From positions 33,414-97,413 of the forward strand of contig JAGOBM010000002.1 of NCBI GenBank assembly GCA_017983435.1: 64,000 nucleotides of DNA. The letters are read 5' to 3'. This document shows positions 1-64,000 of this stretch, piece by piece. The DNA is from Candidatus Moraniibacteriota bacterium (GTDB lineage: Bacteria > Patescibacteriota > Minisyncoccia > Moranbacterales > UBA1568). The notes under the pieces were generated by a model. The model did not search any database. It had not been told where the DNA came from and saw nothing but the letters and a program-made list of their open reading frames with translations. Positions within the stretch are counted from its first letter, which is position 1. Each line of letters opens with the position of its first letter. The translations under genes were made by a program, and so were the position numbers.

Positions 1-480
1 GCACGCACCCTCCGTGAGCCGTTCGAGCGGGCCCGCCAGTCCATCGCGCATGCTGCAGTGCTTATCGGTGAGCGATCCGATCGTCTGCTCGCCGGACAGC
101 GCGCCGAGATTGAGCGCGCCGAGCGGATACTCTCGTTGGTCTTCCCGAAACTCAGGGAACGTTTCATCCGAGCCGAGCAGGAGCTCTTCCGGTCGACTGA
201 GCGGATCCGTTTTGCTCTGCTCCAGTCGGCTGAGCAGTGCGTTGAGTCAGAAAGGCTTTTTTTGAGCGGTTTTTCTGGTATCCTGGAGAGGTTCAAGCAG
301 TCGCTCTCGCATGTGGACGAGAAGCTACGAGAGTACGATCCGCATCGGGCGCTCAGTCTCGGGTATGCGTTGGTCCGGTCGGGAGGGGCGCTTATCCGGA
401 GCGTGGCTCAGGTCAAAGCCGGCGATCATCTCTCGCTCCAGGTACGGGATGGGACGATTGAGGCAGAGGTGAAAGGCTGA
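1..480 (+). CDS. xseA: Exodeoxyribonuclease VII large subunit, C-terminal fragment (continues upstream of the window)
   Basis: Frame 1 is open from base 1. The C-terminal sequence ...SLGYALVRSGGALIRSVAQVKAGDHLSLQVRDGTIEAEV is typical of an XseA C-terminus, and xseB lies directly downstream. Confidence 0.75.
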   Translation, partial: ARTLREPFERARQSIAHAAVLIGERSDRLLAGQRAEIERAERILSLVFPKLRERFIRAEQELFRSTERIRFALLQSAEQCVESERLFLSGFSGILERFKQSLSHVDEKLREYDPHRALSLGYALVRSGGALIRSVAQVKAGDHLSLQVRDGTIEAEVKG

Positions 481-642
481 TGGTTTTTGAGTGGGTGCTT
501 CCCCGGGAAACGAAAGCAGATTTTTTCCTCGCTGTACGCTCGGAAGCGTAGTGCATCAGAAAAAACCTCTTTCGCTTCCCGGTGAGCGCAGGCAAATCTG
601 TTTCGCATCTGGGGAACATTATTCGAGGTGAGAGCATAATTA

Positions 643-861
643 TTGAAGAAGAGAAACTCTATGAAAAAAGGATCGCTGGCGGAATCGCTCAAGAAGCTCG
701 AGGGGATCACGGACTGGTTTGAGAATCAGGAAACGATCGATGTCGAACAGGCGCTCGAGAAAGTGAAGGAGGGTGTTGCACTCATCAAGGAGAGCAAGCT
801 GCGCCTCAAGGAAGTCGAGAACGAGTTCGAAGTCGTGAAGAAAGAGCTGGGGAAGGAGTAG
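643..861 (+). CDS. xseB: Exodeoxyribonuclease VII small subunit
   Basis: A 72-aa helical protein, LEGITDWFENQETIDVEQALEKVKEGVALIKESKLRLKEVENE, matches the XseB helix-turn-helix consensus. It follows xseA; an alternative start is at 661. Confidence 0.8.
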   Translation: MKKRNSMKKGSLAESLKKLEGITDWFENQETIDVEQALEKVKEGVALIKESKLRLKEVENEFEVVKKELGKE

Positions 862-929
862 GTTGGCAAAAATATGCTTGTGTGATAACTTGGAAATCAA
901 GTTCTTTCTAGATTTTTTTGAGAGTGTAT

Positions 930-1011
930 CTTCAGGGTACAAAAGGAATTTTCCTGCTGCCCCAGGACTTCCGAGGCGATAGCAAGGGAAAAGTTCTTTT
1001 GTACCCTGAAG
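930..1011 (+). ncRNA. Conserved stem-loop element, copy 1 of 3 (candidate structured RNA with a conserved roughly 35-nt loop CCUGCUGCCCCAGGACUUCCGAGGCGAUAGCAAGGGAAAA)
   Basis: A perfect 16-bp outer stem, CTTCAGGGTACAAAAG / CTTTTGTACCCTGAAG, encloses a loop nearly identical to those at 23424-23510 and 54783-54866. It lies between xseB and korA. Confidence 0.45.
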
Positions 1012-1492
1012 AATAGGATAGGCAATCGAGGGCGATAGTTGGGTCGGGCACGCGGTGTCTTTCAGTGATGAAGGAATCCGAGTGCCCGATCGAAGGAATC
1101 AAGACGATTCTGTCGTGCAGAGAGGGTACGCCGTTCTATCTCACGAGGAGATTGACATGAAACATCCGGCTTTTGCTTGCCCCCGCGCCAGTCCTTGCGC
1201 TTCCGACCAAAGTTGGGCCCAGATCGGCGATACCGTCGCCTGTACCGGTCCGCCTGCTAGTTTCCAGCAGAAAAACGGCGCCGACGTCGGTCCCGGTATC
1301 TGATCGCAAGGACGATCTCGTATCCGGACGCTCTCAACTCGCAGCACCCCTCCCTCGCCGCCTTCACTGAAGGCTCGCGATGGAGGGTTTTTCTTTGCTC
1401 GTATCTGGATTCCAGGAGTGGCGCGTTGTGATATACTGGAGAAAAGATCACATGTCCAAAAAACAGGACGAACAATAAAAATAAAGATTTAT

Positions 1493-3193
1493 ATGAAGCG
1501 TTTTTCAGGAGATATTTCTATCGTGCTCGGGGGTGCGGCGGGACAGGGGATACAGACGGTCGAAGCGATGCTCGTATCGGTGCTGAAGGCCGAAGGATAT
1601 CGGATTTTTGCCTGCAAAGAGTACATGTCACGCATCCGCGGGGGATCCAATTCGACCGAGATCCGCATCGGCCGCGGCAATCCGCTCGCGTATGTCGAGC
1701 GTATCGATTTTCTGCTCGCGCTCGATCAGGGTGTCATCCCGCATTTGAGAGAGCGTATCGGCAAGCAGACGATCATACTCGGGGAGAAGGACAAGGTGCA
1801 GCACGAGGGCGCGCATATCATCGATCTGCCGTTTACCAAGCTTTCAGCTGAACTCGGCAATCCGATTTTTGCTTCGACCATCGCGGTCGGCGCGGTACTC
1901 GGCATGCTCGGCGCGGAGCGGAAGCCATTTGAAGACTATCTGCGGGCGCATTTTGCTCGCAAAGGGGAAGACGTGGTGAAGAAGAACCTCGAGGCGGCTG
2001 CCAAAGGTATGGACTTCGGGAGCCATATTGCCTTTATGGAAGGGTTTGAAGTGAACCTCCAGAAAGATGAGACAGTCCGCGAGGAGCTCTTGCTCGATGG
2101 CAATACCGCTCTCGGTCTCGGAGCGATCGCGGCGGGGTGTGATTTTGCCTCATCGTATCCGATGTCTCCCGGGACCGGTGTACTGACCTATCTGGCGAGC
2201 CAGGCGCAGAAGTTCGGTATCGTCATCGATCAGGCGGAAGATGAGATCGCGGCGATCAATATTGCGATCGGTGCCTGGTATGCCGGTGCACGAGCACTCG
2301 TGACGACATCCGGCGGCGGATTCGCCCTCATGTGCGAAGGAGTGAGTCTCGCGGGCATGATTGAGACGCCCGTCGTGGTCCATATCGGACAGCGTCCAGG
2401 CCCGGCGACGGGACTCCCGACGCGTACCGAGCAGGCCGATCTCAATCTCGTGCTCTATGCCGGGCATGGCGAGTTTCCGCGGGCGATATTCGCTCCGGGT
2501 ACTCCTGCACAGGCGTTTCATGCGATGCAGCAGGCTTTCGAGGCGGCGGATGCGTATCAGATCCCGGTCTTCGTCTTGTCGGATCAGTATATGCTCGATT
2601 CCATATCGACTCTTCCGAAGGAAGATCTGGAATGTCTACCGGTAATCAAACACGTCGTCGAGACCGATGCTGCCTATCGCCGCTATGTCGTGACGGAAGA
2701 CGGAATATCGCCCCGTGGTATCCCGGGTTTCGGCCAGGGGATGGTCGGAGTCGATAGCGATGAACACGATGAGGAGGCCCATATCACCGAAAGCGCTCTG
2801 GTCCGCATCGCGATGCATGAGAAGCGTCTCCGGAAGCTCGATCTGATGAAGGAGTCCGCGCTCATGCCGGAGGAGATCGAAGCGGTAAAGGGTGCCAAGA
2901 CGCTTATCGTCACCTGGGGATCGAATCGGGGTATCCTCGAAGAGGCACTCGGCACAATCAAAGATGAGTCCGTGGCCGGCCTCCATTTCTGCCAGGTCTA
3001 CCCGCTCAATCCGAAAGCGAAGAAACTGTTTTCGAAGAAGAGAATCATTGTGATGGAGAACAACGCAGCGGGACAATTCGCCGATCTCTTGGAGCGCGAT
3101 CTCGATATCGAGGTCAGCGAGCGGATCCTGAAATATGACGGATCGCCGTATTCGGTGGAGGAGACGGTGGAGAGGCTGAAACAGCTATTGTAA
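1493..3193 (+). CDS. korA: 2-oxoacid:ferredoxin oxidoreductase, fused gamma/alpha subunit (KorA/OorA-like)
   Basis: An N-terminal gamma domain (GGAAGQGIQT...RGGSNSTEIRIG) is followed by an alpha domain (YPMSPGTGVL...TTSGGGFALM). The start was chosen at the internal ATG at 1493 because the upstream extension of the ORF is not conserved. Confidence 0.85.
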   Translation: MKRFSGDISIVLGGAAGQGIQTVEAMLVSVLKAEGYRIFACKEYMSRIRGGSNSTEIRIGRGNPLAYVERIDFLLALDQGVIPHLRERIGKQTIILGEKDKVQHEGAHIIDLPFTKLSAELGNPIFASTIAVGAVLGMLGAERKPFEDYLRAHFARKGEDVVKKNLEAAAKGMDFGSHIAFMEGFEVNLQKDETVREELLLDGNTALGLGAIAAGCDFASSYPMSPGTGVLTYLASQAQKFGIVIDQAEDEIAAINIAIGAWYAGARALVTTSGGGFALMCEGVSLAGMIETPVVVHIGQRPGPATGLPTRTEQADLNLVLYAGHGEFPRAIFAPGTPAQAFHAMQQAFEAADAYQIPVFVLSDQYMLDSISTLPKEDLECLPVIKHVVETDAAYRRYVVTEDGISPRGIPGFGQGMVGVDSDEHDEEAHITESALVRIAMHEKRLRKLDLMKESALMPEEIEAVKGAKTLIVTWGSNRGILEEALGTIKDESVAGLHFCQVYPLNPKAKKLFSKKRIIVMENNAAGQFADLLERDLDIEVSERILKYDGSPYSVEETVERLKQLL

Positions 3194-3210
3194 ATTCAAA
3201 ATTCAAAATG

Positions 3211-3630
3211 ACAAGCTCCAAATAAATCCAAATGATTCAAATTCAAAAAACAAAAATATACGATTTGGAGGAACGGACATTAGAGTATGGGAAGAGAATT
3301 ATTCATTTAAGCAGGAGTCTTCCAAAGGATGTAGCTAACGATACTATTAGCGGGCAGCTCATGCGTTCAGGGACTTCATTAGGCGCTAATTATAGAGAAG
3401 CTAATGAAACAGTAACCAAAAAAGATTTTTCTTTTCGGATGCGTATTTGTCGTAAAGAAGCAAAGGAAACGGTGTATTGGCTGCAGTTGGTGGTAGAAGC
3501 AAATCCAGATCTGGACAAGAGGGTTTCTCCGTTACTTCAAGAAACGAGGGAGTTGGTAAAAATATTCGCAGCCATTATTGAAAAATCTAAATAATTTGAT
3601 ATTTGAATTTGTAATTTATTTGGAGCTTGT
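3211..3630. mobile_element. AT-rich cassette bounded by a perfect 17-bp inverted repeat (ACAAGCTCCAAATAAAT at 3211-3227; ATTTATTTGGAGCTTGT at 3614-3630) and carrying a four-helix-bundle gene
   Basis: The inverted repeat was read directly from the sequence, and the arms extend further with imperfect matches. GC falls sharply relative to the flanking korA and korB. Confidence 0.6.
3232..3594 (+). CDS. Four-helix-bundle protein (TIGR02436, the family of 23S rRNA intervening-sequence proteins)
   Basis: YDLEERTLEYGKRIIHLSRSLPKD...SGQLMRSGTSLGANYREANE...KDFSFRMRICRKEAKETVYWLQLV matches the family signature. Confidence 0.8.
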   Translation: MIQIQKTKIYDLEERTLEYGKRIIHLSRSLPKDVANDTISGQLMRSGTSLGANYREANETVTKKDFSFRMRICRKEAKETVYWLQLVVEANPDLDKRVSPLLQETRELVKIFAAIIEKSK

Positions 3631-3656
3631 AATTTTTGATTTTAGATTTAAAACGT

Positions 3657-4520
3657 ATGATCGACAAAAAGCTCTATGATATGCCGCATGGTACGGATAT
3701 CGCTTGGTGCCAGGCCTGCGGGAACTTCCCTATCCTGACTATCGTGAAGAGCGCGCTTGCGGAGCTCGATATCCTGCCTGGATCCGTCGTCATGACTTCC
3801 GGTATCGGACAGGCTGCCAAGACCCCGCACTATCTGCACCTCAATTATTTCAACGGTCTGCATGGCCGGGCGCTCGGACCGGCGATGGCGATCAAGGCGG
3901 CGAGCCCGCAGCTGACGGTTATCGCCGAGAGCGGAGACGGCGATACCTACGGTGAGGGAGGCAATCATTTCATGCACACTATCCGCCGCAATCCGGATAT
4001 CACGAATATCGTTCACAACAACATGATCTACGGTTTGACCAAGGGGCAGGCATCGCCGACCTCAGAGAAGGGCCTGGTGACGCCGCTTCAGCCGGGAGGG
4101 GTGATTCTGGAGCCGTTCAATCCGATTCCGGTCGCGCTCTCACTCGGGGCGACCTTCGTCGCGCGTGCCTATGCGGGCAATATCCCGCAGGCGGTCGCGA
4201 TCGTGAAGGAAGCGATACAGCATAAGGGGTATGCACTCGTCGATATTTTCCAGCCCTGCGTCGTCTTCAACAAGCAGAATACCTATCAGTGGTTCATGGA
4301 ACACACCTATCTGCTCGGAGAAGAGCATGATGCGACCGATCGCGCCCTGGCCTGGAAGCTTGGTATGGATCAGGATCGGCTCGCACTCGGCGTCATCTAT
4401 CGGGAGACGGGACGACCGACCTATGAGGCACAGGTCCGTACGGGATCGGATATGCTGTTTGGACGCGAGCGCGATACCGCGCAGGTCCGGGCCCTGGTCG
4501 ATTCGTATACGAAGAAGTGA
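3657..4520 (+). CDS. korB: 2-oxoacid:ferredoxin oxidoreductase beta subunit (TPP-binding)
   Basis: CQACGNFPIL...SGIGQAAKTPHYL...GDGDTYGEGGNHF is a TPP/PFOR beta-domain pattern. The ORF begins with TTG at 3636, and the first ATG is at 3657. Confidence 0.85.
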   Translation: MIDKKLYDMPHGTDIAWCQACGNFPILTIVKSALAELDILPGSVVMTSGIGQAAKTPHYLHLNYFNGLHGRALGPAMAIKAASPQLTVIAESGDGDTYGEGGNHFMHTIRRNPDITNIVHNNMIYGLTKGQASPTSEKGLVTPLQPGGVILEPFNPIPVALSLGATFVARAYAGNIPQAVAIVKEAIQHKGYALVDIFQPCVVFNKQNTYQWFMEHTYLLGEEHDATDRALAWKLGMDQDRLALGVIYRETGRPTYEAQVRTGSDMLFGRERDTAQVRALVDSYTKK

Positions 4521-4540
4521 TAACGATTTCGAATGAATTA

Positions 4541-4568
4541 AAAAAACCGCCGAAAATGGCGGTTTTTT
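4541..4568. terminator. Bidirectional rho-independent terminator
   Basis: AAAAAACCGCCGAAAATGGCGGTTTTTT forms an 11-bp perfect stem with an A tract on one side and a T tract on the other. It sits between the convergent korB and sufT. Confidence 0.8.
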
Positions 4569-4599
4569 GCTAATAAGCTCAACAGCTAAAGGTCTGCCC

Positions 4600-4917
4600 T
4601 TAATCCCAGCCGAGACGGATCTTGGCATCCTCATTCATTTTCTCCGGGGTCCAGGGCGGATCGAAGACGAGATCGATTTTGGCTTCTTCCACACCGTCGA
4701 TTTCCATGAGGCGATCCTCGATGTCTTTCTGTATGACCGGAAACAAAGGGCAGCCGATCGTGGTGAGAGTCATGGTGATGAGCGCGATGCCTTCCTGGGA
4801 TATCGCGATACCATAGACGAGTCCGAGATCCCAGATGGAAACACCGAGCTCAGGATCCATGACCTGTTTGAGCTTCTCTTGGATCGCGATTTTGAGTTGT
4901 GATGGAGTGTGGGGCAT
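4600..4917 (-). CDS. sufT: SUF-associated DUF59/MIP18-family FeS assembly protein (SufT-like)
   Basis: PSQLKIAIQEKLKQVMDPELGVSIWDLGLVYGIAI...TMTLTTIGCPL is the DUF59 fold signature. It is the last gene of the suf operon; the start was taken at the internal Met (MPHTPS). Confidence 0.7.
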   Translation of the reverse strand: MPHTPSQLKIAIQEKLKQVMDPELGVSIWDLGLVYGIAISQEGIALITMTLTTIGCPLFPVIQKDIEDRLMEIDGVEEAKIDLVFDPPWTPEKMNEDAKIRLGWD

Positions 4918-4929
4918 ACAAAGATAGGG

Positions 4930-5038
4930 AGAATATGGAATAGAGTATAGAGAATAAAGGTTTCTGAAACAATAACCCTCCATTGCGGAGGATTATTGTT
5001 TTTCTTTTCTGTATTCCTTATTCTACATTCTCTATTCT
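4930..5038. repeat. GAATA-rich inverted-repeat element (arms 4930-4956 and 5012-5038) flanking a CCTCC-ATTGC-GGAGG hairpin
   Basis: The arms AGAATATGGAATAGAGTATAGAGAATA and TATTCCTTATTCTACATTCTCTATTCT belong to the same family as elements at eight other loci listed in the findings. It is intercistronic between fdx and sufT. Confidence 0.6.
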
Positions 5039-5044
5039 AGAGAA

Positions 5045-5314
5045 CTATTCTGGGAAAATCTGCTTGCCGGTCTCATCCTTGATGATGATGGCGGCGACCG
5101 GACAGGCCTTGGCGGCGTTCAGAATCGTATCATTATCGTCTTCATCAGCGGTCGAGAGGATGGCGGCCTTTCCGTTCTCGTCGAGAGCAAAGGCTTTCAT
5201 CGCGATCGCGGTACACGGGGCGGCTCCGATGCAGACATTCGATTCAACTTCGACGGTCCAGCCATTCGCGAGCTTTACCGGGCCGTAGGGGCGGGCTTCA
5301 TCTTTCCAAGCCAT
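5045..5314 (-). CDS. fdx: Ferredoxin (small 4Fe-4S/3Fe-4S type)
   Basis: It is 89 aa with CIGAAPC...CP cysteine spacing. It sits inside the suf operon. Confidence 0.7.
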   Translation of the reverse strand: MAWKDEARPYGPVKLANGWTVEVESNVCIGAAPCTAIAMKAFALDENGKAAILSTADEDDNDTILNAAKACPVAAIIIKDETGKQIFPE

Positions 5315-5315
5315 A

Positions 5316-5684
5316 CTATTCTTGTTTACTGTTTACTGCTTTGCTGAATGTTTCCAGGGAGAGGAGGGCACACTTCAAGCGATTCGGAGAGAGCGAGACT
5401 CCTAGTAGAGCGAGGAGACCGTCTGTGTCGAAAGTGCTGGCTTCCGCAATCGTCTTTCCTTTCACGAATTCGGAGAGGAGCGACGCGCTCGCCTGTGAAA
5501 TAGCGCATCCTGAACCGGAAAACTTCACATCGGCAATAATACCATTTTTCACGGAAAGCTGCATCTCAAGCCGATCACCGCAGGTCGGATTGTTGGCCGC
5601 AGCCCGGTGCGTCGGCGCCTTCAGCACGCCCTGATTGCGAGGGTTGCGATAGTGGTCGAGGATGAGGTCTTGGTACAGGCTCAT
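5316..5684 (-). CDS. sufU: SUF FeS cluster scaffold/sulfur-transfer protein SufU (NifU/IscU-like)
   Basis: NPTCGDRLEM...FSGSGCAISQAS...RLKCALL shows the three conserved Cys of SufU/IscU. Confidence 0.8.
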   Translation of the reverse strand: MSLYQDLILDHYRNPRNQGVLKAPTHRAAANNPTCGDRLEMQLSVKNGIIADVKFSGSGCAISQASASLLSEFVKGKTIAEASTFDTDGLLALLGVSLSPNRLKCALLSLETFSKAVNSKQE

Positions 5685-5690
5685 ACAGAT

Positions 5691-6944
5691 TTATGCTAAG
5701 AGGGTGAGTGCTTTTTTGGCAGCTTCGATGAATCGATCGATATCTCCTTCCGTCGTGTATATCCCGAAACTGATACGGGCCGTGGACGTGATATCGAGTC
5801 TGCGGTGGAGCGGACTGGCGCAGTGTTCGCCGGCGCGGATACAGATAGACTGTTCACCGAGCAGATGCGCGAGGTCGTGTGGGTGGATGCCCTTGAGAGC
5901 AAAGGCGATAAGTCCGCTCCGTCGCTCAGGCGATGATGGTCCCAGGATGCGGATGGCATCCCCGAAAGTCTCGGTCAGGCGCGTGAGAGCCGAGCGGATG
6001 AGCGATGCTTCATGAGCACGGATGGCTTCCACCCCGATCGTTTCGAGGAAGTCGAGGGCGGCACCCCAGCCGATGACGCCGGAGATATTCGGCGTGCCAG
6101 CTTCAAAGCGGTAGGGAATGTCTTTGTACTTCCTGGGAGCAGAACAAGCCCGCCCGTTTTCTGATGGCGGACAAGCATCCAATACCATACCGCCGCCGAA
6201 AGTCAGGGGGGGCAGAGTCTCGAGGAGTGAGGCTCGGCCATAGAGAATACCGACGCCGGTCGGGCCATACAGTTTGTGCGCCGAGAAGGCGACAAAATCC
6301 GCGTTCCACTCGGCGACATCGATGGGGATATGGAGAGCGGCTTGGGCGGCATCGATCACGGTGAGGGTGTCTCTGTTTTTTGCTCGAACCGCCTGGATGA
6401 TATCCGTCACGGGATTGATCCCGCCGAAGACATTGGAAACAGCGGAGAAAGCGACCAGCACCGTCCGAGCATCCACGAGTGTAGCCATAGCGACTGGTTC
6501 GATGAGACCATCGGCATCAAACGGGACGATACGAAGCTCGATGTCCTTGGCTTCCGCGAGCTCGACCCAGGGGAGAAAGTTGGCATGGTGCTCAGCGTCG
6601 GTGATGACGATATTGTCTCCTGCTCGGAGTCGGGGGGCGATCCAGGTGGCGACCATATTGAGAGCCTGAGTCGTGTTTTGGGTGAAGATGATTTCTCTCG
6701 GGGTGGCTCCGATGAAACGAGCTGTCCGCTCCCGGACTGCTTCGAACGCTTCGGTGGCTTGCTCGGCGATCGGATAGAGGCCGCGGCCGATATTGGCCGA
6801 ATATTCCTCTTCATAGGCCCGTTCGGCCGTGATGACGCAGTCCGGTTTCAGGCTGGTCGCTGCCGAATCGAGGTATGCGAGCTCGGGGTGATGGGAGAAT
6901 ATCGGGAAATATTCCCGGATATCCGCTGGGAGAACACGGTTCAT
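5691..6944 (-). CDS. sufS: Cysteine desulfurase SufS (PLP-dependent class V aminotransferase)
   Basis: SAHKLYGPTGVGILYG contains the PLP-Lys motif, and RAGEHCASPL contains the active-site Cys. It overlaps sufD by ATGA. Confidence 0.9.
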   Translation of the reverse strand: MNRVLPADIREYFPIFSHHPELAYLDSAATSLKPDCVITAERAYEEEYSANIGRGLYPIAEQATEAFEAVRERTARFIGATPREIIFTQNTTQALNMVATWIAPRLRAGDNIVITDAEHHANFLPWVELAEAKDIELRIVPFDADGLIEPVAMATLVDARTVLVAFSAVSNVFGGINPVTDIIQAVRAKNRDTLTVIDAAQAALHIPIDVAEWNADFVAFSAHKLYGPTGVGILYGRASLLETLPPLTFGGGMVLDACPPSENGRACSAPRKYKDIPYRFEAGTPNISGVIGWGAALDFLETIGVEAIRAHEASLIRSALTRLTETFGDAIRILGPSSPERRSGLIAFALKGIHPHDLAHLLGEQSICIRAGEHCASPLHRRLDITSTARISFGIYTTEGDIDRFIEAAKKALTLLA

Positions 6945-7537
6945 AGGCGGGAAGAAAAGGTATGAAGGATATCCGGCAAGACACAGTCCGTACCGGTATG
7001 CCGGGTGATGCTCTCCGTCAGGTGACTGACGAATCCTTGGGCGATCGCCGCTTCGGCTTGCGTTCGGGTGAGTCCGCGGCTTTCCAGAAAAAAAATCTGT
7101 TCCGGATCGGGGGCGCTCATCGTGGCAGCGTGACCGCAGCGGACGTCGTCTTGTTCGATCTCGAGCGCGGGGAGAGAGCGTGCTTCGACATTCGGAGAGA
7201 GGAGGAGGTGCTTCATCTCCTGATGAGCATCGGAGCGGACAGCGGATCGTTTGATCGAGAGTAGTCCTTGCCAGTCGCAGCCGGTCTGGCTTGCGAGGAG
7301 GCTCCGCCCGGTGAAGGACGAGCGCGTATCGGCTCCGCTATGGATCTGCGATATCCGGCTTTCGATGCGGCTGCCGCCATCAGGCAGAAACAGCGCGATG
7401 ATATGCGCTTCCGATCGATCGCCCTCGAGCTCAAAAGCGATATCGCCGGACCGATTGAACAGAAAGAACACGCACTGCTCATTTTCCTTGAGCGTGTAGC
7501 GTTTTTTCTGGTCGTGAGAGATATCGATGAAGCGCAT
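6941..7537 (-). CDS. sufD: FeS assembly protein SufD (short form)
   Basis: It has a SufBD-domain C-terminal pattern (CGHAATMSAPDPEQIFFLESRGL) at 198 aa. It lies between sufB and sufS. Confidence 0.7.
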   Translation of the reverse strand: MRFIDISHDQKKRYTLKENEQCVFFLFNRSGDIAFELEGDRSEAHIIALFLPDGGSRIESRISQIHSGADTRSSFTGRSLLASQTGCDWQGLLSIKRSAVRSDAHQEMKHLLLSPNVEARSLPALEIEQDDVRCGHAATMSAPDPEQIFFLESRGLTRTQAEAAIAQGFVSHLTESITRHTGTDCVLPDILHTFSSRL

Positions 7538-7554
7538 AAATAATGTCTGAATTT

Positions 7555-8964
7555 CTATCCTACACTGCCTTCCATCTCGAGGTTGATCAGCCGGTTGAGC
7601 TCGATGGAGTATTCGAGAGGGATCTCTTTGACAACGGGTTCGAGAAAGCCGTTGACAAGGAGTCCTTCGGCATCGGACTGTTTCAGTCCGCGGGACATAA
7701 GGTAGAAGAGCTTTTCGGCAGAGATCTTCTCGACGGTGGCTTCGTGTTCGACTCGGGCGGTCGGTTCATTGACCCGCATGGTCGGATAGGTATCGGAGCG
7801 CGACTCTGGATCGAGGATGAGCGCATCGCAGACGACGGAGGTCTTGGCTCCCCGGGCGCCCTTGCCGATGTGGACGATGCCGCGGTAGGAAGTGCGCCCG
7901 CCGTCCTTGCTGATGGATTTGGAAATGATGCGCGATGTCGTCTCGGGAGCGAGGTGAATCATCTTGGCGCCGGCATCCTGGTGCTGATGCGCTCCGGCAT
8001 AGGCGATGGAGAGGACTTCGCCATGCGCGCCTCGGCCGGCCAGGTAGACCGCCGGATACTTCATCGTGACGCCGGATCCGATATTGCAGTCGATCCATTC
8101 CATGGAAGCGTTTTCTTCGGCTCTGGCCCGTTTGGTGACGAGATTGTAGATATTCTTCGACCAGTTCTGCACGGTGGTGTAGCGGACGCGAGCGTTTTTC
8201 TTGACGAAGATCTCGACGACCGCCGAATGGAGCGAGCTGGTCCGGTAGATAGGCGCGGTGCAGCCTTCGACATAGTGCACGGAACTGCCTTCGTCGGCGA
8301 TGATGAGCGTGCGTTCGAATTGCCCGAAGGCCTCCGAGTTGATACGGAAGTAGGCCTGGAGCGGCAGATCAACTTTGACTCCTTTCGGTACGTAGACGAA
8401 TGAACCACCTGACCAGACGGCCGAGTTGAGCGCGGCGAATTTGTTGTCGTGCGGCGGAATGAGTGTGCCGAAGTATTCTCGGACCAGTTTCGGATATTTC
8501 CGGACCGCCGTATCCATATCGCAGAAGATGACACCTTTGGCAGAGAGCGTCTTTTCGATGCTCTCGTAGACGACCTCGCTCTCGTATTGGGCGGAGACAC
8601 CGGCAAGGAATTTCCGTTCCGCCTCGGGGACACCGATACGATCGTAGGTCTCTTTGATTTCATCTGGGAGCTCTTCCCAGGTCTTCGATTGGGCATCAGT
8701 CGCCCGGAGATAGTAGGTGATTGCGTCGAAATCGATGGCGGACAAATCAGCGCCCCATGAGGGAAGAGGCATGCCGACGAAGCGCTCGTAGGCCTTGAGA
8801 CGGAAATTTTTCATCCAGGCCTTCTCATCTTTGATTTGGGAAATCTCCGCAACGATATCAGCGGAAAGCCCTGTGCCGGTCTTGCGGACTGATCGTTCAG
8901 GCATGGCAAAGCCGAAGCGGTAATCGCCGAGGTCTACGTTCTTGGTTGGTTTATGCTTTGACAT
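7555..8964 (-). CDS. sufB: FeS assembly protein SufB
   Basis: It is 469 aa with conserved SufB blocks ([20 protein letters not shown]...; ...[11 protein letters not shown]...). Confidence 0.9.
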
Positions 8965-9070
8965 GACTTTTACTCTCAGCGGATGAAGATTTAGGATGTT
9001 TGATTCACGATTGTAGAATGAATACCGTGGTCGTCTGAAAGACGACTATTCAAAAATCAAAAATCTATAA

Positions 9071-9784
9071 TCATATATGGGAGAAGCCTTTCTTCTCGAT
9101 AGCAGCCGCCAATGCTGGACCGCCGGTAGCGACCAGGCAGCCATCTTTGATAACGAGTATTTCATCCGGGCGCATGTATTTGAGCAGCTTGGCCGAGTGA
9201 GTGATGAAGACGAGTGTCGCTTCTTTGGAGAGTGTTTTGCGCAGGAAACCGGTGATAGTCTTCAGGGCATCGACATCGACACCAGTGTCAATCTCATCGA
9301 AGAGGACGAACCGTGGCTCAAGCAGGGCGATCTGGAGCGCCTCGAGCTTCTTCTTTTCTCCTCCGGAAAATCCGTCATTGAGCGAACGTGATAAGAGCTC
9401 GGATTTTATCTTGAGCGCTTCGGCGCCTTCACGGATCTTGGCGTGCAGGGCGAATGGGTCATAGCGTTTCTCGAGCGCGAGCCGGAGGAGGTCCCGGACA
9501 GAGACTCCTTCGAGCGCAAGCGGATTCTGAAACGTCATGCTGATACCGAGCGCTGCCCGCTTGTCCGGCGAGAGCGAACGGAGATTCTTCTGGCCGACGA
9601 GGATCTTGCTCCCGCGGGCGAGCTTGAAGTCCGGGTGGCCCATGATGACGCTCGCGAGCGTCGATTTGCCTGAGCCGTTAGGTCCGAGTATAGCGTAGGT
9701 TTTGCCTGACTTGAAAGCGAAGGAAATGTCGTGGAGTATCTTCTTGCCTTCGATAGATGCGGAGAGGTGTTCGATGGAGAGCAT
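9071..9784 (-). CDS. sufC: FeS assembly ATPase SufC
   Basis: MLSIEHLSASIEGKKILHDISFAFKSGKTYAILGPNGSGKSTL carries Walker A, and LSGGEKKK... carries the ABC signature. The start was set at the internal Met that matches the SufC N-terminus. Confidence 0.9.
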   Translation of the reverse strand: MLSIEHLSASIEGKKILHDISFAFKSGKTYAILGPNGSGKSTLASVIMGHPDFKLARGSKILVGQKNLRSLSPDKRAALGISMTFQNPLALEGVSVRDLLRLALEKRYDPFALHAKIREGAEALKIKSELLSRSLNDGFSGGEKKKLEALQIALLEPRFVLFDEIDTGVDVDALKTITGFLRKTLSKEATLVFITHSAKLLKYMRPDEILVIKDGCLVATGGPALAAAIEKKGFSHI

Positions 9785-9792
9785 AGGGTTGA

Positions 9793-10203
9793 TTACGAAT
9801 GAAGCGTATTGGTAGTTATCTGGTCGAGGGTCATAGCGGACAATGTCATCTCTATTTTCTGTTCGAGCTCTCGCCATACCTGGTTTGTCTGGCAGTGAGT
9901 GAGTTTCGGGTAGGGAGACGCATGGGTGAGTCGGGGCGGGGCGAAGCTCTTCCAGCCACCATCGAGTGTCGAGACGATATCCCAGACGGAGATGGCAGCG
10001 AGCGGTCGGGCTAGGGTGTAGCCGCCATGAGCGCCCTTCTCGGATGAGACGAGGCCCTCGCGCTTGAGGATCTGGAGTATCTTGTGGAGGTATTCCTCGG
10101 GCATATTCTCAGCCAGAGCCATGTCGTGTACGGAAAGCTCGCCCTCGGTCGCGAGTGCGGTGATGGCCCGGAGGCCGTAGTAGGCTTTCTTAGATATGCG
10201 CAT
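9793..10203 (-). CDS. Rrf2-family transcriptional regulator (IscR/SufR-like), first gene of the suf operon
   Basis: MRISKKAYYGLRAITALA...ALAENMPEEYLHKILQILKREGLV is an Rrf2 wHTH. Cys residues lie in the C-terminal half. Confidence 0.8.
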   Translation of the reverse strand: MRISKKAYYGLRAITALATEGELSVHDMALAENMPEEYLHKILQILKREGLVSSEKGAHGGYTLARPLAAISVWDIVSTLDGGWKSFAPPRLTHASPYPKLTHCQTNQVWRELEQKIEMTLSAMTLDQITTNTLHS

Positions 10204-10385
10204 ACTTTGCCTGATATATACCCTTTTTCTATATAGGACCTAATTAGTCCGAATTATAGCAAAATAGGGCCATTTGTCAATATAAGGGCATGAATGACGA
10301 ATATGCTGTAGCGAAGACATATGTATTTTGCTTTTTCGTGGTATTGTGTGAAACTTCAGAGGATGCTGGTGTTTGTAAGAGATAT

Positions 10386-11378
10386 ATGACTTCATATTCA
10401 GGATTTTGGGGAGAATTGAAAAAACCGTTCTTTGTGATGGCGCCGATGGCGGATGTCACTGATGCGGCTTTTCGGCGCATGTTTGCCAAGTACGGCAAGC
10501 CGGATGTGACGTGGACGGAATTCGTTTCGGCCGACGGACTCTGTCATCCGGAGGGGCGATTGGCGATGCTCGGGGATCTCGGATATACCGAGGCGGAACG
10601 TCCGATCGTCGCGCAGGTGTTTACTGCTCATCCGGACAAGATGCGAGAATCGGCCCGGATCATCCTCGGTCTCGGTTTCGATGGTATCGATATTAATATG
10701 GGGTGTCCGGATAAGAACGTGATGAAGCAGGGCGCCGGCGCCAAACTCATGCAGGATCCGGCTCTGGCTCGGTCTCTCGTCGCTGCGGCCAAGGAGGGAG
10801 TTGAGGGAAAAATCCCCGTCTCAGTGAAAACGAGGATCGGTTTCAATAAGGATGAGCTCGATGTGTGGCTCCCAGAACTGCTATCCGAGCGACCGGCAGC
10901 GATTACGGTGCATGCGAGGACCAAGAAAGAGATGTCGCTGGTTCCGGCCCGCTGGGAGTATGTGGCCCAAGCAGTCGAGCTCGCGCGCGGCACCGGCGTG
11001 CTCATCATCGGCAATGGCGATGTACGGAGTATGGAGGAAGCGCGACAGCGGGTTGCAGAGACGGGCTGTGATGGGGTAATGATCGGACGGGGACTCTTCG
11101 GGAATCCGTGGTTTTTTTCCGAGCAGGAAGTATCTCTTGATGAGCGTCTCCGGGCTCTTATCGAGCATACCGAACTGTATGAATCATTGTTCTCCGGTCA
11201 GAAGAGCTTCGAAATCATGAAGAAACATTACAAGGCCTATGCGCATGGATTCGACGGAGCGCACGGGCTGCGTGCGGCGCTGATGGAATGCCACGATGCG
11301 CCGTCGGTTCGAGAGCGGGTCGAGGATTTTCTCCTGCATCGGGCAGCTGCAGCGATTGACAAGCCGCCGCTCGACTGA
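10386..11378 (+). CDS. tRNA-dihydrouridine synthase (Dus family, FMN TIM barrel)
   Basis: FVMAPMADVTDAAFRRMF...INMGCPDKNVMKQGAGAKLM...VKTRIG match Dus. The start was chosen at the ATG at 10386. Confidence 0.85.
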   Translation: MTSYSGFWGELKKPFFVMAPMADVTDAAFRRMFAKYGKPDVTWTEFVSADGLCHPEGRLAMLGDLGYTEAERPIVAQVFTAHPDKMRESARIILGLGFDGIDINMGCPDKNVMKQGAGAKLMQDPALARSLVAAAKEGVEGKIPVSVKTRIGFNKDELDVWLPELLSERPAAITVHARTKKEMSLVPARWEYVAQAVELARGTGVLIIGNGDVRSMEEARQRVAETGCDGVMIGRGLFGNPWFFSEQEVSLDERLRALIEHTELYESLFSGQKSFEIMKKHYKAYAHGFDGAHGLRAALMECHDAPSVRERVEDFLLHRAAAAIDKPPLD

Positions 11379-11421
11379 TACGATGGCCGGTCTTGTTCTT
11401 TGGAGAAGAGAGGAGGGAAAT

Positions 11422-11886
11422 ATGGCTCGGATACGGACGACGACTTCTAGTCGGACACTCGGGAATATCGATACGCTTTTTCGGGAGACCAAAGTGATTC
11501 TCGTGGTCATACAGAAAAGGCGGTTTTTCATCGCTCATCGTTCGGGAGAATTGGTCCGGCAGCCCGAGTGGCTGGCCCTCCGGCACTTCACGGATGTGCT
11601 CCATGCGAGGAGACTCAATCGGAAGAAGCACGGTCAGGCCTATGCGGACTTCGTGTTCGGCTGTATCGACTGGGCATTGCAGCCGTTTCCGGATTGGAAA
11701 GGCGATATGCATTCTTTCGTACGGCACCTCGAGTACCTGCTGAACCGGAAATCTGATGGTGTCTACCGGTATCGGTCGGATCTCGAGATGTTTTTCATCC
11801 GATTGCGCAACAAGCTGCGCGAACGGCTGGCCAATGCGCGTAGACAGCAGCGGGCTGCGCGCCTGGAGGCGATACGGATCGCATAA
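11422..11886 (+). CDS. Hypothetical Arg-rich protein (154 aa)
   Basis: The ATG at 11422 is preceded by an AGGAGGG RBS. No family was recognised. Confidence 0.45.
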   Translation: MARIRTTTSSRTLGNIDTLFRETKVILVVIQKRRFFIAHRSGELVRQPEWLALRHFTDVLHARRLNRKKHGQAYADFVFGCIDWALQPFPDWKGDMHSFVRHLEYLLNRKSDGVYRYRSDLEMFFIRLRNKLRERLANARRQQRAARLEAIRIA

Positions 11887-11890
11887 CCGA

Positions 11891-11925
11891 AAAGGCATGG
11901 AAATTTCCATGCCTTTCTTTTTTTG
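11891..11925. terminator. Bidirectional rho-independent terminator
   Basis: AAAGGCATGGAAATTTCCATGCCTTT is a hairpin with flanking A and T tracts. It lies between convergent genes. Confidence 0.75.
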
Positions 11926-11946
11926 TATGACGGAGAGATTCTTCTG

Positions 11947-13143
11947 CTATTTGTAGCGGAGCGCTTCGAGAGCGTCGATACTGGAAGCTTTGCGGGCCGG
12001 GAAGACACCGGTCGAGAAACCGACGACGGCTCCGAAAAGAATGACGGTGGTGATGAACCAGAGCGGGCTGTAGAAGAGGTCAACAGACTCGCCGCCGAAT
12101 CGCTGAGCGATCAGATTGATCATGAGATTGAGTACTTCTCCTTCGAGCATACCGAGCACGACGCCGCCGAGCGCTCCGAGGAGTCCCATGAGCGTCGATT
12201 CAGTGAGAAACATGAGCGCGATGCTCCGCTTGGCGGCACCGATAGATTTCATGATGCCGATTTCTTCAGTACGCTCGAGCAGGGCGATGGTCATAGTGTT
12301 AAACATACCGATAGCCGAGACAATAAGGGCGATCAAGCCAAAGACCATGAGGACGATCTGAACCGCCCGGAAAACTTTGTTCGCCTGGTCGACGGTTTCG
12401 GAAATGGATGAGGCGATGAATCCCTTGCCTTCGATTTCTGCCCGGACGCTGTTGATAGTGTCGGTCGAGCTGCATTTCACTTTGAGCTTGGTATAGGACG
12501 CGAGCGGGAACTCGCCAAGCGAATCGAGCGAGAGGTAGACGAGGTTCTCCTCTCCTTCGACGACGCCGACGATGGTGTAGGTGTCGGGTAGTGCAAACGT
12601 ACTGCTCTTCTGAGATTTCCCGGAGGCATCGCTCTGAAATAGGGTGAGGGAGACGGTCTGGCCGAGCATATCTTCGGGGGCGGAATCGAAAACTTGAGCG
12701 ACCGCTTTGGTGATGACGATGGAACTCTTCTCATCTTTGGTGAAGAGCCGTCCGACATTGATCTTGAGGCCTTCGTTGCGGAGCAGGCCGGCGGTCGAGC
12801 TGACGGTGTTGATATCAAGCGTCACATTGCCGAATTTTCCTTGACCAGGGAGCTCAAGTACCGGAATGACATCGACGACGTTGGGGAGTGTGCGCATGGT
12901 CTCGATGGCGGCACTATCCAGGATAGTGGTGCCTTCGGCGCCTGAGGCGGTGACATCGAGGCTGACCAGGGAGTCCGAAGTTGTGATCTTCTGAAGCAGA
13001 GTGCGCTGGAGGCCGTAACCGAATGAGACGAGGAAGATGATAGCGGCGATACCGACGCTCATACCGAGAATGGTCAGGAAGGTTCGCATGGTGCGAGCCT
13101 TGAACATACGGAGCGACAGCCTGATGAGATCGAAAAGACGCAT
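11947..13143 (-). CDS. ABC transporter permease, FtsX/MacB-like (4 TM plus a large periplasmic domain)
   Basis: It has an N-terminal TM segment, a roughly 220-aa extracytoplasmic domain and a C-terminal FtsX domain (GIMKSIGAAKRSIALMFLTE). Confidence 0.85.
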   Translation of the reverse strand: MRLFDLIRLSLRMFKARTMRTFLTILGMSVGIAAIIFLVSFGYGLQRTLLQKITTSDSLVSLDVTASGAEGTTILDSAAIETMRTLPNVVDVIPVLELPGQGKFGNVTLDINTVSSTAGLLRNEGLKINVGRLFTKDEKSSIVITKAVAQVFDSAPEDMLGQTVSLTLFQSDASGKSQKSSTFALPDTYTIVGVVEGEENLVYLSLDSLGEFPLASYTKLKVKCSSTDTINSVRAEIEGKGFIASSISETVDQANKVFRAVQIVLMVFGLIALIVSAIGMFNTMTIALLERTEEIGIMKSIGAAKRSIALMFLTESTLMGLLGALGGVVLGMLEGEVLNLMINLIAQRFGGESVDLFYSPLWFITTVILFGAVVGFSTGVFPARKASSIDALEALRYK

Positions 13144-13147
13144 AAGT

Positions 13148-14455
13148 TTAGCTGAATTTGAGGAGCATGATTACTTCTACTTCGCGGGCGACCTTCTCGA
13201 CGGTGTTCTTGTGGAGACCGACACCATCTTGAGCGACCGGTGCATCGATGCGCTTGCGGAGTTCGATCTGACCAATGGTGCTTTCGAGACGCATCTTGAG
13301 GACGGTCTGGAGGCGGAGCAGTTTCTGCTGGTCGAGCTTGAGATGGAAATGCGTGATGAGGTACTCGGCCAGGAGTGTCGCGCTTTTGGCTGGGTCGTCT
13401 TTGAGCTTTTGGGCGATGGCAAGGATTTCCTGCACCCGGCCAGAGAAGGATTCGGCCCGGAGCCGGTTCCAGCCAGCGCCACCTTTCTCGAGGTCGAGGT
13501 CGAGCCGATCGGTAAAGGTCGGATTGTCGATATTCTTGAAGAGGAGCTCTTTGAGGAAAGCTTCCGCCATGCTGATCTGCTCTTCGTTGAGCTCGGAGAG
13601 GAGATGGGCGAGGAGCTGCTTGGCTTTGAATGGAACGAGCAAGACGTCAACCTGCTGCGGGAGAAGGCTGCGGAAGGAGGCCATGAGCATCTTGAGTTCC
13701 TTGTTCTCCTCGGGTTCTGGCTCGTCATCATCGCGCTTATGATGGACGATTGCCCGCTTTTCCCTATGGACTTCTTCTTTGATGATTCGACCGTCTTTCA
13801 TATGGAGCACACGGTCGGCGTACTGGAGGTGCTCCGGGTTGTGGGTCACCATGACGACCGTCTTCTGATCGACTTCGTTGAGTTCCTTCAGGATCTTGAG
13901 TACGTTCTCGGCGCTTTCGCTGTCGAGGTTACCGACCGGCTCATCAGCCAGGATGATGTCGGGATTGTTGACGAGTGAGCGGGCGATGGCGACGCGCTGC
14001 TTCTGTCCGCCGGAGAGTTGGCTTGGGAATTTGTCCGCCTGCTCGGCGATGCCGAAACGGCGGAGCAGCTGATAGCCGGCCTCGAGACGCTCCTTCGGAG
14101 GCTCACCGCGGAATACTTTCGGAAGGATGACGTTGTCGATGATATTGAGCGAGGGGATGAGGTAGAAAGCTTGGAAAATCATGCCGATGAAGGTCTGGTG
14201 CAGCTCCAGGTCTTCCTTTTCGGTCATCTGCGCGATGACCTTGTTCTTGACGGAGACACTGCCATACGTGGCAGACTGCAATCCGGAGAGTGAGTAGAGG
14301 AGGGTTGATTTGCCGCAGCCGGACGGCCCGAAAATGATCACATATTCGTGAGGATAGATAGACACGCTCGTCTCTTCGAGCGCGCGCATCTCGTTGGATT
14401 TTCCCTGGTTGTAGATAATCCGCAGCTTATCGACAACGATGATCGGCTCACTCAT
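13148..14455 (-). CDS. ABC transporter ATP-binding protein (MacB-type NBD) with a roughly 200-aa helical C-terminal extension of unknown function
   Basis: Walker A ([10 protein letters not shown]), the signature ([13 protein letters not shown]) and Walker B ([11 protein letters not shown]) are present. Residues about 235-435 are an acidic then helical extension with no recognised domain. Confidence 0.85.
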
Positions 14456-14704
14456 TTTGTTTCGTGGAAAAAAGAAGTCTTGCGTCCTTAGGATAGCATA
14501 GCGGCCGCCTTTTTTGAATTTTTATCGGCTGATTTTCCCGGTTGCTTCGGTGGCCGGCGGCGGGTATGATGAGGAGGCAGGAAAGCAGAGCAATATCTCT
14601 CTACCTTATGAAGCGTGCTATCTACGTTCTCCTGGGTATTTCACAGCTCATCATCCTGACGCTGCTCTATCTTTGGTTCGCACAATCAGTATAAATCGCA
14701 GAGT

Positions 14705-15469
14705 ATGGAACATTTTTGGCAACGCATCAATCCCGTATTGACCCTGGTATTCCGAGGACACGATATCTGTGCGGACACGCTCGGCCGATGGTATGGGTCT
14801 GTCAAGTGGGGTATCCTGATCGCCGCTCATTTCACGCTGCTTATCTTGTTCGTACCGGAGCTCGCCGTCTTCCGGAAAGGAGCGGGCGAGCTCGCAGCCA
14901 ATCTCCTGATCGCGCTCCTGTTCCTGAGTCCGATCGCGACGATATTCCGGATGCGTCTCCTTTCGCTCGGCATGGGATTGCGGCGGGAAATCGGCATACT
15001 CATGGGCTACCTGGCCGTCGTGCATGGAGTCGGATATATGACCGATCCTCAATTCTTCACGTTGTTCATCGCGGAGCATCTCGGAGCGGGAATCGTATCG
15101 ATGGATACGAGTATCCTGGTCGGGATCATCGGTCTAATCCTGACGCTGCCGCTCCTCGTCACCTCCAACGCTTTCTCGATGCGGCGGCTCGGAGGGAAAA
15201 ATTGGAAAAGACTGCACCGTCTCGTCTATCCGGCCTTCCTTTTTATCGTCTTGCATCGGTTTTTCCAGGTCGGAGGATCCTGGCAGGAGGTCGGACCGTT
15301 CATTGAAGCGGGTGTGCTGATCGGTATTTACACACTTCTCAAATATCTTGCTTGGAAGCCGACGGCTTGGCCGTGGTTGCGCTGGATCGTCGGTCAGATA
15401 GGCGCGCGCTATGCTACGTATCGGCAGGCGAGAGGAGCTCATGCGATCAGTCATTCAGATCTAAAATAA
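14705..15469 (+). CDS. Ferric-reductase-like transmembrane protein (MsrQ/YedZ-like heme-binding membrane subunit)
   Basis: It has six predicted TM helices with His residues in TM helices (VVHGVGY; LHRLVYPAFLFIVLHRF). Confidence 0.55.
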   Translation: MEHFWQRINPVLTLVFRGHDICADTLGRWYGSVKWGILIAAHFTLLILFVPELAVFRKGAGELAANLLIALLFLSPIATIFRMRLLSLGMGLRREIGILMGYLAVVHGVGYMTDPQFFTLFIAEHLGAGIVSMDTSILVGIIGLILTLPLLVTSNAFSMRRLGGKNWKRLHRLVYPAFLFIVLHRFFQVGGSWQEVGPFIEAGVLIGIYTLLKYLAWKPTAWPWLRWIVGQIGARYATYRQARGAHAISHSDLK

Positions 15470-15474
15470 AGGGT

Positions 15475-16698
15475 ATGCATATTTTTTGGAAAGGCAGTCT
15501 CTTGTTTGCTCTGCTGCTGGCCGGTATCGGCGTGACCATCCCATCAGCTGAAGCGGCTGATCGGGTACTCATTGAGGTCTTCGAACGTCAGGATTGCGCG
15601 CACTGTCAGGCTGAACGGGTATTTCTCGATGAGCTCATGAAGAGCCAGCAGGACGTCGAGGTGAAGAGACTGGATATCGCGGATGCTGCTTCCAAAGCAC
15701 TCTTCACGCAGTTTACTGATGCTCAGGGACTTTCCAAAGCGACGCCGCTCACGGTGATCGGCACGGAGGCGATACAGGGGTTCGATACGGAGGAAACGAC
15801 TGGCGCACTCATCATTCAGGCGGTGGAGGCCGGACAGGGAGAAGAGCGGCTCGGTATCGCTGTGCTCCTCGAAAGGAATATCAAGACCGGTGTCCGAGAG
15901 GAAGGCGCGATCTGCGATGCGGAGACCGGTGTCTGCAAGAAACCGGCACCGGAATACCCGGTCCGTGTGCCGTTTATCGGGACTGTGAATGCCTATGCTT
16001 TCTCGCTCCCGGTACTCGCGAGTATCCTCGGTTTCATCGATGGATTCAATCCCTGCGCTATGTGGGTGCTCGTCACCTTCCTCCTCGTCTTGATGCAGAT
16101 AGAGTCGCGTGAGCGGATGCTCTCGGTGGCCGGACTCTTCATCGTCGCCGAGGCGGTCATGTACTATCTCATCCTCAATATCTGGTTTACGACGTGGGAT
16201 TTCGTCGGTCTCGATCAGATCGTGACGCCGATCATCGGTCTCTTGGCGATCGGCGGCGGCGGGTTCTTCCTCTATGAGTGGAAGACAGCCGACGGCGCCT
16301 GCAAAATCATCGATGCGGAGAAACGGGTCTCCATCATCGCGTCCGTCAAGAAGCTCGCTCATGAGCCGCTGACGTGGGTATCAGCCGCCGGTATCGTCGC
16401 GCTCGCGTTCTCAGTCAATGTCATCGAATTCGCCTGCTCCATCGGTATCCCGCAGGCCTTCACCAAGATCCTCGAGCTGAACCAGCTGCACTTTTTGCAG
16501 GAGCAGGGGTTGATGGCGCTCTACATCTTCTTTTACATGCTGGATGATTTCCTTGTCTTCGGCCTCGCGCTCTGGGGCGCGCAGCATCTCCATCTGACAC
16601 AGAAGTATTCCCGCTGGTCGACGTTCGTCGGCGGCATACTCATGCTTATCCTCGGGCTCATCCTCATCTTCTCGCCGGAAGCGTTGCGTTTCGTATAA
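15475..16698 (+). CDS. Signal peptide, then a thioredoxin/glutaredoxin-like domain (CAHC), then a CcdA/DsbD-family thiol:disulfide transmembrane electron-transfer domain
   Basis: A signal peptide MHIFWKGSLLFALLLAGIGVTIPSAEA is followed by ERQDCAHCQ. The TM domain has FNPCAMW in TM1 and FACSIGIP in a later TM, matching CcdA Cys motifs. Confidence 0.6.
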   Translation: MHIFWKGSLLFALLLAGIGVTIPSAEAADRVLIEVFERQDCAHCQAERVFLDELMKSQQDVEVKRLDIADAASKALFTQFTDAQGLSKATPLTVIGTEAIQGFDTEETTGALIIQAVEAGQGEERLGIAVLLERNIKTGVREEGAICDAETGVCKKPAPEYPVRVPFIGTVNAYAFSLPVLASILGFIDGFNPCAMWVLVTFLLVLMQIESRERMLSVAGLFIVAEAVMYYLILNIWFTTWDFVGLDQIVTPIIGLLAIGGGGFFLYEWKTADGACKIIDAEKRVSIIASVKKLAHEPLTWVSAAGIVALAFSVNVIEFACSIGIPQAFTKILELNQLHFLQEQGLMALYIFFYMLDDFLVFGLALWGAQHLHLTQKYSRWSTFVGGILMLILGLILIFSPEALRFV

Positions 16699-16842
16699 AT
16701 ATGAAGACGGATGTGTTGTGATGTTTGGTCATTGCGAGCGAAGCGTGGCAATCCAACGAAGACATCTTTATCGAGATTGCCACGTCGTGGACTTCTCGCA
16801 ATGACAGAGAAAAAAAATGGCTGATGTCTATAGCATGAGCGA

Positions 16843-16876
16843 ACAAAAATCCCCAGCGAAAGGCCGGGGATTTTGC
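16843..16876. terminator. Bidirectional rho-independent terminator (3-prime of rplT on the minus strand; also downstream of the Trx-CcdA gene)
   Basis: CAAAAATCCCCAGCGAAAGGCCGGGGATTTTGC has a GC stem flanked by A and T tracts. Confidence 0.6.
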
Positions 16877-16898
16877 TTGCTATTCATCGTGTGTCTGC

Positions 16899-17243
16899 TT
16901 ACTTCACGCTCTCGATGAATTTTTCGAAGGCAGCGGGCTGATCCACAGCCATCTGCGAAAGGACCTTGCGGTCAAGCTCGATATTCTTCTCTTTTTCAAG
17001 AGCGATGAAAGCGCGATAGGTGATACCGTAGTTGCGGAGTGCGTTGTTCAGACGGACGATCCACAGGGAGCGGAACGTGCGCTTCTTGGCGCGACGGTCG
17101 CGACGGGCGTACTTGCCGGCCTTGATGACGGCTTCCTTGGCTTTGGTGAAGAGCTTCTTACGTCCCCAACGGTAGCCCTTGGCTTTCTCGAGAATATTCT
17201 TGTGGCGCTTTTTAGTCATGACGCCACGCTTGACTCTGGTCAT
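16899..17243 (-). CDS. rplT: 50S ribosomal protein L20
   Basis: MTRVKRGVMTKKRHKNILEKAKGYRWGRKKLF... is the canonical L20. Confidence 0.95.
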   Translation of the reverse strand: MTRVKRGVMTKKRHKNILEKAKGYRWGRKKLFTKAKEAVIKAGKYARRDRRAKKRTFRSLWIVRLNNALRNYGITYRAFIALEKEKNIELDRKVLSQMAVDQPAAFEKFIESVK

Positions 17244-17340
17244 AGTGTTGGTGCTTACAGCGGATAATTATGATACTTCTTGGGAAACGACAGCCTATCA
17301 GGTCTTCCGGTGCGGAGTCAAATGACTCGGGCCTCGGGGA

Positions 17341-17541
17341 CTAGCGGGCGTAGGGAATAGCCCGGAGGATATTCTTCTCATCGGCCCGGACCGTGATAGT
17401 CGAATCGATGCGCTTGTTGCGGGTCGCGACGCCGTTGGCGCGGACATTGTAGTGGTTGTTGCCGGTTGCGCGGCGGGTGACTTTGCCAGTGCCGGTGACC
17501 TTCACTTTCTTGGCGACGGACTTCTTGGTCTTCTGCTTCAT
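17341..17541 (-). CDS. rpmI: 50S ribosomal protein L35
   Basis: MKQKTKKSVAKKVKVTGTGKVTRR... is 66 aa and matches L35. Confidence 0.9.
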   Translation of the reverse strand: MKQKTKKSVAKKVKVTGTGKVTRRATGNNHYNVRANGVATRNKRIDSTITVRADEKNILRAIPYAR

Positions 17542-17637
17542 AACTGTATTGCGAACTTACAACTTACAACTGATGACTAGTATGAATCAGAGTTGCGTTG
17601 TTGTATGTTGTTGGTCGTTAGTTATTAGTTGACTGGT

Positions 17638-18186
17638 TTAGGCTGGAACGATGACGGCGGAGAATCCTCTCGGCGCGCGCTTGATCTCTTCTTCGAATTT
17701 GTAGGGGATCGAGAGACTCTTGAGGAAGGTAGTCAGATTTTCTTTGGCTTTGTCGGCCATGGCTTTCTCGCGGCCGTGGAGGACGATCTCGACTCTCACT
17801 TTGTGTCCCTTCGTCATGAATTTCTCAGCCTGAGATTTCTTGAAGGAGAGATCGTGAGTGTCGGTGCGGAAACCGATGCGGATGCCTTTGATGTCGACTT
17901 TTTTCTGCTTCGCTTTGGCCTGCTGCTCTTTCTTGGCCTGCTGATAGACGAGCTTGCCATAGTCGGTGAGCTTGCAGACCGGAGGCTTGGCGAGCGGGGA
18001 GACCTCGACGAGGTCGGCTTCCCGGCTCTGAGCCAGCTCGATGGCGGCAGCGAGCGTCATGGTGCCGAAGTTCTCACCGCTCTCATCGATCACGATGACT
18101 TCCGGCGCCAAGATCTGCTCGTTGATACGCAGCGTATCCTTCGGTCGCATCTTCGGCTTGGGTCGATTGTGCCTTCTTCGTCTCAT
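17638..18186 (-). CDS. infC: Translation initiation factor IF-3
   Basis: RINEQILAPEVIVIDESGENFGTMTLAAAIELAQSREADLVEVS matches IF3 N- and C-terminal domains. The exact start is uncertain because IF3 often uses a non-ATG start. Confidence 0.9.
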   Translation of the reverse strand: MRRRRHNRPKPKMRPKDTLRINEQILAPEVIVIDESGENFGTMTLAAAIELAQSREADLVEVSPLAKPPVCKLTDYGKLVYQQAKKEQQAKAKQKKVDIKGIRIGFRTDTHDLSFKKSQAEKFMTKGHKVRVEIVLHGREKAMADKAKENLTTFLKSLSIPYKFEEEIKRAPRGFSAVIVPA

Positions 18187-18286
18187 TTTGAGCAGCTTAT
18201 AGTTTATAGAGTTTTAGCTTATAGACGTAGCAAGAGAAGTCTTTTTCTTCCCTATTGACTCTGTCTCTACAAGCTATCACCTGTTC

Positions 18287-18676
18287 TAGTGGAGTTGATG
18301 GGAATTGCACCCATGTCCAGTCACGTTTTTCCAAAATATTCTACAAGCGTAGTCTGCTTTAGGTCCCTTCCTCTCTATGAAACAGACGAAAGAGAGCGGA
18401 AGACTGGTCTTCTGCAAAAGGCGATCGGAGGAGAAAGACGAGAAGAAAATCTCCGGACCTTCCCGAAGTATGACACCGGCGGTTCTCTATCGGGAGTCGA
18501 GGAGCCGATGGTCCGCGCGAATTAGGCGCGGGCGAAAGCGAAAGACGGAGCGAACGCCGAAGCGAACGTGGCCTTGGCCTTTGGGATGAAGTTTGCACTT
18601 ATCGGTTGATGGAAGTTTTTACGATCGTACCATCATGATCGGCTTGCCTATTTTGAAAGTACGCCCTGTCGAGTCT
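18287..18676 (-). ncRNA. ssrA: tmRNA (transfer-messenger RNA, SsrA)
   Basis: The minus-strand 5-prime end GGGGUUGUUUAGACUCGACAGGG and 3-prime end GGACAUGGGUGCAAUUCCCAUCAACUCCA(CUA) closely parallel E. coli GGGGCUGAUUCUGGAUUCGACGGG...GGACGCGGGUUCAACUCCCGCCAGCUCCACCA. The acceptor stem GGGGUUG/CAACUCC keeps the G3:U wobble. A resume-codon context UAAGU-GCA-AAC and an Ala-rich tag frame ending in UAA lie on plus 18522-18596. The gene is directly downstream of smpB. Confidence 0.8.
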
Positions 18677-18772
18677 AAACAACCCCATACCATCAAGGAT
18701 GATGGAAATTCCAAATTCCAAAGCCCAAATTCCCAGCGGAATTGTAGAGTTTGGATCTTAGAATCTGAAGAA

Positions 18773-19222
18773 CTACCGGTGATCCCTCATCGCTCGCTCG
18801 ATACGCCGCTTCGCTTCCCGTTCACCGATATCGGAACGCTTGTCATACTCCTTTTTTCCCTTTGCTAGAGCGAATTCGAGCTTCACAAGTTGTTTCTGAG
18901 TATACAATCGAATAGGGACCAATGTCAAGCCTTGGACGCGGGATTTTCCAATCAGGGAGCGGATTTCCGAGCGATGGAGGAGGAGCTTGCGCGAACGGGT
19001 ATCCTCATGCTTCGTGTCTTTGTGAGCGTGAGCGTAGCGCGGAATCAGGGCATTGGTCAGGAAGAGCTCATTGCCACGGGCCGTCACAAAGGCTCCTTTG
19101 AGGCTGACGTGGCCGGTTTTGACTGACTTCACCTCGCTGCCGGACAGGACGATGCCCGCCACATACCGATCGAGGAGGGCGTAATCATAGGAAGCTCTGC
19201 GATTGAAAGCGAGATCCTTCAT
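18773..19222 (-). CDS. smpB: SsrA-binding protein SmpB
   Basis: NRRASYDYALLDRYVAGIVLSGSEVKS...GLTLVPIRLY match the SmpB consensus. Confidence 0.9.
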   Translation of the reverse strand: MKDLAFNRRASYDYALLDRYVAGIVLSGSEVKSVKTGHVSLKGAFVTARGNELFLTNALIPRYAHAHKDTKHEDTRSRKLLLHRSEIRSLIGKSRVQGLTLVPIRLYTQKQLVKLEFALAKGKKEYDKRSDIGEREAKRRIERAMRDHR

Positions 19223-19321
19223 AGAAGGCAGTGTAGCGCGAAATAGCCGGTACCAACAAAAAAATCGAGATATATCCCGACCGTTCTTATATTATACACC
19301 AAAACAGTATATTGTGCAACA

Positions 19322-19349
19322 GTTGGAAATCCATAGATATATGGTATAA
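19322..19349 (+). promoter_or_regulatory. Putative sigma70-type promoter with an extended -10 (TTGGAA, 16 nt, TGgTATAAT)
   Basis: It was read in the AT-rich region upstream of the secreted repeat-protein gene. The -35 matches 4 of 6 and the -10 is perfect. Confidence 0.4.
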
Positions 19350-19394
19350 TTTTTGCAAATAGAAGTATAAATAAAAAGCTTGATAATCACGTAT

Positions 19395-20444
19395 ATGCAA
19401 AGAGGCAAGAAACTACTCATGATGACCCTGCTCTTGGTAGCTGGGTTCGTGGTGGGGGTGCAGGTAATCAAGGCGGGGAATTCGCAGAATACGATCGGTT
19501 GGCTCTGGGGTGGGATGAATGCGACGAGTGGTGGCAATACGTCTTTGGGTTGGGTCAGTATGAATAGCCGGGATTGTGATGCGGATGGAAATGGGACGGT
19601 CGACGTGGCTGGCTGTCCGGCGGGTGCGATTCCAGACTACGGGGTCAATGTGCCGCTTTCGGATGGTGCTGTGAGGGGGTATGGTTGGAGCGAGAATTAT
19701 GGCTGGCTGTCTTTCAATGCGGCTGATGTCGCTGGCTGCCCAGTGGGCGGTTGTAGCGCGCAGCGTGTCGGCAATGCCCTGACCGGCTGGGCGCGCGTCC
19801 TCTCGATCCGTGATGCGGCGGCCAATAGCGGTGGCTGGAGCGGATATGTTTCGTTGGACTCCGGTACGACCGGGAGCGGGGTGCCTTACGGGGTTACTGT
19901 GGCGGGGAATATTATTTCGGGCTATGCCTGGTCGGATGAGCTTGGTTGGATTGATTTTGGTCGTGCCCGCATACAGCCGGGGAATAGTTTGAAAATCTGC
20001 CGTGATAGCTGCAATAGCGGTATCCTTCGCGGAAGCCAGTCGGCAGCCGGAAGCAATACGATGGGGACGGGAGCTGTAGAGAGTCTTGTAGCGTGTTGGA
20101 ATTCAGATGTGGCATGCGGTATGGCTGGGGCTTCGGTGCCGGCGACGTGGGCGGAGAGCGGATCAGCCGCAGTGGGACTGTCCGGACCGGATACTCTGAA
20201 GACCGTCACAGCCAATGCGGTCGGATCGGAATCAGTCACGGCGACCTATGTCGGACAGACGGCTACGCTCAACGTCTCGGTGATCTGTGTGCCGCTGGTC
20301 TGTGGAGCAGTTACAAAGGCGGTGACGGATACCTATTGTCCGGATGCGACCCAGGATACCGGTGTATCGGATAACTGCGGTGGGACGCTGACCTGCCCGG
20401 GGACCCGCTATTGCGATACGAATTACAAAGAAGTGCAGCCGTAA
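19395..20444 (+). CDS. Secreted or cell-surface repeat protein with three G[WY]xWSxxxGW[ILV]xF motifs
   Basis: It has a signal peptide (MQRGKKLLMMTLLLVAGFVVGVQVIKA). The repeats are GWLWGG...LGWVSMNS, GYGWSENYGWLSFNA and GYAWSDELGWIDFGRA. The protein is Gly/Ser/Ala-rich with C-terminal Cys pairs. Confidence 0.7.
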   Translation: MQRGKKLLMMTLLLVAGFVVGVQVIKAGNSQNTIGWLWGGMNATSGGNTSLGWVSMNSRDCDADGNGTVDVAGCPAGAIPDYGVNVPLSDGAVRGYGWSENYGWLSFNAADVAGCPVGGCSAQRVGNALTGWARVLSIRDAAANSGGWSGYVSLDSGTTGSGVPYGVTVAGNIISGYAWSDELGWIDFGRARIQPGNSLKICRDSCNSGILRGSQSAAGSNTMGTGAVESLVACWNSDVACGMAGASVPATWAESGSAAVGLSGPDTLKTVTANAVGSESVTATYVGQTATLNVSVICVPLVCGAVTKAVTDTYCPDATQDTGVSDNCGGTLTCPGTRYCDTNYKEVQP

Positions 20445-20542
20445 TACACAGAGAGATAGAGCGGCTAGAGACAAAGAGCGATAGGGGGATAAGAGGGATG
20501 ATAGAGAATGCTTAAATAATTTGAGTATAAAAACAAAAACAT

Positions 20543-20884
20543 ATGACTCTGGAGCAGAATCATCCGAATCTGAAAAAACTCTTGGTATTCTTTCTGGTAG
20601 TGTTCGTAATCCTGGTCGGATTGGCCGGGTTGAAAGTGTATCTCGATGTATCGAAGTCGCCAGAGACGCCGGTGATGCAGGATGGCGGAGCACCTACGGG
20701 TCGTCTGACTGAGGCGGATATAGAGCAGCAGCTTGAAGCTTTGAATGTCGGAGATGATCCGAATAAGCACCCAACCGCGGCGGAAATGGAGAAACAGCTT
20801 GAAACCTTGAATGCTGGAGATGATACCGCCAAGCGCCCGACGGAAGCAGAAATCAGACAACAGCTTGAAGCTTTGAATCAGTAG
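20543..20884 (+). CDS. Small N-terminally membrane-anchored protein with 22-aa tandem repeats (EADIEQQLEALNVGDDPNKHPT)
   Basis: It has one TM helix followed by two and a half copies of a 22-aa acidic helical repeat. Confidence 0.6.
   Translation: MTLEQNHPNLKKLLVFFLVVFVILVGLAGLKVYLDVSKSPETPVMQDGGAPTGRLTEADIEQQLEALNVGDDPNKHPTAAEMEKQLETLNAGDDTAKRPTEAEIRQQLEALNQ
20711..20881 (+). repeat. Tandem 66-bp coding repeat, about 2.6 copies
   Basis: Units at 20711-20776, 20777-20842 and 20843-20881 have near-identical cores, CAGCTTGAAGCTTTGAATG and CAGCTTGAAACCTTGAATG. Confidence 0.7.
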
Positions 20885-20921
20885 AAATACTTAAAAAATT
20901 ATAAAGTTTTAACACACGTGT

Positions 20922-21485
20922 ATGCATCAGCTCTTGCGAGGTAGTCTCTACTGGGGAAAAGTCATTTCACTCGGTGTCATTCTCGGCGTCGGGATACAGT
21001 TCGCAGAAGCCTGGACCAACCCGACCGCTTCGGCCCCGGGTGGCAATATCGCTGGACCCTTGAATACCGGAGTCATCAATCAAGTGAAGAACGCTTCTTT
21101 GGGATTGGTAGGCAATCTGGCTGCCAATATGCTCCAGATCAACGGTGTAGCGACGGAAGGAGCAGCGTGCAGCTCTACCGGACTGGTAGCTCGGGATACC
21201 GGCGGAGTGATTCTGTCGTGTCAGTCGGGGGCGTGGAGGAAGGGGATGGGGGGGGGTGGACTTGGTACATCGCGGATGATTACGGCACCTACGGGGACAG
21301 CTACCACCAGTGTAACGTGTGCGTCTGATGAAGTTGTGACGAGCTGTGTATTGCGAAATCCAACGGCGGTGGGAGGAGTTTACTCCTCCTCTATTTCGGG
21401 AAAAACGTGTAGGTCAACTACTACCGAGGCAGATTTTAGTGATCGCCTGGCGTCAGGTCCGCTCATGGCTACTTGTGTCAAGTAA
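20922..21485 (+). CDS. Secreted hypothetical protein (signal peptide, Gly/Thr/Ser-rich, 7 Cys)
   Basis: It has an N-terminal hydrophobic segment with AEA followed by W. No family was recognised. Confidence 0.55.
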   Translation: MHQLLRGSLYWGKVISLGVILGVGIQFAEAWTNPTASAPGGNIAGPLNTGVINQVKNASLGLVGNLAANMLQINGVATEGAACSSTGLVARDTGGVILSCQSGAWRKGMGGGGLGTSRMITAPTGTATTSVTCASDEVVTSCVLRNPTAVGGVYSSSISGKTCRSTTTEADFSDRLASGPLMATCVK

Positions 21486-21510
21486 TTTTGACAATGGAAA
21501 TATGTGAAGC

Positions 21511-21548
21511 TAAACACTCTTCCTTCATAGGGGAAGAGTGTTTCTTTA
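21511..21548 (+). terminator. Rho-independent terminator
   Basis: AAACACTCTTCC-TTCATAGG-GGAAGAGTGTTT has a perfect 12-bp stem followed by CTTTAT. Confidence 0.65.
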
Positions 21549-21682
21549 TGCTGGGGAGGTTGGCTTTTAGGCTCATATGCGCTACGATAGGTGGGTATGC
21601 CCGGTAGTAGAACTTCGAAAATTTCAGACACCGAGTTTTTACAAAGTTATGTTTTAGGGAGAAAAGGGTAAATTATTTTTTC

Positions 21683-23359
21683 TTGGAAGAGACTTCCCTA
21701 TTCGAAGTTTCACTGCCGGGTATGAAAACAACTCTAGCGCAAGCGATACAGGGAGCGATCGAGGGATTGATCCGGACGGGTCAGCTGCCTCTATTCGATC
21801 TGCCTTGCATCCAGGTGGAGCGTCCGAAGGATGAACAGTTCGGCGAATATACGTCGAATATCGCTTTGATCGCAGCCAAAATAGTCGGCAAGAATCCGAG
21901 AGAATTGGCGGAGCTGATCAAAGAACAATTAACAATTAACAATCAACAAGAAACATTCTTCGAAAAAATCGAAGTCGCTGGTCCGGGGCATCTCAATCTC
22001 TATCTGGCGCAGTCGGTACTCGGCGGTGTCGTGGAAACTATCGCAGCGCGACAGGATCAGTACGGGGCATCAGATCAGGGAGCAGGCCAGTCCGTGAACA
22101 ACGAATTCGTCTCGGCCAATCCGACCGGCCCGCTGCATCTCGGCAATGGCCGCGGGGGATTCTTTGGCGATACGCTCTCGCACATCCTGCGCAAGGCGGG
22201 ATACGCCGTAACGAATGAATACTATGTGAACGATGCCGGCGAGCAAGTGCTGAAGCTCGGGCATAGCGTCCTCAAGGACGAGGAGGCGGTATATGGAGGA
22301 GAATATATTGAAACGCTCCATGAGCGTTTCAAACAACAAACAACAAACAACAAACAACAAGATGGGGAAGGTGTAGTGAGGGAAACAGGCGAGTGGGCGG
22401 CGGAATATATTCTCACACATTTCATCCAGCCGACGCTCAAGGATCAGATGCGGATTACGTTCGATGTCTTCACTTCGGAAAAGCAAGAAATAATCGAGCG
22501 TGGGTATGTCGAGAAAGCCCTGGAGATTTTCAAGGAGAAGCAGCTTTCGTTCGAGACGGACGGCGCACTCTGGCTCAAGACGACCGCTTTCGGCGATGAC
22601 AAAGATCGAGTGCTCGTGAAGGGCGATGGGACGAAGACATACTTCGCGTCCGATTGCGGCTATATCCTCTCCAAGATGGAGCGCGGCTTTACACGGCTTA
22701 TCCTCACGCTCGGAGCGGATCATCACGGCTATCGGGCCCGGATCGAAGCAGCAGCACAGGCGCTCGGATTTGTCGGCCGTTTCGATTTTGTCTTCGTCCA
22801 GCTGGTCCGCCTCATGAAAGACGGCCAGGAAGTGCGGATGAGCAAGCGGGCGGGCAATGTCGTCTCGATCGACGAGCTGATCGAGCGGGTCGGACCGGAT
22901 GTCGCACGCTTCTTCTTTCTCGTGTACAGCCCCGATACGCATATGAACTTTGATCTCGGACTGGCAGAAGAGCGGTCACAGAAGAACCCGGTCTACTATG
23001 TGCAGTACGCGCATGCTCGGCTGGCCAGCGTGCTAGCCAAAGCGGCGGAGGCCGGACTCGATCCGGATCGCGGCGATGTCACTCTGCTCCAGGACCCGAA
23101 GGAGCGCCTGCTCCTCGCTGAGCTCCTCTCATTCCCGGATTTGATCTTGGATACGGCCGAGGATTATGCCGTCCATCGGCTGCCTCAGTATGCTATCCGT
23201 CTGGCTGACCGGCTGCACTCTTTCTATGATGCCTGCCGGGTCATCGATACCGAACAGCCAGCGATGTCTGAGGCTCGCCTGAGGCTCGTGAAAAGTGCTA
23301 AAATAGTCTTGAGTGAGACACTTCGTCTCATAGGTGTTACTGCTCCGGAAAAGATGTAG
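21683..23359 (+). CDS. argS: Arginyl-tRNA synthetase
   Basis: SANPTGPLHLGNGRGG is the HIGH-region variant, and MSKRAGNVV the KMSK variant. It contains two in-frame simple-sequence stretches (INNQQ; QQTTNNKQQ). Confidence 0.9.
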   Translation: MEETSLFEVSLPGMKTTLAQAIQGAIEGLIRTGQLPLFDLPCIQVERPKDEQFGEYTSNIALIAAKIVGKNPRELAELIKEQLTINNQQETFFEKIEVAGPGHLNLYLAQSVLGGVVETIAARQDQYGASDQGAGQSVNNEFVSANPTGPLHLGNGRGGFFGDTLSHILRKAGYAVTNEYYVNDAGEQVLKLGHSVLKDEEAVYGGEYIETLHERFKQQTTNNKQQDGEGVVRETGEWAAEYILTHFIQPTLKDQMRITFDVFTSEKQEIIERGYVEKALEIFKEKQLSFETDGALWLKTTAFGDDKDRVLVKGDGTKTYFASDCGYILSKMERGFTRLILTLGADHHGYRARIEAAAQALGFVGRFDFVFVQLVRLMKDGQEVRMSKRAGNVVSIDELIERVGPDVARFFFLVYSPDTHMNFDLGLAEERSQKNPVYYVQYAHARLASVLAKAAEAGLDPDRGDVTLLQDPKERLLLAELLSFPDLILDTAEDYAVHRLPQYAIRLADRLHSFYDACRVIDTEQPAMSEARLRLVKSAKIVLSETLRLIGVTAPEKM

Positions 23360-23423
23360 TTTTTGCCCACCCCAGTCTCCGAAAGCCGATTTCTTATGTG
23401 GCTGATACCCCGCCGCATGCTCG

Positions 23424-23510
23424 TCTCACTGGTCGCGAAAGAGATTTCTCCTGATACCCGAGACTTCCGAGGCGATAGTGAGGGAAAATCTGCTTTTGTG
23501 GCCAGTGAGA
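23424..23510 (+). ncRNA. Conserved stem-loop element, copy 2 of 3
   Basis: An 18-bp outer stem, TCTCACTGGTCGCGAAAG / CTTTTGTGGCCAGTGAGA, has three positions paired only as G-U/U-G. The loop is UGAUACCCGAGACUUCCGAGGCGAUAGUGAGGGAAAA. Confidence 0.45.
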
Positions 23511-23595
23511 CACTGAGGAGAAAAAGTCTTTGCAGCCCAAGAAATGAAATGCGAAGTAATCAAGATACTTTAGTAAAACTTAAAACAAAAAAAAA

Positions 23596-23751
23596 ATGAT
23601 CAGGAGAATTCCGAAGAAGTATCGTCATAAATACGCGAAGCCGGCGTCGTTCGATACCGAGATCGTCACCTTTGCTCTCAAGGTGGTAGGTCCGGTCGCG
23701 TTGTTCTTCGTGGCGGCTATCGGACTCGATGTCTATTCGCTCATACAATAA
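23596..23751 (+). CDS. Possible small membrane protein (51 aa)
   Basis: MIRRIPKKYRHKYAKPASFDTEIVTFALKVVGPVALFFVAAIGLDVYSLIQ has a basic N-terminus and one TM helix. Its stop overlaps the start of the next gene. It is below the ORF-track size cut-off. Confidence 0.25.
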   Translation: MIRRIPKKYRHKYAKPASFDTEIVTFALKVVGPVALFFVAAIGLDVYSLIQ

Positions 23752-23752
23752 T

Positions 23753-24328
23753 ATGTCCGACACTTCTCTCGTGCTCTATCTCGTGCGTCACGGCGAAGCG
23801 GAGCACAATGTGCTCGGTGTCGGATCGTCGCTGCCGGAGATCACGGAGCGGCACCTGACAGAGCGGGGCAAGGAGCAGATCCGGGCAGCTGCCGAGCTCT
23901 TAGCGGGACAGTCGGTCGACGCTATCATCGCCTCACCGCTCGTCCGGACCCAGGAGACGGCCGCGATCATCTCTGAGAAGACGGGCGTACCGGTACAGAC
24001 CGATGATCGGCTGCACGAGACCGGACTCGGCGTGTTCAATGAGCAGTCGATCAGACGATTCTTCGGGAAATATCCGGATCCGACCATGCGTATCAGTATC
24101 CGGGAGAATGATGGTGTCGAGAGTTTCGATACGATGCGCGAGCGATTGGGGAGTTTCCTCGCGGATGTATGGAAGCACTATGCCGGCAAGACGGTCGTCG
24201 TTGTGTCGCATGGCGATCCATTGGAACAGTTGCACGGGCTGATTATCGGTGAGGGTGCGGCTGCGGCCGCTATGGGCTGGTATCCTCAAAAGGGGAGTTG
24301 CACGAGAATAATCTGGAAACCTGAATAA
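23753..24328 (+). CDS. Histidine phosphatase family protein (phosphoglycerate-mutase-like)
   Basis: LYLVRHGEAEHN is the RHG motif, and IIASPLVRTQETA...VVVSHGD follow the family pattern. Confidence 0.8.
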   Translation: MSDTSLVLYLVRHGEAEHNVLGVGSSLPEITERHLTERGKEQIRAAAELLAGQSVDAIIASPLVRTQETAAIISEKTGVPVQTDDRLHETGLGVFNEQSIRRFFGKYPDPTMRISIRENDGVESFDTMRERLGSFLADVWKHYAGKTVVVVSHGDPLEQLHGLIIGEGAAAAAMGWYPQKGSCTRIIWKPE

Positions 24329-24350
24329 AATATTTTTTTTGAGACGAGTT

Positions 24351-25040
24351 ATGGACAAGAAACAGCATGAAGATCTGGTCGCCTCGCTGGCAGACCCCAA
24401 GGTTCTTTTGGAATACGACCGTGTTTTCGATGATTTTCGTGTGAGCTGGCTTCCGAAAATCTTGGGACAGCTCTTGGTGAGTACTGGAAACTTGGTATTC
24501 GGAAAAGAACCTTCATATGGGAAGTTCAAGGCGGTCGAAGTGATTGCCCGGATCCCGTACCAATCGTGGGAGGTGGCGAGCTATATGCTCCTGACGATGT
24601 TTTACTCGAATGAGCAGCGAGCTATAGAATTGTCGCAGACCTCGCGCTTCGGGCGGAGCGCGCAGGACAATGAGACGATGCACGTGGTGGTACTGAGTCA
24701 GTTGGCCCAGAAATACGGAGAAGACAGTCTGATCAGGCATACGTTTATTCCGCTCGCGTTCTCTTTCTTCTACTTCGCAGCGTCTTTTGTGCTCTATCTC
24801 TTCAGTCCGCGCTCGGCGTTGGAACTCAACTATTTGTTTGAGAGCCATGCGTTTGAGCAGTACAGCCGCTTCTTAGAGTTGCGTGGTGAAGAATTGAAGC
24901 GGAAGCCCGTCATGCTTGATTTTCTGGAATTCTATGGCCGGCACGTGAAGAGTGAGTACGAATTGTTTCAATCGATCCGTGCAGATGAGATCATCCATCG
25001 CAATGTTTCGGCCCGTCGGGCTGAAGAGTATGGTGTATAG
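24351..25040 (+). CDS. Alternative-oxidase-like diiron carboxylate protein (AOX/PTOX family)
   Basis: Four diiron motifs occur in AOX order: EVIARIPYQSW (Glu 1), NETMHVVV (resembles NERMHL, ExxH), ESHAFEQY (resembles EEEAIHSY), RADEIIHRN (resembles RADEAHHR). Confidence 0.6.
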   Translation: MDKKQHEDLVASLADPKVLLEYDRVFDDFRVSWLPKILGQLLVSTGNLVFGKEPSYGKFKAVEVIARIPYQSWEVASYMLLTMFYSNEQRAIELSQTSRFGRSAQDNETMHVVVLSQLAQKYGEDSLIRHTFIPLAFSFFYFAASFVLYLFSPRSALELNYLFESHAFEQYSRFLELRGEELKRKPVMLDFLEFYGRHVKSEYELFQSIRADEIIHRNVSARRAEEYGV

Positions 25041-25086
25041 TAGGGGTATTCTCTCTAGGGTGGGGCGTAATCTATAGTAAGCCGAT

Positions 25087-25491
25087 ATGAAATCGTTTGA
25101 ATGGAAGGATGAATACAATATCGGGGTAGAGGTCATTGATGCTCAACATAAGGCGTTCGTGGGTATTATGAACGAGTTGTATACGGCGATTACCGAAAAG
25201 AAAGAAGCAGCCGTTTTTCAAGAAATTCTCAAACGGATCACGGAATATATGGATGATCATTTTCAGACCGAAGAACATTATTTTGATGAGTTTCGTTATG
25301 AGGGCGCCGTAGGGCATCAGGCGGCACACAGGATACTGCGGACGCAGCTGGTTGAAATCAGTGAACACCGGAAGAACAATCCTACAGGGAATCCTTTTGA
25401 ACTCTTGGATTTTTTGGAGAATTGGCTCGTGGAGCACGTTGCCATGGACAAGCAATACGGAGCCTGTTTCAAGAGTCATGGTTTACAGTAG
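25087..25491 (+). CDS. Hemerythrin-like (bacteriohemerythrin) diiron O2-binding protein
   Basis: WKDEYNIGVEVIDAQHKAFVGIMNEL...HFQTEEHYF...HRILRTQLVEI...WLVEHV show the H/E ligand spacing of hemerythrin. Confidence 0.8.
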   Translation: MKSFEWKDEYNIGVEVIDAQHKAFVGIMNELYTAITEKKEAAVFQEILKRITEYMDDHFQTEEHYFDEFRYEGAVGHQAAHRILRTQLVEISEHRKNNPTGNPFELLDFLENWLVEHVAMDKQYGACFKSHGLQ

Positions 25492-25539
25492 AGGGGACTT
25501 CACTTTTTTAGGTTTCGATGCTAGTGTAAACGTACAATA

Positions 25540-25860
25540 TTTGAACAGCGATGAAGGGGCCTCCCGAGGCGGGCGGATATCACCCCAGAGCTGCGAGAAG
25601 AAGCGTTTGTTGAAACCAAAGAAGGTGTCCGCCTTCGCCACGGCTTCGGCGTGACGCAGTAGACCTCGCCGGGCAAGCCCGTAATAGCCGAAGAAGAGGG
25701 TTTAGAGCGTTAGGTGATAGAGGCTAATAGAGGTTTTCTATAAGCTAAGTCTCTAATTGCTATAAGCTAAAGCAAGGTGGTACCACGCCTGTCCGCCCTT
25801 TGGCGGATTGCAGACGTCCTTAGCACGGTTTTCGTGTTAAGGTTTTTTTGTTTTTAAAGC
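25540..25860 (+). promoter_or_regulatory. T-box leader (tRNA-sensing riboswitch) upstream of ileS
   Basis: The conserved T-box sequence AAAGCAAGGUGGUACCACG at 25770-25787 matches the consensus AANNNGGGUGGNACCGCG. It is followed by a GC hairpin CCGCC-CUUU-GGCGG and a CACGGUUUUCGUG hairpin before a U-rich run. An AUC (Ile) triplet sits in a candidate specifier context at 25567-25569. Confidence 0.5.
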
Positions 25861-25876
25861 CATATATAATATAAGT

Positions 25877-28800
25877 ATGTTCAAAAAAGTCGATCCGAAA
25901 GTCAGCTTTCCGCAGCTTGAAGAAGAGACGCTCAAATACTGGGAGGAGAACAAGATCTTCGAGCAATCGGTAGCGAACCGCGAGGGTAAGCCGAAGTATA
26001 GTTTCAATGATGGGCCGCCGTTTGCGACCGGGTTGCCGCACTATGGGCATATCGTGGCGAGTGTTATCAAAGACGCCATACCGCGGTATTGGGCGATGCG
26101 CGGGCATCAGGTAGAGCGCAAGTGGGGCTGGGACTGTCATGGTCTGCCAATCGAGAATATCGCGGAGAAGGAGCTCGGTATCAAACATAAGAAAGATATC
26201 GAGGCGATGGGCGTCGCGAAGTTCAATGAGTTCTGTCGCTCCAAGGTGCTTGAGTACGCGGCCGAGTGGGAAAAGGTCATACCGCGTATCGGACGCTGGG
26301 CTGACATGAAGAACGCCTACCGTACCATGGATAAGGAATATATGGAGAGTGTGTGGTGGGTATTCAAGGAGCTCTGGGATAAAGGACTTATTTACGAGAG
26401 CTACCGTTCGATGCATGTCTGTCCGCGCTGCGAGACGACGCTCAGTCAACAGGAGGTGAGCGAGGGATATGTCGACGTGAAGGACTTATCAGTGGTCGCG
26501 AAGTTCGAGCTGGTTGGTTCTGATGTCATTCCGGCCTCCGAGCCGGAATCTAGGGACTGGATCCCGGGTCAAGCCCGGGATGACAAGAAAACATATGTCT
26601 TGGCGTGGACGACGACGCCGTGGACGCTGCCAGGCAATGTGGCTTTGGCTGTTGGGAAGGATATTGTTTACACAAAATCAAAAGTAGCTGAAATTAATGG
26701 CAATAGTACTTTTAAGTTAGGAGAGACTTATATATTTGCAAAAAATCGAGCAAAAATTGCAGCTCATGAAATATTTGGTGGAAAGTTAGGGGAGACTCAG
26801 ATTACGACTTTTGATAAAAATGATGGAGTGTTGTGTTCTGCAGTTATTGCGAATGATGATGGCTCTGAAACTCAAATTGTATTCGATTCTGTTGATATCT
26901 TTGGTGAGAATTTGCTAGGACAATCCTACAAGCCGCTGTTCGATTACTACGCCAAGGATACGACGCTTCCGAACCACGAGAATGGCTGGAAGATCTACGC
27001 GGCGGATTTTGTGACGACCGAGGATGGCACGGGTGTGGTGCATATCGCGCCGGCATTCGGCGAGGACGACATGGAACTCGGCAAGAAAGAGAATCTGCCG
27101 TTCGTGCAGCATGTGCATCTTGATGGCACGATGAAAGCCGAAGTGACGGATTTTGCGGGCCAGCCGGTGAAACCGAAGGAGGCGCCGCAGTCGATGGATG
27201 TGGAAATCATCAAATACCTCGCGCACAAAGGACTGCTCTTCTCAAAGGAGAAATACGAGCACAGCTACCCGCACTGCTGGCGCTGCGATACGCCGCTCCT
27301 CAATTACGCGACGTCGTCGTGGTTTGTTTCTGTGACGAAGATAAAAGAAAAGATGCTTGAGCTTGCCAAAGATATCCATTGGTCGCCGGAGCATATCAAG
27401 GAAGGGCGTTTCGGAAAGTGGCTCGAGGGCGCGCGCGACTGGTCTATCAGCCGGCAGCGCTATTGGGCCTCTGTGATGCCGATCTGGAAGTGCGAGTGCG
27501 GCGAGATACAGGTTTTCGGATCGATTGCTGATTTGGAGACAGCGAGCGGACAGAAAGTGGATGACCTGCATAAGCATGTCGTCGATGAGATCTCGGTACC
27601 ATGTACGAAGTGCGGCGGGACGATGAAGCGTGTCCCGGATGTGCTCGATACTTGGTTCGATAGCGGTTCGATGCCGTATGCGCAGGAGCACTATCCATTT
27701 GCGAACGAGGAACATTTCAACAAGAGCTTCCCGGCGGATTTCATCGCGGAGGGAGTCGATCAGACGCGCGCGTGGTTCTACTATCAGCACGTCATCGGCA
27801 CGGCTATCAAGGACAGCGTTGCATTCAAAAATGTCATCGTGAACGGTATCGTGCAGGGTGAAGATGGCAAGAAGATGTCGAAGAAACTCAAGAATTATCC
27901 GGATCCGATGGAAATCGTGAACAAGCACGGGGCGGACGCGCTGCGCCTGTATCTCTTGTCCTCACCGATTGTCGCAGCCGAAAATCTCAATTTCTCCGAG
28001 CGCGACCTGACCGAGACCTCGCGCAACGTGTTTCGCATGCTGTGGAATTCATACTCGTTCTTCATGACATACGCGTCGATCGATGCATGGGAGCCGAAGC
28101 AGGATGTCGAGCCGTCGGCCAATCTGCTCGACCGCTGGATTACTTCCGAGCTCCAGCTGCTCATCAAAAATCTCGATCAGTCGATGGAAGTGTACGAGTT
28201 GAACAAAGCAGCGCGCCTCTTCATGCCGTTTATCGACAATCTCTCGAACTGGTATATTCGCCGGTCGCGGGATCGCTTCTGGAAAAATGAAAATGATAAC
28301 GATAAGGAAGCTGCCTATCAGACGCTCTATGATGTGCTCGTAACGCTCTCGGAGCTCATGGCACCGTTTACACCATTCCTGTCGGAGGAAATCTATCGCA
28401 ATCTGACCGGAGAAGCATCGGTGCATCTGGCGGATTGGCCTACTAATAATGGCTCAATTGATGAATTGCTGAATGACTTGATGAAGGATGTTCGGGAAAT
28501 TGTGAGCATCGGTCTACAGAAACGAGCCGAGGCGAAGATTAAAGTAAGGCAGCCATTGAATCAAATCCGTCTCAAGTCGGATACGTACAAGAAACTTCTT
28601 GACACAGTTTCTGATCCTAAAGACAAGATGTTTCTCGAGAATATTATCTTGAGCGAGCTTAATGTGAAGGGAATTTACTTTGATGGTTCTGCAGAGGAAA
28701 ATATTGTTCTTGATATCGAGCTCACTGATGATCTCAAGCTCGAAGGCGAGATGAACGAGATCAACCGGGCTATCCAGGATGGGCGCAAGAAGGCGGGCTT

Positions 28801-28987
28801 CAATGTGGAGGACCGTATCGTGCTCGGGTATATGGGCAAAGAGAACGTTTTCCAGAAATTCGGCGATGAGATCGCCAAGAAAGTCCTCGCGACTGAGGTG
28901 AAGAATGAAGATCTCGCTGAGGCTGAGTATCGCGAAACCATCACCATTGAAGGCGAGGAATTTACATTCTCTCTCAAGCGATCATAG
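25877..28987 (+). CDS. ileS: Isoleucyl-tRNA synthetase
   Basis: It is 1036 aa with PPFATGLPHYGHI (HIGH), KMSKKLKN (KMSKS), a CP1 editing region, and a C-terminal WRCDTP...CTKCGG zinc region. Confidence 0.95.
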   Translation: MFKKVDPKVSFPQLEEETLKYWEENKIFEQSVANREGKPKYSFNDGPPFATGLPHYGHIVASVIKDAIPRYWAMRGHQVERKWGWDCHGLPIENIAEKELGIKHKKDIEAMGVAKFNEFCRSKVLEYAAEWEKVIPRIGRWADMKNAYRTMDKEYMESVWWVFKELWDKGLIYESYRSMHVCPRCETTLSQQEVSEGYVDVKDLSVVAKFELVGSDVIPASEPESRDWIPGQARDDKKTYVLAWTTTPWTLPGNVALAVGKDIVYTKSKVAEINGNSTFKLGETYIFAKNRAKIAAHEIFGGKLGETQITTFDKNDGVLCSAVIANDDGSETQIVFDSVDIFGENLLGQSYKPLFDYYAKDTTLPNHENGWKIYAADFVTTEDGTGVVHIAPAFGEDDMELGKKENLPFVQHVHLDGTMKAEVTDFAGQPVKPKEAPQSMDVEIIKYLAHKGLLFSKEKYEHSYPHCWRCDTPLLNYATSSWFVSVTKIKEKMLELAKDIHWSPEHIKEGRFGKWLEGARDWSISRQRYWASVMPIWKCECGEIQVFGSIADLETASGQKVDDLHKHVVDEISVPCTKCGGTMKRVPDVLDTWFDSGSMPYAQEHYPFANEEHFNKSFPADFIAEGVDQTRAWFYYQHVIGTAIKDSVAFKNVIVNGIVQGEDGKKMSKKLKNYPDPMEIVNKHGADALRLYLLSSPIVAAENLNFSERDLTETSRNVFRMLWNSYSFFMTYASIDAWEPKQDVEPSANLLDRWITSELQLLIKNLDQSMEVYELNKAARLFMPFIDNLSNWYIRRSRDRFWKNENDNDKEAAYQTLYDVLVTLSELMAPFTPFLSEEIYRNLTGEASVHLADWPTNNGSIDELLNDLMKDVREIVSIGLQKRAEAKIKVRQPLNQIRLKSDTYKKLLDTVSDPKDKMFLENIILSELNVKGIYFDGSAEENIVLDIELTDDLKLEGEMNEINRAIQDGRKKAGFNVEDRIVLGYMGKENVFQKFGDEIAKKVLATEVKNEDLAEAEYRETITIEGEEFTFSLKRS

Positions 28988-29006
28988 GAAATTCTTTTCC
29001 GCCTCC

Positions 29007-29037
29007 GATATTCAATATTCCATATTCTCTATTCTTC
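29007..29037. repeat. GAATA-family repeat element (single arm, reverse orientation)
   Basis: GATATTCAATATTCCATATTCTCTATTCTTC lies between the ileS stop and the recO start. Confidence 0.55.
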
Positions 29038-29042
29038 TACCA

Positions 29043-29765
29043 ATGGAACTCCGCTATACCGCTATCGTGCTCAAGAAGAAAGAGGTCGGTGAAACCGATC
29101 GCTTGTATACGCTGTACACCGAAGAGCAGGGCAAGGTGCGGGTGGTCGCCAAGGGTGTGCGCAAGCCGGAAGCCAAGCTGGCGAGCCAGCTCGAGACGCT
29201 CACCTACGGCCTCGTCATCGTCGTGAAGGGCCGGGGCATGGGCAAGATCGCTGGCGCAGTGGCGGAAGATTTCTTCCCGCAGCTGCGGAATGATTTCGAT
29301 ATCCTGAAACGTATCCTGGAATCCATCAGTGTCTTCGAACGGCTTGTCGATCTGGATGAACCGGATAGTCGGCTCTTTGGATTGCTCAAGACCTATCTCA
29401 GTCTGGCAGAAGCCCTGGTGCGCGATGGCCAGTCGGAAAAAGTCTTCCTGCTTTCCGAAGGATTCCTGTTCCAGTTGTTCGCGCATCTCGGCTATGAAGT
29501 CGAGACAGGCGCTTGCGTCGTGTCTGGAGAGAAGCTCCGCCAGGGCGACCGGCATTTCTTCAGTCCGGGCCAGGGGGGCATGCTATCGGGCGAGCACAGC
29601 GCGCAATCCCGAGGAGCCTTCGCGGTCAGTGAGAATACGATCAAGCTCATCCGGCTTTTCCTTTCCAATCGGTTGGAGCACCTGCCGCGCATCACGGCTG
29701 AGGCCCGGGAGCTGCGTGAACTCCGCCAGGTAGCTGCGAGCTTCCTCCAGTGGATTGTTCGCTAG
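29043..29765 (+). CDS. recO: DNA repair protein RecO
   Basis: MELRYTAIVLKKKEVGETDRLYTLYTEEQGKVRVVAKGVRK matches the RecO N-terminal OB fold. Confidence 0.85.
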   Translation: MELRYTAIVLKKKEVGETDRLYTLYTEEQGKVRVVAKGVRKPEAKLASQLETLTYGLVIVVKGRGMGKIAGAVAEDFFPQLRNDFDILKRILESISVFERLVDLDEPDSRLFGLLKTYLSLAEALVRDGQSEKVFLLSEGFLFQLFAHLGYEVETGACVVSGEKLRQGDRHFFSPGQGGMLSGEHSAQSRGAFAVSENTIKLIRLFLSNRLEHLPRITAEARELRELRQVAASFLQWIVR

Positions 29766-29875
29766 AGAAATCGACGGCATTTGCCCTTGACAAAATATGG
29801 ATTGAGAGGTATAAAGAACCCTTGTAGTTTAACAACTTTTTGGGACTTCCATTCCCGATTTGAGAAGGAGCAAGC

Positions 29876-30850
29876 ATGCCGGATAAGACCTCCCCATTCA
29901 CCCTGTCGGATATCATCCTCTCGGTAGTGATCATCGTTCTGCTCATGGCGGCTCTCGCGGCTCCACAGGCAGGACGGATATCTGAACGCGCACCGAAAGT
30001 ATCGACATCCCAGAGCGTCGAAGCGCGCATATCGGTACCAGAGAAAGGCTCTGTAAAGCGAGAAATACGGCATATCGTCACTAAACATGATACCCTGGCC
30101 GCACTCGTCATCCGTTTCTGCGGCGGGCATCTCGGCTCACTCACCCGTGTCGTACGGGACAATGAGCTTGCCGACCCGAATGTCATCCATATCAACCAGG
30201 TACTCGTCTTCAAAGATGAATGCCTCTCTTCCCCGGAAAGAGCGAAAACGCAAAACGTTTCTCCGGGGAAGTTCGCCAAGCATGGTGCAGCTTCTCAGGA
30301 AAAACGCTTTTTAAAAAACTCTGATCCTGAGAAGCTTCGCTTCCGACAAACCCTCCTCGCTCGTCTCGGGCTCAAGAACGCCGATTGTCTCTATGTGGTG
30401 CATAAAGGCCGTTGGCAAGCGAATACACTCAAACGGAGCGAATGCATCCGTGAGAATTATGGCGATGTCATCCAGGCTGCTGCTCGAGAGCATCGGCTCC
30501 CGGCCACGCTTATCGAAGCCATCATCCATCAAGAGTCCGAAGGACGTCCTGATGCTGTCTCTCCCACCGGATGCAAAGGCATCATGCAGTTCGAAAGTCG
30601 GACTGCTAGGGGATATGGTGTCAAAGATGCCTACGATCCGTTTGAGAGCATTCCGAAAGGAGCGCATGTCTTAGCGGATTATATCCGTCAGTTCCGCGGC
30701 GACCTCAATCGAGGCATCGCTTCCTACAACCAGGGACCCGGATCCGTCCGTGATCTGATCCGCCAAGGTGGCAATACGCACACGCTTCCGTATGTCGTGA
30801 AGGTACAAAAAGTGTTCCGATTGCTCGAGTCCCAAGCTCAAACCAAGTAA
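29876..30850 (+). CDS. Membrane-anchored LysM-domain lytic transglycosylase (SLT domain)
   Basis: It has an N-terminal TM segment and a LysM domain (HIVTKHDTLAALVIRF...INQVLVF). The SLT catalytic region is LIEAIIHQESEGRPDAVSPTGCKGIMQF...ASYNQGPG. Confidence 0.8.
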   Translation: MPDKTSPFTLSDIILSVVIIVLLMAALAAPQAGRISERAPKVSTSQSVEARISVPEKGSVKREIRHIVTKHDTLAALVIRFCGGHLGSLTRVVRDNELADPNVIHINQVLVFKDECLSSPERAKTQNVSPGKFAKHGAASQEKRFLKNSDPEKLRFRQTLLARLGLKNADCLYVVHKGRWQANTLKRSECIRENYGDVIQAAAREHRLPATLIEAIIHQESEGRPDAVSPTGCKGIMQFESRTARGYGVKDAYDPFESIPKGAHVLADYIRQFRGDLNRGIASYNQGPGSVRDLIRQGGNTHTLPYVVKVQKVFRLLESQAQTK

Positions 30851-30957
30851 GGAGAAATCTTCTCCTCTCCCGCCTGTCATCTTTTTGATGACAGGCTTTT
30901 TCTTTGTTCCGCGGCGTCGATTTGGTATACTGGAAGCATAAAACACAAACATATCCT

Positions 30958-33997
<3,040 letters not shown>

Positions 33998-34046
33998 TCC
34001 AGCTGCAGAAACAGGGCGAGAGCCTCTAAACAGAAAAGAAAATCAT

Positions 34047-36788
34047 ATGGCACAGAAACCGTTTTACCAGTATGCGCCGGAGGAAGCAGTGAAAGAACTT
34101 CGGAGCTCGATGTCAGGGCTGTCGCAGGCGGAAGCGGATGAGAGGATCAAGATTTCTGGTCTGAATCGTATCGAGCAGAAACACAAATTCGTCGCGCTCA
34201 AGCTGTTTGTGAAGCAGTTTAATGATGTCTTCGTATGGATCCTGGCGACGGCTGGTATTTTTGCCTTCGCGCTCGGTGAGATGCGCGATGCCGGCATCGT
34301 CGCGGTCATCGTCCTCGTCAATGCGACTATCGGTTTCATACAGGAATACAAGGCGGAGCAGATCATTGAGAAGCTGGCTCGTTTTGTCTCGGATACGACG
34401 GTCGTGTTTCGGGACGGGGAAAAGAAGGAGATTCCGGCTACTGATATCGTACCCGGCGATATCGTCTATCTGGATGCCGGCTCGAGCGTCCCGGCCGACG
34501 GCTATGTGATCGAGGCATACAATTTCAAAGTGCAAAGCTTCATCTTTACCGGCGAATCAGTACCGGAAAAGCGCCAGCCGGGAGCGATGACGGGTACCGT
34601 AGCGAGGAACGATATCGAGAACCTCGTCTATATGGGTGAATCAGTGGTGCTCGGCGAGGCAAAAGTACTCGTGCTCTCGACCGGTGCCGGTACGGATCTC
34701 GGACAGATGGCTGAGATGACGCATGCGATCAAACAGGAACCGACGCCGCTCCAGAAGAAGATGGAACACTTCGCCCGGAGCATCGCGCTGCTCTCGATCG
34801 CGATCGGCAGCATCGTGGTGGTGATCGCCCGGTATCAGGATTTTTCCTTCTATGAGAGTTTTCTGATCGGGCTCGCGCTCGCGGTTTCGGTCGTGCCGGA
34901 AGGCTTGCCGGCTGCCATGTCGGTCGCGTTTGCACTCGGCATGAAACGGCTGTTCAAGCATCATGTGCTCGCGAAGCGTCTCTCATCAGTCGAGACGCTC
35001 GGATCGGTTTCGATTATCTGTACTGATAAGACCGGGACAATCACCAAGAATGAGCTCTCAGTGACGGACATCGTGCTCGGTACGGAGACATTTGCAGTGA
35101 GCGGGTCGGGGTATGAGCCAAAGGGAGACTTCTCCCGTGATGGTGTGACGATCAATCCGGCCGAGATCCCGGGAGCTGAGATGCTCTTCCGTATCGGGAC
35201 GCTCGCCAATGACGCTTCGCTCTCGCGTAAGGACGGCCGGCCGATCATCATCGGTGATCCGACCGAAGGAGCAATTATCGTGGCGGCTCGCAAGTACAAT
35301 CCGCGCCCAGACTTCTTCGAAATCGGATTCCATAAAGTGGCGGAGCAGCCGTTTACATCGGAGCGCCGCCGCATGAGCGTGCTCTATGAGAATGCCGAGA
35401 CGCGCTCGTACGTGAAGGGATCGCCCGATTCGCTGCTCGAGCTGGCGACGGAATGGATCGATGGCGGAGTACGCAAGCCGTTTGCTCCGGCCGATAAGGA
35501 TCGGATTCGGAAGATTTGTGATGATATGTCTTCGCAGGCTCTGCGCGTGCTCGCTTTTGCCTATCGTGATCTCGATGCAGTGCCGAGAGAACAGCGGCAG
35601 GAAGAAATGGAGCGCGATCTCGTCTGGGTCGGCATGATGGCGATGATCGATCCGCCACGCGAAGGGCTGCGTGAAGCTATCGATCGCTGTCGAACCCTCG
35701 GAGTGAAAGTCGTGATGGTGACGGGTGATTATGAGAAGACGGCCCGCGCGATCGCCGAAAAGATCGGGCTCTGCCAGGCTGGAGAGACCGTCCGGGTTAT
35801 CAATGGGGCTTCGTTCCCAGTACTGTCCGACCGAGAGATTTTGTCGGCGGCTCGTGCTGGGGCTATATTTGCGCGTATCGCTCCGGATCAGAAGTTTCGT
35901 CTCGCTTCGGTCCTGCAGGTCGCCGGCGAAGTGGTCGCGATGACCGGCGACGGGGTCAACGACGCGCTCGCGCTCAAGAAGGCTGATATCGGTATCGCGA
36001 TGGGTATCACAGGGACAGATGTCTCCAAGGATGCCGCTGATATGATACTGCTTGATGATCATTTCTCATCCATTGTCCGCGCGGTCCGCGAAGGGCGGAC
36101 TATCTTCGAGAATCTCCGCAAATCGGTACACTATGTCTTCACCTCCAATGCGAGTGAGCTTTTCACAGTGCTGCTCGGTTTCCTCTTCGGTATCCCGTCG
36201 CCGATCACTGCGGTGCAGATCTTGTCGATCGACCTGGCAACCGATGTCTTCCCGTCGTTTGCGCTCGGCGTGGAGCCGGAGGAGCCGGACGCCCGGCAGG
36301 ATGCCTCGACGGCCGGCCGCCGGGTCATGGATATGCGGGGAGTCGTCCGTATCCTGATGCTCGGCGCTCTCATGGCGCTCGGCGCGGTCGCGACGTTTGT
36401 CTTTGTGCTCTACCGCGGCGGCTGGGAATGGGGATCGGCACTCGATCTCGAGAGCGCGCTCTATCGTCACGCAACGACCGCTGCCTATCTCACGCTGGCA
36501 CTCACGCAGATGGCCAACCTTCTCCAGTCGCGGAGCGAGACCCGATCATTCTTCCGGATGCCGTTTTTCTCGAACCCATGGATATTTGTCGGTATGGGCA
36601 TATCGGTCCTGATACTCTTCATGTTTACCAATCTGCCATTCTTTCACGCATTGCTCGGTATGGCACCGGTCGACGGCATCGATTGGTTGGTCGCTCTCGG
36701 CTGCACGCTGATTGTCTTCTGCTTCGAAGAATTACGGAAGCTGCACACAGCGCATCAGGTTATCAAAGAAAAAAGACAGTCAAAATGA
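34047..36788 (+). CDS. P-type cation-transporting ATPase (type IIA, Ca2+/Mg2+-like)
   Basis: CTDKTGTITKN is the phosphorylation site. MVTGDYEKTA, TGDGVNDALALKKADIGIAMG and ten predicted TM helices are present. Confidence 0.9.
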   Translation: MAQKPFYQYAPEEAVKELRSSMSGLSQAEADERIKISGLNRIEQKHKFVALKLFVKQFNDVFVWILATAGIFAFALGEMRDAGIVAVIVLVNATIGFIQEYKAEQIIEKLARFVSDTTVVFRDGEKKEIPATDIVPGDIVYLDAGSSVPADGYVIEAYNFKVQSFIFTGESVPEKRQPGAMTGTVARNDIENLVYMGESVVLGEAKVLVLSTGAGTDLGQMAEMTHAIKQEPTPLQKKMEHFARSIALLSIAIGSIVVVIARYQDFSFYESFLIGLALAVSVVPEGLPAAMSVAFALGMKRLFKHHVLAKRLSSVETLGSVSIICTDKTGTITKNELSVTDIVLGTETFAVSGSGYEPKGDFSRDGVTINPAEIPGAEMLFRIGTLANDASLSRKDGRPIIIGDPTEGAIIVAARKYNPRPDFFEIGFHKVAEQPFTSERRRMSVLYENAETRSYVKGSPDSLLELATEWIDGGVRKPFAPADKDRIRKICDDMSSQALRVLAFAYRDLDAVPREQRQEEMERDLVWVGMMAMIDPPREGLREAIDRCRTLGVKVVMVTGDYEKTARAIAEKIGLCQAGETVRVINGASFPVLSDREILSAARAGAIFARIAPDQKFRLASVLQVAGEVVAMTGDGVNDALALKKADIGIAMGITGTDVSKDAADMILLDDHFSSIVRAVREGRTIFENLRKSVHYVFTSNASELFTVLLGFLFGIPSPITAVQILSIDLATDVFPSFALGVEPEEPDARQDASTAGRRVMDMRGVVRILMLGALMALGAVATFVFVLYRGGWEWGSALDLESALYRHATTAAYLTLALTQMANLLQSRSETRSFFRMPFFSNPWIFVGMGISVLILFMFTNLPFFHALLGMAPVDGIDWLVALGCTLIVFCFEELRKLHTAHQVIKEKRQSK

Positions 36789-36821
36789 TTTGACTGTCTT
36801 TGACTGGGAAGCGGTTGCTTC

Positions 36822-37151
36822 TCAGTAGATGGGCATTTCCCGCTCGACCTGCTTGCAGCGTGAGAGGAGTGTACGCCCGGCTTTGATCGCGTAGGCTGAT
36901 CCGAGGAGATCAGGAGGAATGCTATCGACCTGCGGGTTGAAGGCCTGGATGATGGCGTCCGGATTGCAGGTCGCGATGTGCAGGCTGAGCAGGCTGGTTT
37001 CCAGGAGACAAGTGGTGTCCCGGTGATCTTTCAGACTGGCGAGCAGGCGGGTGTCGTTCGGAAAGAGCTCTGCGATGAGAGCGTTGAATTCCTGAGTGAA
37101 GGGTGTGACAGTTTGGGCTTGCTGGAGCAGGACTGCGGATGCGTGGGTCAT
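36822..37151 (-). CDS. Hypothetical protein (109 aa)
   Basis: It is the only sizeable ORF between convergent and divergent neighbours. No family was recognised. Confidence 0.4.
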   Translation of the reverse strand: MTHASAVLLQQAQTVTPFTQEFNALIAELFPNDTRLLASLKDHRDTTCLLETSLLSLHIATCNPDAIIQAFNPQVDSIPPDLLGSAYAIKAGRTLLSRCKQVEREMPIY

Positions 37152-37351
37152 AGTGGACTCCTCGAAAGGTACGGCTGGGAAAAAAGCGGATGGTATCCGC
37201 CATCGGAACTGTTAAAGAATCTTGCCAGCATAGAACGAAAGCCGCTCTTCGTCAATGCGTGGGCTAGCGGGAGCTAGACAGCTTTTCTGGAGAGCATTTT
37301 TTTGACTTTTGGCTTGAAAAAGGGTAGATTCGAAAGACAAGACGTATTTTT

Positions 37352-38791
37352 TTGAAGAATTTTCCTATGGCAGAACAGAAAAATGAGCGGATGGAGAAAA
37401 TAGTGTCGCTCTGCAAGCGGCGCGGGTTCGTGTTTCCTTCTTCTGAGATCTATGGTGGCTTCGGCGCGATCTATGATTACGGCCACTATGGGACGCTGCT
37501 CAAGAACAATATCCGCGATGCCTGGTGGAAGGCGATGGTGCAGGAACGTGATGACACGGTCGGTCTCGATAGCGCGATCTTCATGCATCCGAAGACCTGG
37601 GTGGCTTCCGGTCATGTCGAGGGGTTCAATGATCCGCAGGTGGATTGCCGCCAGTGCAAGAGCCGCTTCCGGGCGGACCACATCCTCGAGGAATTCGGGG
37701 TGAACGCCGACAAGGCGCCGCTCGATTTTATCAATGCCGAGCTCGGCAAGCTGCGCGAGGCAGGCAAGCTCGTCTGTGCGAGCTGCGGATCGAAAGACAT
37801 GACCGACGCGAAAGTGTTCTCGCTCATGGTGAAGTCGAATCTCGGGTCGCCGACGGATGCTCTGTCCGAGGACACGGTCGTCTATCTGCGTCCGGAAACC
37901 TGCGGCGGCATCTATCTTGAATACAAGAACACGGTGAACTCGGCTCGGGTCAAGCTGCCGTTCGGCATAGCGCAGGTCGGCAAGGCGTTCCGCAATGAGA
38001 TCGTCGCCCGGCAATTCATCTTCCGTACCCGCGAATTCGAGCAGATGGAGATGCAGTATTTTCATCATCCGTCGCAGACCACCGAGAAATACGCCGAGTG
38101 GCAGGCAGCCAGGTGGGCCTGGTACCGTGAATTCGGCATTCCGGAAGACAAGATCCGCTGGTACAAGCACGAGAAGCTCGCGCACTATGCGTCGGAAGCC
38201 TATGACATCGAGTATGATTTCGCGGCACTCGGCGGCTTCAAAGAAGTCGAGGGGATACATGCGCGCGGCGATTGGGATCTCTCCCAGCACAGCAAGTTCT
38301 CGGGTGAGGACCTCTCGTATTTCGATGAGAAGACCGGCGAGCGCTTCATCCCGCATATCATGGAGACCTCGGTCGGTCTGGCTCGCCTTTTCCTCATGTT
38401 CGTTGATCAGGCCTATGTCGAAGAGGAAGTGAAGCCGGGTGATATCCGCTCAGTCCTCAAGATCGATCGCCGGTTGGCTCCGGTCAAAGTGGCTATCTTC
38501 CCACTCCTCAAGAACAAGCCCGAGCTCGTCGGTAAGGCGCGCGAGATCTACGATGCTCTCAAGAAAGAATGGCAGTGCGAGTTTGATGACAACGGCAATG
38601 TCGGCAAGCGCTATCGCCGCCAGGACGAGATTGGCACGCCATACTGCGTGACGGTCGATTTTGACACGATCGGAGCAGGAGACGATTCGGCGCTCACTGG
38701 TACCGTCACTGTCCGCGATCGCGACACCATGGAGCAAGTCCGCATCAAAGCCGATGAGCTTGAGCGGTATTTCGCCGAACGCCTGAGATAA
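37352..38791 (+). CDS. glyQS: Glycyl-tRNA synthetase (alpha2 dimeric type)
   Basis: RGFVFPSSEIYGGFGAIYDYGHYG...FRNEIVARQFIFRTREFEQMEMQYF is class II motif 2, followed by a C-terminal anticodon-binding domain. Confidence 0.9.
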   Translation: MKNFPMAEQKNERMEKIVSLCKRRGFVFPSSEIYGGFGAIYDYGHYGTLLKNNIRDAWWKAMVQERDDTVGLDSAIFMHPKTWVASGHVEGFNDPQVDCRQCKSRFRADHILEEFGVNADKAPLDFINAELGKLREAGKLVCASCGSKDMTDAKVFSLMVKSNLGSPTDALSEDTVVYLRPETCGGIYLEYKNTVNSARVKLPFGIAQVGKAFRNEIVARQFIFRTREFEQMEMQYFHHPSQTTEKYAEWQAARWAWYREFGIPEDKIRWYKHEKLAHYASEAYDIEYDFAALGGFKEVEGIHARGDWDLSQHSKFSGEDLSYFDEKTGERFIPHIMETSVGLARLFLMFVDQAYVEEEVKPGDIRSVLKIDRRLAPVKVAIFPLLKNKPELVGKAREIYDALKKEWQCEFDDNGNVGKRYRRQDEIGTPYCVTVDFDTIGAGDDSALTGTVTVRDRDTMEQVRIKADELERYFAERLR

Positions 38792-38804
38792 TGCTGATTT
38801 TTCC

Positions 38805-38834
38805 CTATTCAATATTCTAAATTCCATATTCTAC
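38805..38834. repeat. GAATA-family repeat element (reverse orientation)
   Basis: CTATTCAATATTCTAAATTCCATATTCTAC lies immediately upstream of the M16 peptidase start. Confidence 0.55.
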
Positions 38835-38838
38835 CCGC

Positions 38839-40107
38839 ATGAAATACCAGAAAACAACCCTCAACAACGGACTGCGCATCATCTTGGCGCCGATGCAGGA
38901 AGCGGAAACAGTGACGGTAATGGTGATGACCGGTGTTGGCTCACGCTACGAGTCGAAGAAGGAAAACGGTATCGCGCACTTCCTCGAGCACATGATGTTT
39001 AAGGGGACGGAGAAGCGGCCGACCGCGCACGATATCTCGAAGGAACTCGACGGGATCGGAGCGGAGTACAATGCTTTCACCGGTAAGGAATATACCGGTT
39101 ACTATGCCAAGGTAGCGGCGACGCACGCCGAGACCGCGCTCGATGTGGTGAGCGATATCTTCATGAATGCCAAGCTCGAGCAGGCGGAAATCAACCGGGA
39201 GCGGGGGACTATTCTCCAGGAGCTCAACATGTATGAGGACATGCCGATGCGGCATATCAATGACCTCTGGGAGATGCATCTTTACGGGGATCATCCGCTC
39301 GGCTGGGAGATCGTCGGGACCAAGGAGAATATCGGATCTTTCAAACGGGCTGATTTCGTGAAATATCTGCGGCGCGGATACGTATCGGAAAACGTCGTGG
39401 TCGGTATCGCGGGCAACTTCGATTCGAAGAAGATGAAAAAGGAAATCGAGGCGCGCTTCGGTCATATCGGCCATGGCAAGAAGCCGGTGTCGAAGAAAGC
39501 CAATGACAAACAGTCGGCGCCCGGGCTCTTCATCCAGACCAAGAAGACCGATCAGACACATATGATACTCGGCGTGCGTGCCTATGATATGTGGAACCAG
39601 GACCGTTTCGCGCTGTCGGTGCTCGCGACGCTCCTCGGCGGCGGTATGTCGAGCCGACTCTTCATCCAGGTGCGGGAACGCCGCGGACTAGCGTACAGCG
39701 TGCATACGGGAGTCGATACCTATATCGATGCCGGTTATCTCGCGACCCAGGTCGGCGTGGAGCACAAGAATCTCGAAGAGACCATCCGGGTGATCCTCGA
39801 TGAATACAAGAAGATCGCGACTGAAAAAGTGGACAAAGAAGAGCTTGCCAAAGCGAAAGAATATATCAAAGGCAAGATCGCTATGGGCTTCGAAGGTTCG
39901 GATGATGTGATCGAGTACCTGGTGACGCAGGAGGTCTCCCGCGGGGAGGTGGTGCTGCCGAAGGAGAAGATGAAGCAGATCGACCGGGTGACCGCCGATG
40001 ATATCCTGCGGGTGGCTCAGGATATATTCGTCAACAAGAAGCTCAACCTGACCATCATCGGTCCGCATACGAATCCGAAGAAACTTGAGAAACTCTTGAC
40101 GTTCTAA
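38839..40107 (+). CDS. M16-family zinc peptidase (insulinase-like)
   Basis: HFLEHMMFKGT is the inverted HxxEH zinc motif, and ...EY... carries the second Glu ligand. Confidence 0.85.
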   Translation: MKYQKTTLNNGLRIILAPMQEAETVTVMVMTGVGSRYESKKENGIAHFLEHMMFKGTEKRPTAHDISKELDGIGAEYNAFTGKEYTGYYAKVAATHAETALDVVSDIFMNAKLEQAEINRERGTILQELNMYEDMPMRHINDLWEMHLYGDHPLGWEIVGTKENIGSFKRADFVKYLRRGYVSENVVVGIAGNFDSKKMKKEIEARFGHIGHGKKPVSKKANDKQSAPGLFIQTKKTDQTHMILGVRAYDMWNQDRFALSVLATLLGGGMSSRLFIQVRERRGLAYSVHTGVDTYIDAGYLATQVGVEHKNLEETIRVILDEYKKIATEKVDKEELAKAKEYIKGKIAMGFEGSDDVIEYLVTQEVSRGEVVLPKEKMKQIDRVTADDILRVAQDIFVNKKLNLTIIGPHTNPKKLEKLLTF

Positions 40108-40260
40108 AGCACAGATACAAAAAACACAGAATGCCAAACAAAACACAGGAGCAAAAATATCAAAACACAGATTGCTTATCAGGAGGTTTGTGTGCTGTGT
40201 TTTAAAAAATTGTGCTTTGTTTGGTTTTTGTGTTTTGATGATTGTGATTTCAGAAAAAAT

Positions 40261-41286
40261 ATGACTATCGATGAACGGGTAGAGATCGGTACGAAATTGC
40301 TTGTCCGTGCGGCGCTCTTGGTCGGCGGCGTGTATGCGCTCTATCTCTTGCGCGATGTCGTACTTCTGGTGCTCCTGGCCGTGCTGACGGCGGCGGCACT
40401 CACGCCAGCGGTCAACAAGCTGCGGGCCAGAGGACTTTCCCGTACGGCGGCGGTGATCATCATCTACGCTGTGCTGTTCCTCGGGGGAGTCGCGCTGCTC
40501 ATGGTGTTCATTCCGGTGTTCTTCTCGGAAATCAAGGAGTTCCTCGGTAATTGGCCGAAGTACTCCGAACGTCTCGGCGTGTTCTTCTCCGGCATCGAAG
40601 CCTATATGCAGGCGCTCGGATTCGTCTTCGATAAGCAGGCATTCTTCACGGATATCGAGGGATCGATCGGCAGCTGGTTCGGCGGGCTGTTCTCGACGAC
40701 GATCAATCTCTTCCAGGGGTTCATCCACGCGATCGGCTTCTTCTTCCTCGCGCTCTACCTGTCGCTCGAGGAGAAAGGCATCGAGAAATTCTTCCTCATG
40801 CTGACGCCGGATCAGTATCATGACCACGCGCTCTCCATCGCGTCGCGCATGCAGGGCAAGGTGAGCCAGTGGCTGTTCGGCCAGGCGATACTCATGCTCA
40901 TCGCGTTTACGATCTACTATATCGGTCTCTCGATTATCGGTGTACCGTACGCGCTGGCCATCGCCTTCTTCGGCGGACTGATGGAAATCCTGCCGTACAT
41001 CGGACCGGTGCTTGCGGCCGTGCCGGCTATCCTGGTTGGCCTGCTCTATTCCCCGGGCCTCGGATTTGCCGCTCTCATCTTCTATCTCATCGCCCATCAG
41101 GTGGAAGCGCATATCGTCGCTCCGCAGGTCATGAAGCGATCGGCTGATCTCAATCCGGTCGCGCTCATCATCGCTATCCTCATCGGTATAGAGCTTGGCG
41201 GACCGCTCGGCGTCATCCTGGCTGTACCGGTGACGATGATGCTCTCGGTGTTCGTCGAAGATATTATGATCAAGCGAAACGCTTAG
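40261..41286 (+). CDS. AI-2E family transporter (UPF0118/PerM-like permease)
   Basis: It has eight TM helices, and AHQVEAHIVAPQVMKRSADLNPVALIIAILIGIELGGPLGVILAVPV is the family C-terminal block. Confidence 0.8.
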   Translation: MTIDERVEIGTKLLVRAALLVGGVYALYLLRDVVLLVLLAVLTAAALTPAVNKLRARGLSRTAAVIIIYAVLFLGGVALLMVFIPVFFSEIKEFLGNWPKYSERLGVFFSGIEAYMQALGFVFDKQAFFTDIEGSIGSWFGGLFSTTINLFQGFIHAIGFFFLALYLSLEEKGIEKFFLMLTPDQYHDHALSIASRMQGKVSQWLFGQAILMLIAFTIYYIGLSIIGVPYALAIAFFGGLMEILPYIGPVLAAVPAILVGLLYSPGLGFAALIFYLIAHQVEAHIVAPQVMKRSADLNPVALIIAILIGIELGGPLGVILAVPVTMMLSVFVEDIMIKRNA

Positions 41287-41320
41287 AATAGAATATCGAA
41301 TATTGAATAGAGAATATGGA
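41285..41320 (+). repeat. GAATA-family repeat element overlapping the rsmI start codon
   Basis: AGAATAGAATATCGAATATTGAATAGAGAATATGGA. The ATG of rsmI lies inside the motif. Confidence 0.55.
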
Positions 41321-41996
41321 ACAAGAAAGAATTGGAACCCTATATATCGTCGCGACCCCTATCGGCAATCTGGGGGATATCACGCTGCGCGCGCTCGAGA
41401 CGCTCAAAGCGGTCGACGCGGTGCTCTCCGAAGATACCCGGGTAACCGGGAAGCTCCTGATGCATTATGAAATCAAGAAATCACTCATCTCGTGTCATGA
41501 ACACACGGATGATACGAAACTCGGGCAGATCGTCGCTCGCCTGACCCGCGGAGAGTCGCTCGCTTTCGTCTCCGATGCTGGGACGCCGGGACTCTCCGAT
41601 CCGGGCAACAAGCTGGTCTCGCTCGCTCTCGCCGCTGGAATCCCGGTCGTGCCGATTCCGGGTGTGTCGGCGCTCGCCGCCATGGTGTCGGTCGCGGGCA
41701 TCGATATGCGCGAGTTCATGTTTCTCGGCTTCCCGCCGCACAAGAAGGGACGTGAGACGTTTTTCAAAAAAGTCGCTGCTACCGAGATACCGGTTGTCTA
41801 CTACGAATCGGTACACCGCGTCGTGAAGAATCTCGAGCTGCTCGAGACGCTTGCTCCCGAGTCCCGAGTCATCATCGGCCGCGAGCTGACCAAGATGTTC
41901 GAAGAAGTTCGCCGCGGCAGCGTGTCCGATATCCTCGCGCACTATCGCGAGCACGAGAGCACAGTCAAAGGGGAATTCGTCGTGATCGTGTATTAA
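41316..41996 (+). CDS. rsmI: 16S rRNA (cytidine1402-2'-O)-methyltransferase
   Basis: GTLYIVATPIGNLGDITLRALETLKAVDAVLSEDTR is the tetrapyrrole-methylase fold of RsmI. Confidence 0.85.
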   Translation: MEQERIGTLYIVATPIGNLGDITLRALETLKAVDAVLSEDTRVTGKLLMHYEIKKSLISCHEHTDDTKLGQIVARLTRGESLAFVSDAGTPGLSDPGNKLVSLALAAGIPVVPIPGVSALAAMVSVAGIDMREFMFLGFPPHKKGRETFFKKVAATEIPVVYYESVHRVVKNLELLETLAPESRVIIGRELTKMFEEVRRGSVSDILAHYREHESTVKGEFVVIVY

Positions 41997-42050
41997 AAAA
42001 AGAAGAAACCCGGTCGCGATGGATCGGGTTTGGTGTGGGGCGTGAATGGT

Positions 42051-42215
42051 TCAGCGGAGAATCGTCGTAGCGATCCAATCGAACCAGTCACGGCTGGCGA
42101 GAGTGCAATTGCCGCCGGTAGAACAGTCGGCGCTCAGGATGGTGTAGCCAAGGGCTACGAGAACGACAGAAGCGATAACTGCGAACTTGCGGTCTTTTGC
42201 GATGGCGTTGGCCAT
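42051..42215 (-). CDS. Small exported or membrane peptide (54 aa, 2 Cys)
   Basis: MANAIAKDRKFAVIASVVLVALGYTILSADCSTGGNCTLASRDWFDWIATTILR. Its ATG is preceded by a GAGAGGAG RBS on the minus strand. Confidence 0.4.
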   Translation of the reverse strand: MANAIAKDRKFAVIASVVLVALGYTILSADCSTGGNCTLASRDWFDWIATTILR

Positions 42216-42289
42216 GGTACTCTCCTCTATGTAAAGAACTAAGTATCTACCATTATATACTATAAATATCATTCTGTCAATACTAAGCT

Positions 42290-43720
42290 ATGAACAATAC
42301 CTCAAATAAGCCTTTTTATATCACTACGACCCTGCCGTACGTGAATGGCCGGCCGCATCTCGGTTATGCGCTCGAGGTGGTACAGGCGGATGTCATCGCT
42401 CGGGCTGCCCGATCAGCCGGATCGGAAGTAGTATTTAATATCGGTACCGATGAACATGGGCAGAAGATCTATCAGAAGGCGACCGAAGAGGGGGTGACGC
42501 CGCAGGAGTACTGCGATCGCATGGCGGAGCCGTTTCGGGCGCTCCGTGAGACGCTCGATGTGAGTTATACGCATTTTGTCCGGACGACCGACGAGCAGCA
42601 TGTCGCGGCGGCCCAGGAGTTCTGGCGGCGCTGCGCGGAGAGCGGAGATATCTATAAGCAGCAGTACCAGACCAAGTACTGTGTCGGATGCGAGATGGAG
42701 AAGACGGATTCGGATCTCGATCATGGTGTCTGCCCGGATCATCCGAAGATGGAGATTGAGCTGGTCGAGGAGGAGAACTATTTCTTCCGATTCTCGAAAT
42801 ATCAGGAAGCGCTGCTCAGGCTGTATACGGAGCGTCCGGATTTCGTCGTGCCGGCCAATCGTTTGGCGGAAATCAAGAATTTCGTCGAAGGCGGGCTGCA
42901 GGATTTCAGCATTTCCCGTCTCGCCAGCAAGATGCCGTGGGGGATACCGGTGCCGGGGGACGAGGAACATGTCATGTACGTCTGGTTCGATGCGCTCGTG
43001 AACTATATCTCGACGCTCGGCTGGCCGGCTGCGGGATCAGATTTCGAGAAATTTTGGCCGGGGCTGCAGATCGCGGGTAAAGACAATCTCCGCCAACAGT
43101 CTGCTATGTGGCAGGCGATGCTCTTGTCTGCCGGGATCGCCCCATCGGAGCAGATACTGATCCATGGTCATATCATGGTGGCCGGGCAGAAGATGTCGAA
43201 GAGTCTGGGCAATGTCATCTCGCCGGATGAGCTGATCGAGAAATTCGGCAAGGATGGTACCCGGTACCTGCTGCTTTCATCGGGCAATCTGGAGAATGAT
43301 CCGGATATCACACTGGAACGGCTGGCAGAAAAATACAATGCCGATCTGGCCAACGGGCTGGGCAATCTCGCGAGCCGCTTGGTGAAGCTATCGGAGCGCT
43401 TGAGCGAGGACACAGTGCCAGTAGCTCTGGCTATCGAATATCCGGAAGCGCTCAGTCAGCTGATCGCCAAGTATCGTCTTGCGGATGCGCTCGAGTGGAT
43501 CATCGAGCGGACACGCGCGCTAGACAAATCCATTGCCGAACAGAAACCATGGGAGCTTGCAAAGACAGATGTGGTAGAATTTGAGAAAGCGATGAGGCTC
43601 TTCCTCGATGAGCTCGCGTTGATCGCTCTCTGTCTCAGGCCGTTTTTGCCGGAGACCGGGGAGAAGATCGCGCAGGCTCTGAGAGAGAGGAAGACCGAAC
43701 CGCTCTTCGCTCGTATCTAA
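42290..43720 (+). CDS. metG: Methionyl-tRNA synthetase (short form lacking a C-terminal tRNA-binding domain)
   Basis: TTLPYVNGRPHLGYA is the HIGH variant, KMSKSLGNV is present, and a Zn knuckle has the pattern CVGC...C. Confidence 0.9.
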   Translation: MNNTSNKPFYITTTLPYVNGRPHLGYALEVVQADVIARAARSAGSEVVFNIGTDEHGQKIYQKATEEGVTPQEYCDRMAEPFRALRETLDVSYTHFVRTTDEQHVAAAQEFWRRCAESGDIYKQQYQTKYCVGCEMEKTDSDLDHGVCPDHPKMEIELVEEENYFFRFSKYQEALLRLYTERPDFVVPANRLAEIKNFVEGGLQDFSISRLASKMPWGIPVPGDEEHVMYVWFDALVNYISTLGWPAAGSDFEKFWPGLQIAGKDNLRQQSAMWQAMLLSAGIAPSEQILIHGHIMVAGQKMSKSLGNVISPDELIEKFGKDGTRYLLLSSGNLENDPDITLERLAEKYNADLANGLGNLASRLVKLSERLSEDTVPVALAIEYPEALSQLIAKYRLADALEWIIERTRALDKSIAEQKPWELAKTDVVEFEKAMRLFLDELALIALCLRPFLPETGEKIAQALRERKTEPLFARI

Positions 43721-43736
43721 ACTAATACACAAGCAT

Positions 43737-44177
43737 ATGTCGTCATTCGAAATGCCGATTTTCAGAAAAAAAGAGACCGCTCCTCGTCCGGCACCGGTCG
43801 AAGCGCTCGCTTCGGAAGCGCTGCATGACCGTGCGGTCTATACGACGATGGACGGCCGTCCGACCGCGACTGAGCGGGAGCGCTTCGTGCAGTCTCTCCG
43901 GCAGGACGAGTCGGCGGGGGAAGCGATCGCCGGGGAGCAGGAGTGGGCTGCTGGACAGAAAGAAGAGGGGCCAGACGATGCCGAGAAGACAGCTGATCTC
44001 GAGCGTATCGTCGCGCTCAGCCAGGAGAAATTCGCGCTGATCGAGAAATGGAAGGGCCGGGTTGATCATACAAATCCTGAATACCTGGAAGACATGCGGA
44101 AGCTCGCGACGATTATTTCTGAATCAGTCCGTCTCGAGATGAAGAGCGCGCTCGGCCGCGACCAGCTCGATTCCTAG
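43737..44177 (+). CDS. Hypothetical acidic protein (146 aa)
   Basis: No family was recognised. It sits between metG and tatD in the same orientation. Confidence 0.45.
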   Translation: MSSFEMPIFRKKETAPRPAPVEALASEALHDRAVYTTMDGRPTATERERFVQSLRQDESAGEAIAGEQEWAAGQKEEGPDDAEKTADLERIVALSQEKFALIEKWKGRVDHTNPEYLEDMRKLATIISESVRLEMKSALGRDQLDS

Positions 44178-44196
44178 GGAGTTTATCTTATACTGT

Positions 44197-45219
44197 ATGT
44201 TCGATGTCCATGCCCATCTGCACGACGAGGCTTTTGTCGGGGATCGTGATGCTACGGTTGATCGGGCGCGGGCCGTCGGGCTGGAGGATATCGTGACGAT
44301 TGGTACGGATCCGGAGGAGAATCGTCGGGCGGTCGCCTGTGCCGAAGCGTATCCTGATGTGTGGGCCAGCGTCGGTCTGCATCCGCATTTCTTTGACGAA
44401 GAATATAGAATATGGAATGAAGAATATGGAGGGAAAATACCAGTACGAAACGAGACAGAAAAAGAGAGTCCTATTCAATATTCAACATTCGATATTCTCT
44501 TCGGAGACAAAGGGCGTATTCGAGAATATGTCGCGCAATTGAGAAAAGTCGCTGAAAGTTCGAGTAAGGTCATAGCTATCGGGGAGTGCGGTCTGGATTA
44601 TTACAGGCGCCAGTCAGCAGATAGCAATCAACAGGAAACGATTACAGAGGAGCAGAAGGCGTTCCAGCGGGAAGGATTTCTGGCGCAGATAGCTATCGCG
44701 GAAGATCTCGGTTTGCCGCTCATCGTCCATACCCGTCCCTCTCTGGGTTCGATGCCCGCCCGCAACGATCCGCAAGCGAAGCGTAGCGATTCGGGCGGAG
44801 ATGCCTATGAAGATGTGTTTCTTATACTAAAATCTAAAATCACTGCCCGTCCGGCAGGCGGGAAAAATCTAAAATCAGTAGTGCTTCACTGTTATATGGG
44901 TGACCTCTCAGTGACGGAAAAATTCCTCAGTTTGCCGGGAGTGCACTTCTCTTTTACCGGCAATATCACCTACAAGGTCAAGGAGGGATCGGATCGCGAT
45001 GAGACGCTCCGGATGATTCCGATCGAGCGGATGCTCTCGGAGACCGATTGCCCGTACCTCGCGCCGGTGCCGTATCGGGGGCAGCGCAATGAGCCGGCCT
45101 ATGTGGCGGAAGTCGTGCGCCGTATCGCTCTCATGCAGCAGATGACGTATACTGAGGCTGAGGAGCAGATCGGGATCAATACCCGACGCGTGTTTCCCCG
45201 TATGTTTGAAACCGTATAA
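44197..45219 (+). CDS. tatD: TatD-family metal-dependent hydrolase (DNase)
   Basis: MFDVHAHL...AIGECGLDYY...HCY...SETDCPY are the TatD motifs. It carries a roughly 35-aa in-frame insertion encoded by a GAATA-family inverted-repeat element. Confidence 0.85.
   Translation: MFDVHAHLHDEAFVGDRDATVDRARAVGLEDIVTIGTDPEENRRAVACAEAYPDVWASVGLHPHFFDEEYRIWNEEYGGKIPVRNETEKESPIQYSTFDILFGDKGRIREYVAQLRKVAESSSKVIAIGECGLDYYRRQSADSNQQETITEEQKAFQREGFLAQIAIAEDLGLPLIVHTRPSLGSMPARNDPQAKRSDSGGDAYEDVFLILKSKITARPAGGKNLKSVVLHCYMGDLSVTEKFLSLPGVHFSFTGNITYKVKEGSDRDETLRMIPIERMLSETDCPYLAPVPYRGQRNEPAYVAEVVRRIALMQQMTYTEAEEQIGINTRRVFPRMFETV
44398..44502. repeat. GAATA-family inverted-repeat element inserted in-frame within tatD
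   Basis: The arms are GAAGAATATAGAATATGGAATGAAGAATATGGAG (44398-44431) and CCTATTCAATATTCAACATTCGATATTCTCTTC (44470-44502). The reading frame is preserved. Confidence 0.65.
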
Positions 45220-45231
45220 GCAGTCAATCCT

Positions 45232-45594
45232 ATGTTCGATATGTCTGAGCAGCCAGCGAAGAGCGAAAGTGTGAAAGACCCGAAGATCAATCCGGATGGG
45301 AGCGTCGGCACGTCGGCGGAGCTCCAGCCGCTGGTGGCTTCGTATGAAGCGGATCGGAAGGCAGAGGCGGTACGCGAGCGCGAGTCGATCATCGGAGAGC
45401 CGGTGATGTCATCGGCGATCGGATCGGAACATATCCATCTGGGTGCTGTTGCAGACGAAGTGTCAGATGAGGCGGCTACTGAGCAGGCGGAGCAGCAGAT
45501 GAAAATGAGCATGCAGGCGTTTTTCGAAGCGAGCAAGGCCAAGGCGGAAGCAGAAGCCGAGGAGAAAGGCGACAATCAGGCGACGCAGCTTTGA
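45232..45594 (+). CDS. Hypothetical acidic protein upstream of the ATP synthase operon
   Basis: It is 120 aa and Glu/Ala-rich, with no recognised family. Confidence 0.4.
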   Translation: MFDMSEQPAKSESVKDPKINPDGSVGTSAELQPLVASYEADRKAEAVRERESIIGEPVMSSAIGSEHIHLGAVADEVSDEAATEQAEQQMKMSMQAFFEASKAKAEAEAEEKGDNQATQL

Positions 45595-45802
45595 CTTTTA
45601 GCGGATGCAGAGTATAATGGGAGGCGTTTAGAGGCCCGCCTGCGACGCTGTGCTTCAGAAAAAAGCATAGAAGCGTGCAGGTTTTTTCTTCAATATGAAA
45701 GGGGTGGTATAAACGGCGGAGCATGACGGGCAAGCCCACCTGCAACGTTGTAGCACTGCGGGTAAACTTGTAAGCGCCCCTTTTCTTTTTGAAATAGATG
45801 CT

Positions 45803-46558
45803 ATGGAAATCTCAATCGCGGCAGAAAAACTCTTCACTCTCGGTGCGCTCCCGGTCACGAACGCTCTTCTGATCGGCGCCTTGGTCAGCGCTTTTTTGAT
45901 CGTACTGACGCAGAAAGTACTGTCGTCCTGGCAGGAAGTGCCGCGTGGCGCGCAGAATCTGCTCGAAGCGGCTATCGATGGCGTGGTCGACATCCTGGAT
46001 GGCATCATGCAGGACCGGGCGCTCTCCAAGAGATTTTTCCCGCTGATCGCGACTATTTTCCTGTTTATCCTCTTCTCCAACTGGGCGGGGCTCTTGCCGG
46101 GTCTTGGGACCATCGGTCTCCAGCATGAGAATGCGGCCGGGCATGCGACGATCATCCCGTTTCTCCGGAGCACCTCAGCTGACCTCAATTTTACCCTCGG
46201 TCTCTCGCTTGCGGTCGTCATCGCGATCCAGGTGACGGGTATCCTGGCGCTTGGTGTCCGCGGATATGCGGCGAAATTCTTCATCGCGCCGTGGCACAAG
46301 CCATACGGTATCGGGACGATGCTTGGTCTTTTGGAGCTCGTGTCGGAGTTCGCCAAGATTCTCTCATTTGCCTTCCGGTTATTCGGCAACGTGTTTGCGG
46401 GGGAAATCCTCCTGACGGTCATGCTCCATCTCGCGCCGTATGTCGTTCCATTGCCGTTCCTCGCGCTCGAAATATTCGTCGGCTTCATCCAGGCGGCGGT
46501 ATTTGCGATGCTGACGGCGGTGTTCCTCAAGATGGCGACGGTGCCGGCGGAGCACTGA
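45803..46558 (+). CDS. atpB: F0F1 ATP synthase subunit a
   Basis: LSFAFRLFGNVFAGEILL contains the essential Arg motif. Confidence 0.9.
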   Translation: MEISIAAEKLFTLGALPVTNALLIGALVSAFLIVLTQKVLSSWQEVPRGAQNLLEAAIDGVVDILDGIMQDRALSKRFFPLIATIFLFILFSNWAGLLPGLGTIGLQHENAAGHATIIPFLRSTSADLNFTLGLSLAVVIAIQVTGILALGVRGYAAKFFIAPWHKPYGIGTMLGLLELVSEFAKILSFAFRLFGNVFAGEILLTVMLHLAPYVVPLPFLALEIFVGFIQAAVFAMLTAVFLKMATVPAEH

Positions 46559-46713
46559 TCCAGTCAATAGTCAACACAAAACGATTAACAGTCAACAAAA
46601 AACAGTCAACGGGGAGAAATGGTATTTCGGTTATACGTTGTCTGTTATGTGTTAATTGGAAACGGTTGGACAGATAAGTAGAAAGGCTCTATAATGGGTA
46701 ATCGTTAACGTAA

Positions 46714-46962
<249 letters not shown>

Positions 46963-46987
46963 TCTTACTCGTCATCGGTCAGGCTCT

Positions 46988-47437
46988 ATGGATGCTCTCG
47001 CTAACCTCGGTATCGATATCAAGCTTCTCGCAGCACAGATAATCAACTTTGTGCTGCTGATGTTTATCTTGAAGCGTTACGCTTATCAGCCGATGCTCCG
47101 GCTGATGGATGAGCGTGCAGCCAAGATCGAGAAGGGTCTCAAGGATGCCGAGGCAGCGGAGCAGAAGCTCCGATCGATCGAGGAAGAGGAGAAAACGATA
47201 CTGGCCGGTGCCCGGCAGCAGGCCAAGGAGCTCTTGGTCGAGACGGACAAGGCTGCCAAGGAGCGGGATGCCCTCAAGCTCTCCGAGACTGAGGCGCGCG
47301 TGAAGAAGCTCTTCTCCGATGCGGAAGTGAAGCTCGAGGATGACCGGACGAGGATGATCGAAGATGCCAAGCGCGAGCTCTCCGAGACCGTGATGCTGGC
47401 AGTGGAGAAAATCCTCAAAGAGAAGACTGAAAAATAA
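46988..47437 (+). CDS. atpF: F0F1 ATP synthase subunit b
   Basis: A single N-terminal TM segment is followed by a long charged helix. Confidence 0.85.
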   Translation: MDALANLGIDIKLLAAQIINFVLLMFILKRYAYQPMLRLMDERAAKIEKGLKDAEAAEQKLRSIEEEEKTILAGARQQAKELLVETDKAAKERDALKLSETEARVKKLFSDAEVKLEDDRTRMIEDAKRELSETVMLAVEKILKEKTEK

Positions 47438-47466
47438 ATGAATCGGTTAGACCTACCGCACCGGCT

Positions 47467-47868
47467 ATGAGAGTATCGATCCGACAATACGCAGGGGCTC
47501 TGCTCGATCTCGAGCGGGGGCTGACTCCGGAACAGGCAGCCGGAGCGGCGGAGCGTTTCGCTTCGTGGCTCAAGCGTCGTGGTGAAGCGAAGAAGCTCCC
47601 GGCGATCGTCACAGAGGCTGAGCGCCTGATTCAGGAGCGTGCCGGTCAGGTCGATGTGGAGATATGCTCGGCGCGTGCGGCCGGGGCGGAGATGAAACAG
47701 TCGCTTATCCGTGAGGCGGAGGGGATTTTTCCGGGAAAAAAGATAGCGGTGAAATTTGCTACGGATGAGACGCTCATCGGCGGAGCGCGATTCAGGAGTG
47801 AAGAGACGCTGTATGACGCCTCGCTGCGGGCGGCAGTGAAGCGTATGCGGGCGAGCCTCATGCAATAA
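47467..47868 (+). CDS. atpH: F0F1 ATP synthase subunit delta (short form)
   Basis: Its position is between atpF and atpA. The helical OSCP-like N-terminus is present, but the protein is 133 aa against the usual roughly 180. Confidence 0.75.
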   Translation: MRVSIRQYAGALLDLERGLTPEQAAGAAERFASWLKRRGEAKKLPAIVTEAERLIQERAGQVDVEICSARAAGAEMKQSLIREAEGIFPGKKIAVKFATDETLIGGARFRSEETLYDASLRAAVKRMRASLMQ

Positions 47869-47942
47869 TCGGTTAGATTGTTTTCTCGTTCAATGGTCGG
47901 AAGACCCTGGAGCGCGAAAGTCATGTAATCACACACAACCGT

Positions 47943-49442
47943 ATGTCCAATCCATTGATTGAAGAACTCAAGAAGCATATCGCAGAGTTTCATCATGAGC
48001 CGAAAGCGGAAGCGATCGGATCGGTGCTGGAGGTCGGTGACGGCGTCGCCCGTGTCTCGGGTCTGTCTGACGCGATGGCATCTGAAATGATTGAGTTCGA
48101 GAACGGTGCTTTTGGCGTCGCGCTCAACCTGGAAGAGGGAGAGGCAGGCATCATGCTGCTCGGTGAGACCGGCGATATCAAGGAAGGCATGATCGCCAAG
48201 TCGACCGGCCGCATCCTCTCGGTGCCGGTATCGGACCAGCTGATCGGGCGTGTCGTGAATCCGCTCGGAGAGGCGATCGATGGCAAAGGGAAGCTTGAAG
48301 CGACTGCTTACTATCCGGTTGAGAAGATAGCGCCGGGTGTCATTACCCGTCAGTCAGTGAACCAGCCGCTCCAGACCGGTATCAAGGCGATCGACGCCCT
48401 CATCCCCGTCGGCCGCGGACAGCGCGAGCTTATCATCGGCGATCGTCAGACTGGCAAGACGGCCATCGCGATCGATACGATCATCAACCAGAAGGGACAG
48501 GATATCGTCTGCATCTACGTGGCTATCGGACAGAAGGAATCCAAGGTCGCCCGTATCGTTGCCGAGCTTGAGAAGGCCGGAGCGATGGACTACACGATGG
48601 TGGTAGTCGCCGGAGCTTCCGAAGCGGCCGCGCTCTCATTCATCGCCCCGTACGCGGGCTGCGCGATGGGAGAATACTTCATGGACCAGGGCAAGGACGT
48701 GCTCGTGATCTACGATGACCTCTCGAAACACGCGGTGGCGTATCGCCAGATATCGCTCATCCTCCGCCGTCCGCCAGGACGCGAAGCCTATCCGGGCGAT
48801 GTCTTCTATCTGCATTCCCGTCTGCTCGAGCGGAGCGCGAAGCTCAATGCTGATTTCGGAGGTGGATCGCTGACGGCGCTGCCGATCATCGAGACGCAGG
48901 CCGGTGATGTCTCGGCCTATATTCCGACCAATGTCATCTCGATCACTGATGGTCAGATCTATCTCGAATCCGATCTGTTTTACAAAGGCATCCGCCCGGC
49001 ATTGAACGTCGGACTCTCGGTCTCGCGTGTCGGCTCAGCCGCCCAGATCAAGGCGATGAAGCAGGTGGCCGGGACGCTCCGTCTCGACCTCGCGCAGTTC
49101 CGCGAGCTCGAAGCTTTTGCGCAGTTCGGCTCCGATCTCGATGAGAAGACCCGGACGCAGATCGAGCGCGGCCGCCGTGCGGTGGAAATCCTGAAGCAGC
49201 CGCAGTACACGCCGCTGCCGGTCGAGAAAGAAGTCGCCGTCCTCTACGCGCTGACCCGCGGGCATCTCGACGATATCAAGGTCGAGGATCTCGGACAGTT
49301 TGAAAAAGAGTACTTCACCTATCTCGAGACGACGGGCAAGGAAGTGCTCGAAGCGATCGTGAAGGAACGGGCTCTGACGCCGGAAGTGGAAGAGCTCTTG
49401 AAGAAACATATTGCTAAATTTAAAGAGGGATTTGCGGTTTGA
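47943..49442 (+). CDS. atpA: F0F1 ATP synthase subunit alpha
   Basis: [18 protein letters not shown] is the P-loop, and the following sequence is canonical for the alpha subunit. Confidence 0.95.
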
Positions 49443-49465
49443 TAGGTTTTGAGAAATTAAAGACG

Positions 49466-49541
49466 AAGAATATCGAATATGGAATGTAGAATGTAGACAA
49501 AATACATTTCCCTATATTCTCTATTCGAAATTCTCTATTCT
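49466..49541. repeat. GAATA-family inverted-repeat element between atpA and atpG
   Basis: The arms are GAAGAATATCGAATATGGAATGTAGAATGTAG (49466-49496) and CTATATTCTCTATTCGAAATTCTCTATTCT (49512-49541). Confidence 0.6.
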
Positions 49542-49546
49542 GATTT

Positions 49547-50437
49547 ATGGCGAGTGCACGAGACATCCGAAGACGCATCAAGGGCGTGAAAGCCACCGGG
49601 AAAATCACCCGGGCTATGGAGATGATTTCGGCTGTCAAAATGCGCAAAGCCGTCTCGGCGGTACTCGCGATCCGGCCGTATGCCGAGAGCGTGATCCAGG
49701 TGCTGCACCAGCTCTCGGTGGTCGGGGAGGATCATCCTCTGCTCGCGGTACGCGAGGTGAAGAAGGAGCTCTATGTCGTCATCACATCGAACCGCGGTCT
49801 GTGCGGAGCCTTCAATGCGCAGATCACCAAGCGGGTGCGGCAGATCCTGCGCGAGGATACCGATCGCGAGGCTTCGTTCATCACCATCGGCAAGAAGGGG
49901 GATGCGGCGGTACGGCGGCTCGGAGGCGATATCGTGGCTTCATTCCCGGACGTACTGGGGACCCCGACGGCCGAGCTTATGCGTCCGATCGCCAAGATCC
50001 TGATCGAGGCTTTCGAATCGAAGCAGATCGACCGCGTCGTCATGGTCTATACGGATTTCAAATCCATGCTGTCGCAGGAGGTGAAAGTGCGGGCGCTCCT
50101 GCCGGTGATCGAGAAAGATGTCCAGAAGGCGCTCAATGAGATCGAGCACGGCGCTATCAAGGAGCGGGTGATGCATGCCGAATACGTGATCGAACCTTCA
50201 GCCAAGAAGGTGCTTTGGAAGATGATCCCGCGTCTCCTCGAGATGGAGCTCTACCATGCGGTGCTCGAGAGCAATGCCTCGCAGGAAGCAGCCCGGATGA
50301 TGGCGATGCGCAGCGCGACGGATGCGGGCAAGGAGATGGCTGCTGACCTGACGCTCGCGTACAATCAGATCCGCCAGTCGAAGATCACCCAGGAAATCGC
50401 CGAGCTCTCAGCGGGTATGGCTGCCGTTTCGCGGTAG
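49547..50437 (+). CDS. atpG: F0F1 ATP synthase subunit gamma
   Basis: MASARDIRRRIKGVKATGKITRAMEMISAVKMRKA is the canonical gamma N-terminus. Confidence 0.9.
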   Translation: MASARDIRRRIKGVKATGKITRAMEMISAVKMRKAVSAVLAIRPYAESVIQVLHQLSVVGEDHPLLAVREVKKELYVVITSNRGLCGAFNAQITKRVRQILREDTDREASFITIGKKGDAAVRRLGGDIVASFPDVLGTPTAELMRPIAKILIEAFESKQIDRVVMVYTDFKSMLSQEVKVRALLPVIEKDVQKALNEIEHGAIKERVMHAEYVIEPSAKKVLWKMIPRLLEMELYHAVLESNASQEAARMMAMRSATDAGKEMAADLTLAYNQIRQSKITQEIAELSAGMAAVSR

Positions 50438-50616
50438 CGCGACGATTGTAGATTTAAGATTTTCGATTTTAGAATAAATACTCAGGTGTCATTCCGAGCG
50501 TAGTCGAGGAATCTAATGAACAGTAGATTTCTCGAGAGGCTCAGAATCAGTTGTTTGGAAAAAAGAAAAGCCCCGGCGCAGTTGCGACGAGGCTGATAGG
50601 TTGGCTAAGTTGCCGA

Positions 50617-50835
50617 TTACTTTTCTGGTTTTCGTGGTTGATTTTCGAATAGCCGGATAATGTTGGTGAAAAAAGTACCAACGAGGATGACGGAAATAAT
50701 TCCGATAACAACTATTCGAAACCAGAAGACTTCTGAAGTGGTGCTGAAAGCATGCAGGAAGATGAGTATCGGTCCAAAAAGAAGACTGGAAATAAAGACG
50801 TAGCCAGCGCTTAAGCAGTACAAGAACGATTTCAT
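50617..50835 (-). CDS. Small membrane protein (72 aa, 2 TM) in the AT-rich insertion
   Basis: It is a hydrophobic ORF on the opposite strand within the low-GC segment 50440-51547. Confidence 0.35.
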   Translation of the reverse strand: MKSFLYCLSAGYVFISSLLFGPILIFLHAFSTTSEVFWFRIVVIGIISVILVGTFFTNIIRLFENQPRKPEK

Positions 50836-50950
50836 GGCAGTTCTCCCGTTGGTTGTTAAGAGTACAAATTAATATGATAGCATAAAAAATAGAAAAAGTC
50901 AATATTGTATAACGTTATTAACCAGTATTTTCCTTTAATCAAGCTAAAAT

Positions 50951-51478
50951 ATGCCGGAAAAGGCAGCGAAAAATCTGGTAGCGATTCCGAATGAGCGCAT
51001 CGAAAAGCGGATTTTTTGGCTGCGCGGGGAAAAGGTGATGCTTGATGCCGATTTGGCAGAGTTGTATGATGTATTGACCGGAAACCTGAACAAAGCGGTC
51101 AAGCGTAATATCGATCGGTTCCCATCCGATTTTATGTTTCAGTTGAACAAGGCGGAATTTGATGGTTTGATGTTCCAAAATGGAATATCAAAAGGGCGAG
51201 GCGGGAAAAGAAAGCTGCCGTACGCTTTTACCGAGCAGGGTGTGGCGATGCTCTCGAGCGTATTGAAGAGCCAGCGGGCAGTAGCAGTGAATATCCAAAT
51301 TGTCCGGACATTCGTAGAGCTGCGGAAGATGCTCGCAACGCATGAAGGACTGAGGAAGAAGATCGAGGCGATGGAACGGAAGTATGACAAACAGTTCAAG
51401 GCGGTATTCGATGTGTTGCGGCAACTCTTGAAAGAAGAAACGGAGCCGAAACAGAAGATCGGATTTGCTATAAAACAG

Positions 51479-51481
<3 letters not shown>
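50951..51481 (+). CDS. ORF6N-domain (KilA-N-related) DNA-binding protein
   Basis: LRGEKVMLDADLAELYDV...NKAVKRNIDRFPSDFMFQLNKAEF...GKRKLPYAFTEQGVAMLSSVLKSQRAVAVNIQIVRTFVELRK is the characteristic ORF6N signature. Its stop codon lies inside a GAATA-family repeat. Confidence 0.75.
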
Positions 51482-52942
<1,461 letters not shown>

Positions 52943-52956
52943 TCGCCGATTATCCT

Positions 52957-53397
52957 ATGGGTATCAAATTCAAAATCGTCACTCCCGAGAAGACCGTGGT
53001 AGAGGAGGATATCTACCAGGCTCTTTTGCCGATCGAAGGCGGCGAGATTACCGTGCTGCCGAATCATATTCCCTATATCGGATCGCTCCAGGCGGGTGAG
53101 ATACGGCTGCGTCATGAGATGAATGGAGAAGAAACGAGCCTGGCGACTTCGGGCGGGTTTATCGAATTTCATGACAATGTCCTCGTCGTGTTGGCCGATA
53201 CGGCCGAGCGGGCGGATGAGATCGATCTGGCTCGGGCAGAAGAGGCACAAGAGCGGGCCAAGAAGATCATGACGGAACGGGTCCGCACGGATGACGAAGA
53301 ATACGCTCGTGTGGCCGCAGCGCTTGAGAAAGAGATGGCACGCGTCCGTGTGGCGCGGAAGCACCGCAGCCGGAGCGGGCAGATGAATAGTCTCTAA
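52957..53397 (+). CDS. atpC: F0F1 ATP synthase subunit epsilon
   Basis: An N-terminal beta-sandwich is followed by a C-terminal helical hairpin. It follows atpD. Confidence 0.9.
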   Translation: MGIKFKIVTPEKTVVEEDIYQALLPIEGGEITVLPNHIPYIGSLQAGEIRLRHEMNGEETSLATSGGFIEFHDNVLVVLADTAERADEIDLARAEEAQERAKKIMTERVRTDDEEYARVAAALEKEMARVRVARKHRSRSGQMNSL

Positions 53398-53427
53398 GGC
53401 GTCTGTCCAGCATCGATGTGTTTTTTG

Positions 53428-53456
53428 CAGCCGCCCTGAACGGGGCGGCTTTTGAT
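53428..53456 (+). terminator. Rho-independent terminator of the atp operon
   Basis: GCAGCCGCCCTGAACGGGGCGGCTTTTGATT has a GC stem followed by a T run. Confidence 0.7.
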
Positions 53457-53706
53457 TGGAGGGTCACATCAGTTGAGGCTTGATTTTTCCCGGGTACCGT
53501 GCTATGCTCTCGAGACAACTGAGAAAGTCCGACGCGGTTCCCGCCTCACGTTCGCTTGAGCAAGAGGATCAGGAATCGCACAGCTCCGCTCCCGAGACTT
53601 TCTTTGTTGACGGAGTTTTTTTTGTGAGAAAGATTCTTCCGGATCGCGTGAGCGTCACGGATACGCAGGGTTGTTTCATATAATTTATCAGTAAGAAGAA
53701 GACATT

Positions 53707-54213
53707 ATGGCTCTGGAATACGAGTTGTTCTATCTGGTGGGGGAGAAGAAGGATGCCGAGTTGCCTCGCATCAAGGAAGAGATCGAAGCGTTGGTAACCG
53801 GTGTCGGCGGGACATTTCTCCCGGCGGTGACGGAAGAGAAGCGCAAGATGGCGTACGAGATCAAGGACGAGATCCGCGGTACCTATATCGCGCGTCGGTT
53901 CACGCTGCCGGATCGAGATGAGCTCGAGCGCGCTGTCGATGAGATCCATCCGATCGTCAAGATCGAGCGTGCCCTGACGCTCTCGAAGGATGTGCTGCGT
54001 TCGCTCGTGCTGCGGGCGGAGGAGCTGCCGGAATTGAAAGCGATCGAGCGCGAAGAGCGCCCGGTGACTGACAAGCGTCTGGGTCGCGGTGAGCGCCAGC
54101 GGACTGCCCGGGTGACCAAGGATGTCCCAGTCATTCAGGAGAAGCCGGCCCCGGCCGCCAAGGAAGTCTCCACCAAGGAGATCGATAAGCAACTTGAGTC
54201 ATTGGGTATATAA
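53707..54213 (+). CDS. rpsF: 30S ribosomal protein S6 (with a charged C-terminal extension)
   Basis: MALEYELFYLVGEKK...RKMAYEIKDEIRGTYIARRF matches S6. It forms the rpsF-ssb-rpsR arrangement. Confidence 0.85.
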   Translation: MALEYELFYLVGEKKDAELPRIKEEIEALVTGVGGTFLPAVTEEKRKMAYEIKDEIRGTYIARRFTLPDRDELERAVDEIHPIVKIERALTLSKDVLRSLVLRAEELPELKAIEREERPVTDKRLGRGERQRTARVTKDVPVIQEKPAPAAKEVSTKEIDKQLESLGI

Positions 54214-54251
54214 TAGGATTACGAAGATAGATATTCGTAAGACAAAAAATT

Positions 54252-54740
54252 ATGAACGTGAATAAAGTGATTCTCGTCGGTCGATTGACACGTGATCCGG
54301 ATATGCGGACCACTCCGACCGGGCAGTCGGTAGCGACGCTCGGCATGGCGACGAACAACTACTGGACCGATAAGGCTGGGCAGAAGCAGGAGAAGACCGA
54401 GTTTCATACGGTCGTCCTCTGGGGGAAGCTCGCCGAAATCGCCGGTCAGTATCTCACGAAGGGTCAGGAGTGTTTTGTCGAAGGACGTCTCCAGAGCCGC
54501 GAATATACTGACAAGCAGGGTCAGCCGCGCAAGGTGACGGAAATCGTTGGTGAGAATATGCAGCTCGGATCCCGTGCGCAAGGCGGTGGACAGGGTGGTA
54601 GCTATCAGGCTTCATCAGCTCCGCGCCCGGCCGCTCGTCCCGCTGCTGCCGCTCCGGCCGCCGCACCGATGGAAGAGGAAATCCCGACTATCAATCTCGA
54701 TGACGAGAAAGAGATTCGGATCGAAGATGTCCCGTTCTAA
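54252..54740 (+). CDS. ssb: Single-stranded DNA-binding protein
   Basis: MNVNKVILVGRLTRDPDMR...FHTVVLWGKLAE is the OB fold, followed by a Gly/Ala/Pro-rich linker and an acidic tail ending EDVPF. Confidence 0.9.
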   Translation: MNVNKVILVGRLTRDPDMRTTPTGQSVATLGMATNNYWTDKAGQKQEKTEFHTVVLWGKLAEIAGQYLTKGQECFVEGRLQSREYTDKQGQPRKVTEIVGENMQLGSRAQGGGQGGSYQASSAPRPAARPAAAAPAAAPMEEEIPTINLDDEKEIRIEDVPF

Positions 54741-54782
54741 GCTCTTTGCTTGATACGACGCGACATGATGCGTCTCGGGATG

Positions 54783-54866
54783 CGGAAGAGATTTTTCCTG
54801 CTGCCCGAGACTTCCGAGGCGATAGCGAGGGAAAAATCTGCTTTCGCATCCCGAGAAATGACACTA
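54783..54866 (+). ncRNA. Conserved stem-loop element, copy 3 of 3
   Basis: The outer stem is TCTCGGGATGCGGAAG / CTTTCGCATCCCGAGA. The loop is UGCUGCCCGAGACUUCCGAGGCGAUAGCGAGGGAAAA. It lies between ssb and rpsR. Confidence 0.45.
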
Positions 54867-54908
54867 TTTTTTTGAAGATTAAGTAACTCGTATTGATTTG
54901 CAGTCACT

Positions 54909-55109
54909 ATGGCACTCGAAACCAAGCAGCTCAAGAAGCTCGCGCACATCGACTATAAGGATGCGTACTTTCTGCGCAAATTCCTGAACTCTCAGGGCAA
55001 GATGTATCCTCCGAAGCGGCACGGATTGTCCGCCAAGCAGCAGCGCTGTCTCGCTCAGGCGGTCAAGCGCGCCCGCTTCATGGCGCTCATCCCGTACGTC
55101 GTGAAATAA
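54909..55109 (+). CDS. rpsR: 30S ribosomal protein S18
   Basis: IDYKDAYFLRKFLNSQGKMYPPKRHGLSAKQQRCLAQAVKRARFMAL is the canonical S18. Confidence 0.9.
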   Translation: MALETKQLKKLAHIDYKDAYFLRKFLNSQGKMYPPKRHGLSAKQQRCLAQAVKRARFMALIPYVVK

Positions 55110-55265
55110 CAGGTATTGCCTGATTTTACCGTCCGCCAGCTGGCGGATCGGAAATGAAAGTGAGTTTTCATTTCGCTCACTTCCCTGCCTGTCGGCAGAC
55201 AGGGTTTGGTAATAAAACGGTTCCGGAGATTGGCTCCGGATGGTGAAGTTTAAGATTGTTCATCT

Positions 55266-55823
55266 ATGTTAGGTCTGACTGAAATCAAAACCGGCAAGCG
55301 GATACTCCTGAATGAGGAGCCGTATGTCGTCATGGACTATCAGCACTCGAAAACCGGCCGGGCCGGCGCTGTGCTGCGTACGAAACTCAAGAATCTGCTG
55401 ACGGGAGCGACTATCGATCACACGTTCCAGGGAGCGGAAAAGGTCGAGGAGTCCGAAGTCGGCAAAGCGAAGGCGCAGTATCTGTATCGCGAGGGTGATG
55501 ATTTTGCCTTCATGGATATGGAGAGCTATGATCAATTTTCGCTGCCGGCGACGGTCATCGGCGATCTGGCGCAGTACCTGGTCGAGGGGACCGAGGTGAC
55601 GATGCTTACCTGGAATAGCGCTCCGATCAATGCCGAACTGCCGGTGAAGGTGACGCTTACGGTGACGGATGCCCCCCCGGGAATCCGCGGCGACTCGGTG
55701 TCGGCCGGAGACAAAGTGGTGACGATGGAGACCGGTCTTCAGGTCACAACCCCGCTTTTCATCAAGGAAGGCGACAAGCTCATCATCAATACTGAGAAGG
55801 GGACCTACGTATCCCGGGCATAA
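55266..55823 (+). CDS. efp: Elongation factor P
   Basis: Three OB/KOW-like domains are present, YVVMDYQHSKTGRAGAVLRTKLKNLLTG. Confidence 0.9.
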   Translation: MLGLTEIKTGKRILLNEEPYVVMDYQHSKTGRAGAVLRTKLKNLLTGATIDHTFQGAEKVEESEVGKAKAQYLYREGDDFAFMDMESYDQFSLPATVIGDLAQYLVEGTEVTMLTWNSAPINAELPVKVTLTVTDAPPGIRGDSVSAGDKVVTMETGLQVTTPLFIKEGDKLIINTEKGTYVSRA

Positions 55824-55839
55824 GGCTCTGGTTCATGGG

Positions 55840-55875
55840 AAAAAACCGTCTGAAAAGGCGGTTTTTTGTTTTGTT
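55840..55875 (+). terminator. Rho-independent terminator after efp
   Basis: AAAAAACCG-TCTGAAAAGG-CGGTTTTTT has a 9-bp stem including A-U pairs, with a T tract. Confidence 0.55.
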
Positions 55876-55951
55876 TCTGCGGAAAATAACGATATGTCGA
55901 CCGTTGCTTTTTTTGCTGGAAAAGGCTAGAATAGGAGAGCAAAGGCTTTAA

Positions 55952-58420
<2,469 letters not shown>

Positions 58421-58708
58421 AAGAGAGGAATGGTGGGATCCTTTCGATGGCTTTTTCGTACCGTATTTCCGGACGACCGTTTCATGACATCACGCCGAGA
58501 AAATCTCCTGTCCGCTACGGAAGACTCGCGTCACGGAAATTTTCTAGCGGCGCCGCTGTCAGAAACGGGAGCGTCCGAAAACACATGGTACGAGAAAAAC
58601 CAACCGAAAGAACCCACACCCGTATTCTTCTTCCTTCTTGACGGAATCAGGGAAAAATGATAGCGTTCAGGTACTCTTTTTCGCTCTTTGAGCCGTTTTT
58701 CGACAGAT

Positions 58709-59032
58709 ATGCCGCTGCCTCTGGAACAATTGGAGCCGCTCGTGCATTGCCCGGTGTGCAACAAGAAATACCGAGGATTGCGTATGCTGCCGGTCGCAGA
58801 GGAAGATAAGCGGACGACGCTGCATCTGACCTGCGAGCACTGCGGAGGCAAGACGCTCGTGGCGGTTTCCATGACGCAGTTCGGTATGATGAGTTTCGGT
58901 ATCATGACCGATCTCGATCAATCGGAAGCGAAACGGGTGCTCGGAGCCGATCCGGTCTCAGCCGATCAGGTGATTGAGGCGCATCGCTTCTTCAAGCAGC
59001 ATCGGGGAGGAGTCGAAGAGCTGATCGGATAG
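58709..59032 (+). CDS. Hypothetical zinc-ribbon protein (CPVC...CEHC)
   Basis: Two CxxC pairs lie about 20 residues apart. No further family was recognised. Confidence 0.45.
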   Translation: MPLPLEQLEPLVHCPVCNKKYRGLRMLPVAEEDKRTTLHLTCEHCGGKTLVAVSMTQFGMMSFGIMTDLDQSEAKRVLGADPVSADQVIEAHRFFKQHRGGVEELIG

Positions 59033-59074
59033 TCGGAGAGGATTTTTCATAAATAATCGTTTGAACAGAAGCCT

Positions 59075-59734
59075 ATGTCAGAGACACTGAAACTTACCGT
59101 GACCGAGCGTGAGGCGGCGGGCAAGGACTTGAATCGCTCGCGCAAGGCTGGGCTGGTCCCGGCAGTGCTCTATGGGCATGGCGTCGAGCCGCGGATGTTC
59201 TGGATGAACGCTATCGAATTCGGCAAAGTGTTCCGTACCGCCGGTGAGAGTACGATTTTTTCGTTGTCAGCCGGCAAGGGGGCTGCGCTCAATGTGCTCG
59301 TGCACGATGTCCAGACCAATCCGCTGACGAGCCGGGTATCGCATGTCGATTTCTATCAGGTCCGTATGGATGAGGAGCTCGAGACCAATGTGCCGCTCGA
59401 ACTGATCAATGAGTCGCCGGCGGTCCGCGAAGGCGGTATCCTCGTGAAGACGCTCGAGGAAGTCGAGATCAAATGTCTGCCGAAGGATCTCCCGCATTCG
59501 ATCACCGTCGATCTTTCTAAGCTGGTTACTTTCGATGATCAGATCAAGGTGAGTGATCTCAAGCCGGGCAAGGGCGTGGAAATCCTGACCGAAGCCGATA
59601 CGGTGCTCGCGCTCGTCGAGGCTCCGCGTACCGCGGCTGATATCGCGGCGCTCGATACCAAGATCGAGATGGACGTGACCAAGGTAGAGGGAGTCGTCAA
59701 AGAGACTCCGGCTGCGGAAGCCGAGAAGAAATAG
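59075..59734 (+). CDS. rplY: 50S ribosomal protein L25 / general stress protein Ctc
   Basis: LKLTVTEREAAGKDLNRSRKAGLVPAVLYGHG is the canonical L25 N-terminus, followed by the Ctc C-terminal domain. Confidence 0.9.
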   Translation: MSETLKLTVTEREAAGKDLNRSRKAGLVPAVLYGHGVEPRMFWMNAIEFGKVFRTAGESTIFSLSAGKGAALNVLVHDVQTNPLTSRVSHVDFYQVRMDEELETNVPLELINESPAVREGGILVKTLEEVEIKCLPKDLPHSITVDLSKLVTFDDQIKVSDLKPGKGVEILTEADTVLALVEAPRTAADIAALDTKIEMDVTKVEGVVKETPAAEAEKK

Positions 59735-59756
59735 CTCTCTTCTAGTCTTGATTCGA

Positions 59757-59790
59757 GAGAAAGCCGCCCTCCGGGGCGGTCTTTTTTTTG
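59757..59790 (+). terminator. Rho-independent terminator after rplY
   Basis: GAAAGCCGCCCTCCGGGGCGGTCTTTTTTTTG has a GC stem followed by a T8 run. Confidence 0.8.
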
Positions 59791-60240
59791 TTGCACAAGG
59801 TATCGAATAGAACCACCAACCGACTCACCTCGTGCGCCGTCAAAATCCCTGCGATCCGCCAGCTGGCGGATTGACTGACGTGAAAGCATTTCATTCCGTC
59901 ATCCTGACGGAAACCATGCTGAAATGCTTTCAAGCCGCGCCCTGAGGCGAGATCGGTCTGGAGGTTCTTTACGCTTGTGCTCTGGTCTAGGAAATGATTT
60001 TGCATAACTTCCGACTTCGCTGCAACGTTGCGATACCACCCCTCGCCGACCCAGCCAGAAAGCTTTTTCTGATGCCCGAGGTGCTTTAAACCGATAGTGA
60101 GGAAAAAATTTGCTGGCTGGATCGGTGAGGGTCATGATTCTATGGATTTATAGCCTCTGGTTCGGGAAACTGTCGGGAAATAGTATACAGAAAATAGTGT
60201 CGGCGCGTCTCTGGAAAAAGATTCTGCTTGGCACCAAATC

Positions 60241-61014
60241 ATGTATACTAGCCCTATGGAAAAACGATGGAACATTATCGGGGGATTGGTGTTGGCGGCT
60301 TGTCTCGTAGGCGCTGCTTGGGTATGGAACACGCGACCTGTCGGGACGGTAGTATTGGAAAATGGCAGCGCGGAAGGCATCCAGGAGATGGCTATCGGAA
60401 CTGAAGTGGCGGAGACGACCCCTGATGAGCCAGCGGTCGTGCCATCGCCAGAGATCGAGAAGCCGACCCCGAAAGCACCGGAGGAAAAGACAGGAACGGA
60501 AAAGCCGGAAGAGAAAGCTGCTCCGTCACCGACGACTGCTCCTTCGAAATTCAAGGTGATTGAGCGGCGAGTGAATTTTGGGTTTGGTGCGGCGGATCGA
60601 AAAGCGAAAGACATCGATACGATCGTGTTGCATTCCTCATACAACAATCAGGGAGGAGACCGGTACTCGGTCGACACAGTCATCGGTATCTGGAAGAGTT
60701 ACGACGTCGCGCCGCACTATCTGGTCGATCGGAAGGGGAATGCCTACCGGCTGGTCGATGAGAGCGATATCGCGTATCATGCGGGAGTATCGGAAATGAA
60801 GGACGGTCGGACGAATGTGAACGCTTTTTCGATCGGGATCGAGATACTGAATGCGGAGGATGACGACTATACGGACGCGGAATACGAGGCTATCCGGGAT
60901 CTGATCGCGGAGCTCAAGCAGACATATCCGATCAAATATGTCGTCGGGCACGATGATATTGCTCCCGGCAGAAAGACCGATCCGTGGAATTTTGATTGGA
61001 AACACATTCGTTGA
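60241..61014 (+). CDS. Membrane-anchored N-acetylmuramoyl-L-alanine amidase (Amidase_2/PGRP domain)
   Basis: An N-terminal TM segment and a Pro/Glu/Lys linker are followed by IDTIVLHSS...AYHAG...GHDDIAPGRKTDPWNFDW, the amidase_2 Zn-ligand pattern. Confidence 0.85.
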   Translation: MYTSPMEKRWNIIGGLVLAACLVGAAWVWNTRPVGTVVLENGSAEGIQEMAIGTEVAETTPDEPAVVPSPEIEKPTPKAPEEKTGTEKPEEKAAPSPTTAPSKFKVIERRVNFGFGAADRKAKDIDTIVLHSSYNNQGGDRYSVDTVIGIWKSYDVAPHYLVDRKGNAYRLVDESDIAYHAGVSEMKDGRTNVNAFSIGIEILNAEDDDYTDAEYEAIRDLIAELKQTYPIKYVVGHDDIAPGRKTDPWNFDWKHIR

Positions 61015-61144
61015 TTTTCGATTTTCGATGTTTGATTTTAGAATCCTCTTTCCAAAAGGAGTCAAAAAAATATTATTCTATCCTTTCTTGTGGCTCTGAG
61101 ATTCCAAAATCCAGAATCTAATATCCAGAATCATCTCAAAGAGT

Positions 61145-61426
61145 ATGTATAATCTTCGATTGCAGGTTGAAAAAGACAAGTCAAGGCTCGCTCTCTATCA
61201 AAATGGGGTGGAGCGGGCAGCGCGCGAGTGGGAGGAATCCCGGGATATGGGAAGGCGAGTATTTGAGTCTATCGAGGAGGTGATGAAGGAGGCATCTATC
61301 GTCCCGGAAAACATCGCTTCCTTCCAGGTAATCTCTGAATTGCCGGACTCATCGACGTCGAGGCGGATTGCTGAAACCGTGGCCCGGGTGTATACTTTTG
61401 GGGTGGAGACTCCTGGGTCGGATTGA
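61145..61426 (+). CDS. Hypothetical 93-aa protein with weak resemblance to the N-terminal half-domain of TsaB/YeaZ
   Basis: LRLQVEKDKSRLALYQNG and ...SSTSRRIAETVARVYTFG loosely echo TsaB blocks. It is too short to be functional TsaB. Confidence 0.3.
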   Translation: MYNLRLQVEKDKSRLALYQNGVERAAREWEESRDMGRRVFESIEEVMKEASIVPENIASFQVISELPDSSTSRRIAETVARVYTFGVETPGSD

Positions 61427-61509
61427 GTCGGGAGAACAAAATAAAAATGACACAAGGAAACCAACCCTGTTTCGAGGAAGGCTCATAAAAGCCTCTTTTT
61501 GGATTTGAT

Positions 61510-61538
61510 TTGACAGGGTGCGCTTATATTGATACTAT
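61510..61538 (+). promoter_or_regulatory. Putative sigma70 promoter for rpoB (TTGACA, 17 nt, TACTAT) with a roughly 240-nt leader
   Basis: The -35 is a perfect consensus at 61510-61515, the spacer is 17 nt, and the -10 matches 4 of 6 at 61533-61538. Confidence 0.4.
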
Positions 61539-61779
61539 CACCGGTACTGTTTTGAGAAGTGGCTGACTTTTCTGTCTCGAATCGCCTTTGGGTGAAAAGG
61601 TCTATGGCGAGACCGAGTTGGAGGGTGGTTACATGGGAAGTAACTCGCAGTTTCCAACCCAACCAGAATGGAGCGAACGCACGCCCTATTCATAATTCAA
61701 TAGCTTAACCGTAATCTCACAGGCTCTGCTTGTCAGAGGGGCGACCCGAAGGCAAGAAGAATACCGTGAGCGCCTTTTT

Positions 61780-64000
61780 ATGTCTCAGAAATCGGAGAGA
61801 GCGCTGAGGGTGAAGGATTCGATCGGATCGCATTCTTCGCTGGCCAAGCGGAAGTTTTTCAATAATCGTATTACGGTGTCCCTGCCGGACCTCATCGAGG
61901 TGCAGAAGGATTCCTACAATTGGTTCTGGGAAAAAGGTCTGAAAGAGCTTCTGAACGAGGTCAATCCGATCACTGACTTTACGAACAAGGATCTTGAGCT
62001 GTCTCTCGACGAGTACTATCTCGACGAGCCGAAGTATGCCGCGGCGGTTTCGAAGGCGAAAAACATCTCCTATGAGGCTCCGCTTCGCGCCAAGGCGACG
62101 CTCGTCATCAAGAAGACGGGCGAGGTGAAAGAGCAGGAAATTTACCTCGGTGATTTCCCGATCATGACCGAGCGCGGCACGTTTATCATCAATGGCGTCG
62201 AGCGCGTCGTCGTCTCCCAGCTGATCCGTTCCCCAGGTGTCTTCTTCACGATGGATTTCCAGAAGGGCAAGAAGCTGTTCGGAGCGAAGATTATCCCGAA
62301 CCGCGGTGCCTGGCTCGAGGTCGAGACCGATCTTGATGGCGTCATCTCGGTGAAGATCGACCGCAAGCGCAAACTCCCGATCACGACCCTGTTGCGCGCT
62401 TTTGGCTGCGATGAGAAGCAGATCCGCAAGGAATTTGCCGGCTGCGACGAGGGAGAAGTGAAATATATCGATACGACTCTCCTCAAGGATTCTTCCCGTT
62501 CCCAGGGTGAAGCCTATATCGAGGTCTACAAGCGTCTCCGCCCGGGCGACCTCGCGACCGAGGACAACGCCAAGCAGATGATCGATGCCATGTTCTTCAA
62601 TTTTGAGCGCTATGACTTCGGATCGGTCGGACGCTATCGGCTGAACCAGCGTCTCTCGATCGAGCGCGAAGACAAGGAAGAGAACCGTATCCTCAATATC
62701 GAGGACCTGTTCCTCATCGTGAAGGAAGTCATCCGTCTCAACAACGATGTCGATGGCCGTCCTGACGATATCGACCACCTCGGCAATCGCCGCGTGCGCG
62801 CCGTGGGTGAGCTCATCCAGAATAAGCTCCGCGTCGGCATCTATCGCATGGTCCGCAATATCAAAGATCGCATGTCGACCTGCGATGTCGAGACCGTCGT
62901 CCCGGGCCAGCTCATCAACCCGCGTCCGGTGGCCGCGAGTGTCAAAGAATTCTTCTCAAGCTCCCAGCTCTCCCAGTTCATGGACCAGGTCAACCCGCTC
63001 GCCGAGCTCGAGCACAAGCGCCGTCTCTCCGCGATGGGTCCGGGCGGACTCACCCGTGAGCGCGCCGGTTTTGAAGTGCGCGACGTGCACCACAGCCACT
63101 ACGGCCGCATCTGTCCGGTACAGACCTCTGAAGGTCCGAACATCGGTCTCGTCGGTCATCTCGCTTCCTATGCCAAGGTGAACGAGTACGGTTTCCTCGA
63201 GACTCCGTATCTTATCGTGAAGAAGGCAGTCGAAGCCAAGAAAGAAGCGCTCCTCCATCGTATCCTGGCCGAATCCGTCGAAGGCGTCGCCAAGACGGGC
63301 GCGCTCCTCGATGAGGATATGGCCGCCAAGGTCGCCGCGAAGAAGAAGGGTGAGATGGTAGCAGTGAAGCCGTTCGTCACGCTCGACATCGAATATCTGA
63401 ATGCTATCGTCGAGGATCGCAAGACGATCGCGCATGCCGGTATCGAGCTCGATGAGTATCGCAATTTCATCGAGGCATCCGTCGAGGCCCGCGTGAAGGG
63501 GCATCCAGGTATGATCGAATCCGAAGAAGTGGACTACGTCGACGTTTCCGTGAAGCAGTGTATCTCCATCGCGACCGCGCTTATCCCGTTCCTCGAGCAT
63601 GATGATGCCAACCGCGCCCTCATGGGTTCAAACATGCAGCGCCAGGCAGTCTCCTGCGTCGTGCCGCAGGCCCCGATCGTCGGGACCGGTATCGAAGACA
63701 AGGCCGCCCGCGACTCGGGTCAGGTACTGCTCGCCGTCGAGGCGGGTGAAGTCGTCGAAGTCGACGGCAACCATATCATCGTCCGCTCCAAGGCTCCGGC
63801 CGGCGCGAAGAAGGATCATATCGATCGCGAATACGAACTCCAGAATTTCGAGCGTTCCAACTCGTTCACCTCGATGAACCAGGTGCCACGCGTGACCAAG
63901 GGACAGAAGCTCGAGAAGGGCGATCTCCTCGCTGACGGCGCTTCGACCGACCACGGCGAGCTCGCGCTCGGACAGAATATGCTCGTCGCGTTTGTGCCAT
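61780..64000 (+). CDS. rpoB: DNA-directed RNA polymerase beta subunit, N-terminal roughly 740 aa (continues past the window end)
   Basis: The frame-1 ORF from the ATG at 61780 is open to the window end. MSQKSERALRVKDSIG...FPIMTERGTFIINGVERVVVSQLIRSPGVFF is canonical RpoB. It is absent from the ORF track only because it has no stop codon in the window. Confidence 0.95.
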   Translation, partial: MSQKSERALRVKDSIGSHSSLAKRKFFNNRITVSLPDLIEVQKDSYNWFWEKGLKELLNEVNPITDFTNKDLELSLDEYYLDEPKYAAAVSKAKNISYEAPLRAKATLVIKKTGEVKEQEIYLGDFPIMTERGTFIINGVERVVVSQLIRSPGVFFTMDFQKGKKLFGAKIIPNRGAWLEVETDLDGVISVKIDRKRKLPITTLLRAFGCDEKQIRKEFAGCDEGEVKYIDTTLLKDSSRSQGEAYIEVYKRLRPGDLATEDNAKQMIDAMFFNFERYDFGSVGRYRLNQRLSIEREDKEENRILNIEDLFLIVKEVIRLNNDVDGRPDDIDHLGNRRVRAVGELIQNKLRVGIYRMVRNIKDRMSTCDVETVVPGQLINPRPVAASVKEFFSSSQLSQFMDQVNPLAELEHKRRLSAMGPGGLTRERAGFEVRDVHHSHYGRICPVQTSEGPNIGLVGHLASYAKVNEYGFLETPYLIVKKAVEAKKEALLHRILAESVEGVAKTGALLDEDMAAKVAAKKKGEMVAVKPFVTLDIEYLNAIVEDRKTIAHAGIELDEYRNFIEASVEARVKGHPGMIESEEVDYVDVSVKQCISIATALIPFLEHDDANRALMGSNMQRQAVSCVVPQAPIVGTGIEDKAARDSGQVLLAVEAGEVVEVDGNHIIVRSKAPAGAKKDHIDREYELQNFERSNSFTSMNQVPRVTKGQKLEKGDLLADGASTDHGELALGQNMLVAFVP

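Follow-up and report, generated by a model that had tools for sequence, protein, structure and literature searches.

A lineage-specific palindromic repeat of Candidatus Moranbacteria that pairs on one defined strand, seen from the hairpin downstream of argS

The hairpin that follows argS at positions 23424–23511 (+) of the 64-kb stretch of DNA analysed here, referred to as the window, is one copy of a dispersed repeat of about 88 nt. Five full copies are present in the window and about 20 more in close relatives. The repeat family is previously undescribed and is narrowly distributed in the Candidatus Moranbacteria group. A single strand of each copy folds as a long irregular hairpin of about 34 pairs, and it is always one particular strand of the element that is kept able to pair. 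Closely related strains differ by the gain, loss, inversion and partial deletion of copies. On balance, we lean towards the view that the hairpin after argS, copy B, belongs to a lineage-specific mobile palindromic repeat family of the REP/MITE kind whose folding is strand-specific and takes place mainly as RNA.

Copy B starts 65 nt 3' of the argS stop codon and scores 91.2 bits (E 2e-18) with the covariance model R1 of the family. Direct reading of the sequence gives an outer helix with the 5' arm TCTCACTGGTCGCGAAAG (23424–23441, +) and the 3' arm CTTTTGTGGCCAGTGAGA (23493–23510, +). As stated in the preliminary description of this DNA, all 18 arm positions pair and exactly three of the pairs are wobbles: T23433·G23501, G23435·T23499 and G23437·T23497. 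The helix extends beyond the 18 bp given there, past a bulged G and via AGAUUUCUCCU and GGGAAAAUCU into an apical module. The bulged G is G23492, directly 5' of the 3' arm, and it is conserved across the family (alignment column 73, unpaired). The 5' strand of the inner helix, AGAUUUCUCCU (23442–23452, +), pairs with 23482–23491, i.e., alignment columns 20–30 with 62–72. The conserved apical module, with pair counts taken from the alignment, occupies 23453–23481 (+). Its outer part in copy B consists of a GA/A internal loop, a 3-bp helix (U55·G80, A56-U79, C57-G78) and a 2x2 CC/UA loop, and its inner part of a tandem G·A (G60·A75, A61·G74), a further 3-bp helix (G62-C73, A63·G72, C64-G71) and the hexaloop UUCCGA.

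The pairing in copy B is not a chance match, as 0.08 arm matches with at most three mismatches are expected from shuffles of the window and none of 200 shuffles folds equally well. The 95-nt region around copy B has a folding energy of -46.3 kcal/mol with z = -6.4 (RNAfold). Folding of 201 nt gave no larger structure enclosing the hairpin. An arm match with three mismatches at 29617–29634 (-) was discarded as chance, since it lies within a coding region and has no partner arm.

The gene context agrees with the first reading of the sequence: argS is the ORF at 21683–23359 upstream (Pfam DALR_1, tRNA-synt_1d and Arg_tRNA_synt_N), and a gene for a His_Phos_1 protein lies downstream. A conserved 51-aa ORF at 23597–23752 (+), whose sequence starts MIRRIPKKYRHKY, separates copy B from the histidine phosphatase gene. 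This ORF is called in all relatives and its product is probably a small membrane protein; given its conservation, the start of the histidine phosphatase probably lies downstream of the first ATG at 23729. Homologues of the histidine phosphatase bear the name Candidatus Moranbacteria, and the oxidoreductase alpha subunit of the window shows 100% identity to a protein listed by NCBI under a Candidatus Moranbacteria MAG. Upstream of copy B, the segment GTCTCCGAAAGCCGATTTCTT...CTGATACCCC at 23371–23412 (+), picked out by eye, can tentatively be read as a degenerate 5' half-copy, and nhmmer assigns it only E = 3.3.

The stem-loop family proposed in the preliminary description is real. Its four + strand copies are joined by a fifth on the - strand at 498–586, missed at that stage and found with the covariance model. 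The three + strand copies other than B were first detected by inverted-repeat and pattern searches, which placed them at 929–1012, 54773–54856 and 60040–60131 with a shared architecture, and the core pattern has four exact matches in the window where none is expected. A degenerate core pattern matches three loci in one MAG of a species-representative genome collection, and 11 metagenome loci. Model R1, built from 15 copies, recovered all copies found by pattern as well as diverged ones, with further matches in the relative loci L004, L005, L012, L015, L016, L025 and L031. An nhmmer search of the window confirmed the five full copies and gave no significant partial ones.

Along the window, the order is xseA, the antisense copy, xseB, copy A and the pyruvate:ferredoxin oxidoreductase genes; then argS, copy B and the small ORF; then rpsF, ssb, copy C, rpsR and efp; and finally rplY, copy D and an amidase gene. 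The antisense copy (498–586, -; R1 86.3 bits) is separated from xseA by 18 nt and from xseB by 76 nt, is antisense to the operon and has an orthologue in L025. Copy A (928–1014, +; 77.3 bits) is located 66 nt after xseB, upstream of the oxidoreductase genes. Copy C (54771–54859, +; 102.3 bits) is found 31 nt after ssb within the rpsF-ssb-rpsR operon, which efp follows. Copy D (60041–60131, +; 77.3 bits) lies between rplY (L25) and the amidase gene, both assigned from Pfam; its outer stem is longer and divergent and it belongs to a subtype with a GCUUUAA loop. The genes xseB (662–862, +) and rpsR/S18 (54909–55109, +), each of 66 aa and below the cut-off of the ORF list, frame two of the elements, so that the copy at 498–586 and copy C lie inside conserved operons. 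The segment AAATCTGTTTCGCATCTGGGGAA at 588–617 (+) is the 3'-arm remnant of a further copy, which is intact in the 97% relative L025 (9035–9120); the remnant alone is not significant with nhmmer.

No copies were found in relatives below about 80% protein identity, and the literature on repeats or structured RNAs of CPR/Patescibacteria yielded nothing that describes such repeats. With Rfam 15 at the gathering threshold, the whole window contains tmRNA only and no family for the hairpin. E-value searches with the window and with two copies alone returned only noise of the miRNA-precursor hairpin type, at 12–30 bits against thresholds of 54–117. Collections of phages, plasmids and viruses contain no blastn or pattern match to the hairpin, and a phage, plasmid or viral origin was ruled out on these grounds. 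The tmRNA gene (18287–18686, -; RF00023, 110.8 bits) adjoins smpB (18773–19222, -), and the same pairing is present in syntenic relatives. A weak match to a T-box leader at 25542–25803 (+; 28 bits against a gathering score of 93, E 0.027) lies directly upstream of ileS (25877–28987) and may represent a diverged T-box of this lineage. The MAG most similar to the window in the genome collection, GCA_964580285.1 (CAZOKB01; loci L001–L003 and L016), is labelled 'uncultured Bdellovibrionales'. This label is probably wrong, as the MAG is syntenic with the window at about 80% protein identity and the proteins of the window are named Candidatus Moranbacteria.

At the level of the alignment, covariation across copies strongly backs the fold. 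In a 16-sequence MAFFT alignment, 90.9% of the cells are paired, compared with 43–54% when the partners are slid by 1–3 columns. Changes on both sides are seen in 18 pairs against 10.2 in column shuffles, a value reached by none of 500 shuffles. RNAalifold predicts the same helix independently, and the covariance analysis suggested in the preliminary description supports the long helix. Compensatory changes of this kind are evidence for a structured strand, and the same test cannot separate RNA from single-stranded DNA.

The conservation is not uniform along the hairpin. The outer 10 bp or so are nearly all different among the copies and the pairing is still kept. The middle helix, GCGAAAG/CUUUCGY with its bulged G, is conserved, and so is the U-rich/A-rich inner helix, which shows swaps from CG to UA (pairs 27-65 and 28-64 covary between the two). 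In the apical module it is the sequence itself that is conserved, with U·G closing pairs, small internal loops and the tandem G·A; the pair counts are 16 GC, 4 GU and 3 AU for pair 34-59, and 17 CG and 6 UA for pair 43-51. The tandem G·A/A·G positions become G-C/C-G in the copy L005:883 and U-A/A-U in the window copy at 498; these Watson-Crick replacements in two copies show that the bases concerned face each other. The apex can be drawn with a symmetric CC/UA loop or with a kink-turn-like CCC bulge. In the latter register, pairs 31-59, 33-57 and 34-56 are canonical in 21–23 of 23 copies, and the symmetric register fits the sequence equally well, so that the sequence does not decide for a kink-turn.

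The termini of the copies vary (TCTCACTGG, TCTCGGGAT, TCTTCAGGG, CCCTCGCCG) and a loose YCTCCNGG consensus is all they share; in the flanks there is neither a conserved motif nor a shared boundary. Just 5' of several hairpins (23400–23423, 54747–54770 and, in L005, upstream of 2361) a leader of about 22 nt (TGATAC...CATG...CG) is present that repeats the CTGATRCCC of the core. At the locus of copy C, this leader is absent in L031 and L034, where the element is flipped, and kept in L002 of the MAG, where it is flipped as well. The leader may have arisen by partial duplication, or it may offer the hairpin another sequence to pair with.

The strand that is favoured across the family is here called element-sense. 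A comparison of the two strands of copy B gives -46.3 kcal/mol for the + strand and -34.4 kcal/mol for the - strand. Among 26 copies, element-sense folds better than its complement in 24, with an average advantage of 8.9 kcal/mol. The reverse strand thus does not fold as well or better throughout the family, the outcome that the preliminary description had named as refuting its reading. In the 34 modelled pairs of 23 copies, Watson-Crick cells number 643, G·U cells 88, A·C cells 9 and all others 31. Wobbles return at the same places from copy to copy (12-80, 22-70, 30-62 and 33-60), while each A·C is a singleton. Switches from GC to AU run via G·U, as in pair 21-71 (12 GC, 7 GU, 4 AU) and in pair 34-59 with the counts given above. 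The strand asymmetry together with the excess of G·U over A·C makes a double-stranded cruciform, in which both strands pair, a poor fit.

The preliminary description had argued from the wobbles for a helix at the RNA level and against a DNA cruciform. The part of this that stands is the single strand in place of a cruciform; that the strand is RNA is not shown by wobbles alone. G·T is the best-tolerated mismatch in a single-stranded DNA hairpin too, and folding with DNA parameters prefers the same strand for four of the five copies in the window (copy B, -17.9 versus -13.2). As the asymmetry is the same under DNA parameters, the wobbles separate one strand from the duplex and not RNA from DNA. 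The further proposal that the + strand transcript is the functional form is not established, and the antisense and flipped copies contradict it if it is extended to the whole family. Copy B, moreover, has neither a promoter-like nor a terminator-like site beside it. Copies in antisense location retain the wobbles of element-sense (20 G·U versus 3 A·C), and thus read-through mRNA cannot be the sole constrained molecule. Which strand is favoured therefore depends on the element itself and not on the + strand of the window or on the mRNA.

All copies are located between annotated housekeeping genes in short intergenic spacers, usually 17–80 nt after the stop codon of the gene that reads into the element, and also inside operons. 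Of 23 copies, about 13 run in the direction of the local coding or G-rich strand and 10 run against it; this 13:10 ratio shows no bias of orientation with respect to local GC skew or replication. GC skew is positive across the whole window, so that the directions of transcription and replication are confounded here.

That the copies are insertions is shown by relatives in which the site is empty. Between argS and the small ORF, relatives at 66–72% identity have only 21 nt (L020) or 13 nt (L023) and no element, and no copy was found in 49 kb of these two. The site of copy A is empty in the 93% relative L027; the insert in the window consists of 20 nt, the hairpin and 16 nt, and these 20 and 16 nt are not common to other copies. 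This filled and empty pair, the one clean case among pairs that are otherwise too diverged, displays no evident target-site duplication or direct repeat. In L025, an additional intact copy is present where the window retains only the 3'-arm remnant, and in an 81% relative the xseA and xseB genes overlap. L005 differs from L003 by an additional block of 170 nt that includes an inverted copy. Presence/absence polymorphism at orthologous sites is thus seen at the B locus, at the A locus, in the xseA-xseB spacer and between L005 and L003.

The argS spacer of the syntenic MAG (L016) contains a full copy and a neighbouring partial copy, both inverted; the partial one is the piece that matches 23371–23412, which is inverted along with the full copy. 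In the ssb-rpsR spacer of strains with identical EF-P, the element is in + orientation in the window and L035 and in - orientation in L031 and L034, with different outer stems, and it is in - orientation in L002 of the MAG as well. Two models of how copies arise were considered. Insertion of new copies into the apical loops of old ones does not apply to copy A, where the downstream 'GGCGATAG' is ancestral flank that is present at the empty site of L027; near copy B, where half-copy-like flanking sequence had suggested it, such an insertion is a tentative reading (half-copies at nhmmer E = 3.3, not significant). Invasion of host terminator hairpins, the later outer stems, by a smaller element was rejected because the empty sites contain no prior hairpin and the outer stems have a loose consensus.

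Pfam scans of 40 ORFs of the window gave no transposase, HUH/Y1 enzyme, reverse transcriptase or integrase; they identified housekeeping genes only, plus one ORF6N-domain gene. Likewise, no RAYT (Y1 transposase) gene is present among the scanned ORFs or in the gene tables of the fetched relative loci. The ORF6N/Rha-like gene (50951–51481, +) lies between the genes for the gamma and beta subunits of ATP synthase and is followed at 51480–51544 by a 30-nt inverted repeat with TAGAATATGGA-type units. Similar AT-rich GAATAG/TATTC repeats are present at 4938–5037 and in the flank of L010, and taken together these features look like a second, unrelated repeat or mobile family.

Several other structured segments were noted in the window and its relatives. 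Upstream of the pyruvate:ferredoxin oxidoreductase genes, a hairpin at 1039–1094 (+) with 26-nt arms, TCGGGCAC...GTGCCCGA, is conserved in L025, where a small called ORF follows (9664–9810). It is found as well in L027, where copy A is missing, and is a possible conserved leader. Overlapping inverted repeats with AAAACACAG-like units cluster at 40106–40246 between genes for an M16 peptidase and an AI-2E transporter. In L027, the xseA-xseB spacer is filled at 5620–5810 by a different long palindromic element (GAGTTTTTCAGAGACTCTCC ... GGAGAGTCTCTGAAAAACT), and the same contig contains at 12984–14346 a pair resembling a diversity-generating retroelement, bAvd plus a reverse transcriptase.

Copies at fixed loci allow the substitutions to be followed in place. 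The four orthologues of copy B vary in 12 columns, every one of them paired, and the unpaired columns are unchanged. Five pairs switch between two Watson-Crick types. The intermediates are of the G·U type, apart from one A·C in the flipped L016 copy; the co-oriented orthologues have the G·U type only. Comparison of L003 with L005:734 adds four more double changes. The antisense copy at 498–586 differs from its orthologue in L025 by two substitutions, which are A·C in element-sense and G·U in the strand of the xseAB mRNA, and which cost the sense fold 11.8 kcal/mol, compared with only 3.9 for the antisense fold. This very small sample is suggestive of a filter that acts on inserted copies within whichever transcript actually runs through them. 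Conversion between copies or arms, rather than selection, could explain part of the compensatory changes seen between orthologues.

As for the molecule that folds, we give RNA an even chance. RNA is favoured because of the length and irregularity of the helix and its conserved U·G and G·A features, because the copies are located in transcribed spacers, and because the substitutions in situ fit the mRNA strand. Single-stranded DNA is less likely, though a role in propagation would fit, as the asymmetry is independent of orientation. An asymmetry that is inherited and has no present role is less likely again.

The DNA alternative can be phrased in terms of an enzyme: a single-stranded hairpin, extruded from one strand at replication with G·T tolerated, would be recognized by a single-strand transposase or nuclease (REPIN/RAYT-like or derived from IS200/IS605), and the RNA hairpin would be a by-product. 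The identical strand preference under DNA parameters agrees with this, and so do an asymmetry that travels with the element and not with the mRNA strand, and the behaviour of a mobile element that occurs in both orientations relative to genes, flips in place and accumulates beside other copies. However, neither the window nor the fetched loci were found to encode such an enzyme, the orientation is independent of local GC skew (13:10), and a conserved flanking tetranucleotide or shared boundary is lacking. The hairpins of IS608 and REP elements are much shorter and more regular than the Moranbacteria element, and the two substitutions in the copy at 498–586 wobble in the mRNA strand, not in element-sense. 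We regard this explanation as rather unlikely. Still more doubtful is that each copy is an independent small-RNA gene or cis-acting RNA module with transcription of its own, whose apex would bind a dedicated protein or be catalytic. It would account for an asymmetry unrelated to the orientation of the neighbours, for unpaired apical bases that are more conserved than the stems among orthologues, and for the covariation of the tandem G·A to Watson-Crick pairs in two copies; the kink-turn register (CCC bulge then GA) fits the sequence too, but is indistinguishable from the symmetric 2x2 loop. Against it are the lack of conserved flanks, promoter and terminator, the location of copies 17–80 nt after stop codons inside operons, and the Rfam results, which amount to sub-threshold hairpin noise. 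Nor would an essential gene be expected to turn over and flip between near-identical strains.

A stable GC-containing hairpin shortly after a stop codon could further be taken for the rho-independent terminator of argS, with the other copies likewise ending their own upstream genes. This is very improbable. A scan of 23200–23800 gave no promoter-like site and 0 terminator-like sites, and the flanks of 23 copies contain no U-tract or T-run downstream in either orientation, on which grounds the intrinsic terminator was rejected. Moreover, copies lie between genes of the conserved operons xseA-xseB and ssb-rpsR, a terminator has no need of a conserved asymmetric apex, and relatives have no hairpin at all at the same site.

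We suggest that, in the mobile repeat family that we favour, the element-sense strand would fold mainly as RNA upon read-through from the upstream gene. Copy B would then form a very stable hairpin in the 3' region of argS, where it could block 3' exonucleases or be a place of processing. A putative protein that acts on the RNA or propagates the element would bind at the conserved apical module. It can be speculated further, though we find it improbable, that the apex, with its U·G-closed helices, CC/UA loop, tandem G·A and a purine·purine pair in the terminal helix, is a new protein-binding or catalytic RNA motif and the family a mobile CPR-specific RNA regulatory repeat in place of a passive REP-like element. 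If so, dozens of copies in mRNA 3' regions and operon spacers would control RNA processing or decay; with a protein bound at the apex, this would be among the first lineage-specific RNA-protein systems described for this group. Bacteria of the Candidate Phyla Radiation have tiny genomes with very short spacers, and a hairpin repeat that recurrently colonizes these spacers is therefore a notable load. The repeat is a useful marker of strain-level dynamics. With many paralogues, orthologous sets and both orientations, the family is also a clean natural data set for separating RNA from single-stranded DNA constraint on dispersed palindromes.

Among known systems, the apex resembles kink-turn and other tandem-G·A RNA modules, since it can be written as helix, CCC bulge, G·A/A·G and helix. 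However, the same bases suit a symmetric CC/UA loop, two copies swap G·A for Watson-Crick pairs, and the likeness comes from sequence alone. With the attC sites of integrons, the element has in common that an imperfect palindrome acts as one folded strand, the choice of which is set by unpaired or mismatched bases. In contrast, attC sites have conserved outer R''/L''-L'/R' boxes, a variable centre, cassette arrays and an integrase, while the Moranbacteria element has variable ends and a conserved centre, is scattered among housekeeping genes and has no integrase in the window.

Like MITE-type repeats (Correia/NEMIS of Neisseria, ERIC/IRU of enterobacteria, RUP/BOX of pneumococcus), the element is a non-coding, hairpin-forming repeat of about 100 nt with insertion/empty-site polymorphism between strains, and it would be transcribed together with its neighbours as they are. 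MITEs, however, have conserved terminal inverted repeats and target-site duplications, while the termini are the least conserved part of the Moranbacteria element, and no related autonomous IS was seen for it. REP/REPIN sequences are hairpins of about 90 nt that are passively transcribed and can stabilise upstream mRNA, and in proteobacteria REPs are mobilised by RAYT transposases. The Moranbacteria element is like them in being a short imperfect palindrome whose numerous intergenic copies often directly follow genes, point either way and form clusters. It differs in that it has no GTAG-type flanking motif, no RAYT that could be found in the window or the fetched loci, and no sequence similarity to them. 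The architecture is also reversed: REPINs conserve the REP arms and vary the spacer, while the Moranbacteria element conserves the apex and varies the outer arms with compensation.

What the first reader, a model, noticed from the sequence alone, without database searches (positions are those of the whole stretch)
24351..25491. AOX-like diiron oxidase gene adjacent to a hemerythrin gene, a possible O2-handling pair
The 230-aa protein carries the four-helix diiron motifs in alternative-oxidase order: E, NExMH, ExxxxExxY, RADExxHR. The next gene encodes a classic hemerythrin, which is an O2-binding diiron protein. Nothing else in the window suggests a quinone-based respiratory chain. An AOX/PTOX-family protein in such a genome would need a non-canonical electron donor, or it functions in O2 scavenging together with hemerythrin.
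Basis: partly seen in the sequence, partly recalled or inferred. Interest (0 to 1): 0.6.

Follow-up and report, generated by a model that had tools for sequence, protein, structure and literature searches.

The report
PTOX-like oxygen reductase in CPR bacteria
An ultra-small fermentative bacterium of the Candidate Phyla Radiation carries a strongly conserved gene for a membrane di-iron oxidase related to the plant plastid terminal oxidase; it belongs to a large, overlooked family that probably lets these bacteria reduce oxygen, and the hemerythrin gene beside it is a recent add-on in this lineage, not a fixed partner.

Summary
Both genes are real. ORF 24351-25040 (229 aa) passes the Pfam AOX threshold. 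It keeps all four Glu and two His iron ligands plus the catalytic Tyr, and its model matches only trypanosome alternative oxidase in the PDB. ORF 25087-25491 is a bacteriohemerythrin. The window comes from a Candidatus Moranbacteria (CPR/Patescibacteria) genome.

The oxidase is not a mitochondrial-type AOX. It belongs to a monophyletic CPR clade that is closer to plastid terminal oxidase (PTOX). Relatives were found in 161 species-level genomes, and the surveys of oxygen reductases in CPR that I read did not report it.

The AOX-hemerythrin pairing is not conserved. It occurs only in relatives of at least 85% identity. None of 80 other loci has a hemerythrin. Sister genomes carry the hemerythrin alone at the same position. 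The hemerythrin gene has atypical GC3, which suggests recent insertion into a variable slot upstream of IleRS.

In other CPR lineages the oxidase sits next to an FAD-linked D-2-hydroxyacid dehydrogenase, a candidate electron donor.

Best reading: a non-energy-conserving, membrane-bound O2 reductase fed by scavenged quinone. It would serve O2 removal and redox balance, with hemerythrin as an independent accessory.

The parts
24351..25040 (+). AOX/PTOX-superfamily di-iron oxidase gene of the CPR clade (229 aa; an alternative TTG start lies at 24339)
   Evidence: Pfam PF01786 scores 42 bits against a gathering score of 22.7. There are 925 homologues, and sources name some of them 'alternative oxidase' or 'ubiquinol oxidase'. 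The AF2 model has pLDDT 87.5, and its top 14 PDB matches are all trypanosome alternative oxidase.
24522..24560 (+). Helix-1 motif K58-F-K-A-V-E63-V-I-A-R-I-P-Y70, carrying the first iron-ligand Glu; it has the PTOX-type 'ARxPY' signature
   Evidence: K58, E63, R67, P69 and Y70 are invariant. E63 aligns with TAO E123 and K58 with TAO R118. PTOX reads LETIARVPY, whereas AOX reads LETVAxVPG.
24663..24683 (+). Q105-D-N-E108-T-M-H111, the first ExxH iron-ligand motif
   Evidence: Invariant in 34 sequences. Aligns with TAO E162/H165.
24732..24812 (+). Hydrophobic helix (residues 128-154) ending in Y149-L-F-S-P-R; probable membrane-binding helix, equivalent to alpha4 of AOX
   Evidence: The highest Kyte-Doolittle 19-residue mean (1.92) is at residues 132-151. 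The Y-x-x-S-P-[KR] motif is shared with plant PTOX, AOX1a and TAO, though not with every relative. AOX helices alpha1 and alpha4 insert into the membrane (PMC9540462).
24840..24863 (+). E164-S-H-A-F-E-Q-Y171: third-helix ligand Glu and the catalytic Tyr, with the PTOX-type 'ExHA' signature
   Evidence: E164, H166, A167 and Y171 are invariant. E164 aligns with TAO E213 and Y171 with TAO Y220. PTOX reads VESHAYETY and AOX reads LEEEAxxxY.
24978..25004 (+). R210-A-D-E213-I-I-H216-R-N218, the second ExxH iron-ligand motif
   Evidence: D212, E213, H216, R217 and N218 are invariant. Aligns with TAO E266/H269.
25087..25491 (+). Single-domain bacteriohemerythrin gene (134 aa), an insertion specific to this lineage
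   Evidence: NCBIfam NF033749 scores 111.7 bits against a cut-off of 84. Ligands H21, H58, E62, H77, H81, H117 and D121 are invariant. GC3 is 0.50 against 0.63-0.69 in neighbours. No hemerythrin was found in 80 related loci.
23729..24328 (+). Histidine-phosphatase-superfamily gene, the conserved backbone gene upstream; probably co-transcribed with the oxidase
   Evidence: Pfam His_Phos_1 scores 126.5 bits. It lies upstream of the oxidase in 13 Moranbacteria-type loci, and upstream of the hemerythrin where the oxidase is absent. It ends 22 nt before the oxidase start.

Best explanation
The 229-aa protein is a functional, membrane-associated di-iron carboxylate oxidase of the AOX/PTOX superfamily. 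It belongs to a previously undiscussed clade that is widespread in Parcubacteria-type CPR bacteria.

Proposed mechanism, by homology. A four-helix bundle binds two Fe through E63, E108, H111, E164, E213 and H216. The hydrophobic helix at residues 128-154 docks the protein on the cytoplasmic face of the membrane. A membrane quinol is oxidised near K58, Q170 and Y171, and O2 is reduced to water without proton pumping. Because CPR bacteria make neither quinones nor lipids, the quinone would be taken from the host together with membrane lipid.

Proposed physiological role. The enzyme removes O2 to protect O2-labile enzymes encoded in the same genome neighbourhoods (2-oxoacid:acceptor oxidoreductase, Fe-S assembly, and NrdDG in relatives). 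It also re-oxidises reductant during fermentation. In Paceibacterota-type genomes the donor is probably the adjacent FAD-linked D-2-hydroxyacid (D-lactate or glycolate type) dehydrogenase. That would give a two-enzyme shunt from 2-hydroxyacid to O2.

The hemerythrin. It is a separately acquired O2-binding accessory, acting as a buffer, sensor or Fe-S protectant. It landed in the same variable slot upstream of IleRS. It is probably co-transcribed with the oxidase here, but the oxidase does not require it.

Shown: family membership, ligand conservation, fold, clade structure, gene neighbourhoods, and the independence of the two genes.
Inferred: iron binding, membrane docking, quinol as substrate, scavenged quinone, and the physiological role.
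For: Family membership and fold:
- Pfam AOX scores above the gathering threshold, and it is the only family hit.
- The six ligands and the Tyr are invariant across 34 homologues and map onto the TAO ligand positions. These are the defining AOX features listed in PMC9540462.
- The AF2 model has pLDDT 87.5 and pTM 0.86. The top 14 Foldseek PDB hits are all TAO (probability 0.99-1.0, TM 0.46-0.57), and COQ7 follows only at E about 1.
- A hydrophobic helix carries the Y-x-x-S-P-[KR] motif also found in plant PTOX, AOX1a and TAO.

Clade and distribution:
- The clade is monophyletic in 100 of 100 bootstraps.
- There are 925 homologues and 161 genome loci, nearly all titled as Patescibacteria lineages.
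- The oxidase GC3 (0.635) is native-like.

Candidate electron donors:
- An FAD_binding_4 + FAD-oxidase_C protein lies on the same strand in 24 of 80 loci, 18 of them with a gap of 200 nt or less. That is 17 of 37 informative non-Moran loci. It resembles GlcD, LctD, D-LDH and the N-terminal half of YdiJ. In L070 the gene order is reversed but the adjacency is kept.
- An NAD-dependent D-2-hydroxyacid dehydrogenase lies next to the oxidase in another subgroup.
- The Paludibacteraceae sister-group gene abuts an nqrA-F NADH:quinone reductase operon.

Quinone supply: other CPR genomes carry bo3 or bd quinol oxidases without quinone synthesis, and quinone uptake from hosts has been proposed (PMC4508563).

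O2-sensitive context: the window holds OAFO, SUF, NifU and Rrf2 genes. In relatives the slot holds NrdDG and a PAS-sigma fusion.

Independence of the hemerythrin. C. jejuni hemerythrins protect Por and Oor from O2 (PMC4257069).
Against: - There is no biochemical or expression evidence.
- No quinone source and no quinone reductase is visible in this 64-kb window, and the rest of the genome could not be read.
- The clade is remote from characterised enzymes: 22-24% identity to PTOX and 16% to AOX. Its HMM does not reach TAO in a PDB sequence search. Substrate specificity may therefore have changed.
- TM-scores to TAO are only about 0.5.
- The link to the FAD-dehydrogenase is absent from all 22 Moranbacteria-type loci, including this one. 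Within Paceibacterota it could partly reflect inherited synteny.
- The AOX-adjacent hemerythrins have a one-residue deletion in the H-x4-D ligand motif.
Confidence: 0.6

Rival explanations
1. The oxidase and the hemerythrin form a dedicated functional pair. The hemerythrin captures O2 and hands it to the oxidase, as bacteriohemerythrin is proposed to do for particulate methane monooxygenase (from my own knowledge). Alternatively it gates the oxidase as an O2 sensor.
For: - The genes are on the same strand, 46 nt apart, with no terminator between them.
- The adjacency is retained in an 85%-identical relative and on many metagenome contigs.
- Both are di-iron, O2-related proteins.
- The two AOX-adjacent hemerythrins share a derived H-x3-D motif that the AOX-free relatives lack. 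This could reflect co-adaptation.
Against: - 0 of 80 species-level loci with the oxidase has any hemerythrin within 10 kb.
- The hemerythrin occurs without the oxidase at the same position (L087, L088) or after NrdDG (L085, L086).
- The hemerythrin GC3 is atypical, which suggests later insertion.
- Only 7 word-sharing homologues of the hemerythrin were found, against 925 for the oxidase.
- The slot upstream of IleRS collects varied accessory genes.
Confidence: 0.12
2. The CPR clade has left quinol chemistry. In one version it accepts electrons directly from a flavoprotein partner, such as the adjacent FAD-linked 2-hydroxyacid dehydrogenase. That protein lacks the Fe-S/CCG half of YdiJ, so the two together would form a quinone-free two-component oxidase. 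In another version it acts as an oxygenase on a scavenged lipophilic substrate.
For: - CPR genomes lack quinone biosynthesis (PMC4508563).
- The clade is very divergent and has a conserved clade-specific N-terminal region of about 55 residues outside the Pfam AOX match.
- TAO T219 is replaced by a nearly invariant Gln and R118 by an invariant Lys.
- The partner dehydrogenase matches only positions 25-540 of the 1018-position YdiJ model.
- The INT-group relative P0174 is flanked by luciferase-like monooxygenase genes, not by respiratory genes.
Against: - The ligand set, the catalytic Tyr and the membrane-helix motif of quinol oxidases are all retained.
- From my own knowledge, quinol oxidase is the only activity described for PF01786 members.
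- The closest named non-CPR relative lies beside an NADH:quinone reductase operon.
- Other CPR genomes keep quinol oxidases despite lacking quinone synthesis.
Confidence: 0.2
3. The gene is a decayed relic, a mis-binned contaminant, or a chance Pfam match with no oxidase function.
For: - The Pfam score is modest (42 bits).
- There is no NCBIfam hit.
- Sequence searches of the PDB do not find AOX.
- One homologous contig is titled Flavobacteriales and one homologous protein is named Undibacterium.
Against: - 53 columns are invariant across 34 sequences.
- The gene is embedded between ArgRS/HisPhos and IleRS/RecO in conserved CPR synteny.
- Its GC3 is native-like.
- The fold match to TAO is specific.
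- The oddly titled records are a 1.9-kb contig and one MAG protein.
Confidence: 0.03

Closest known systems
Plastid (plastoquinol) terminal oxidase, PTOX/IMMUTANS, of plants, algae, cyanobacteria and cyanophages
   Same: - Same Pfam family.
- Same E / ExxH / E / ExxH ligands plus Tyr.
- Shared signatures E-T/V-I-A-R-V/I-P-Y, NExxH, E-x-H-A-x-x-x-Y and Y-x-x-S-P-R.
- The CPR HMM scores PTOX-type proteins at 45-70 bits, well above AOX.
- Non-electrogenic quinol:O2 chemistry is assumed.
   Different: - Only 22-24% identity.
- It lacks the PTOX insertion before the last helix.
- It forms its own clade together with uncharacterised 'INT' sequences (100% bootstrap), rather than falling among the plant PTOX sequences.
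- The host is non-photosynthetic and makes no plastoquinone. PTOX is currently said to occur only in photosynthetic organisms (PMC7618691).
Mitochondrial/proteobacterial alternative oxidase (for example Trypanosoma brucei TAO, PDB 3VV9; Arabidopsis AOX1a)
   Same: - Best and only convincing PDB fold match.
- Identical ligand and Tyr positions.
- Hydrophobic helix 4 with the Y-x-x-S-P-[KR] motif.
   Different: - 16% identity.
- The AOX signatures LETVAxVPG and LEEEA are not present.
- The family HMM gives 8 bits on TAO and 25 bits on AOX1a.
- AOX lies on its own branch in 100% of bootstraps.
- There is no respiratory chain to branch from.
Cytochrome bo3 and bd quinol oxidases found in some CPR genomes (Saccharimonadia, some Parcubacteria)
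   Same: They are quinol-dependent O2 reductases in genomes without quinone synthesis. They are interpreted as O2 scavengers that possibly use host quinone (PMC4508563 and PMC9530719).
   Different: They are unrelated haem enzymes that conserve energy. They are sporadic and attributed to lateral transfer. The di-iron family described here forms a single clade spread across Parcubacteria-type lineages, and it was not counted in the surveys I read.
Single-domain bacteriohemerythrins (for example the Campylobacter jejuni hemerythrins)
   Same: Same family and ligand set. C. jejuni hemerythrins protect Por and Oor Fe-S enzymes from O2 (PMC4257069). This window encodes a 2-oxoacid:acceptor oxidoreductase, and in a relative the hemerythrin follows NrdDG.
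   Different: The last ligand motif is H-x3-D instead of H-x4-D. A CPR host. No functional data.
COQ7 / other ferritin-like di-iron proteins
   Same: Four-helix-bundle di-iron fold.
   Different: There is no Pfam hit for the window protein at E<=1. COQ7 appears only at Foldseek E about 1, with TM 0.37.

Membership tests
AOX/PTOX membrane di-iron oxidase superfamily (Pfam PF01786) | Sequence match above the curated family threshold | tested here: met
   42 bits against a gathering score of 22.7, E 1.1e-10, covering profile positions 58-212 of 216. It is the only family at E<=1.
AOX/PTOX membrane di-iron oxidase superfamily (Pfam PF01786) | Four Glu and two His iron ligands (E, ExxH, E, ExxH) on a four-helix bundle | tested here: met
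   E63, E108, H111, E164, E213 and H216 are invariant in 34 sequences. They are aligned with TAO E123, E162, H165, E213, E266 and H269. The feature is as listed in PMC9540462. Iron binding itself was not measured.
AOX/PTOX membrane di-iron oxidase superfamily (Pfam PF01786) | Universally conserved catalytic tyrosine, 7 residues after the third-helix Glu | tested here: met
   Y171 is invariant and aligns with TAO Y220.
AOX/PTOX membrane di-iron oxidase superfamily (Pfam PF01786) | AOX fold | tested here: met
AOX/PTOX membrane di-iron oxidase superfamily (Pfam PF01786) | Monotopic membrane binding through hydrophobic helices alpha1 and alpha4 | tested here: inconclusive
   One strongly hydrophobic helix (residues 128-154, Kyte-Doolittle mean 1.92) is aligned with the alpha4 region. 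Localisation was not tested.
AOX/PTOX membrane di-iron oxidase superfamily (Pfam PF01786) | Quinol:O2 oxidoreductase activity | not testable with these tools
   Needs enzymology.
Mitochondrial-type alternative oxidase (AOX sensu stricto) | AOX signature motifs LET-VA-x-VPG, NERMHL, LEEEA, RADEAxH, and grouping with AOX in trees | tested here: not met
   The protein has EVIARIPY, NETMHV and ESHA in place of the first three motifs; only RADE..H matches. The family HMM gives 8 bits on TAO and 25 bits on AOX1a. The bipartition separating AOX from everything else has 100% support.
Plastid terminal oxidase (PTOX sensu stricto) | PTOX signature motifs and grouping with characterised PTOX | tested here: inconclusive
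   The motifs are PTOX-like (ARxPY, ExHA), and HMM scores are 45-70 bits. However, the clade groups with uncharacterised INT sequences, and the PTOX-type set as a whole is not resolved (24% bootstrap).
Plastid terminal oxidase (PTOX sensu stricto) | PTOX-specific insertion before the last ligand helix; occurrence in a plastoquinone-containing photosynthetic organism | tested here: not met
   The insertion is absent. The host is a non-photosynthetic CPR bacterium.
Bacteriohemerythrin (NCBIfam NF033749 / Pfam PF01814) | Family score above the cut-off | tested here: met
   111.7 bits against 84, and 55.2 bits against 25.3.
Bacteriohemerythrin (NCBIfam NF033749 / Pfam PF01814) | H, HxxxE, HxxxH, HxxxxD di-iron ligand motifs | tested here: inconclusive
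   H21, H58/E62, H77/H81 and H117/D121 are present and invariant. The last motif is H-x3-D here and in P0287, whereas four relatives have H-x4-D.
   Adjacency is seen only at 85% identity or above. None of 80 other loci has a hemerythrin. The hemerythrin occurs alone in L085-L088.

The most novel reading that the evidence does not exclude
Parcubacteria-type CPR bacteria are regarded as obligate fermenters without terminal oxidases. On this reading they widely possess a vertically inherited, PTOX-like di-iron O2 reductase that works without any self-made quinone. It would run either on quinone taken from the host membrane or by direct coupling to an adjacent FAD-dependent D-2-hydroxyacid dehydrogenase. 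That would give a minimal two-protein, non-energy-conserving 'respiration' that oxidises lactate or glycolate with O2. It would also mean that the AOX/PTOX superfamily has a large non-photosynthetic, non-proteobacterial branch.
Probability: 0.3. Interest if true: 0.8.

Novelty: new variant of a known kind. Interest (0 to 1): 0.6.

Why it matters
Current accounts say that prokaryotic AOX is confined to Alpha-, Beta- and Gammaproteobacteria and PTOX to Cyanobacteria (PMC7618691). They also say that Patescibacteria almost completely lack terminal oxidases (PMC8672522, PMC7507113).

This gene belongs to a conserved clade found in at least 161 species-level genomes. These include MAGs from the very studies that reported no oxidase: Parcubacteria C7867-004 and the Hainich H43, H51 and H52 bins.

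If the protein is active, three things follow:
- Many CPR bacteria can consume O2.
- The way these lipid and quinone auxotrophs would obtain an electron carrier becomes directly testable.
- The evolutionary history of the AOX/PTOX superfamily needs revising.

It also gives a concrete candidate pathway, 2-hydroxyacid dehydrogenase plus oxidase, to test in the few CPR co-cultures that exist.

Tried and rejected
- Coq7, MiaE and rubrerythrin as alternative families: no Pfam hit at E<=1, and COQ7 appears only at Foldseek E about 1. Rejected.
- PDB sequence search with the single protein and with the family profile: neither reached TAO. The hits were spurious, VC0714 and a kinesin-like protein. Only the fold search and the Pfam model link the family to AOX.
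- Hemerythrin as a conserved neighbour: tblastn at E<=1e-5 and at E<=10 against 80 loci gave nothing real. Rejected.
- Histidine phosphatase as a specific partner: it is backbone synteny and is present whether or not the oxidase is there. Rejected.
- Homologues of the FAD-dehydrogenase, the PAS-sigma fusion and three other slot genes in this window: none found.
- Extending beyond the window: the 50-200 kb contigs that carry these proteins were not returned. The genome-wide check for quinone pathways could not be done.
- Taxonomy of the nearest non-CPR 'INT' clade: cluster look-ups gave almost no names.
- Context of the divergent CPR representatives P0123 and P0126: contigs too short.
- Literature: six of the ten searches paired CPR terms with AOX, PTOX, ubiquinol or terminal oxidase terms. 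They found only one passing mention of a single CPR AOX hit, which was interpreted as a transfer from Proteobacteria (PMC9540462).
Full report
THE SEQUENCE

On the + strand, ORF 24351-25040 encodes 229 aa from an ATG. An in-frame TTG lies at 24339. ORF 25087-25491 encodes 134 aa. These two follow a histidine-phosphatase gene (23729-24328) and ArgRS (21683-23359). They precede IleRS (25877-28987) and RecO. The gaps are 22 nt and 46 nt, with no terminator-like hairpin between the genes. The three small genes are therefore probably co-transcribed. The 385 nt between the hemerythrin gene and IleRS hold a weak T-box-like leader and its terminator.

The first protein's only Pfam hit at E<=1 is AOX (PF01786), at 42 bits against a gathering score of 22.7. 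NCBIfam has no model for it. The second protein is a bacteriohemerythrin, scoring 111.7 bits on NF033749 against a cut-off of 84.

THE ORGANISM

The identical hemerythrin is recorded as 'hemerythrin family protein [Candidatus Moranbacteria bacterium]'. The oxidase's relatives are almost all from MAGs titled Moranbacteria/Moraniibacteriota, Paceibacterota, Parcubacteria, Minisyncoccota, Adler-, Wolfe-, Kaiser- or Nomurabacteria. Several TPA assemblies are titled 'Bdellovibrionales' or 'Saccharibacteria'. They share the window's ArgRS-HisPhos-oxidase-IleRS order at 57-69% aaRS identity, or the Paceibacterota gene order. I take them to be mislabelled CPR genomes.

The window holds:
- a two-subunit 2-oxoacid:acceptor oxidoreductase;
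- the SUF/NifU/Rrf2 Fe-S assembly genes;
- an F1Fo ATP synthase;
- aminoacyl-tRNA synthetases, a P-type ATPase and other housekeeping genes.

It holds no quinone biosynthesis genes, NADH dehydrogenase or haem oxidase. An MsrQ-like haem-b membrane protein at 14705-15469 is the only other possible quinol user.

WHAT THE OXIDASE IS

In an alignment of 34 homologues (59-85% identical to the window protein), 53 columns are invariant. These include E63, N107-E108-T-M-H111, E164, H166, Y171 and D212-E213..H216-R-N218. In a joint alignment these residues fall on TAO E123, E162, H165, E213, Y220, E266 and H269. That is the four-Glu, two-His di-iron site and the essential Tyr that define AOX (PMC9540462).

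The AlphaFold2 model is confident (pLDDT 87.5, pTM 0.86). Its first 14 PDB matches are all trypanosome alternative oxidase (probability 0.99-1.0, TM 0.46-0.57). COQ7 appears only at E about 1. The most hydrophobic segment (residues 128-154) ends in Y-L-F-S-P-R. This motif is shared with plant PTOX, AOX1a and TAO, in the region of the membrane-inserting helix alpha4.

Sequence searches of the PDB, with the single protein or with the family profile, do not reach TAO. The family is therefore remote from characterised AOX.

AOX OR PTOX

An exhaustive profile search of 1.84 billion representative proteins found 467 clusters at E<=1e-3. The CPR core accounts for about 16 clusters at E<=1e-30. Below the core lie an uncharacterised metagenomic group ('INT', KFxVLELVARVPYQA / QDNEQWH / FEDHAEHEY) and then proteins with the motifs LETIARVPYF / NELHH / VExHAxxTY / RDDExEH. 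The latter motifs are those of Arabidopsis 'ubiquinol oxidase 4, chloroplastic' and IMMUTANS.

The CPR family HMM scores as follows:

| Target | Bits |
|---|---|
| INT group | 100-125 |
| Paludibacteraceae 'alternative oxidase' (P0160) | 90 |
| PTOX-type metagenomic proteins | 58-70 |
| Plant PTOX | 45 |
| TAO core | 8 |

An NJ tree (209 columns, 100 bootstraps) gives:
- the CPR clade: 100%;
- CPR + INT: 100%;
- AOX apart from everything else: 100%.

Mean identity is 22-24% to PTOX-type proteins and 16% to AOX. The clade lacks the PTOX-specific insertion before the last helix. The protein is thus a member of the AOX/PTOX superfamily on the PTOX side. It is neither an AOX nor a PTOX in the strict sense.

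IS THE HEMERYTHRIN A PARTNER?

No conserved link was found.
- Among 80 species-representative loci that carry the oxidase (54-81% identity), none has a hemerythrin within 10 kb, even at tblastn E<=10.
- Adjacency appears only in an 85%-identical relative and in near-identical contigs.
- The hemerythrin has only seven word-sharing homologues.
- In L087 and L088 the hemerythrin sits in the same place (ArgRS-HisPhos-Hr-HIT-...-IleRS-RecO) with no oxidase. In L085 and L086 it follows NrdD-NrdG.
- Its GC3 is 0.50, against 0.63-0.69 for the oxidase and its neighbours.

The stretch between HisPhos and IleRS is a variable slot. In different relatives it holds the oxidase alone, or the oxidase with a PAS-sigma70 fusion, NrdDG and a multicopper-oxidase-like gene, or the hemerythrin with other genes. 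Many of these genes are O2-related. A loose 'oxygen-response' neighbourhood is therefore plausible, but an obligate oxidase-hemerythrin pair is not.

The two oxidase-adjacent hemerythrins share a one-residue deletion, H-x3-D in place of H-x4-D. I cannot explain this.

ELECTRON DONOR

In 24 of 80 loci, all of the Paceibacterota type, a gene of about 551 aa with FAD_binding_4 and FAD-oxidase_C domains lies on the same strand as the oxidase. In 18 of them the gap is 200 nt or less. This amounts to 17 of the 37 informative non-Moran loci. In L070 the order is reversed but the adjacency is kept.

The protein resembles glycolate oxidase GlcD, LctD, D-lactate dehydrogenase and the N-terminal half of D-2-hydroxyglutarate dehydrogenase YdiJ. 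It lacks YdiJ's C-terminal half. In the other loci one gene intervenes, and in seven loci a HAD-IIB hydrolase lies further upstream. Another subgroup has an NAD-dependent D-2-hydroxyacid dehydrogenase beside the oxidase. The Paludibacteraceae relative abuts an nqrA-F NADH:quinone reductase operon.

These associations fit a quinol oxidase fed by a 2-hydroxyacid:quinone dehydrogenase. They are guilt by association only, and they are absent from the Moranbacteria-type loci, including this window.

MECHANISM PROPOSED

A monotopic di-iron quinol:O2 oxidoreductase reduces O2 to water without pumping protons. It would use quinone acquired from the host, as has been suggested for the haem quinol oxidases seen in other CPR genomes that lack quinone synthesis (PMC4508563).

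Its likely use is O2 removal and redox balancing in a fermenter that has O2-labile 2-oxoacid oxidoreductase, Fe-S enzymes and, in relatives, NrdD. The hemerythrin is an independent O2-binding accessory. C. jejuni hemerythrins protect Por and Oor (PMC4257069).

Confidence is 0.6. The rivals are:
- a true oxidase-hemerythrin hand-off pair (0.12);
- a quinone-free or non-oxidase chemistry (0.2);
- a relic or an artefact (0.03).

NOVELTY

Databases already label these proteins 'alternative oxidase' or 'ubiquinol oxidase'. The searchable literature does not discuss them.
- CPR surveys of O2 reductases looked only at haem-copper and bd oxidases, or report a near absence of terminal oxidases (PMC7507113, PMC8672522, PMC13293708).
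- A 2025 analysis restricts prokaryotic AOX to Proteobacteria and PTOX to Cyanobacteria (PMC7618691).
- One paper notes a single CPR AOX hit as a presumed transfer (PMC9540462).
- Loci in my set come from the MAGs of two of those studies: Parcubacteria C7867-004 and the Hainich H43, H51 and H52 bins.

I rate this a new variant of a known kind, with interest 0.6. The gene family and its distribution are the real finding. The hemerythrin adjacency that drew attention to it is incidental.

LIMITS

- No enzymology or expression data.
- Only 64 kb of the genome could be read.
- The tree is NJ only.
The PTOX query was validated by a 98% match to the Arabidopsis record. The AOX1a fragment gave a 169-bit match to TAO.
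- The roles of TAO R118 and T219 in ligand binding are recalled from memory, not tested here.

Noticed in passing
window 25542-25850 (+): A weak T-box leader match (RF00230, 28 bits, E 1.8e-4, below the gathering score of 93). It contains a GGTGGTACCACG box and is followed by a terminator-like hairpin at 25818-25842 with a T-run, directly upstream of IleRS.
   Followed up: partly
window 50951-51481 (+): A gene with an ORF6N/Rha-type (phage antirepressor-like) domain lies inside the F1Fo ATP synthase operon, between atpG (49547-50437) and atpD (51548-52942). GC dips locally there.
   Followed up: no
window 3232-3594 (+): A gene of the '23S rRNA-intervening sequence protein' family sits between the alpha (1418-3193) and beta (3636-4520) subunit genes of the 2-oxoacid:acceptor oxidoreductase.
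   Followed up: no
window 14705-16698 (+): An MsrQ-like ferric-reductase transmembrane (haem b) protein (58 bits against the NCBIfam MsrQ cut-off of 130). It is followed by a 448-aa ORF with no family hit. It could use quinol or flavin as donor, in a genome without a visible quinone source.
   Followed up: partly
window 25087-25491; P0287: The two hemerythrins that lie next to the oxidase have H-x3-D (HVAMD / HILMD) in the last ligand motif. Their four oxidase-free relatives have the canonical H-x4-D (HIMGMD).
   Followed up: partly
L001, L007, L061, L085, L086 (slot upstream of IleRS): In relatives the same slot holds a PAS-domain/sigma-70 fusion protein and NrdD-NrdG. L001 and L061 also hold a multicopper-oxidase-like gene. 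This looks like a variable, oxygen-related accessory region.
   Followed up: partly
L023-L074 (Paceibacterota-type loci): A recurrent block: ABC ATPase, GtrA, DUF475/TerC, HAD-IIB hydrolase, FAD-linked 2-hydroxyacid dehydrogenase, oxidase, glycine-rich protein (not annotated), unannotated ~257-aa protein. The combination of phosphatase, GlcD-like enzyme and oxidase could hint at phosphoglycolate or glycolate disposal.
   Followed up: partly
L094 (P0174) and L096/L097 (P0160): The nearest non-CPR relatives have different contexts. One is flanked by two luciferase-like monooxygenase genes. The Paludibacteraceae one abuts an nqrA-F operon and lies near Fur and rubredoxin-like genes.
   Followed up: partly
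L001, L003, L004 and others; L021-L078 (record titles): Many TPA_asm MAGs titled 'uncultured Bdellovibrionales' or 'uncultured Candidatus Saccharibacteria' share gene order, and 57-69% aaRS identity, with Moranbacteria or Paceibacterota loci. Their taxonomic labels look wrong.
   Followed up: partly
window 18287-19222 (-): A tmRNA gene (110.8 bits) lies adjacent to smpB. ARAGORN did not report the tmRNA, although Rfam did.
   Followed up: no

Follow-up and report, generated by a model that had tools for sequence, protein, structure and literature searches.

An in-frame GAATA heptamer-array insert in the tatD gene of a Candidatus Moranbacteria bacterium

In-frame insertion of a repeat into a bacterial gene has an established precedent in the Rickettsia palindromic elements (RPEs; PMC10969869). 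RPEs are ~150 bp long and form families with a conserved full-length sequence and a conserved encoded peptide (PMC10969869). Contiguous heptamer repeats such as TAACTGA have been described just upstream of start codons in Beggiatoaceae, Cyanobacteria, and Bacteroidetes, where their function is unknown; MacGregor found one indirect repeat among 170 sets (PMC4679880). TTTTGAA/TTCAAAA heptamer repeats of unknown function also lie just upstream of start codons in Nostoc (bioRxiv 10.1101/2022.06.06.494920). Tandem repeats of Borgs create new disordered protein regions (PMC9879509).

Here, we analyzed a GAATA-family insert in the tatD gene of a Candidatus Moranbacteria bacterium, within a 64-kb window (the whole stretch of DNA studied). 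Its features are listed in Table 1. Like RPEs and in-frame MITEs (ERIC, BOX, and the Anabaena MITEs), the insert is short, A+T-rich, palindromic, dispersed, and in frame in a housekeeping enzyme, and like RPEs it contributes a surface peptide while leaving the fold intact (PMC10969869). It has terminal inverted repeats (27-nt arms, 78% complementary; hairpin folding z = −4.3) and dispersed copies (10 arrays at 8 loci), of which those in the unrelated genes tatD and tgt are in frame. Unlike in RPEs, only the 7-nt-periodic arms are shared: there is no common full-length consensus, as the centers are unrelated and single arms occur, and there is no target-site duplication, the CGAAG...CTTCG flanks being inverted and lying in the stem. 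The family also differs from RPEs in its usual location in the 5′ leader of cistrons and in arms that are conserved as DNA across deep divergence. An earlier, sequence-only reading had described an RPE- or Correia-like insertion; the dispersed, in-frame repeat holds up, whereas a fixed full-length sequence and a target-site duplication are missing.

The GAATA arrays resemble the TAACTGA, Nostoc, and STRR repeats in being tandem 7-nt units that lie a few nucleotides before starts without a canonical Shine-Dalgarno (SD) sequence and that occasionally occur inside ORFs. Each array holds 4–5 contiguous units (TRF period 7), placement close to start codons is very non-random (chance ~5e-9), and an SD-like tetramer is found in only 3 of 38 genes. 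Unlike those repeats, which are almost all direct copies of one exact heptamer, the GAATA units have a degenerate seventh base and typically form an inverted pair with a long hairpin, as at half of the loci. The host also differs, being a member of the Patescibacteria, and one translated copy lies mid-domain in an enzyme, not at a protein end. A likeness to REP/BIME and other intercistronic stem-loops lies in hairpins at operon cistron boundaries (atpA-atpG and atpG-atpD) that differ between close relatives. Unlike REP/BIME, the GAATA hairpins have no REP consensus, are built from heptamers, and abut the downstream start instead of the upstream stop, and no RAYT was seen in the window. As in Borgs, fast-evolving nucleotide repeats within an ORF give rise to disordered or low-complexity stretches (PMC9879509). 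The repeats inside Borg ORFs are direct and reportedly have unit lengths divisible by 3, whereas those in tatD are inverted and have a 7-nt unit.

Table 1. Positions of tatD, its variable segments, and the other GAATA arrays in the 64-kb window
Feature	Position	Strand	Evidence or context
tatD ORF, 340 aa, host of the insert	44197..45219	+	Pfam TatD_DNase, AF2 model, PDB matches
In-frame tatD insert, 35 codons, ~105 nt	44398..44502 as first flagged; insert proper ~44401-44505	+	Motif spacing, G+C, RNA fold
Left arm, GAATATA GAATATG GAATGAA GAATATG, encodes EYRIWNEEY	44401..44428	+	Repeat search; identity to L007 arms
Hairpin center, encodes GGKIPVRNETEKESP	44429..44471	+	Comparison with L007; AF2 pLDDT
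Right arm, plus strand TATTCAA TATTCAA CATTCGA TATTCT, encodes IQYSTFDIL	44472..44498	-	Repeat search; 21 base pairs kept in 4/4 orthologues
Small GAATA-type palindrome TATTCGAGAATAT just 3′ of the insert	44517..44529	+	Read from sequence; inside the 148-nt tract without similarity to L002
Second in-frame insert, G+C-rich hairpin CCGCCCGCAACGATCCGC / GCGTAGCGATTCGGGCGG, encodes PARNDPQAKRSDSGG	44756..44798	+	Arms 18 nt, 78% complementary
Third variable spot, AAAATCN heptamer array, encodes KSKI..NLKS	44829..44877	+	Repeat analysis
Inverted GAATA pair flanking a terminator-like hairpin	4931..5037	.	Minus-strand TATTC arm ends 11 nt before start codon at 4919
Single arm, TATTC on plus strand	29009..29034	-	Ends 8 nt before ATG at 29043
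Single arm inside tgt, in frame, encodes ERIENMEYG	33744..33769	+	Array search
Single arm before M16 peptidase	38799..38831	-	Ends 7 nt before start at 38839
GAATA-orientation array containing rsmI-like start codon 41316	41291..41323	+	Absent in L002
Inverted pair between atpA and atpG	49468..49540	.	Right arm ends 6 nt before atpG ATG at 49547
Inverted pair upstream of atpD	51478..51543	.	Ends 13 nt before ATG at 51557, 4 nt before GTG at 51548

TatD and the anatomy of its insert

The host gene lies in a metG-tatD-atp gene string and encodes a genuine TatD. Its product matches Pfam PF01026 (TatD_DNase) over essentially the full profile (E 2.7e-63, profile positions 1–252 of 253), has a TIM-barrel fold, and carries the HxH, GECGLD, H, H, and D motifs, with the invariant columns H5, H7, E130, H178, H231, and D284 present in the orthologue alignment. 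The AF2 model of the 340-aa protein has a mean pLDDT of 88 (at least 90 in the barrel), and Foldseek aligns it at TM 0.89 to the solved TatD structures 1j6o, 2gzx, and 1xwy (253–262 aa).

From the H of HPH to AIGECGLD, the window TatD spans 65 residues. The same spacing is 32 and 30 residues in P0010 and P0013, two close orthologues with an empty site that we read at the DNA level, and ~30–33 in most uninserted TatDs of a 120-protein set. The extra in-frame segment of ~35 codons that the sequence-only reading had proposed is therefore real; its figure of about 25 residues for the uninserted spacing was slightly low. That reading had also translated the peptide, DEEYRIWNEEYGGKIPVRNETEKESPIQYSTFDILFGD, correctly, and its coordinates agree with ours to within one codon. 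We place the insert proper slightly downstream because E68 (44398–44400) is a conserved native Glu. The insert follows directly on the HPHFFDE strand (HPHFF(D/N)E in related TatDs), at the start of helix α-3.

Four GAATATN units, a center of ~43–45 nt, and four NATATTC units make up the segment, all in frame, which bears out the two inverted GAATA-family arms described before. G+C is ~33% in the insert against 54% in the window. The sense RNA folds at −26.8 kcal/mol, and none of 200 shuffles was as good; the CGAAG/CTTCG flanks extend the stem. The center contains GAAAAAGA, a motif found ahead of the arrays in tatD of other Moranbacteria; the form GAAAAAGA(A) is common to the window center and to L128, L129, and L130. 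The heptamer unit cycles through three reading frames, and the encoded pattern is EYxIxNx. The predicted translation of the insert includes the peptides IWNEEYGGK and ESPIQYSTFDILFGDK.

In the AF2 model, residues 63–77 and 97–121 are helices (pLDDT ~76–97) and the center of the insert falls to pLDDT 48–62. The insert peptide is thus modeled as a partly disordered helix-coil-helix excursion, and it lies in a loop that the fold tolerates. Translational bypass or excision of the insert was also considered and dropped, as nothing calls for it: no in-frame stop occurs, and indels within the insert have lengths divisible by three (e.g., 12 nt).

We also looked for known signals. A promoter scan found no −35/−10 hexamers of the sigma-70 type within tatD. 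The only terminator-like matches in a scan of the gene are on the minus strand at 44843–44859, outside the GAATA insert. Rfam 15, run over the whole window at the gathering score, returned only a tmRNA at 18287–18686 and no family at the insert.

Two further spots in tatD vary. Among 20 aligned orthologues, the hairpin insert at 44756–44798 is present only in P0002 and P0024, and its AF2 pLDDT is below 50. The AAAATCN array at 44829–44877 is split by a 21-nt G+C-rich piece with flanking perfect 14-nt direct repeats, AAAATCTAAAATCA; at the same site, L005 and L129 have an uninterrupted TCTAAAA array.

A dispersed family of heptamer arrays at start codons

The insert belongs to a family that recurs throughout the window. 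With one mismatch allowed, GAATATNGAATAT has 21 matches in the window against 0.24 expected, and none of 50 shuffles contained an array of at least three units, of which the window has 10. Adjacent units vary at the seventh base N and keep the GAATAT core. Four copies are paired, with unrelated centers of ~8 to ~50 nt, and four further copies are single arms. No direct flanking repeats that would mark a target-site duplication were found at the window copies or at those of L026, L022, and L046. Many different period-7 arrays occur in the window and its relatives.

At five of the six intergenic loci, the gap between arm and start codon is 6, 7, 8, 11, or 13 nt, and at the sixth the array overlaps the start codon. 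The copies in tatD and tgt depart from this pattern by lying inside genes. The tgt arm lies within a 16-residue insertion relative to a solved TGT, with the gap exactly there in the 5n6f_A alignment.

Relatives show the same architecture built from other heptamer units, upstream of atpG, atpD, atpA, and tatD in L002, L129, L130, L167, and L128. L002, the closest relative (~95% nucleotide identity in the flanks), has an inverted AAACACN/NGTGTTT pair at the atpA-atpG spot, where the aligned flanks are ~87–94% identical, and a different pyrimidine-rich stretch before the M16 peptidase. Upstream of atpD, L167 carries a GAATA-type pair in the corresponding position.

Beyond these genomes, a scan of the genome collection for GAATATNGAATATNGAATA gave at least 120 stretches in many phyla where ~70 are expected by chance under uniform composition. 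Single matches say little because this count is near chance, so we used only paired inverted arrays. Among the matches listed, 10 of 18 inverted GAATA pairs in other phyla have a long ORF start no more than 20 nt from an arm, compared with 27.6% of random positions (p = 0.011), for pairs that were chosen by a search for GAATAT itself. In a metagenome scan, the 21-mer GAAGAATATRGAATATGGRAT from the tatD left arm matched at 36 loci, and tatD was not among them. Judged from their sequences, around ten seem to represent a conserved coding motif without relation to the arrays, EEYRIW[DN]P, presumably archaeal fibrillarin; among the others are further GAATA arrays as well as single, unrelated hits. 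A word-index protein search with the 44-aa insert peptide for other proteins containing GAATA pairs gave no matches and is uninformative.

Mosaicism of tatD and conservation of the arms

About half of the 120 related TatDs have some insert at the same surface position, and those read at the DNA level are heptamer arrays. The GAATA insert itself occurs at the same codon, in the same orientation and frame and with a diverged center, in TatDs only 66% and 49% identical to that of the window. The orthologue comparison thus agrees that the segment is extra relative to many TatDs and coincides with the repeat, and it shows that the segment is not lineage-specific. Distant orthologues that have the segment also have the repeat DNA, so the refuting case named in the earlier reading, the segment in distant taxa lacking such DNA, was not found. 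At this codon, L128, L129, and L130 have other heptamer arrays, all preceded by TTGAAAAAGAA, and the units differ by 1–2 bases between genomes (TTTTCAA, TTTCAAA, and TATTCAA). Since hairpins built from other heptamers occupy this codon in relatives, the loop is a hotspot across related Moranbacteria.

L002 has a different heptamer array here. The flank is diverged, and the tract 44401–44549 cannot be aligned (148 nt vs 94 nt in L002). Codons 68–126 of tatD are 90–94% identical to L001 and 39–49% to L002, while codons 127–183 are 93% identical to L002 and 82% to L001. The gene is a mosaic allele across lineages. A simple lineage-specific insertion is ruled out by these identities and by the insert shared with L004 and L007.

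The tatD copy allows a comparison that is impossible for intergenic copies, namely with synonymous sites in the gene that hosts it. We used L007, whose TatD is 49% identical to that of the window. The arms are identical at 51 of 57 positions (89%), including 17 of 19 third codon positions (89%), whereas the rest of tatD is 61% identical (42% at third positions) and the center is 50% identical with a 12-nt in-frame indel. The difference between the arms and the rest of the gene is significant for third positions (Fisher p = 5e-5) and for all positions (p = 2.6e-6), and third positions give p = 0.003 with L004. In the left arm the substitutions are non-synonymous, and the third codon positions of the arms are nearly invariant. 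dN/dS is 0.64 in the insert vs 0.18 elsewhere in tatD, a contrast that rests on 15 substitutions. In these alignments, the nucleotide sequence of the arms is conserved far above that of the host gene.

The hairpin is kept in all four insert-bearing orthologues, with 21 base pairs retained. No compensatory change was found at any of these 21 pairs, as the arms barely vary among the four orthologues; selection on pairing is thus inseparable from selection on the GAATAT motif, gene conversion, or recent lateral spread.

Competing explanations and what the insert means

The explanation we put first, with about even confidence, is that the tatD segment represents a heptamer-array hairpin module, copied in frame and translated, that works at the nucleic-acid level and is exchanged by recombination. 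The module would consist of (GAATATN)4, a free center, and (NATATTC)4. Its usual site in this SD-poor Moranbacterium is a cistron leader, with the 3′ arm ending 6–13 nt before the start, and in related genomes equivalent hairpins of other 7-nt units occupy the corresponding boundaries. In tatD, the ribosome would read through the insert and the enzyme would tolerate the helix-coil-helix excursion; the arms would be maintained as nucleic acid (hairpin and/or motif) and not as peptide. The insert-bearing allele of ~150 nt would have passed between lineages by homologous recombination. Like its intergenic siblings, the segment may act as an mRNA hairpin (~−27 kcal/mol) on translation or on mRNA processing or stability. 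Alternatively, gene conversion with those siblings may keep the arms uniform. Any effect at the protein level is probably near neutral. The leader function proposed for the intergenic copies cannot apply literally to the tatD copy because no in-frame internal start codon follows its right arm; in the sequence, the ATG at 44527 lies in another frame.

A classical selfish element of the MITE or RPE type is unlikely but deserves to be weighed. A non-autonomous transposable palindrome would have jumped into tatD and survived only because the site tolerates it, and the arms would be terminal inverted repeats recognized by a transposase. The copies are indeed dispersed and A+T-rich with inverted termini, they lie in frame in two unrelated genes (tatD and tgt), P0010 and P0013 provide empty sites, arrays are replaced or absent in a ~95%-identical genome, and in-frame RPEs offer a precedent (PMC10969869). 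The presence of the GAATAT unit in many phyla would fit horizontal spread. However, no target-site duplications accompany the copies, the CGAAG/CTTCG flanks being part of the palindrome; the copies share neither an internal sequence nor a length, several consist of one arm only, and no transposase was seen in the 64-kb window. Occupation of the same codon, in one orientation and frame, in TatDs 49–66% identical with a diverged center points to age and not to a recent jump. A decaying selfish insert would not show arms conserved above synonymous sites, and other heptamer families stand at the same positions in relatives.

It is rather improbable that the arrays are a neutral simple-sequence by-product, turning over by slippage or template switching in A+T-rich stretches in the manner of STRRs, with the inverted layout and the tatD site being accidental and limited only by what is tolerated. 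The abundance of different period-7 arrays in the window and relatives is what such turnover would leave, as are the identical adjacent units in L116 and L026 and the 1–2-base differences between units at the tatD site. Slippage alone does not give variation at N with a preserved GAATAT core, though, and both arms change together at atpA-atpG (GAATAT in the window vs AAACAC in L002). Start-codon placement this far from random and arm conservation over deep divergence also speak against it.

An adaptive protein insertion, in which the helix-loop-helix forms a new TatD surface (e.g., one that binds a partner or nucleic acid) while the repeat in the DNA is only incidental, is very unlikely. The frame is kept in four lineages, AF2 predicts confident helices on both sides of the center, and Borg repeats that create disordered regions offer a parallel (PMC9879509). 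Yet non-synonymous changes in the left arm with nearly invariant third positions are the opposite of protein-level selection, the raised dN/dS agrees with this, relatives have completely different peptides at the site, and the center is modeled with low confidence. An assembly or sequencing artefact, or a tatD pseudogene, is hardly credible: hairpins and repeats can mis-assemble, and two loci have runs of N beside GAATA arrays, but the identical 340-aa protein is found on 4 contigs, an 86%-identical TatD from another sample has the same insert, independent samples share it with substitutions and in-frame indels, and tatD has an unbroken ORF, every catalytic motif, and a confidently modeled fold.

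We offer a broader proposal with considerable doubt. Inverted heptamer-array hairpins could form a widespread and so far undescribed class of cis-acting modules, made of RNA (or single-stranded DNA), that stand in for the Shine-Dalgarno region where cistrons begin in SD-poor bacteria, with hosts among Patescibacteria, Bacteroidota, Elusimicrobia, and others. A factor measuring 7 nt would read or write the arrays; candidates would be a protein with a cold-shock domain, an S1-like protein, or an activity that adds repeats from a template. The tatD copy would then be a functional intragenic member, serving as an mRNA processing or stability signal or as a translational pause, and not a passenger. 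If true, this would explain why the units vary between genomes and loci while their positions stay fixed.

Heptamer arrays are a long-noted and unexplained feature of SD-poor bacteria. Arms that exceed the synonymous background of their host gene argue that such arrays may be under sequence or structure constraint. Repeat-derived peptide inserts in the enzymes of streamlined Patescibacteria can be read-through copies of a nucleic-acid element whose normal place would be the translation-start region, so that junk or a transposon scar is too simple a description of them. Anyone annotating Moranbacteria genes or predicting structures from them should be prepared for such inserts, which lengthen proteins and introduce low-complexity loops.

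Anatomy and structural context of the tatD insert

The tatD gene of the window encodes a 340-amino-acid TatD hydrolase (Pfam PF01026, E 2.7e-63). The same protein sequence occurs on four contigs and has been annotated in a MAG of Candidatus Moranbacteria. The sequence-only reading proposed an in-frame insert in this gene, and we can confirm it. From the H of the HPH motif to AIGECGLD there are 65 residues, versus 30 and 32 in uninserted orthologues read at the DNA level and ~30–33 in most uninserted TatDs of the homologue set; the peptide quoted in that reading is the one encoded in frame. The insert begins immediately past the conserved HPHFFDE strand and has a G+C content of ~33%, versus 54% for the window. 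Its two 27-nt arms are 78% complementary, the right arm being the left-arm heptamer (GAATATN) on the opposite strand. The sense RNA forms a single long hairpin (-26.8 kcal/mol, z = -4.3), equalled by 0/200 shuffles, and the antisense RNA (z = -3.5) and single-stranded DNA (z = -3.1) also fold better than their shuffles. An Rfam search returned no family for the insert, and a promoter and terminator scan of tatD placed neither within it.

Positions of the features described, in the window unless another locus (L-number, DNA from another contig) is named
Feature	Position	Details
tatD	44197-45219 (+)	
Left arm, tatD insert	44401-44428	GAATATA GAATATG GAATGAA GAATATG
Centre, tatD insert	between arms	43 nt
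Right arm, tatD insert	44472-44498	TATTCAA TATTCAA CATTCGA TATTCT
GAATA inverted pairs	4931/5005, 44401/44472, 49468/49515, 51478/51517	four loci
GAATA single arms	29009, 33744, 38799, 41291	four loci
Starts 6, 7, 8, 11 and 13 nt downstream of TATTC-oriented arms, in that order	49547; 38839; 29043; 4919; 51557	atpG; M16 peptidase; ORF; minus-strand ORF; atpD
rsmI-like start codon	41316	
In-frame hairpin in tatD	44756-44798	G+C-rich, PARNDPQAKRSDSGG; shared by the window with TatD orthologues P0002 and P0024 only
AAAATCN array in tatD	44829-44877	interrupted by 21-nt G+C-rich piece bounded by perfect 14-nt direct repeats AAAATCTAAAATCA
tgt	32864-33997	
GAATA single arm in tgt	33744-33769	translated in frame as ERIENMEYG
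Arginyl-tRNA synthetase	21683-23359	
In-frame period-7 array in it	21924-21955	AACAATT x3.7, encodes ..LTINNQQ..
In-frame period-7 array in it	22330-22360	CAAACAA x4.4, encodes ..QQTTNNKQQ..
tmRNA gene	18287-18686 (-)	Rfam 110.8 bits; downstream of smpB
AAATTCC x4 array	18706-18733	between tmRNA gene and smpB
smpB	18773-19222	
Tandem repeat	20729-20878	66-nt unit, 2.3 copies, 77% matches
ORF6N/Rha-like (phage regulatory) gene	50951-51481	176 aa, between atpG and atpD; not in L002 despite synteny; a 97-aa minus-strand ORF lies there instead
rsmI-metG stretch, L002	4810-7793	~3 kb; three ORFs (442, 435, 90 aa; no Pfam); missing from window (junction 41985/41986)
Diversity-generating-retroelement-like pair, L128	4387-5780	bAvd (weak match) and RVT_1 reverse transcriptase; adjoins rsmI-metG-tatD
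Nested inverted pairs, L062 (Phycisphaerae)	5414-5512	GAATA pair within outer pair
Nested inverted pairs, L085 (Sediminibacterium)	3949-4018	GAATA pair within outer pair
N run, L043	1711-1843	133 nt; enclosed by extra 26-bp stem
N run, L107	83-153	71 nt

An AlphaFold2 model (82 sequences) gives a confident barrel, with a mean pLDDT of 88 and a TM of 0.89 on superposition with solved TatDs (253–262 aa). Residues 63–77 and 97–121 are predicted to be helical and residues 78–96 to be coil, with pLDDT down to 48; a second insert, residues 185–200, also falls below 50. On this model, the fold tolerates the insert as an excursion at helix alpha-3. Two further in-frame segments of tatD, the G+C-rich hairpin and the interrupted AAAATCN array, also derive from repeats.

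Heptamer arrays and start codons

The window has 10 arrays of three or more GAATA-type heptamers, grouped in 8 loci, versus none in 50 shuffles, and the core pattern of the family occurs 21 times versus 0.24 expected. Pair centres are mutually unrelated and ~8 to ~50 nt long, one being a terminator-like hairpin. Numerous other period-7 arrays are also present. The tgt gene is the second enzyme gene of the window with a family member, and its arm coincides exactly with a 16-residue insertion relative to the solved Zymomonas TGT.

Of the six intergenic loci, five place the end of the TATTC-oriented arm 6, 7, 8, 11 or 13 nt upstream of a start codon; at the sixth, the rsmI-like start codon falls within the array (p ~5e-9 for this placement by a rough binomial). 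Only 3/38 starts in the window have a Shine-Dalgarno-like tetramer at -22 to -4, and leaders are G-poor. Therefore, to judge from these leaders, the genome appears hardly to use Shine-Dalgarno sites, and initiation appears largely independent of them. A parallel exists in published heptamer repeats that lie close upstream of start codons and still await an explanation; they are described for Beggiatoaceae, Cyanobacteria and Bacteroidetes (PMC4679880) and for Nostoc (bioRxiv 10.1101/2022.06.06.494920).

Related Moranbacteria contigs carry inverted heptamer-array hairpins at the same cistron boundaries, but their units differ. L002 has AAACACN/NGTGTTT between atpA and atpG, L129 has GATTGCA-type and L130 AATTTTC-type arrays, L167 has a GAATA-type pair upstream of atpD, and L128 and L129 have GATAC-type arrays upstream of tatD. 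We also looked for three GAATATN units in 185,579 genomes, and the matches listed span many phyla. Among these, single matches are about as many as chance predicts, and inverted pairs of the same architecture occur in Elusimicrobia, Bacillota, Yonathbacteria, Phycisphaerae, Bacteroidota and others. Of the 18 non-redundant pairs among the matches listed, 10 have an arm no more than 20 nt from the start of a long ORF, versus 27.6% of random positions (p = 0.011).

In L062 and L085, the outer pair belongs to a different heptamer family (of CCGGGAA or GGAACAA type), so that heptamer hairpins are layered, even in a genome of 68% G+C. The N runs of L043 and L107 lie exactly between GAATA arrays and are either hairpin-caused assembly gaps or masked stretches. 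A metagenome scan with the tatD left-arm 21-mer gave no tatD copy among its matches. At about ten of its loci, in low-G+C contigs (L132, L134, L136, L150, L153, L155, L158, L163–L165), the match falls in a conserved motif of coding sequence, EEYRIW(D/N)P; we rejected these as coincidental and not repeats, the genes presumably being archaeal fibrillarins. A protein search with the insert peptide gave zero matches.

The same tatD site in other genomes

Roughly half of the best 120 TatD hits have an extra 10–40 residues at exactly this site, including low-complexity peptides such as FSISNFQFSIKSQ, YQIPNTKYQI and NPKPKLQMPNKTQ. Wherever DNA was fetched, these inserts consist of heptamer arrays. 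L128 has (AATTTCA)4 together with AAAATCN units, L129 has AATCACC and (AATCATC)4, and L130 has (AATTTTC)4. TTGAAAAAGAA precedes the array in all three, and in the window GAAAAAGA lies just 5' of the right arm.

The insert had been proposed to be lineage-specific, which is not borne out. Three further tatD genes carry the GAATA insert at the same codon, orientation and frame, with protein identities to the window of 86% (L001), 66% (L004) and 49% (L007, with different synteny and 45% G+C); L167 tatD has the right arm only. The closest relative, L002, with flanking blocks at 94–96% nucleotide identity, has no GAATA array within 20.9 kb; its tatD holds an array of an unrelated type (AAACAC/AAATTCC), and the stretch that cannot be aligned measures 148 nt in the window versus 94 nt in L002. 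Identities to L001 and L002, respectively, are 96% and 95% for codons 1–67, 90% and 39% for the insert (codons 68–102), 94% and 49% for the following helix (103–126), and 82% and 93% for codons 127–183. This mosaic suggests that the insert travels within a ~150-nt allele exchanged by recombination.

Conservation and origin of the insert

Between the window and L007, the arms are 89% identical (51/57; 17/19 at third codon positions) versus 61% (42% at third positions) for the rest of the gene (Fisher p 2.6e-6 for all positions, 5e-5 for third positions). The insert centre is 50% identical over all positions and differs by an in-frame 12-nt indel. Third-position identity with L004 is likewise 84% in the arms versus 50% (p = 0.003). 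Left-arm differences are non-synonymous or at the degenerate seventh base, and the tatD hairpin has no compensatory base pairs. Against L001, dN/dS is 0.64 for the insert (11 non-synonymous, 4 synonymous changes) versus 0.18 for the rest of the gene. These comparisons indicate that the arms are kept constant at the nucleotide level, through selection or homogenisation, and that the peptide is not.

From the anatomy, conservation and context observed here, we favor, at about even confidence, the reading of the tatD insert as one copy, here translated, of a heptamer-array hairpin module. A classical MITE- or RPE-like insertion, as first proposed, agrees with a dispersed family and the in-frame position, and is unlikely. 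No direct repeats flank the GAATA copies (in tatD, the flanking CGAAG and CTTCG belong to the hairpin stem) and no full-length consensus is shared, so two defining features of such elements (PMC10969869) are absent; the arms are also conserved. A neutral slippage product is less probable again, given the variable seventh base, the change of both arms in step when close relatives are compared, and the bias of the arrays towards start codons. The substitution pattern speaks against an adaptive protein insert, which we consider improbable, and independent assemblies exclude an artefact.

Palindromic repeats that keep the reading frame (RPE) are already known, as are heptamer repeats close to start codons. 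In the literature searched, we found no description of the inverted heptamer-array hairpin architecture, of such hairpins in Patescibacteria, or of a copy within an enzyme domain with arms conserved above the gene's synonymous sites. The favored hairpin module would have its normal home in leaders lacking Shine-Dalgarno sites and would have spread by recombination. It would be maintained at the nucleic-acid level, possibly for an effect of the RNA hairpin on translation, processing or stability, or alternatively through gene conversion, with the peptide carried along as a passenger.

Follow-up and report, generated by a model that had tools for sequence, protein, structure and literature searches.

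A stable hairpin between ssb and rpsR

In the window (the whole 64-kb stretch of DNA analysed here) ssb occupies positions 54252-54740 and rpsR positions 54909-55109. The names ssb, rpsR and rpsF were taken from Pfam SSB, Ribosomal_S18 and Ribosomal_S6 matches on the orthologous genes. The intervening gap, 54741-54908, is 168 nt long, and the gene ends therefore confirm the length given in an earlier interpretation made from the letters alone (the sequence-only reading). We folded this gap and obtained -62.8 kcal/mol (z = -5.5); none of 200 shuffled sequences was equally stable. The fold is dominated by one hairpin, c3, which lies at 54773-54856 on the plus strand, 52 nt 5' of the rpsR start, with inverted-repeat arms at 54773-54788 and 54841-54856. 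Covariance model R1 matched it at 54767-54861 with 101.8 bits. The sequence-only reading had placed a stem-loop at 54783-54866. We observed that the hairpin is there but about 10 nt further left, as the earlier interval begins within the 5' arm and extends beyond the 3' arm.

All parts of c3 are read on the plus strand. The distal stem pairs the 5' arm TCTCGGGAT (54773-54781), read from the sequence, with the 3' arm ATCCCGAGA (54848-54856), placed by the sequence and the inverted-repeat arms. The proximal stem is formed by GCGGAAGAGATTTTTCC (54782-54798), an arm kept in all copies of alignment A4, and by GGAAAAATCTGCTTTCGC (54830-54847), which carries a bulged G at 54840 in the same alignment. 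Between them lies an asymmetric apical module, TGCTGCCCGAGACTTCCGAGGCGATAGCGAG (54799-54829), the most conserved layer. It contains an internal loop or CCC bulge, tandem G.A/A.G pairs, an apical helix of 5 pairs and a UUCCGA loop.

We searched the whole window against Rfam 15 at the gathering threshold and found no family for the element. The only match was tmRNA, whose gene lies at 18287-18686 on the minus strand (110.8 bits). A search of the spacer at E <= 10 gave generic long-hairpin matches only, for example MIR8001, whose 29.8 bits fall short of its threshold of 90. The cores of small ribozymes such as hammerhead and twister, which Rfam covers, were also compared by eye and rejected; a single unbranched hairpin does not fit them. 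Our search of the literature on repeats and hairpins in CPR/Patescibacteria returned nothing relevant, and no account of repeats scattered in the genomes of these bacteria or of structured non-coding elements.

Some smaller features lie nearby. A run of seven T residues 12 nt 3' of c3 is part of the flank and is unmoved where the element is inverted. An exact 14-nt palindrome, CCGCCAGCTGGCGG, occurs at 55133-55146, in the rpsR-efp spacer, and at 59856-59869, 3' of rplY (2 seen and 0 expected in the window). The rpsR-efp spacer contains two more hairpins at about 55156-55245.

Copies, structure and strand polarity of the hairpin family

The sequence-only reading had described three copies of the stem-loop. 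The copies it named (929-1012, 23423-23511 and c3) are all genuine, but its count was too low. With the filters of R1 off, we found exactly five copies in 64 kb, one of them on the minus strand (67-102 bits, E <= 2e-14). This match of five copies is far beyond chance and gives a density of about 1 copy per 13 kb. The minus-strand copy, c0 (497-590), was detected by blastn and by R1 (96.5 bits at 496-590). It lies in the xseA/xseB gap, antisense to both genes, and represents a UA/UA subtype in which Watson-Crick UA/UA replaces the tandem G.A. The other copies are on the plus strand: c1 (929-1012, 72.2 bits) is located 3' of xseB and 5' of korA, and c2 (23423-23511, 87.1 bits) is located 3' of argS and has an ortholog in the same orientation in contig L027. 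Just 5' of c2, at 23375-23397 on the minus strand, we read GTCTC and CGAAAGCCGATTTCTTAT as a probable degenerate half copy. With low confidence, this stretch resembles the reverse complement of a 3' half, and a matching arm seems to occur in L027 at 1543. The divergent copy c4 (60040-60131, plus strand, 67.5 bits) lies between rplY and an amidase gene and has the apex GAGGU-GCUUUAA-ACCGA. It was identical in the sole other contig available for strain comparison. In the sister lineage the counterpart intergenic region can no longer be aligned, and no copy was found there.

Further copies were sought in genome and metagenome collections with exact patterns, scans that may miss distant relatives of the element. 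The genome collection yielded six copies, all in one related MAG, CAZOKB01, which is about 80% identical to the window at the nucleotide level in syntenic parts. The metagenome scan returned 23 loci, 15 of them true copies with conserved arms and 8 chance matches in G+C-rich coding sequence. Together with blastn-short and R1, the total rose to about 35 distinct copies, about 30 of them outside the window (in the related MAG and in metagenome contigs). The element was found only in close relatives (78-100% nucleotide identity to this genome in syntenic parts). It was not found in three less close Candidatus Moranbacteria (CPR) relatives, and the viral contigs, phage records and plasmid records that we searched gave no match. 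As to the identity of the host, the SSB encoded in the window is 100% identical to the SSB of a MAG named Candidatus Moranbacteria. CAZOKB01 (loci L001-L006, a GTDB species representative) bears the title 'uncultured Bdellovibrionales', and the SSB of this MAG shares 90% identity with that of the window. Other close SSB homologues carry the NCBI name Candidatus Moranbacteria, and the title of CAZOKB01 looks taxonomically mislabelled.

No copy overlaps the larger predicted ORFs; the only overlaps are with short, probably spurious ones. Many are located 8-30 nt 3' of a stop codon. With respect to neighbouring genes, about 12 copies are sense and about 16 antisense (about 28 copies, with crude gene calls around the metagenome copies). 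Adjacent copies were in opposite orientation in 6 of 7 pairs (p ~0.06 under random orientation), and all four copies of the UA/UA subtype adjoin a copy of the main subtype. At L006 a perfect 22-23-bp palindrome of proximal-arm sequence encloses a nested copy, which is complete and has a distal stem of its own. Seven contigs break off within the element and a chimeric contig crosses it, as is expected of a repeat. In L052 (logan SRR23073218) the ssb-rpsR copy of the sister lineage is fused, via the shared apical module, to sequence that neighbours the L006 copy; this joint reflects either chimeric assembly or recombination at the repeat.

We described the anatomy of the element and counted covariation on alignment A4, which contains 30 copies. 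The hairpin is 73-99 nt long across copies, and the element measures about 95 nt. Each copy is built of three layers. Its distal stem is specific to the locus, with 8-14 bp and a weak consensus (roughly GTCTC..YGG). The proximal stem is conserved and has 17 bp, GCGAAAGAGRTTTTTYC with GRAAAAATCTGCTTTCGY, and one bulged G, found on the 3' arm in nearly all copies. The apical module of 31-34 nt is asymmetric and reads CUGMUR-CCC-GA-GAC-UUCCGA-GGC-GA-UAGYGAGG, with a helix of 5 pairs and a UUCNRA-type loop. Pairwise identity of paralogues was 27-36% in the flanks, 42-46% in the distal stem, 68-72% in the proximal stem and 77% in the apical module, so that conservation increases from base to apex. 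Of the three layers the distal stem varies most from copy to copy, yet its pairing is kept.

Of the pair cells in A4, 84% were paired, compared with 42-54% when the partners were slid. Two-sided changes were present in 26 of the 35 pairs, and the observed values were reached by none of 500 shuffles. Within the apical helix we observed G-C/C-G at columns 46-58 and C-G/U-A at columns 48-56, as well as the alternatives GA, UA and GC at columns 44-60 and 45-59. One subtype has U-A/A-U in place of the tandem G.A/A.G, and one copy has G-C/C-G there. A swap of A.G to G.A at columns 47/57 recurs in independent copies (L012; L040), and U.G/G.U pairs are conserved at columns 36-68, 39-65, 28-76 and 19-86. 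Two drawings of the apical module are possible, in a k-turn register or with a symmetric internal loop, and the counts do not separate them.

We defined the sense strand of a copy by its apical module. The sense strand folded better in 28 of the 30 copies, with a mean advantage of 8.4 kcal/mol, and this asymmetry was equal for copies sense and antisense to host genes. In the proximal stem the sense strand had 51 wobble pairs and the antisense strand 5; in the distal stem the numbers were 23 and 29. The rule that all stem mismatches are G.U on the sense strand of the element thus holds for the proximal stem and fails for the distal one. Distal wobbles instead followed the coding strand of the host (30 vs 15, p ~0.04, from crude gene calls), which hints at either selection on the hairpin in mRNA or a mutation bias linked to transcription. 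Overall, the alignment demonstrates a structure with covariation, and a strand polarity of its apical module and proximal stem.

We also looked for signals around the hairpins. No promoter-like site was found at a conserved distance (the best upstream scores had a mean of 7.0 for the sense side and 6.7 for the antisense side). No U-tract or T-run adjoined the stems in the copies examined, and the terminator scan gave no site at the element. The surroundings of the hairpins contained no target-site duplication, flanking direct repeat, conserved flank motif or tetranucleotide. The sequence searched revealed neither a transposase nor a RAYT nor any other mobilising gene; tblastn with an approximate IS200 TnpA query gave nothing in 427 kb, and a search for arms in the collected loci, directed at an autonomous parent element with the same ends, gave no arm pair spanning a gene-sized insert.

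The ssb-rpsR spacer and other orthologous sites in relatives

The gene order rpsF-ssb-rpsR-efp was common to the window and all relatives compared. In the lineage of the window (SSB 99% identical to that of the window) the spacer has 168 nt and the element is sense in 9 of 9 contigs. In a sister lineage (L002 and L045-L055, SSB 90%) the spacer has 193 nt and the element is inverted at 11 of 11 loci. Four further types of spacer contain no element: 29 nt in L032 (SSB 90%), 30 nt in L033 (85%), 31 nt in L034 and L035 (82%), and 74 nt in L030 and L031 (83%).

The flanks of the sister-lineage spacer are >95% identical to those of the window, and the whole element between them is inverted, including the polarity of the bulged G. 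In this orientation the sense RNA cannot belong to the operon mRNA of the sister lineage. Since orientation is fixed within each lineage (9 window-lineage and 11 sister-lineage contigs), an active invertible switch is excluded. A simple inversion of a window-type copy is also an unlikely origin of the L002 copy, as the inner stems differ by about 20% and the flanks by about 5%; a change of subtype at two other sites speaks against it as well. In L040/L044, a strain of the window lineage, the flanks are those of the window but 7 changes fall in the central 60 nt, a patch that resembles gene conversion.

The two other sites were found by comparing L009:881 with L019:7350 and L009:2357 with L019:5916. 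In both pairs the flanks and distal stems are conserved, and the inner module is opposite in orientation and of another subtype. Orientation was alike for c2 and its counterpart in L027, and for L004 and L008:5341; the distal stems of the latter pair differ by two double substitutions, both fully compensated. A diverged copy, absent from the window, lies 50 nt 5' of rpsF and antisense to it in L033 and L045. Its 78-nt hairpin showed 0 differences between these two loci, with flanks that differ by about 9%. The aligned contigs demonstrate both insertion polymorphism and swaps of orientation.

Some other features were noted upstream of rpsF. The atpC-rpsF interval, only about 310 nt long in the window, holds in the sister lineage (L054/L055, ~5300-7930) a DGR with an RVT_1 reverse transcriptase and a weak bAvd match. 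A tie of the element to this reverse transcriptase is excluded: the gene sits in the DGR (RVT_1 and bAvd), to which no copy of the element belongs. A stretch 5' of rpsF (GAGAAAGTCCGACGCGGTTCCCGCC...GGAATCGCAC...) is conserved at 53520-53620 of the window, 2140-2290 of L045 and 1480-1630 of L033. It has no match in Rfam and might be a real rpsF leader.

A proposed dispersed palindromic repeat and its alternatives

We propose that c3 is a member of a new family of dispersed palindromic intergenic repeats of about 95 nt, similar to REP, ERIC or MITE elements, the inner module of which is exchanged between copies. We assign this reading a probability of roughly 0.6. The family is probably mobile. 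It occurs in many copies, some orthologous sites are empty and the sister lineage has the copy inverted; on these grounds we rejected a riboswitch or an rpsR-specific leader. In particular, absence from relatives with the same gene order and the flip in the sister lineage point to a dispersed repeat and not to a dedicated rpsR switch. The sequence-only reading had already argued against a pathway-specific riboswitch, and the occurrence of the family in unrelated intergenic contexts bears this out. It had preferred a general cis element or a small mobile RNA gene. A dispersed family agrees with a general or small mobile element; an RNA gene as such gains no support, and we rejected independent small RNA genes because no conserved promoter-like site lies upstream.

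The inner ~66 nt (proximal stem and apical module) is kept similar among copies and is replaced at occupied sites, sometimes in inverted form. In the mechanism that we propose, gene conversion or re-insertion, aided by the near-palindromic proximal arms, would be the most likely route. As these arms provide homology in both orientations, gene conversion between copies may account most simply for the homogeneity of the inner module and for its swaps in orientation. Alternatively, elements might re-insert at hairpin apexes, as at L006. The distal stem is locus-specific, and compensatory changes keep it paired. The strand polarity of the apical module suggests that a trans-acting factor recognises a single-stranded form, either sense DNA or sense RNA, and the module may therefore be the recognition site of a putative enzyme or protein that acts on the single-stranded element. 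Within the ssb-rpsR transcript, c3 would be merely a very stable hairpin of about -50 kcal/mol. Such a hairpin could be a target of RNase III or a barrier to 3'-exonucleases and could uncouple the fates of the ssb and rpsR mRNAs as a side effect of insertion. On the best reading, any effect of c3 on rpsR is incidental.

Several points count against the repeat reading. Conservation is lowest at the termini and highest at the apex, which is the reverse of typical MITEs and REPs. The leaning of the distal wobbles towards the host coding strand, away from the polarity of the element itself, hints that the hairpin may matter in mRNA or that mutation is biased by transcription. Neither a mobilising gene nor a target-site duplication nor a conserved flanking tetranucleotide was found. 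The compensatory changes and the polarity could reflect an RNA function in the host instead, and the compensation could also arise without selection, by quasi-palindrome correction or template switching at the DNA level.

The comparison with known repeats is instructive. REPs are mobilised by RAYT (Y1/HUH) transposases. Like REP, BIME and REPIN sequences, the element is an extragenic, multi-copy, strand-asymmetric imperfect palindrome of lineage-specific sequence (5 copies in 64 kb and about 30 in relatives), often found just after genes and inside operons, perhaps also favouring inverted pairs, and able to form stable hairpins in transcripts. Unlike them, it is about 95 nt long (20-40 nt per REP), has no GTAG-type tetranucleotide at its 5' foot, is most conserved at its asymmetric apex and not in the stem, and reaches a modest copy density. 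With ERIC/IRU, Correia (NEMIS), RPE and MITE-like elements it shares a size of about 100 nt, a long imperfect palindrome, a location in intergenic transcribed regions and occurrence in either orientation. It also shares presence/absence differences between relatives at orthologous sites, here the ssb-rpsR spacers that are empty in L030-L035 and the copy upstream of rpsF. It differs from MITEs in that its terminal inverted repeats are the least conserved part, no target-site duplication is seen, and the inner module swaps or inverts at fixed sites while the distal stem stays. In the attC sites of integrons the R/L boxes at the base are conserved, the apex varies and the orientation after cassette ORFs is uniform; the element has the reverse gradient, both orientations and housekeeping neighbours.

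Two traits of the family are unusual: the asymmetric apex is the most conserved layer, and the inner module is replaced or inverted at occupied sites while the distal stem stays. A rather speculative extension of the repeat reading would see the element as a hairpin 'cassette', in which a module of about 66 nt, possibly a k-turn RNP site, is installed, exchanged and inverted at the tips of locus-specific palindromic stems by a dedicated structure-specific enzyme via a single-stranded intermediate. If this were true, a CPR host with a reduced genome would gain an RNA or DNA unit that binds protein and may be set in one orientation or the other.

Among the alternatives to the dispersed repeat, we consider doubtful the possibility that the copies are structured RNAs that bind a protein, as small RNAs acting in trans or as RNP modules, and whose apex is a k-turn bound by an L7Ae-like or other RNA-binding protein. 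Here the C-helix would be CCUGCUG/UAGCGAGG, followed by a 3-nt CCC bulge, tandem G.A/A.G and the apical helix, and the long stem would protect the RNA. This layout, known here from sequence only, is exact and has the strand arrangement of an L7Ae-family k-turn in 25 of the 30 copies, and its pairing equals that of the alternative register. The recurrent A.G to G.A swap at columns 47/57, the better folding of the sense strand, the many conserved U.G/G.U pairs and the invariance of the rpsF-upstream copy between two lineages are consistent with such an RNA. On the other hand, five copies, including a whole subtype that keeps the hairpin, have Watson-Crick pairs in place of G.A, which suggests that a k-turn is not obligatory and that we are dealing with a resemblance. 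The symmetric-loop register fits equally well and holds the only two-sided covariation of the region (columns 40-64). Copies are flipped in place without being lost, and neither a promoter-like site at a conserved distance (7.0 vs 6.7) nor a U-tract or other 3' end signal accompanies the putative RNA.

Function at the level of DNA, independent of transcription, seems unlikely. The apex would be a binding site, or the element would form a cruciform or single-strand hairpin used in recombination, replication or by a nucleoid protein. An orientation independent of neighbouring genes, inverted pairs that resemble BIME arrays and the lack of transcription signals would agree with this, and G.T wobbles and tandem G.A pairs are tolerated in single-stranded DNA too. 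However, a double-stranded binding site does not explain the covariation of the stems, a cruciform does not explain a good apical fold on one strand only, and the narrow clade and presence/absence differences are at odds with a core chromosomal function.

It is very improbable that c3 is a cis element of the rpsF-ssb-rpsR operon which tunes rpsR as a processing site, an attenuator or an S6:S18-type site. The sequence-only reading had offered a processing site, an attenuator or a protein-binding site affecting rpsR, and the same spacer in related genomes speaks against any of these having evolved for rpsR: relatives with the same gene order lack the element, the sister-lineage copy is inverted, and the ratio of orientations in the family is about 12:16. 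Moreover, the four other copies in the window and dozens elsewhere adjoin unrelated genes, about half of them in antisense, and no Rfam ribosomal leader matched even at E <= 10. Absence from close relatives with this gene order is also an outcome that the sequence-only reading had itself named, together with uniform read-through, as pointing to a neutral repeat. These comparative data largely refute the operon reading, despite the position of c3 inside the operon shortly before rpsR and the fact that so stable a hairpin must affect the transcript somehow. The remaining point in its favour is a CCC/CCG bulge beside a hairpin that is superficially like the S6:S18 motif. This motif is a single-copy structure of the rpsF 5' UTR which lies directly 5' of rpsF and includes the Shine-Dalgarno sequence, with a CCR in a bulged loop 2-3 nt 5' of the latter (PMC3854524). 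Although both have a CCG/CCC bulge between stem and hairpin and c3 lies in the same operon, c3 is located between ssb and rpsR and not at the ribosome-binding site of rpsF, recurs beside unrelated genes and is antisense in the sister lineage. We therefore exclude identity with the S6:S18 motif; only the resemblance of the bulge is left.

Transcription terminators, intrinsic or hairpin-only, that share sequence by chance are hardly credible: the hairpins are stable and many lie just 3' of stop codons, but no T-run follows the stem in the copies examined, the terminator scan was negative at the element, the T7 run near c3 belongs to the flank, c3 sits inside a normally co-transcribed operon, and a conserved asymmetric apex of 31 nt is no feature of a terminator.

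Genomes of CPR/Patescibacteria are tiny and contain little non-coding DNA. A covarying, strand-polar family of hairpins that enters core operons and changes its orientation in place may serve as a marker for genome dynamics at the strain level. The element may also cause assembly breaks in MAGs of Moranbacteria, as the seven contig ends suggest, and it may lead to a mobilising or binding protein. For annotation, a conspicuous hairpin in a ribosomal-protein operon need not be a dedicated regulator.

The window contains other repeats as well. A second family consists of tandem heptamers GAATATN (21 matches, 0.24 expected), whose arrays are often inverted and form A+T-rich intergenic hairpins. 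We observed them at 4925-5038, 29005-29035, 33745-33780, 38788-38832, 41285-41320, 44395-44498, 49462-49541 and 51468-51544. Three tandem 66-nt repeats with 73-76% identity occupy 20702-20878, and an inverted repeat of 23 nt at 21597-21723, with arms that are 83% complementary and separated by 81 nt, lies across the predicted argS start.
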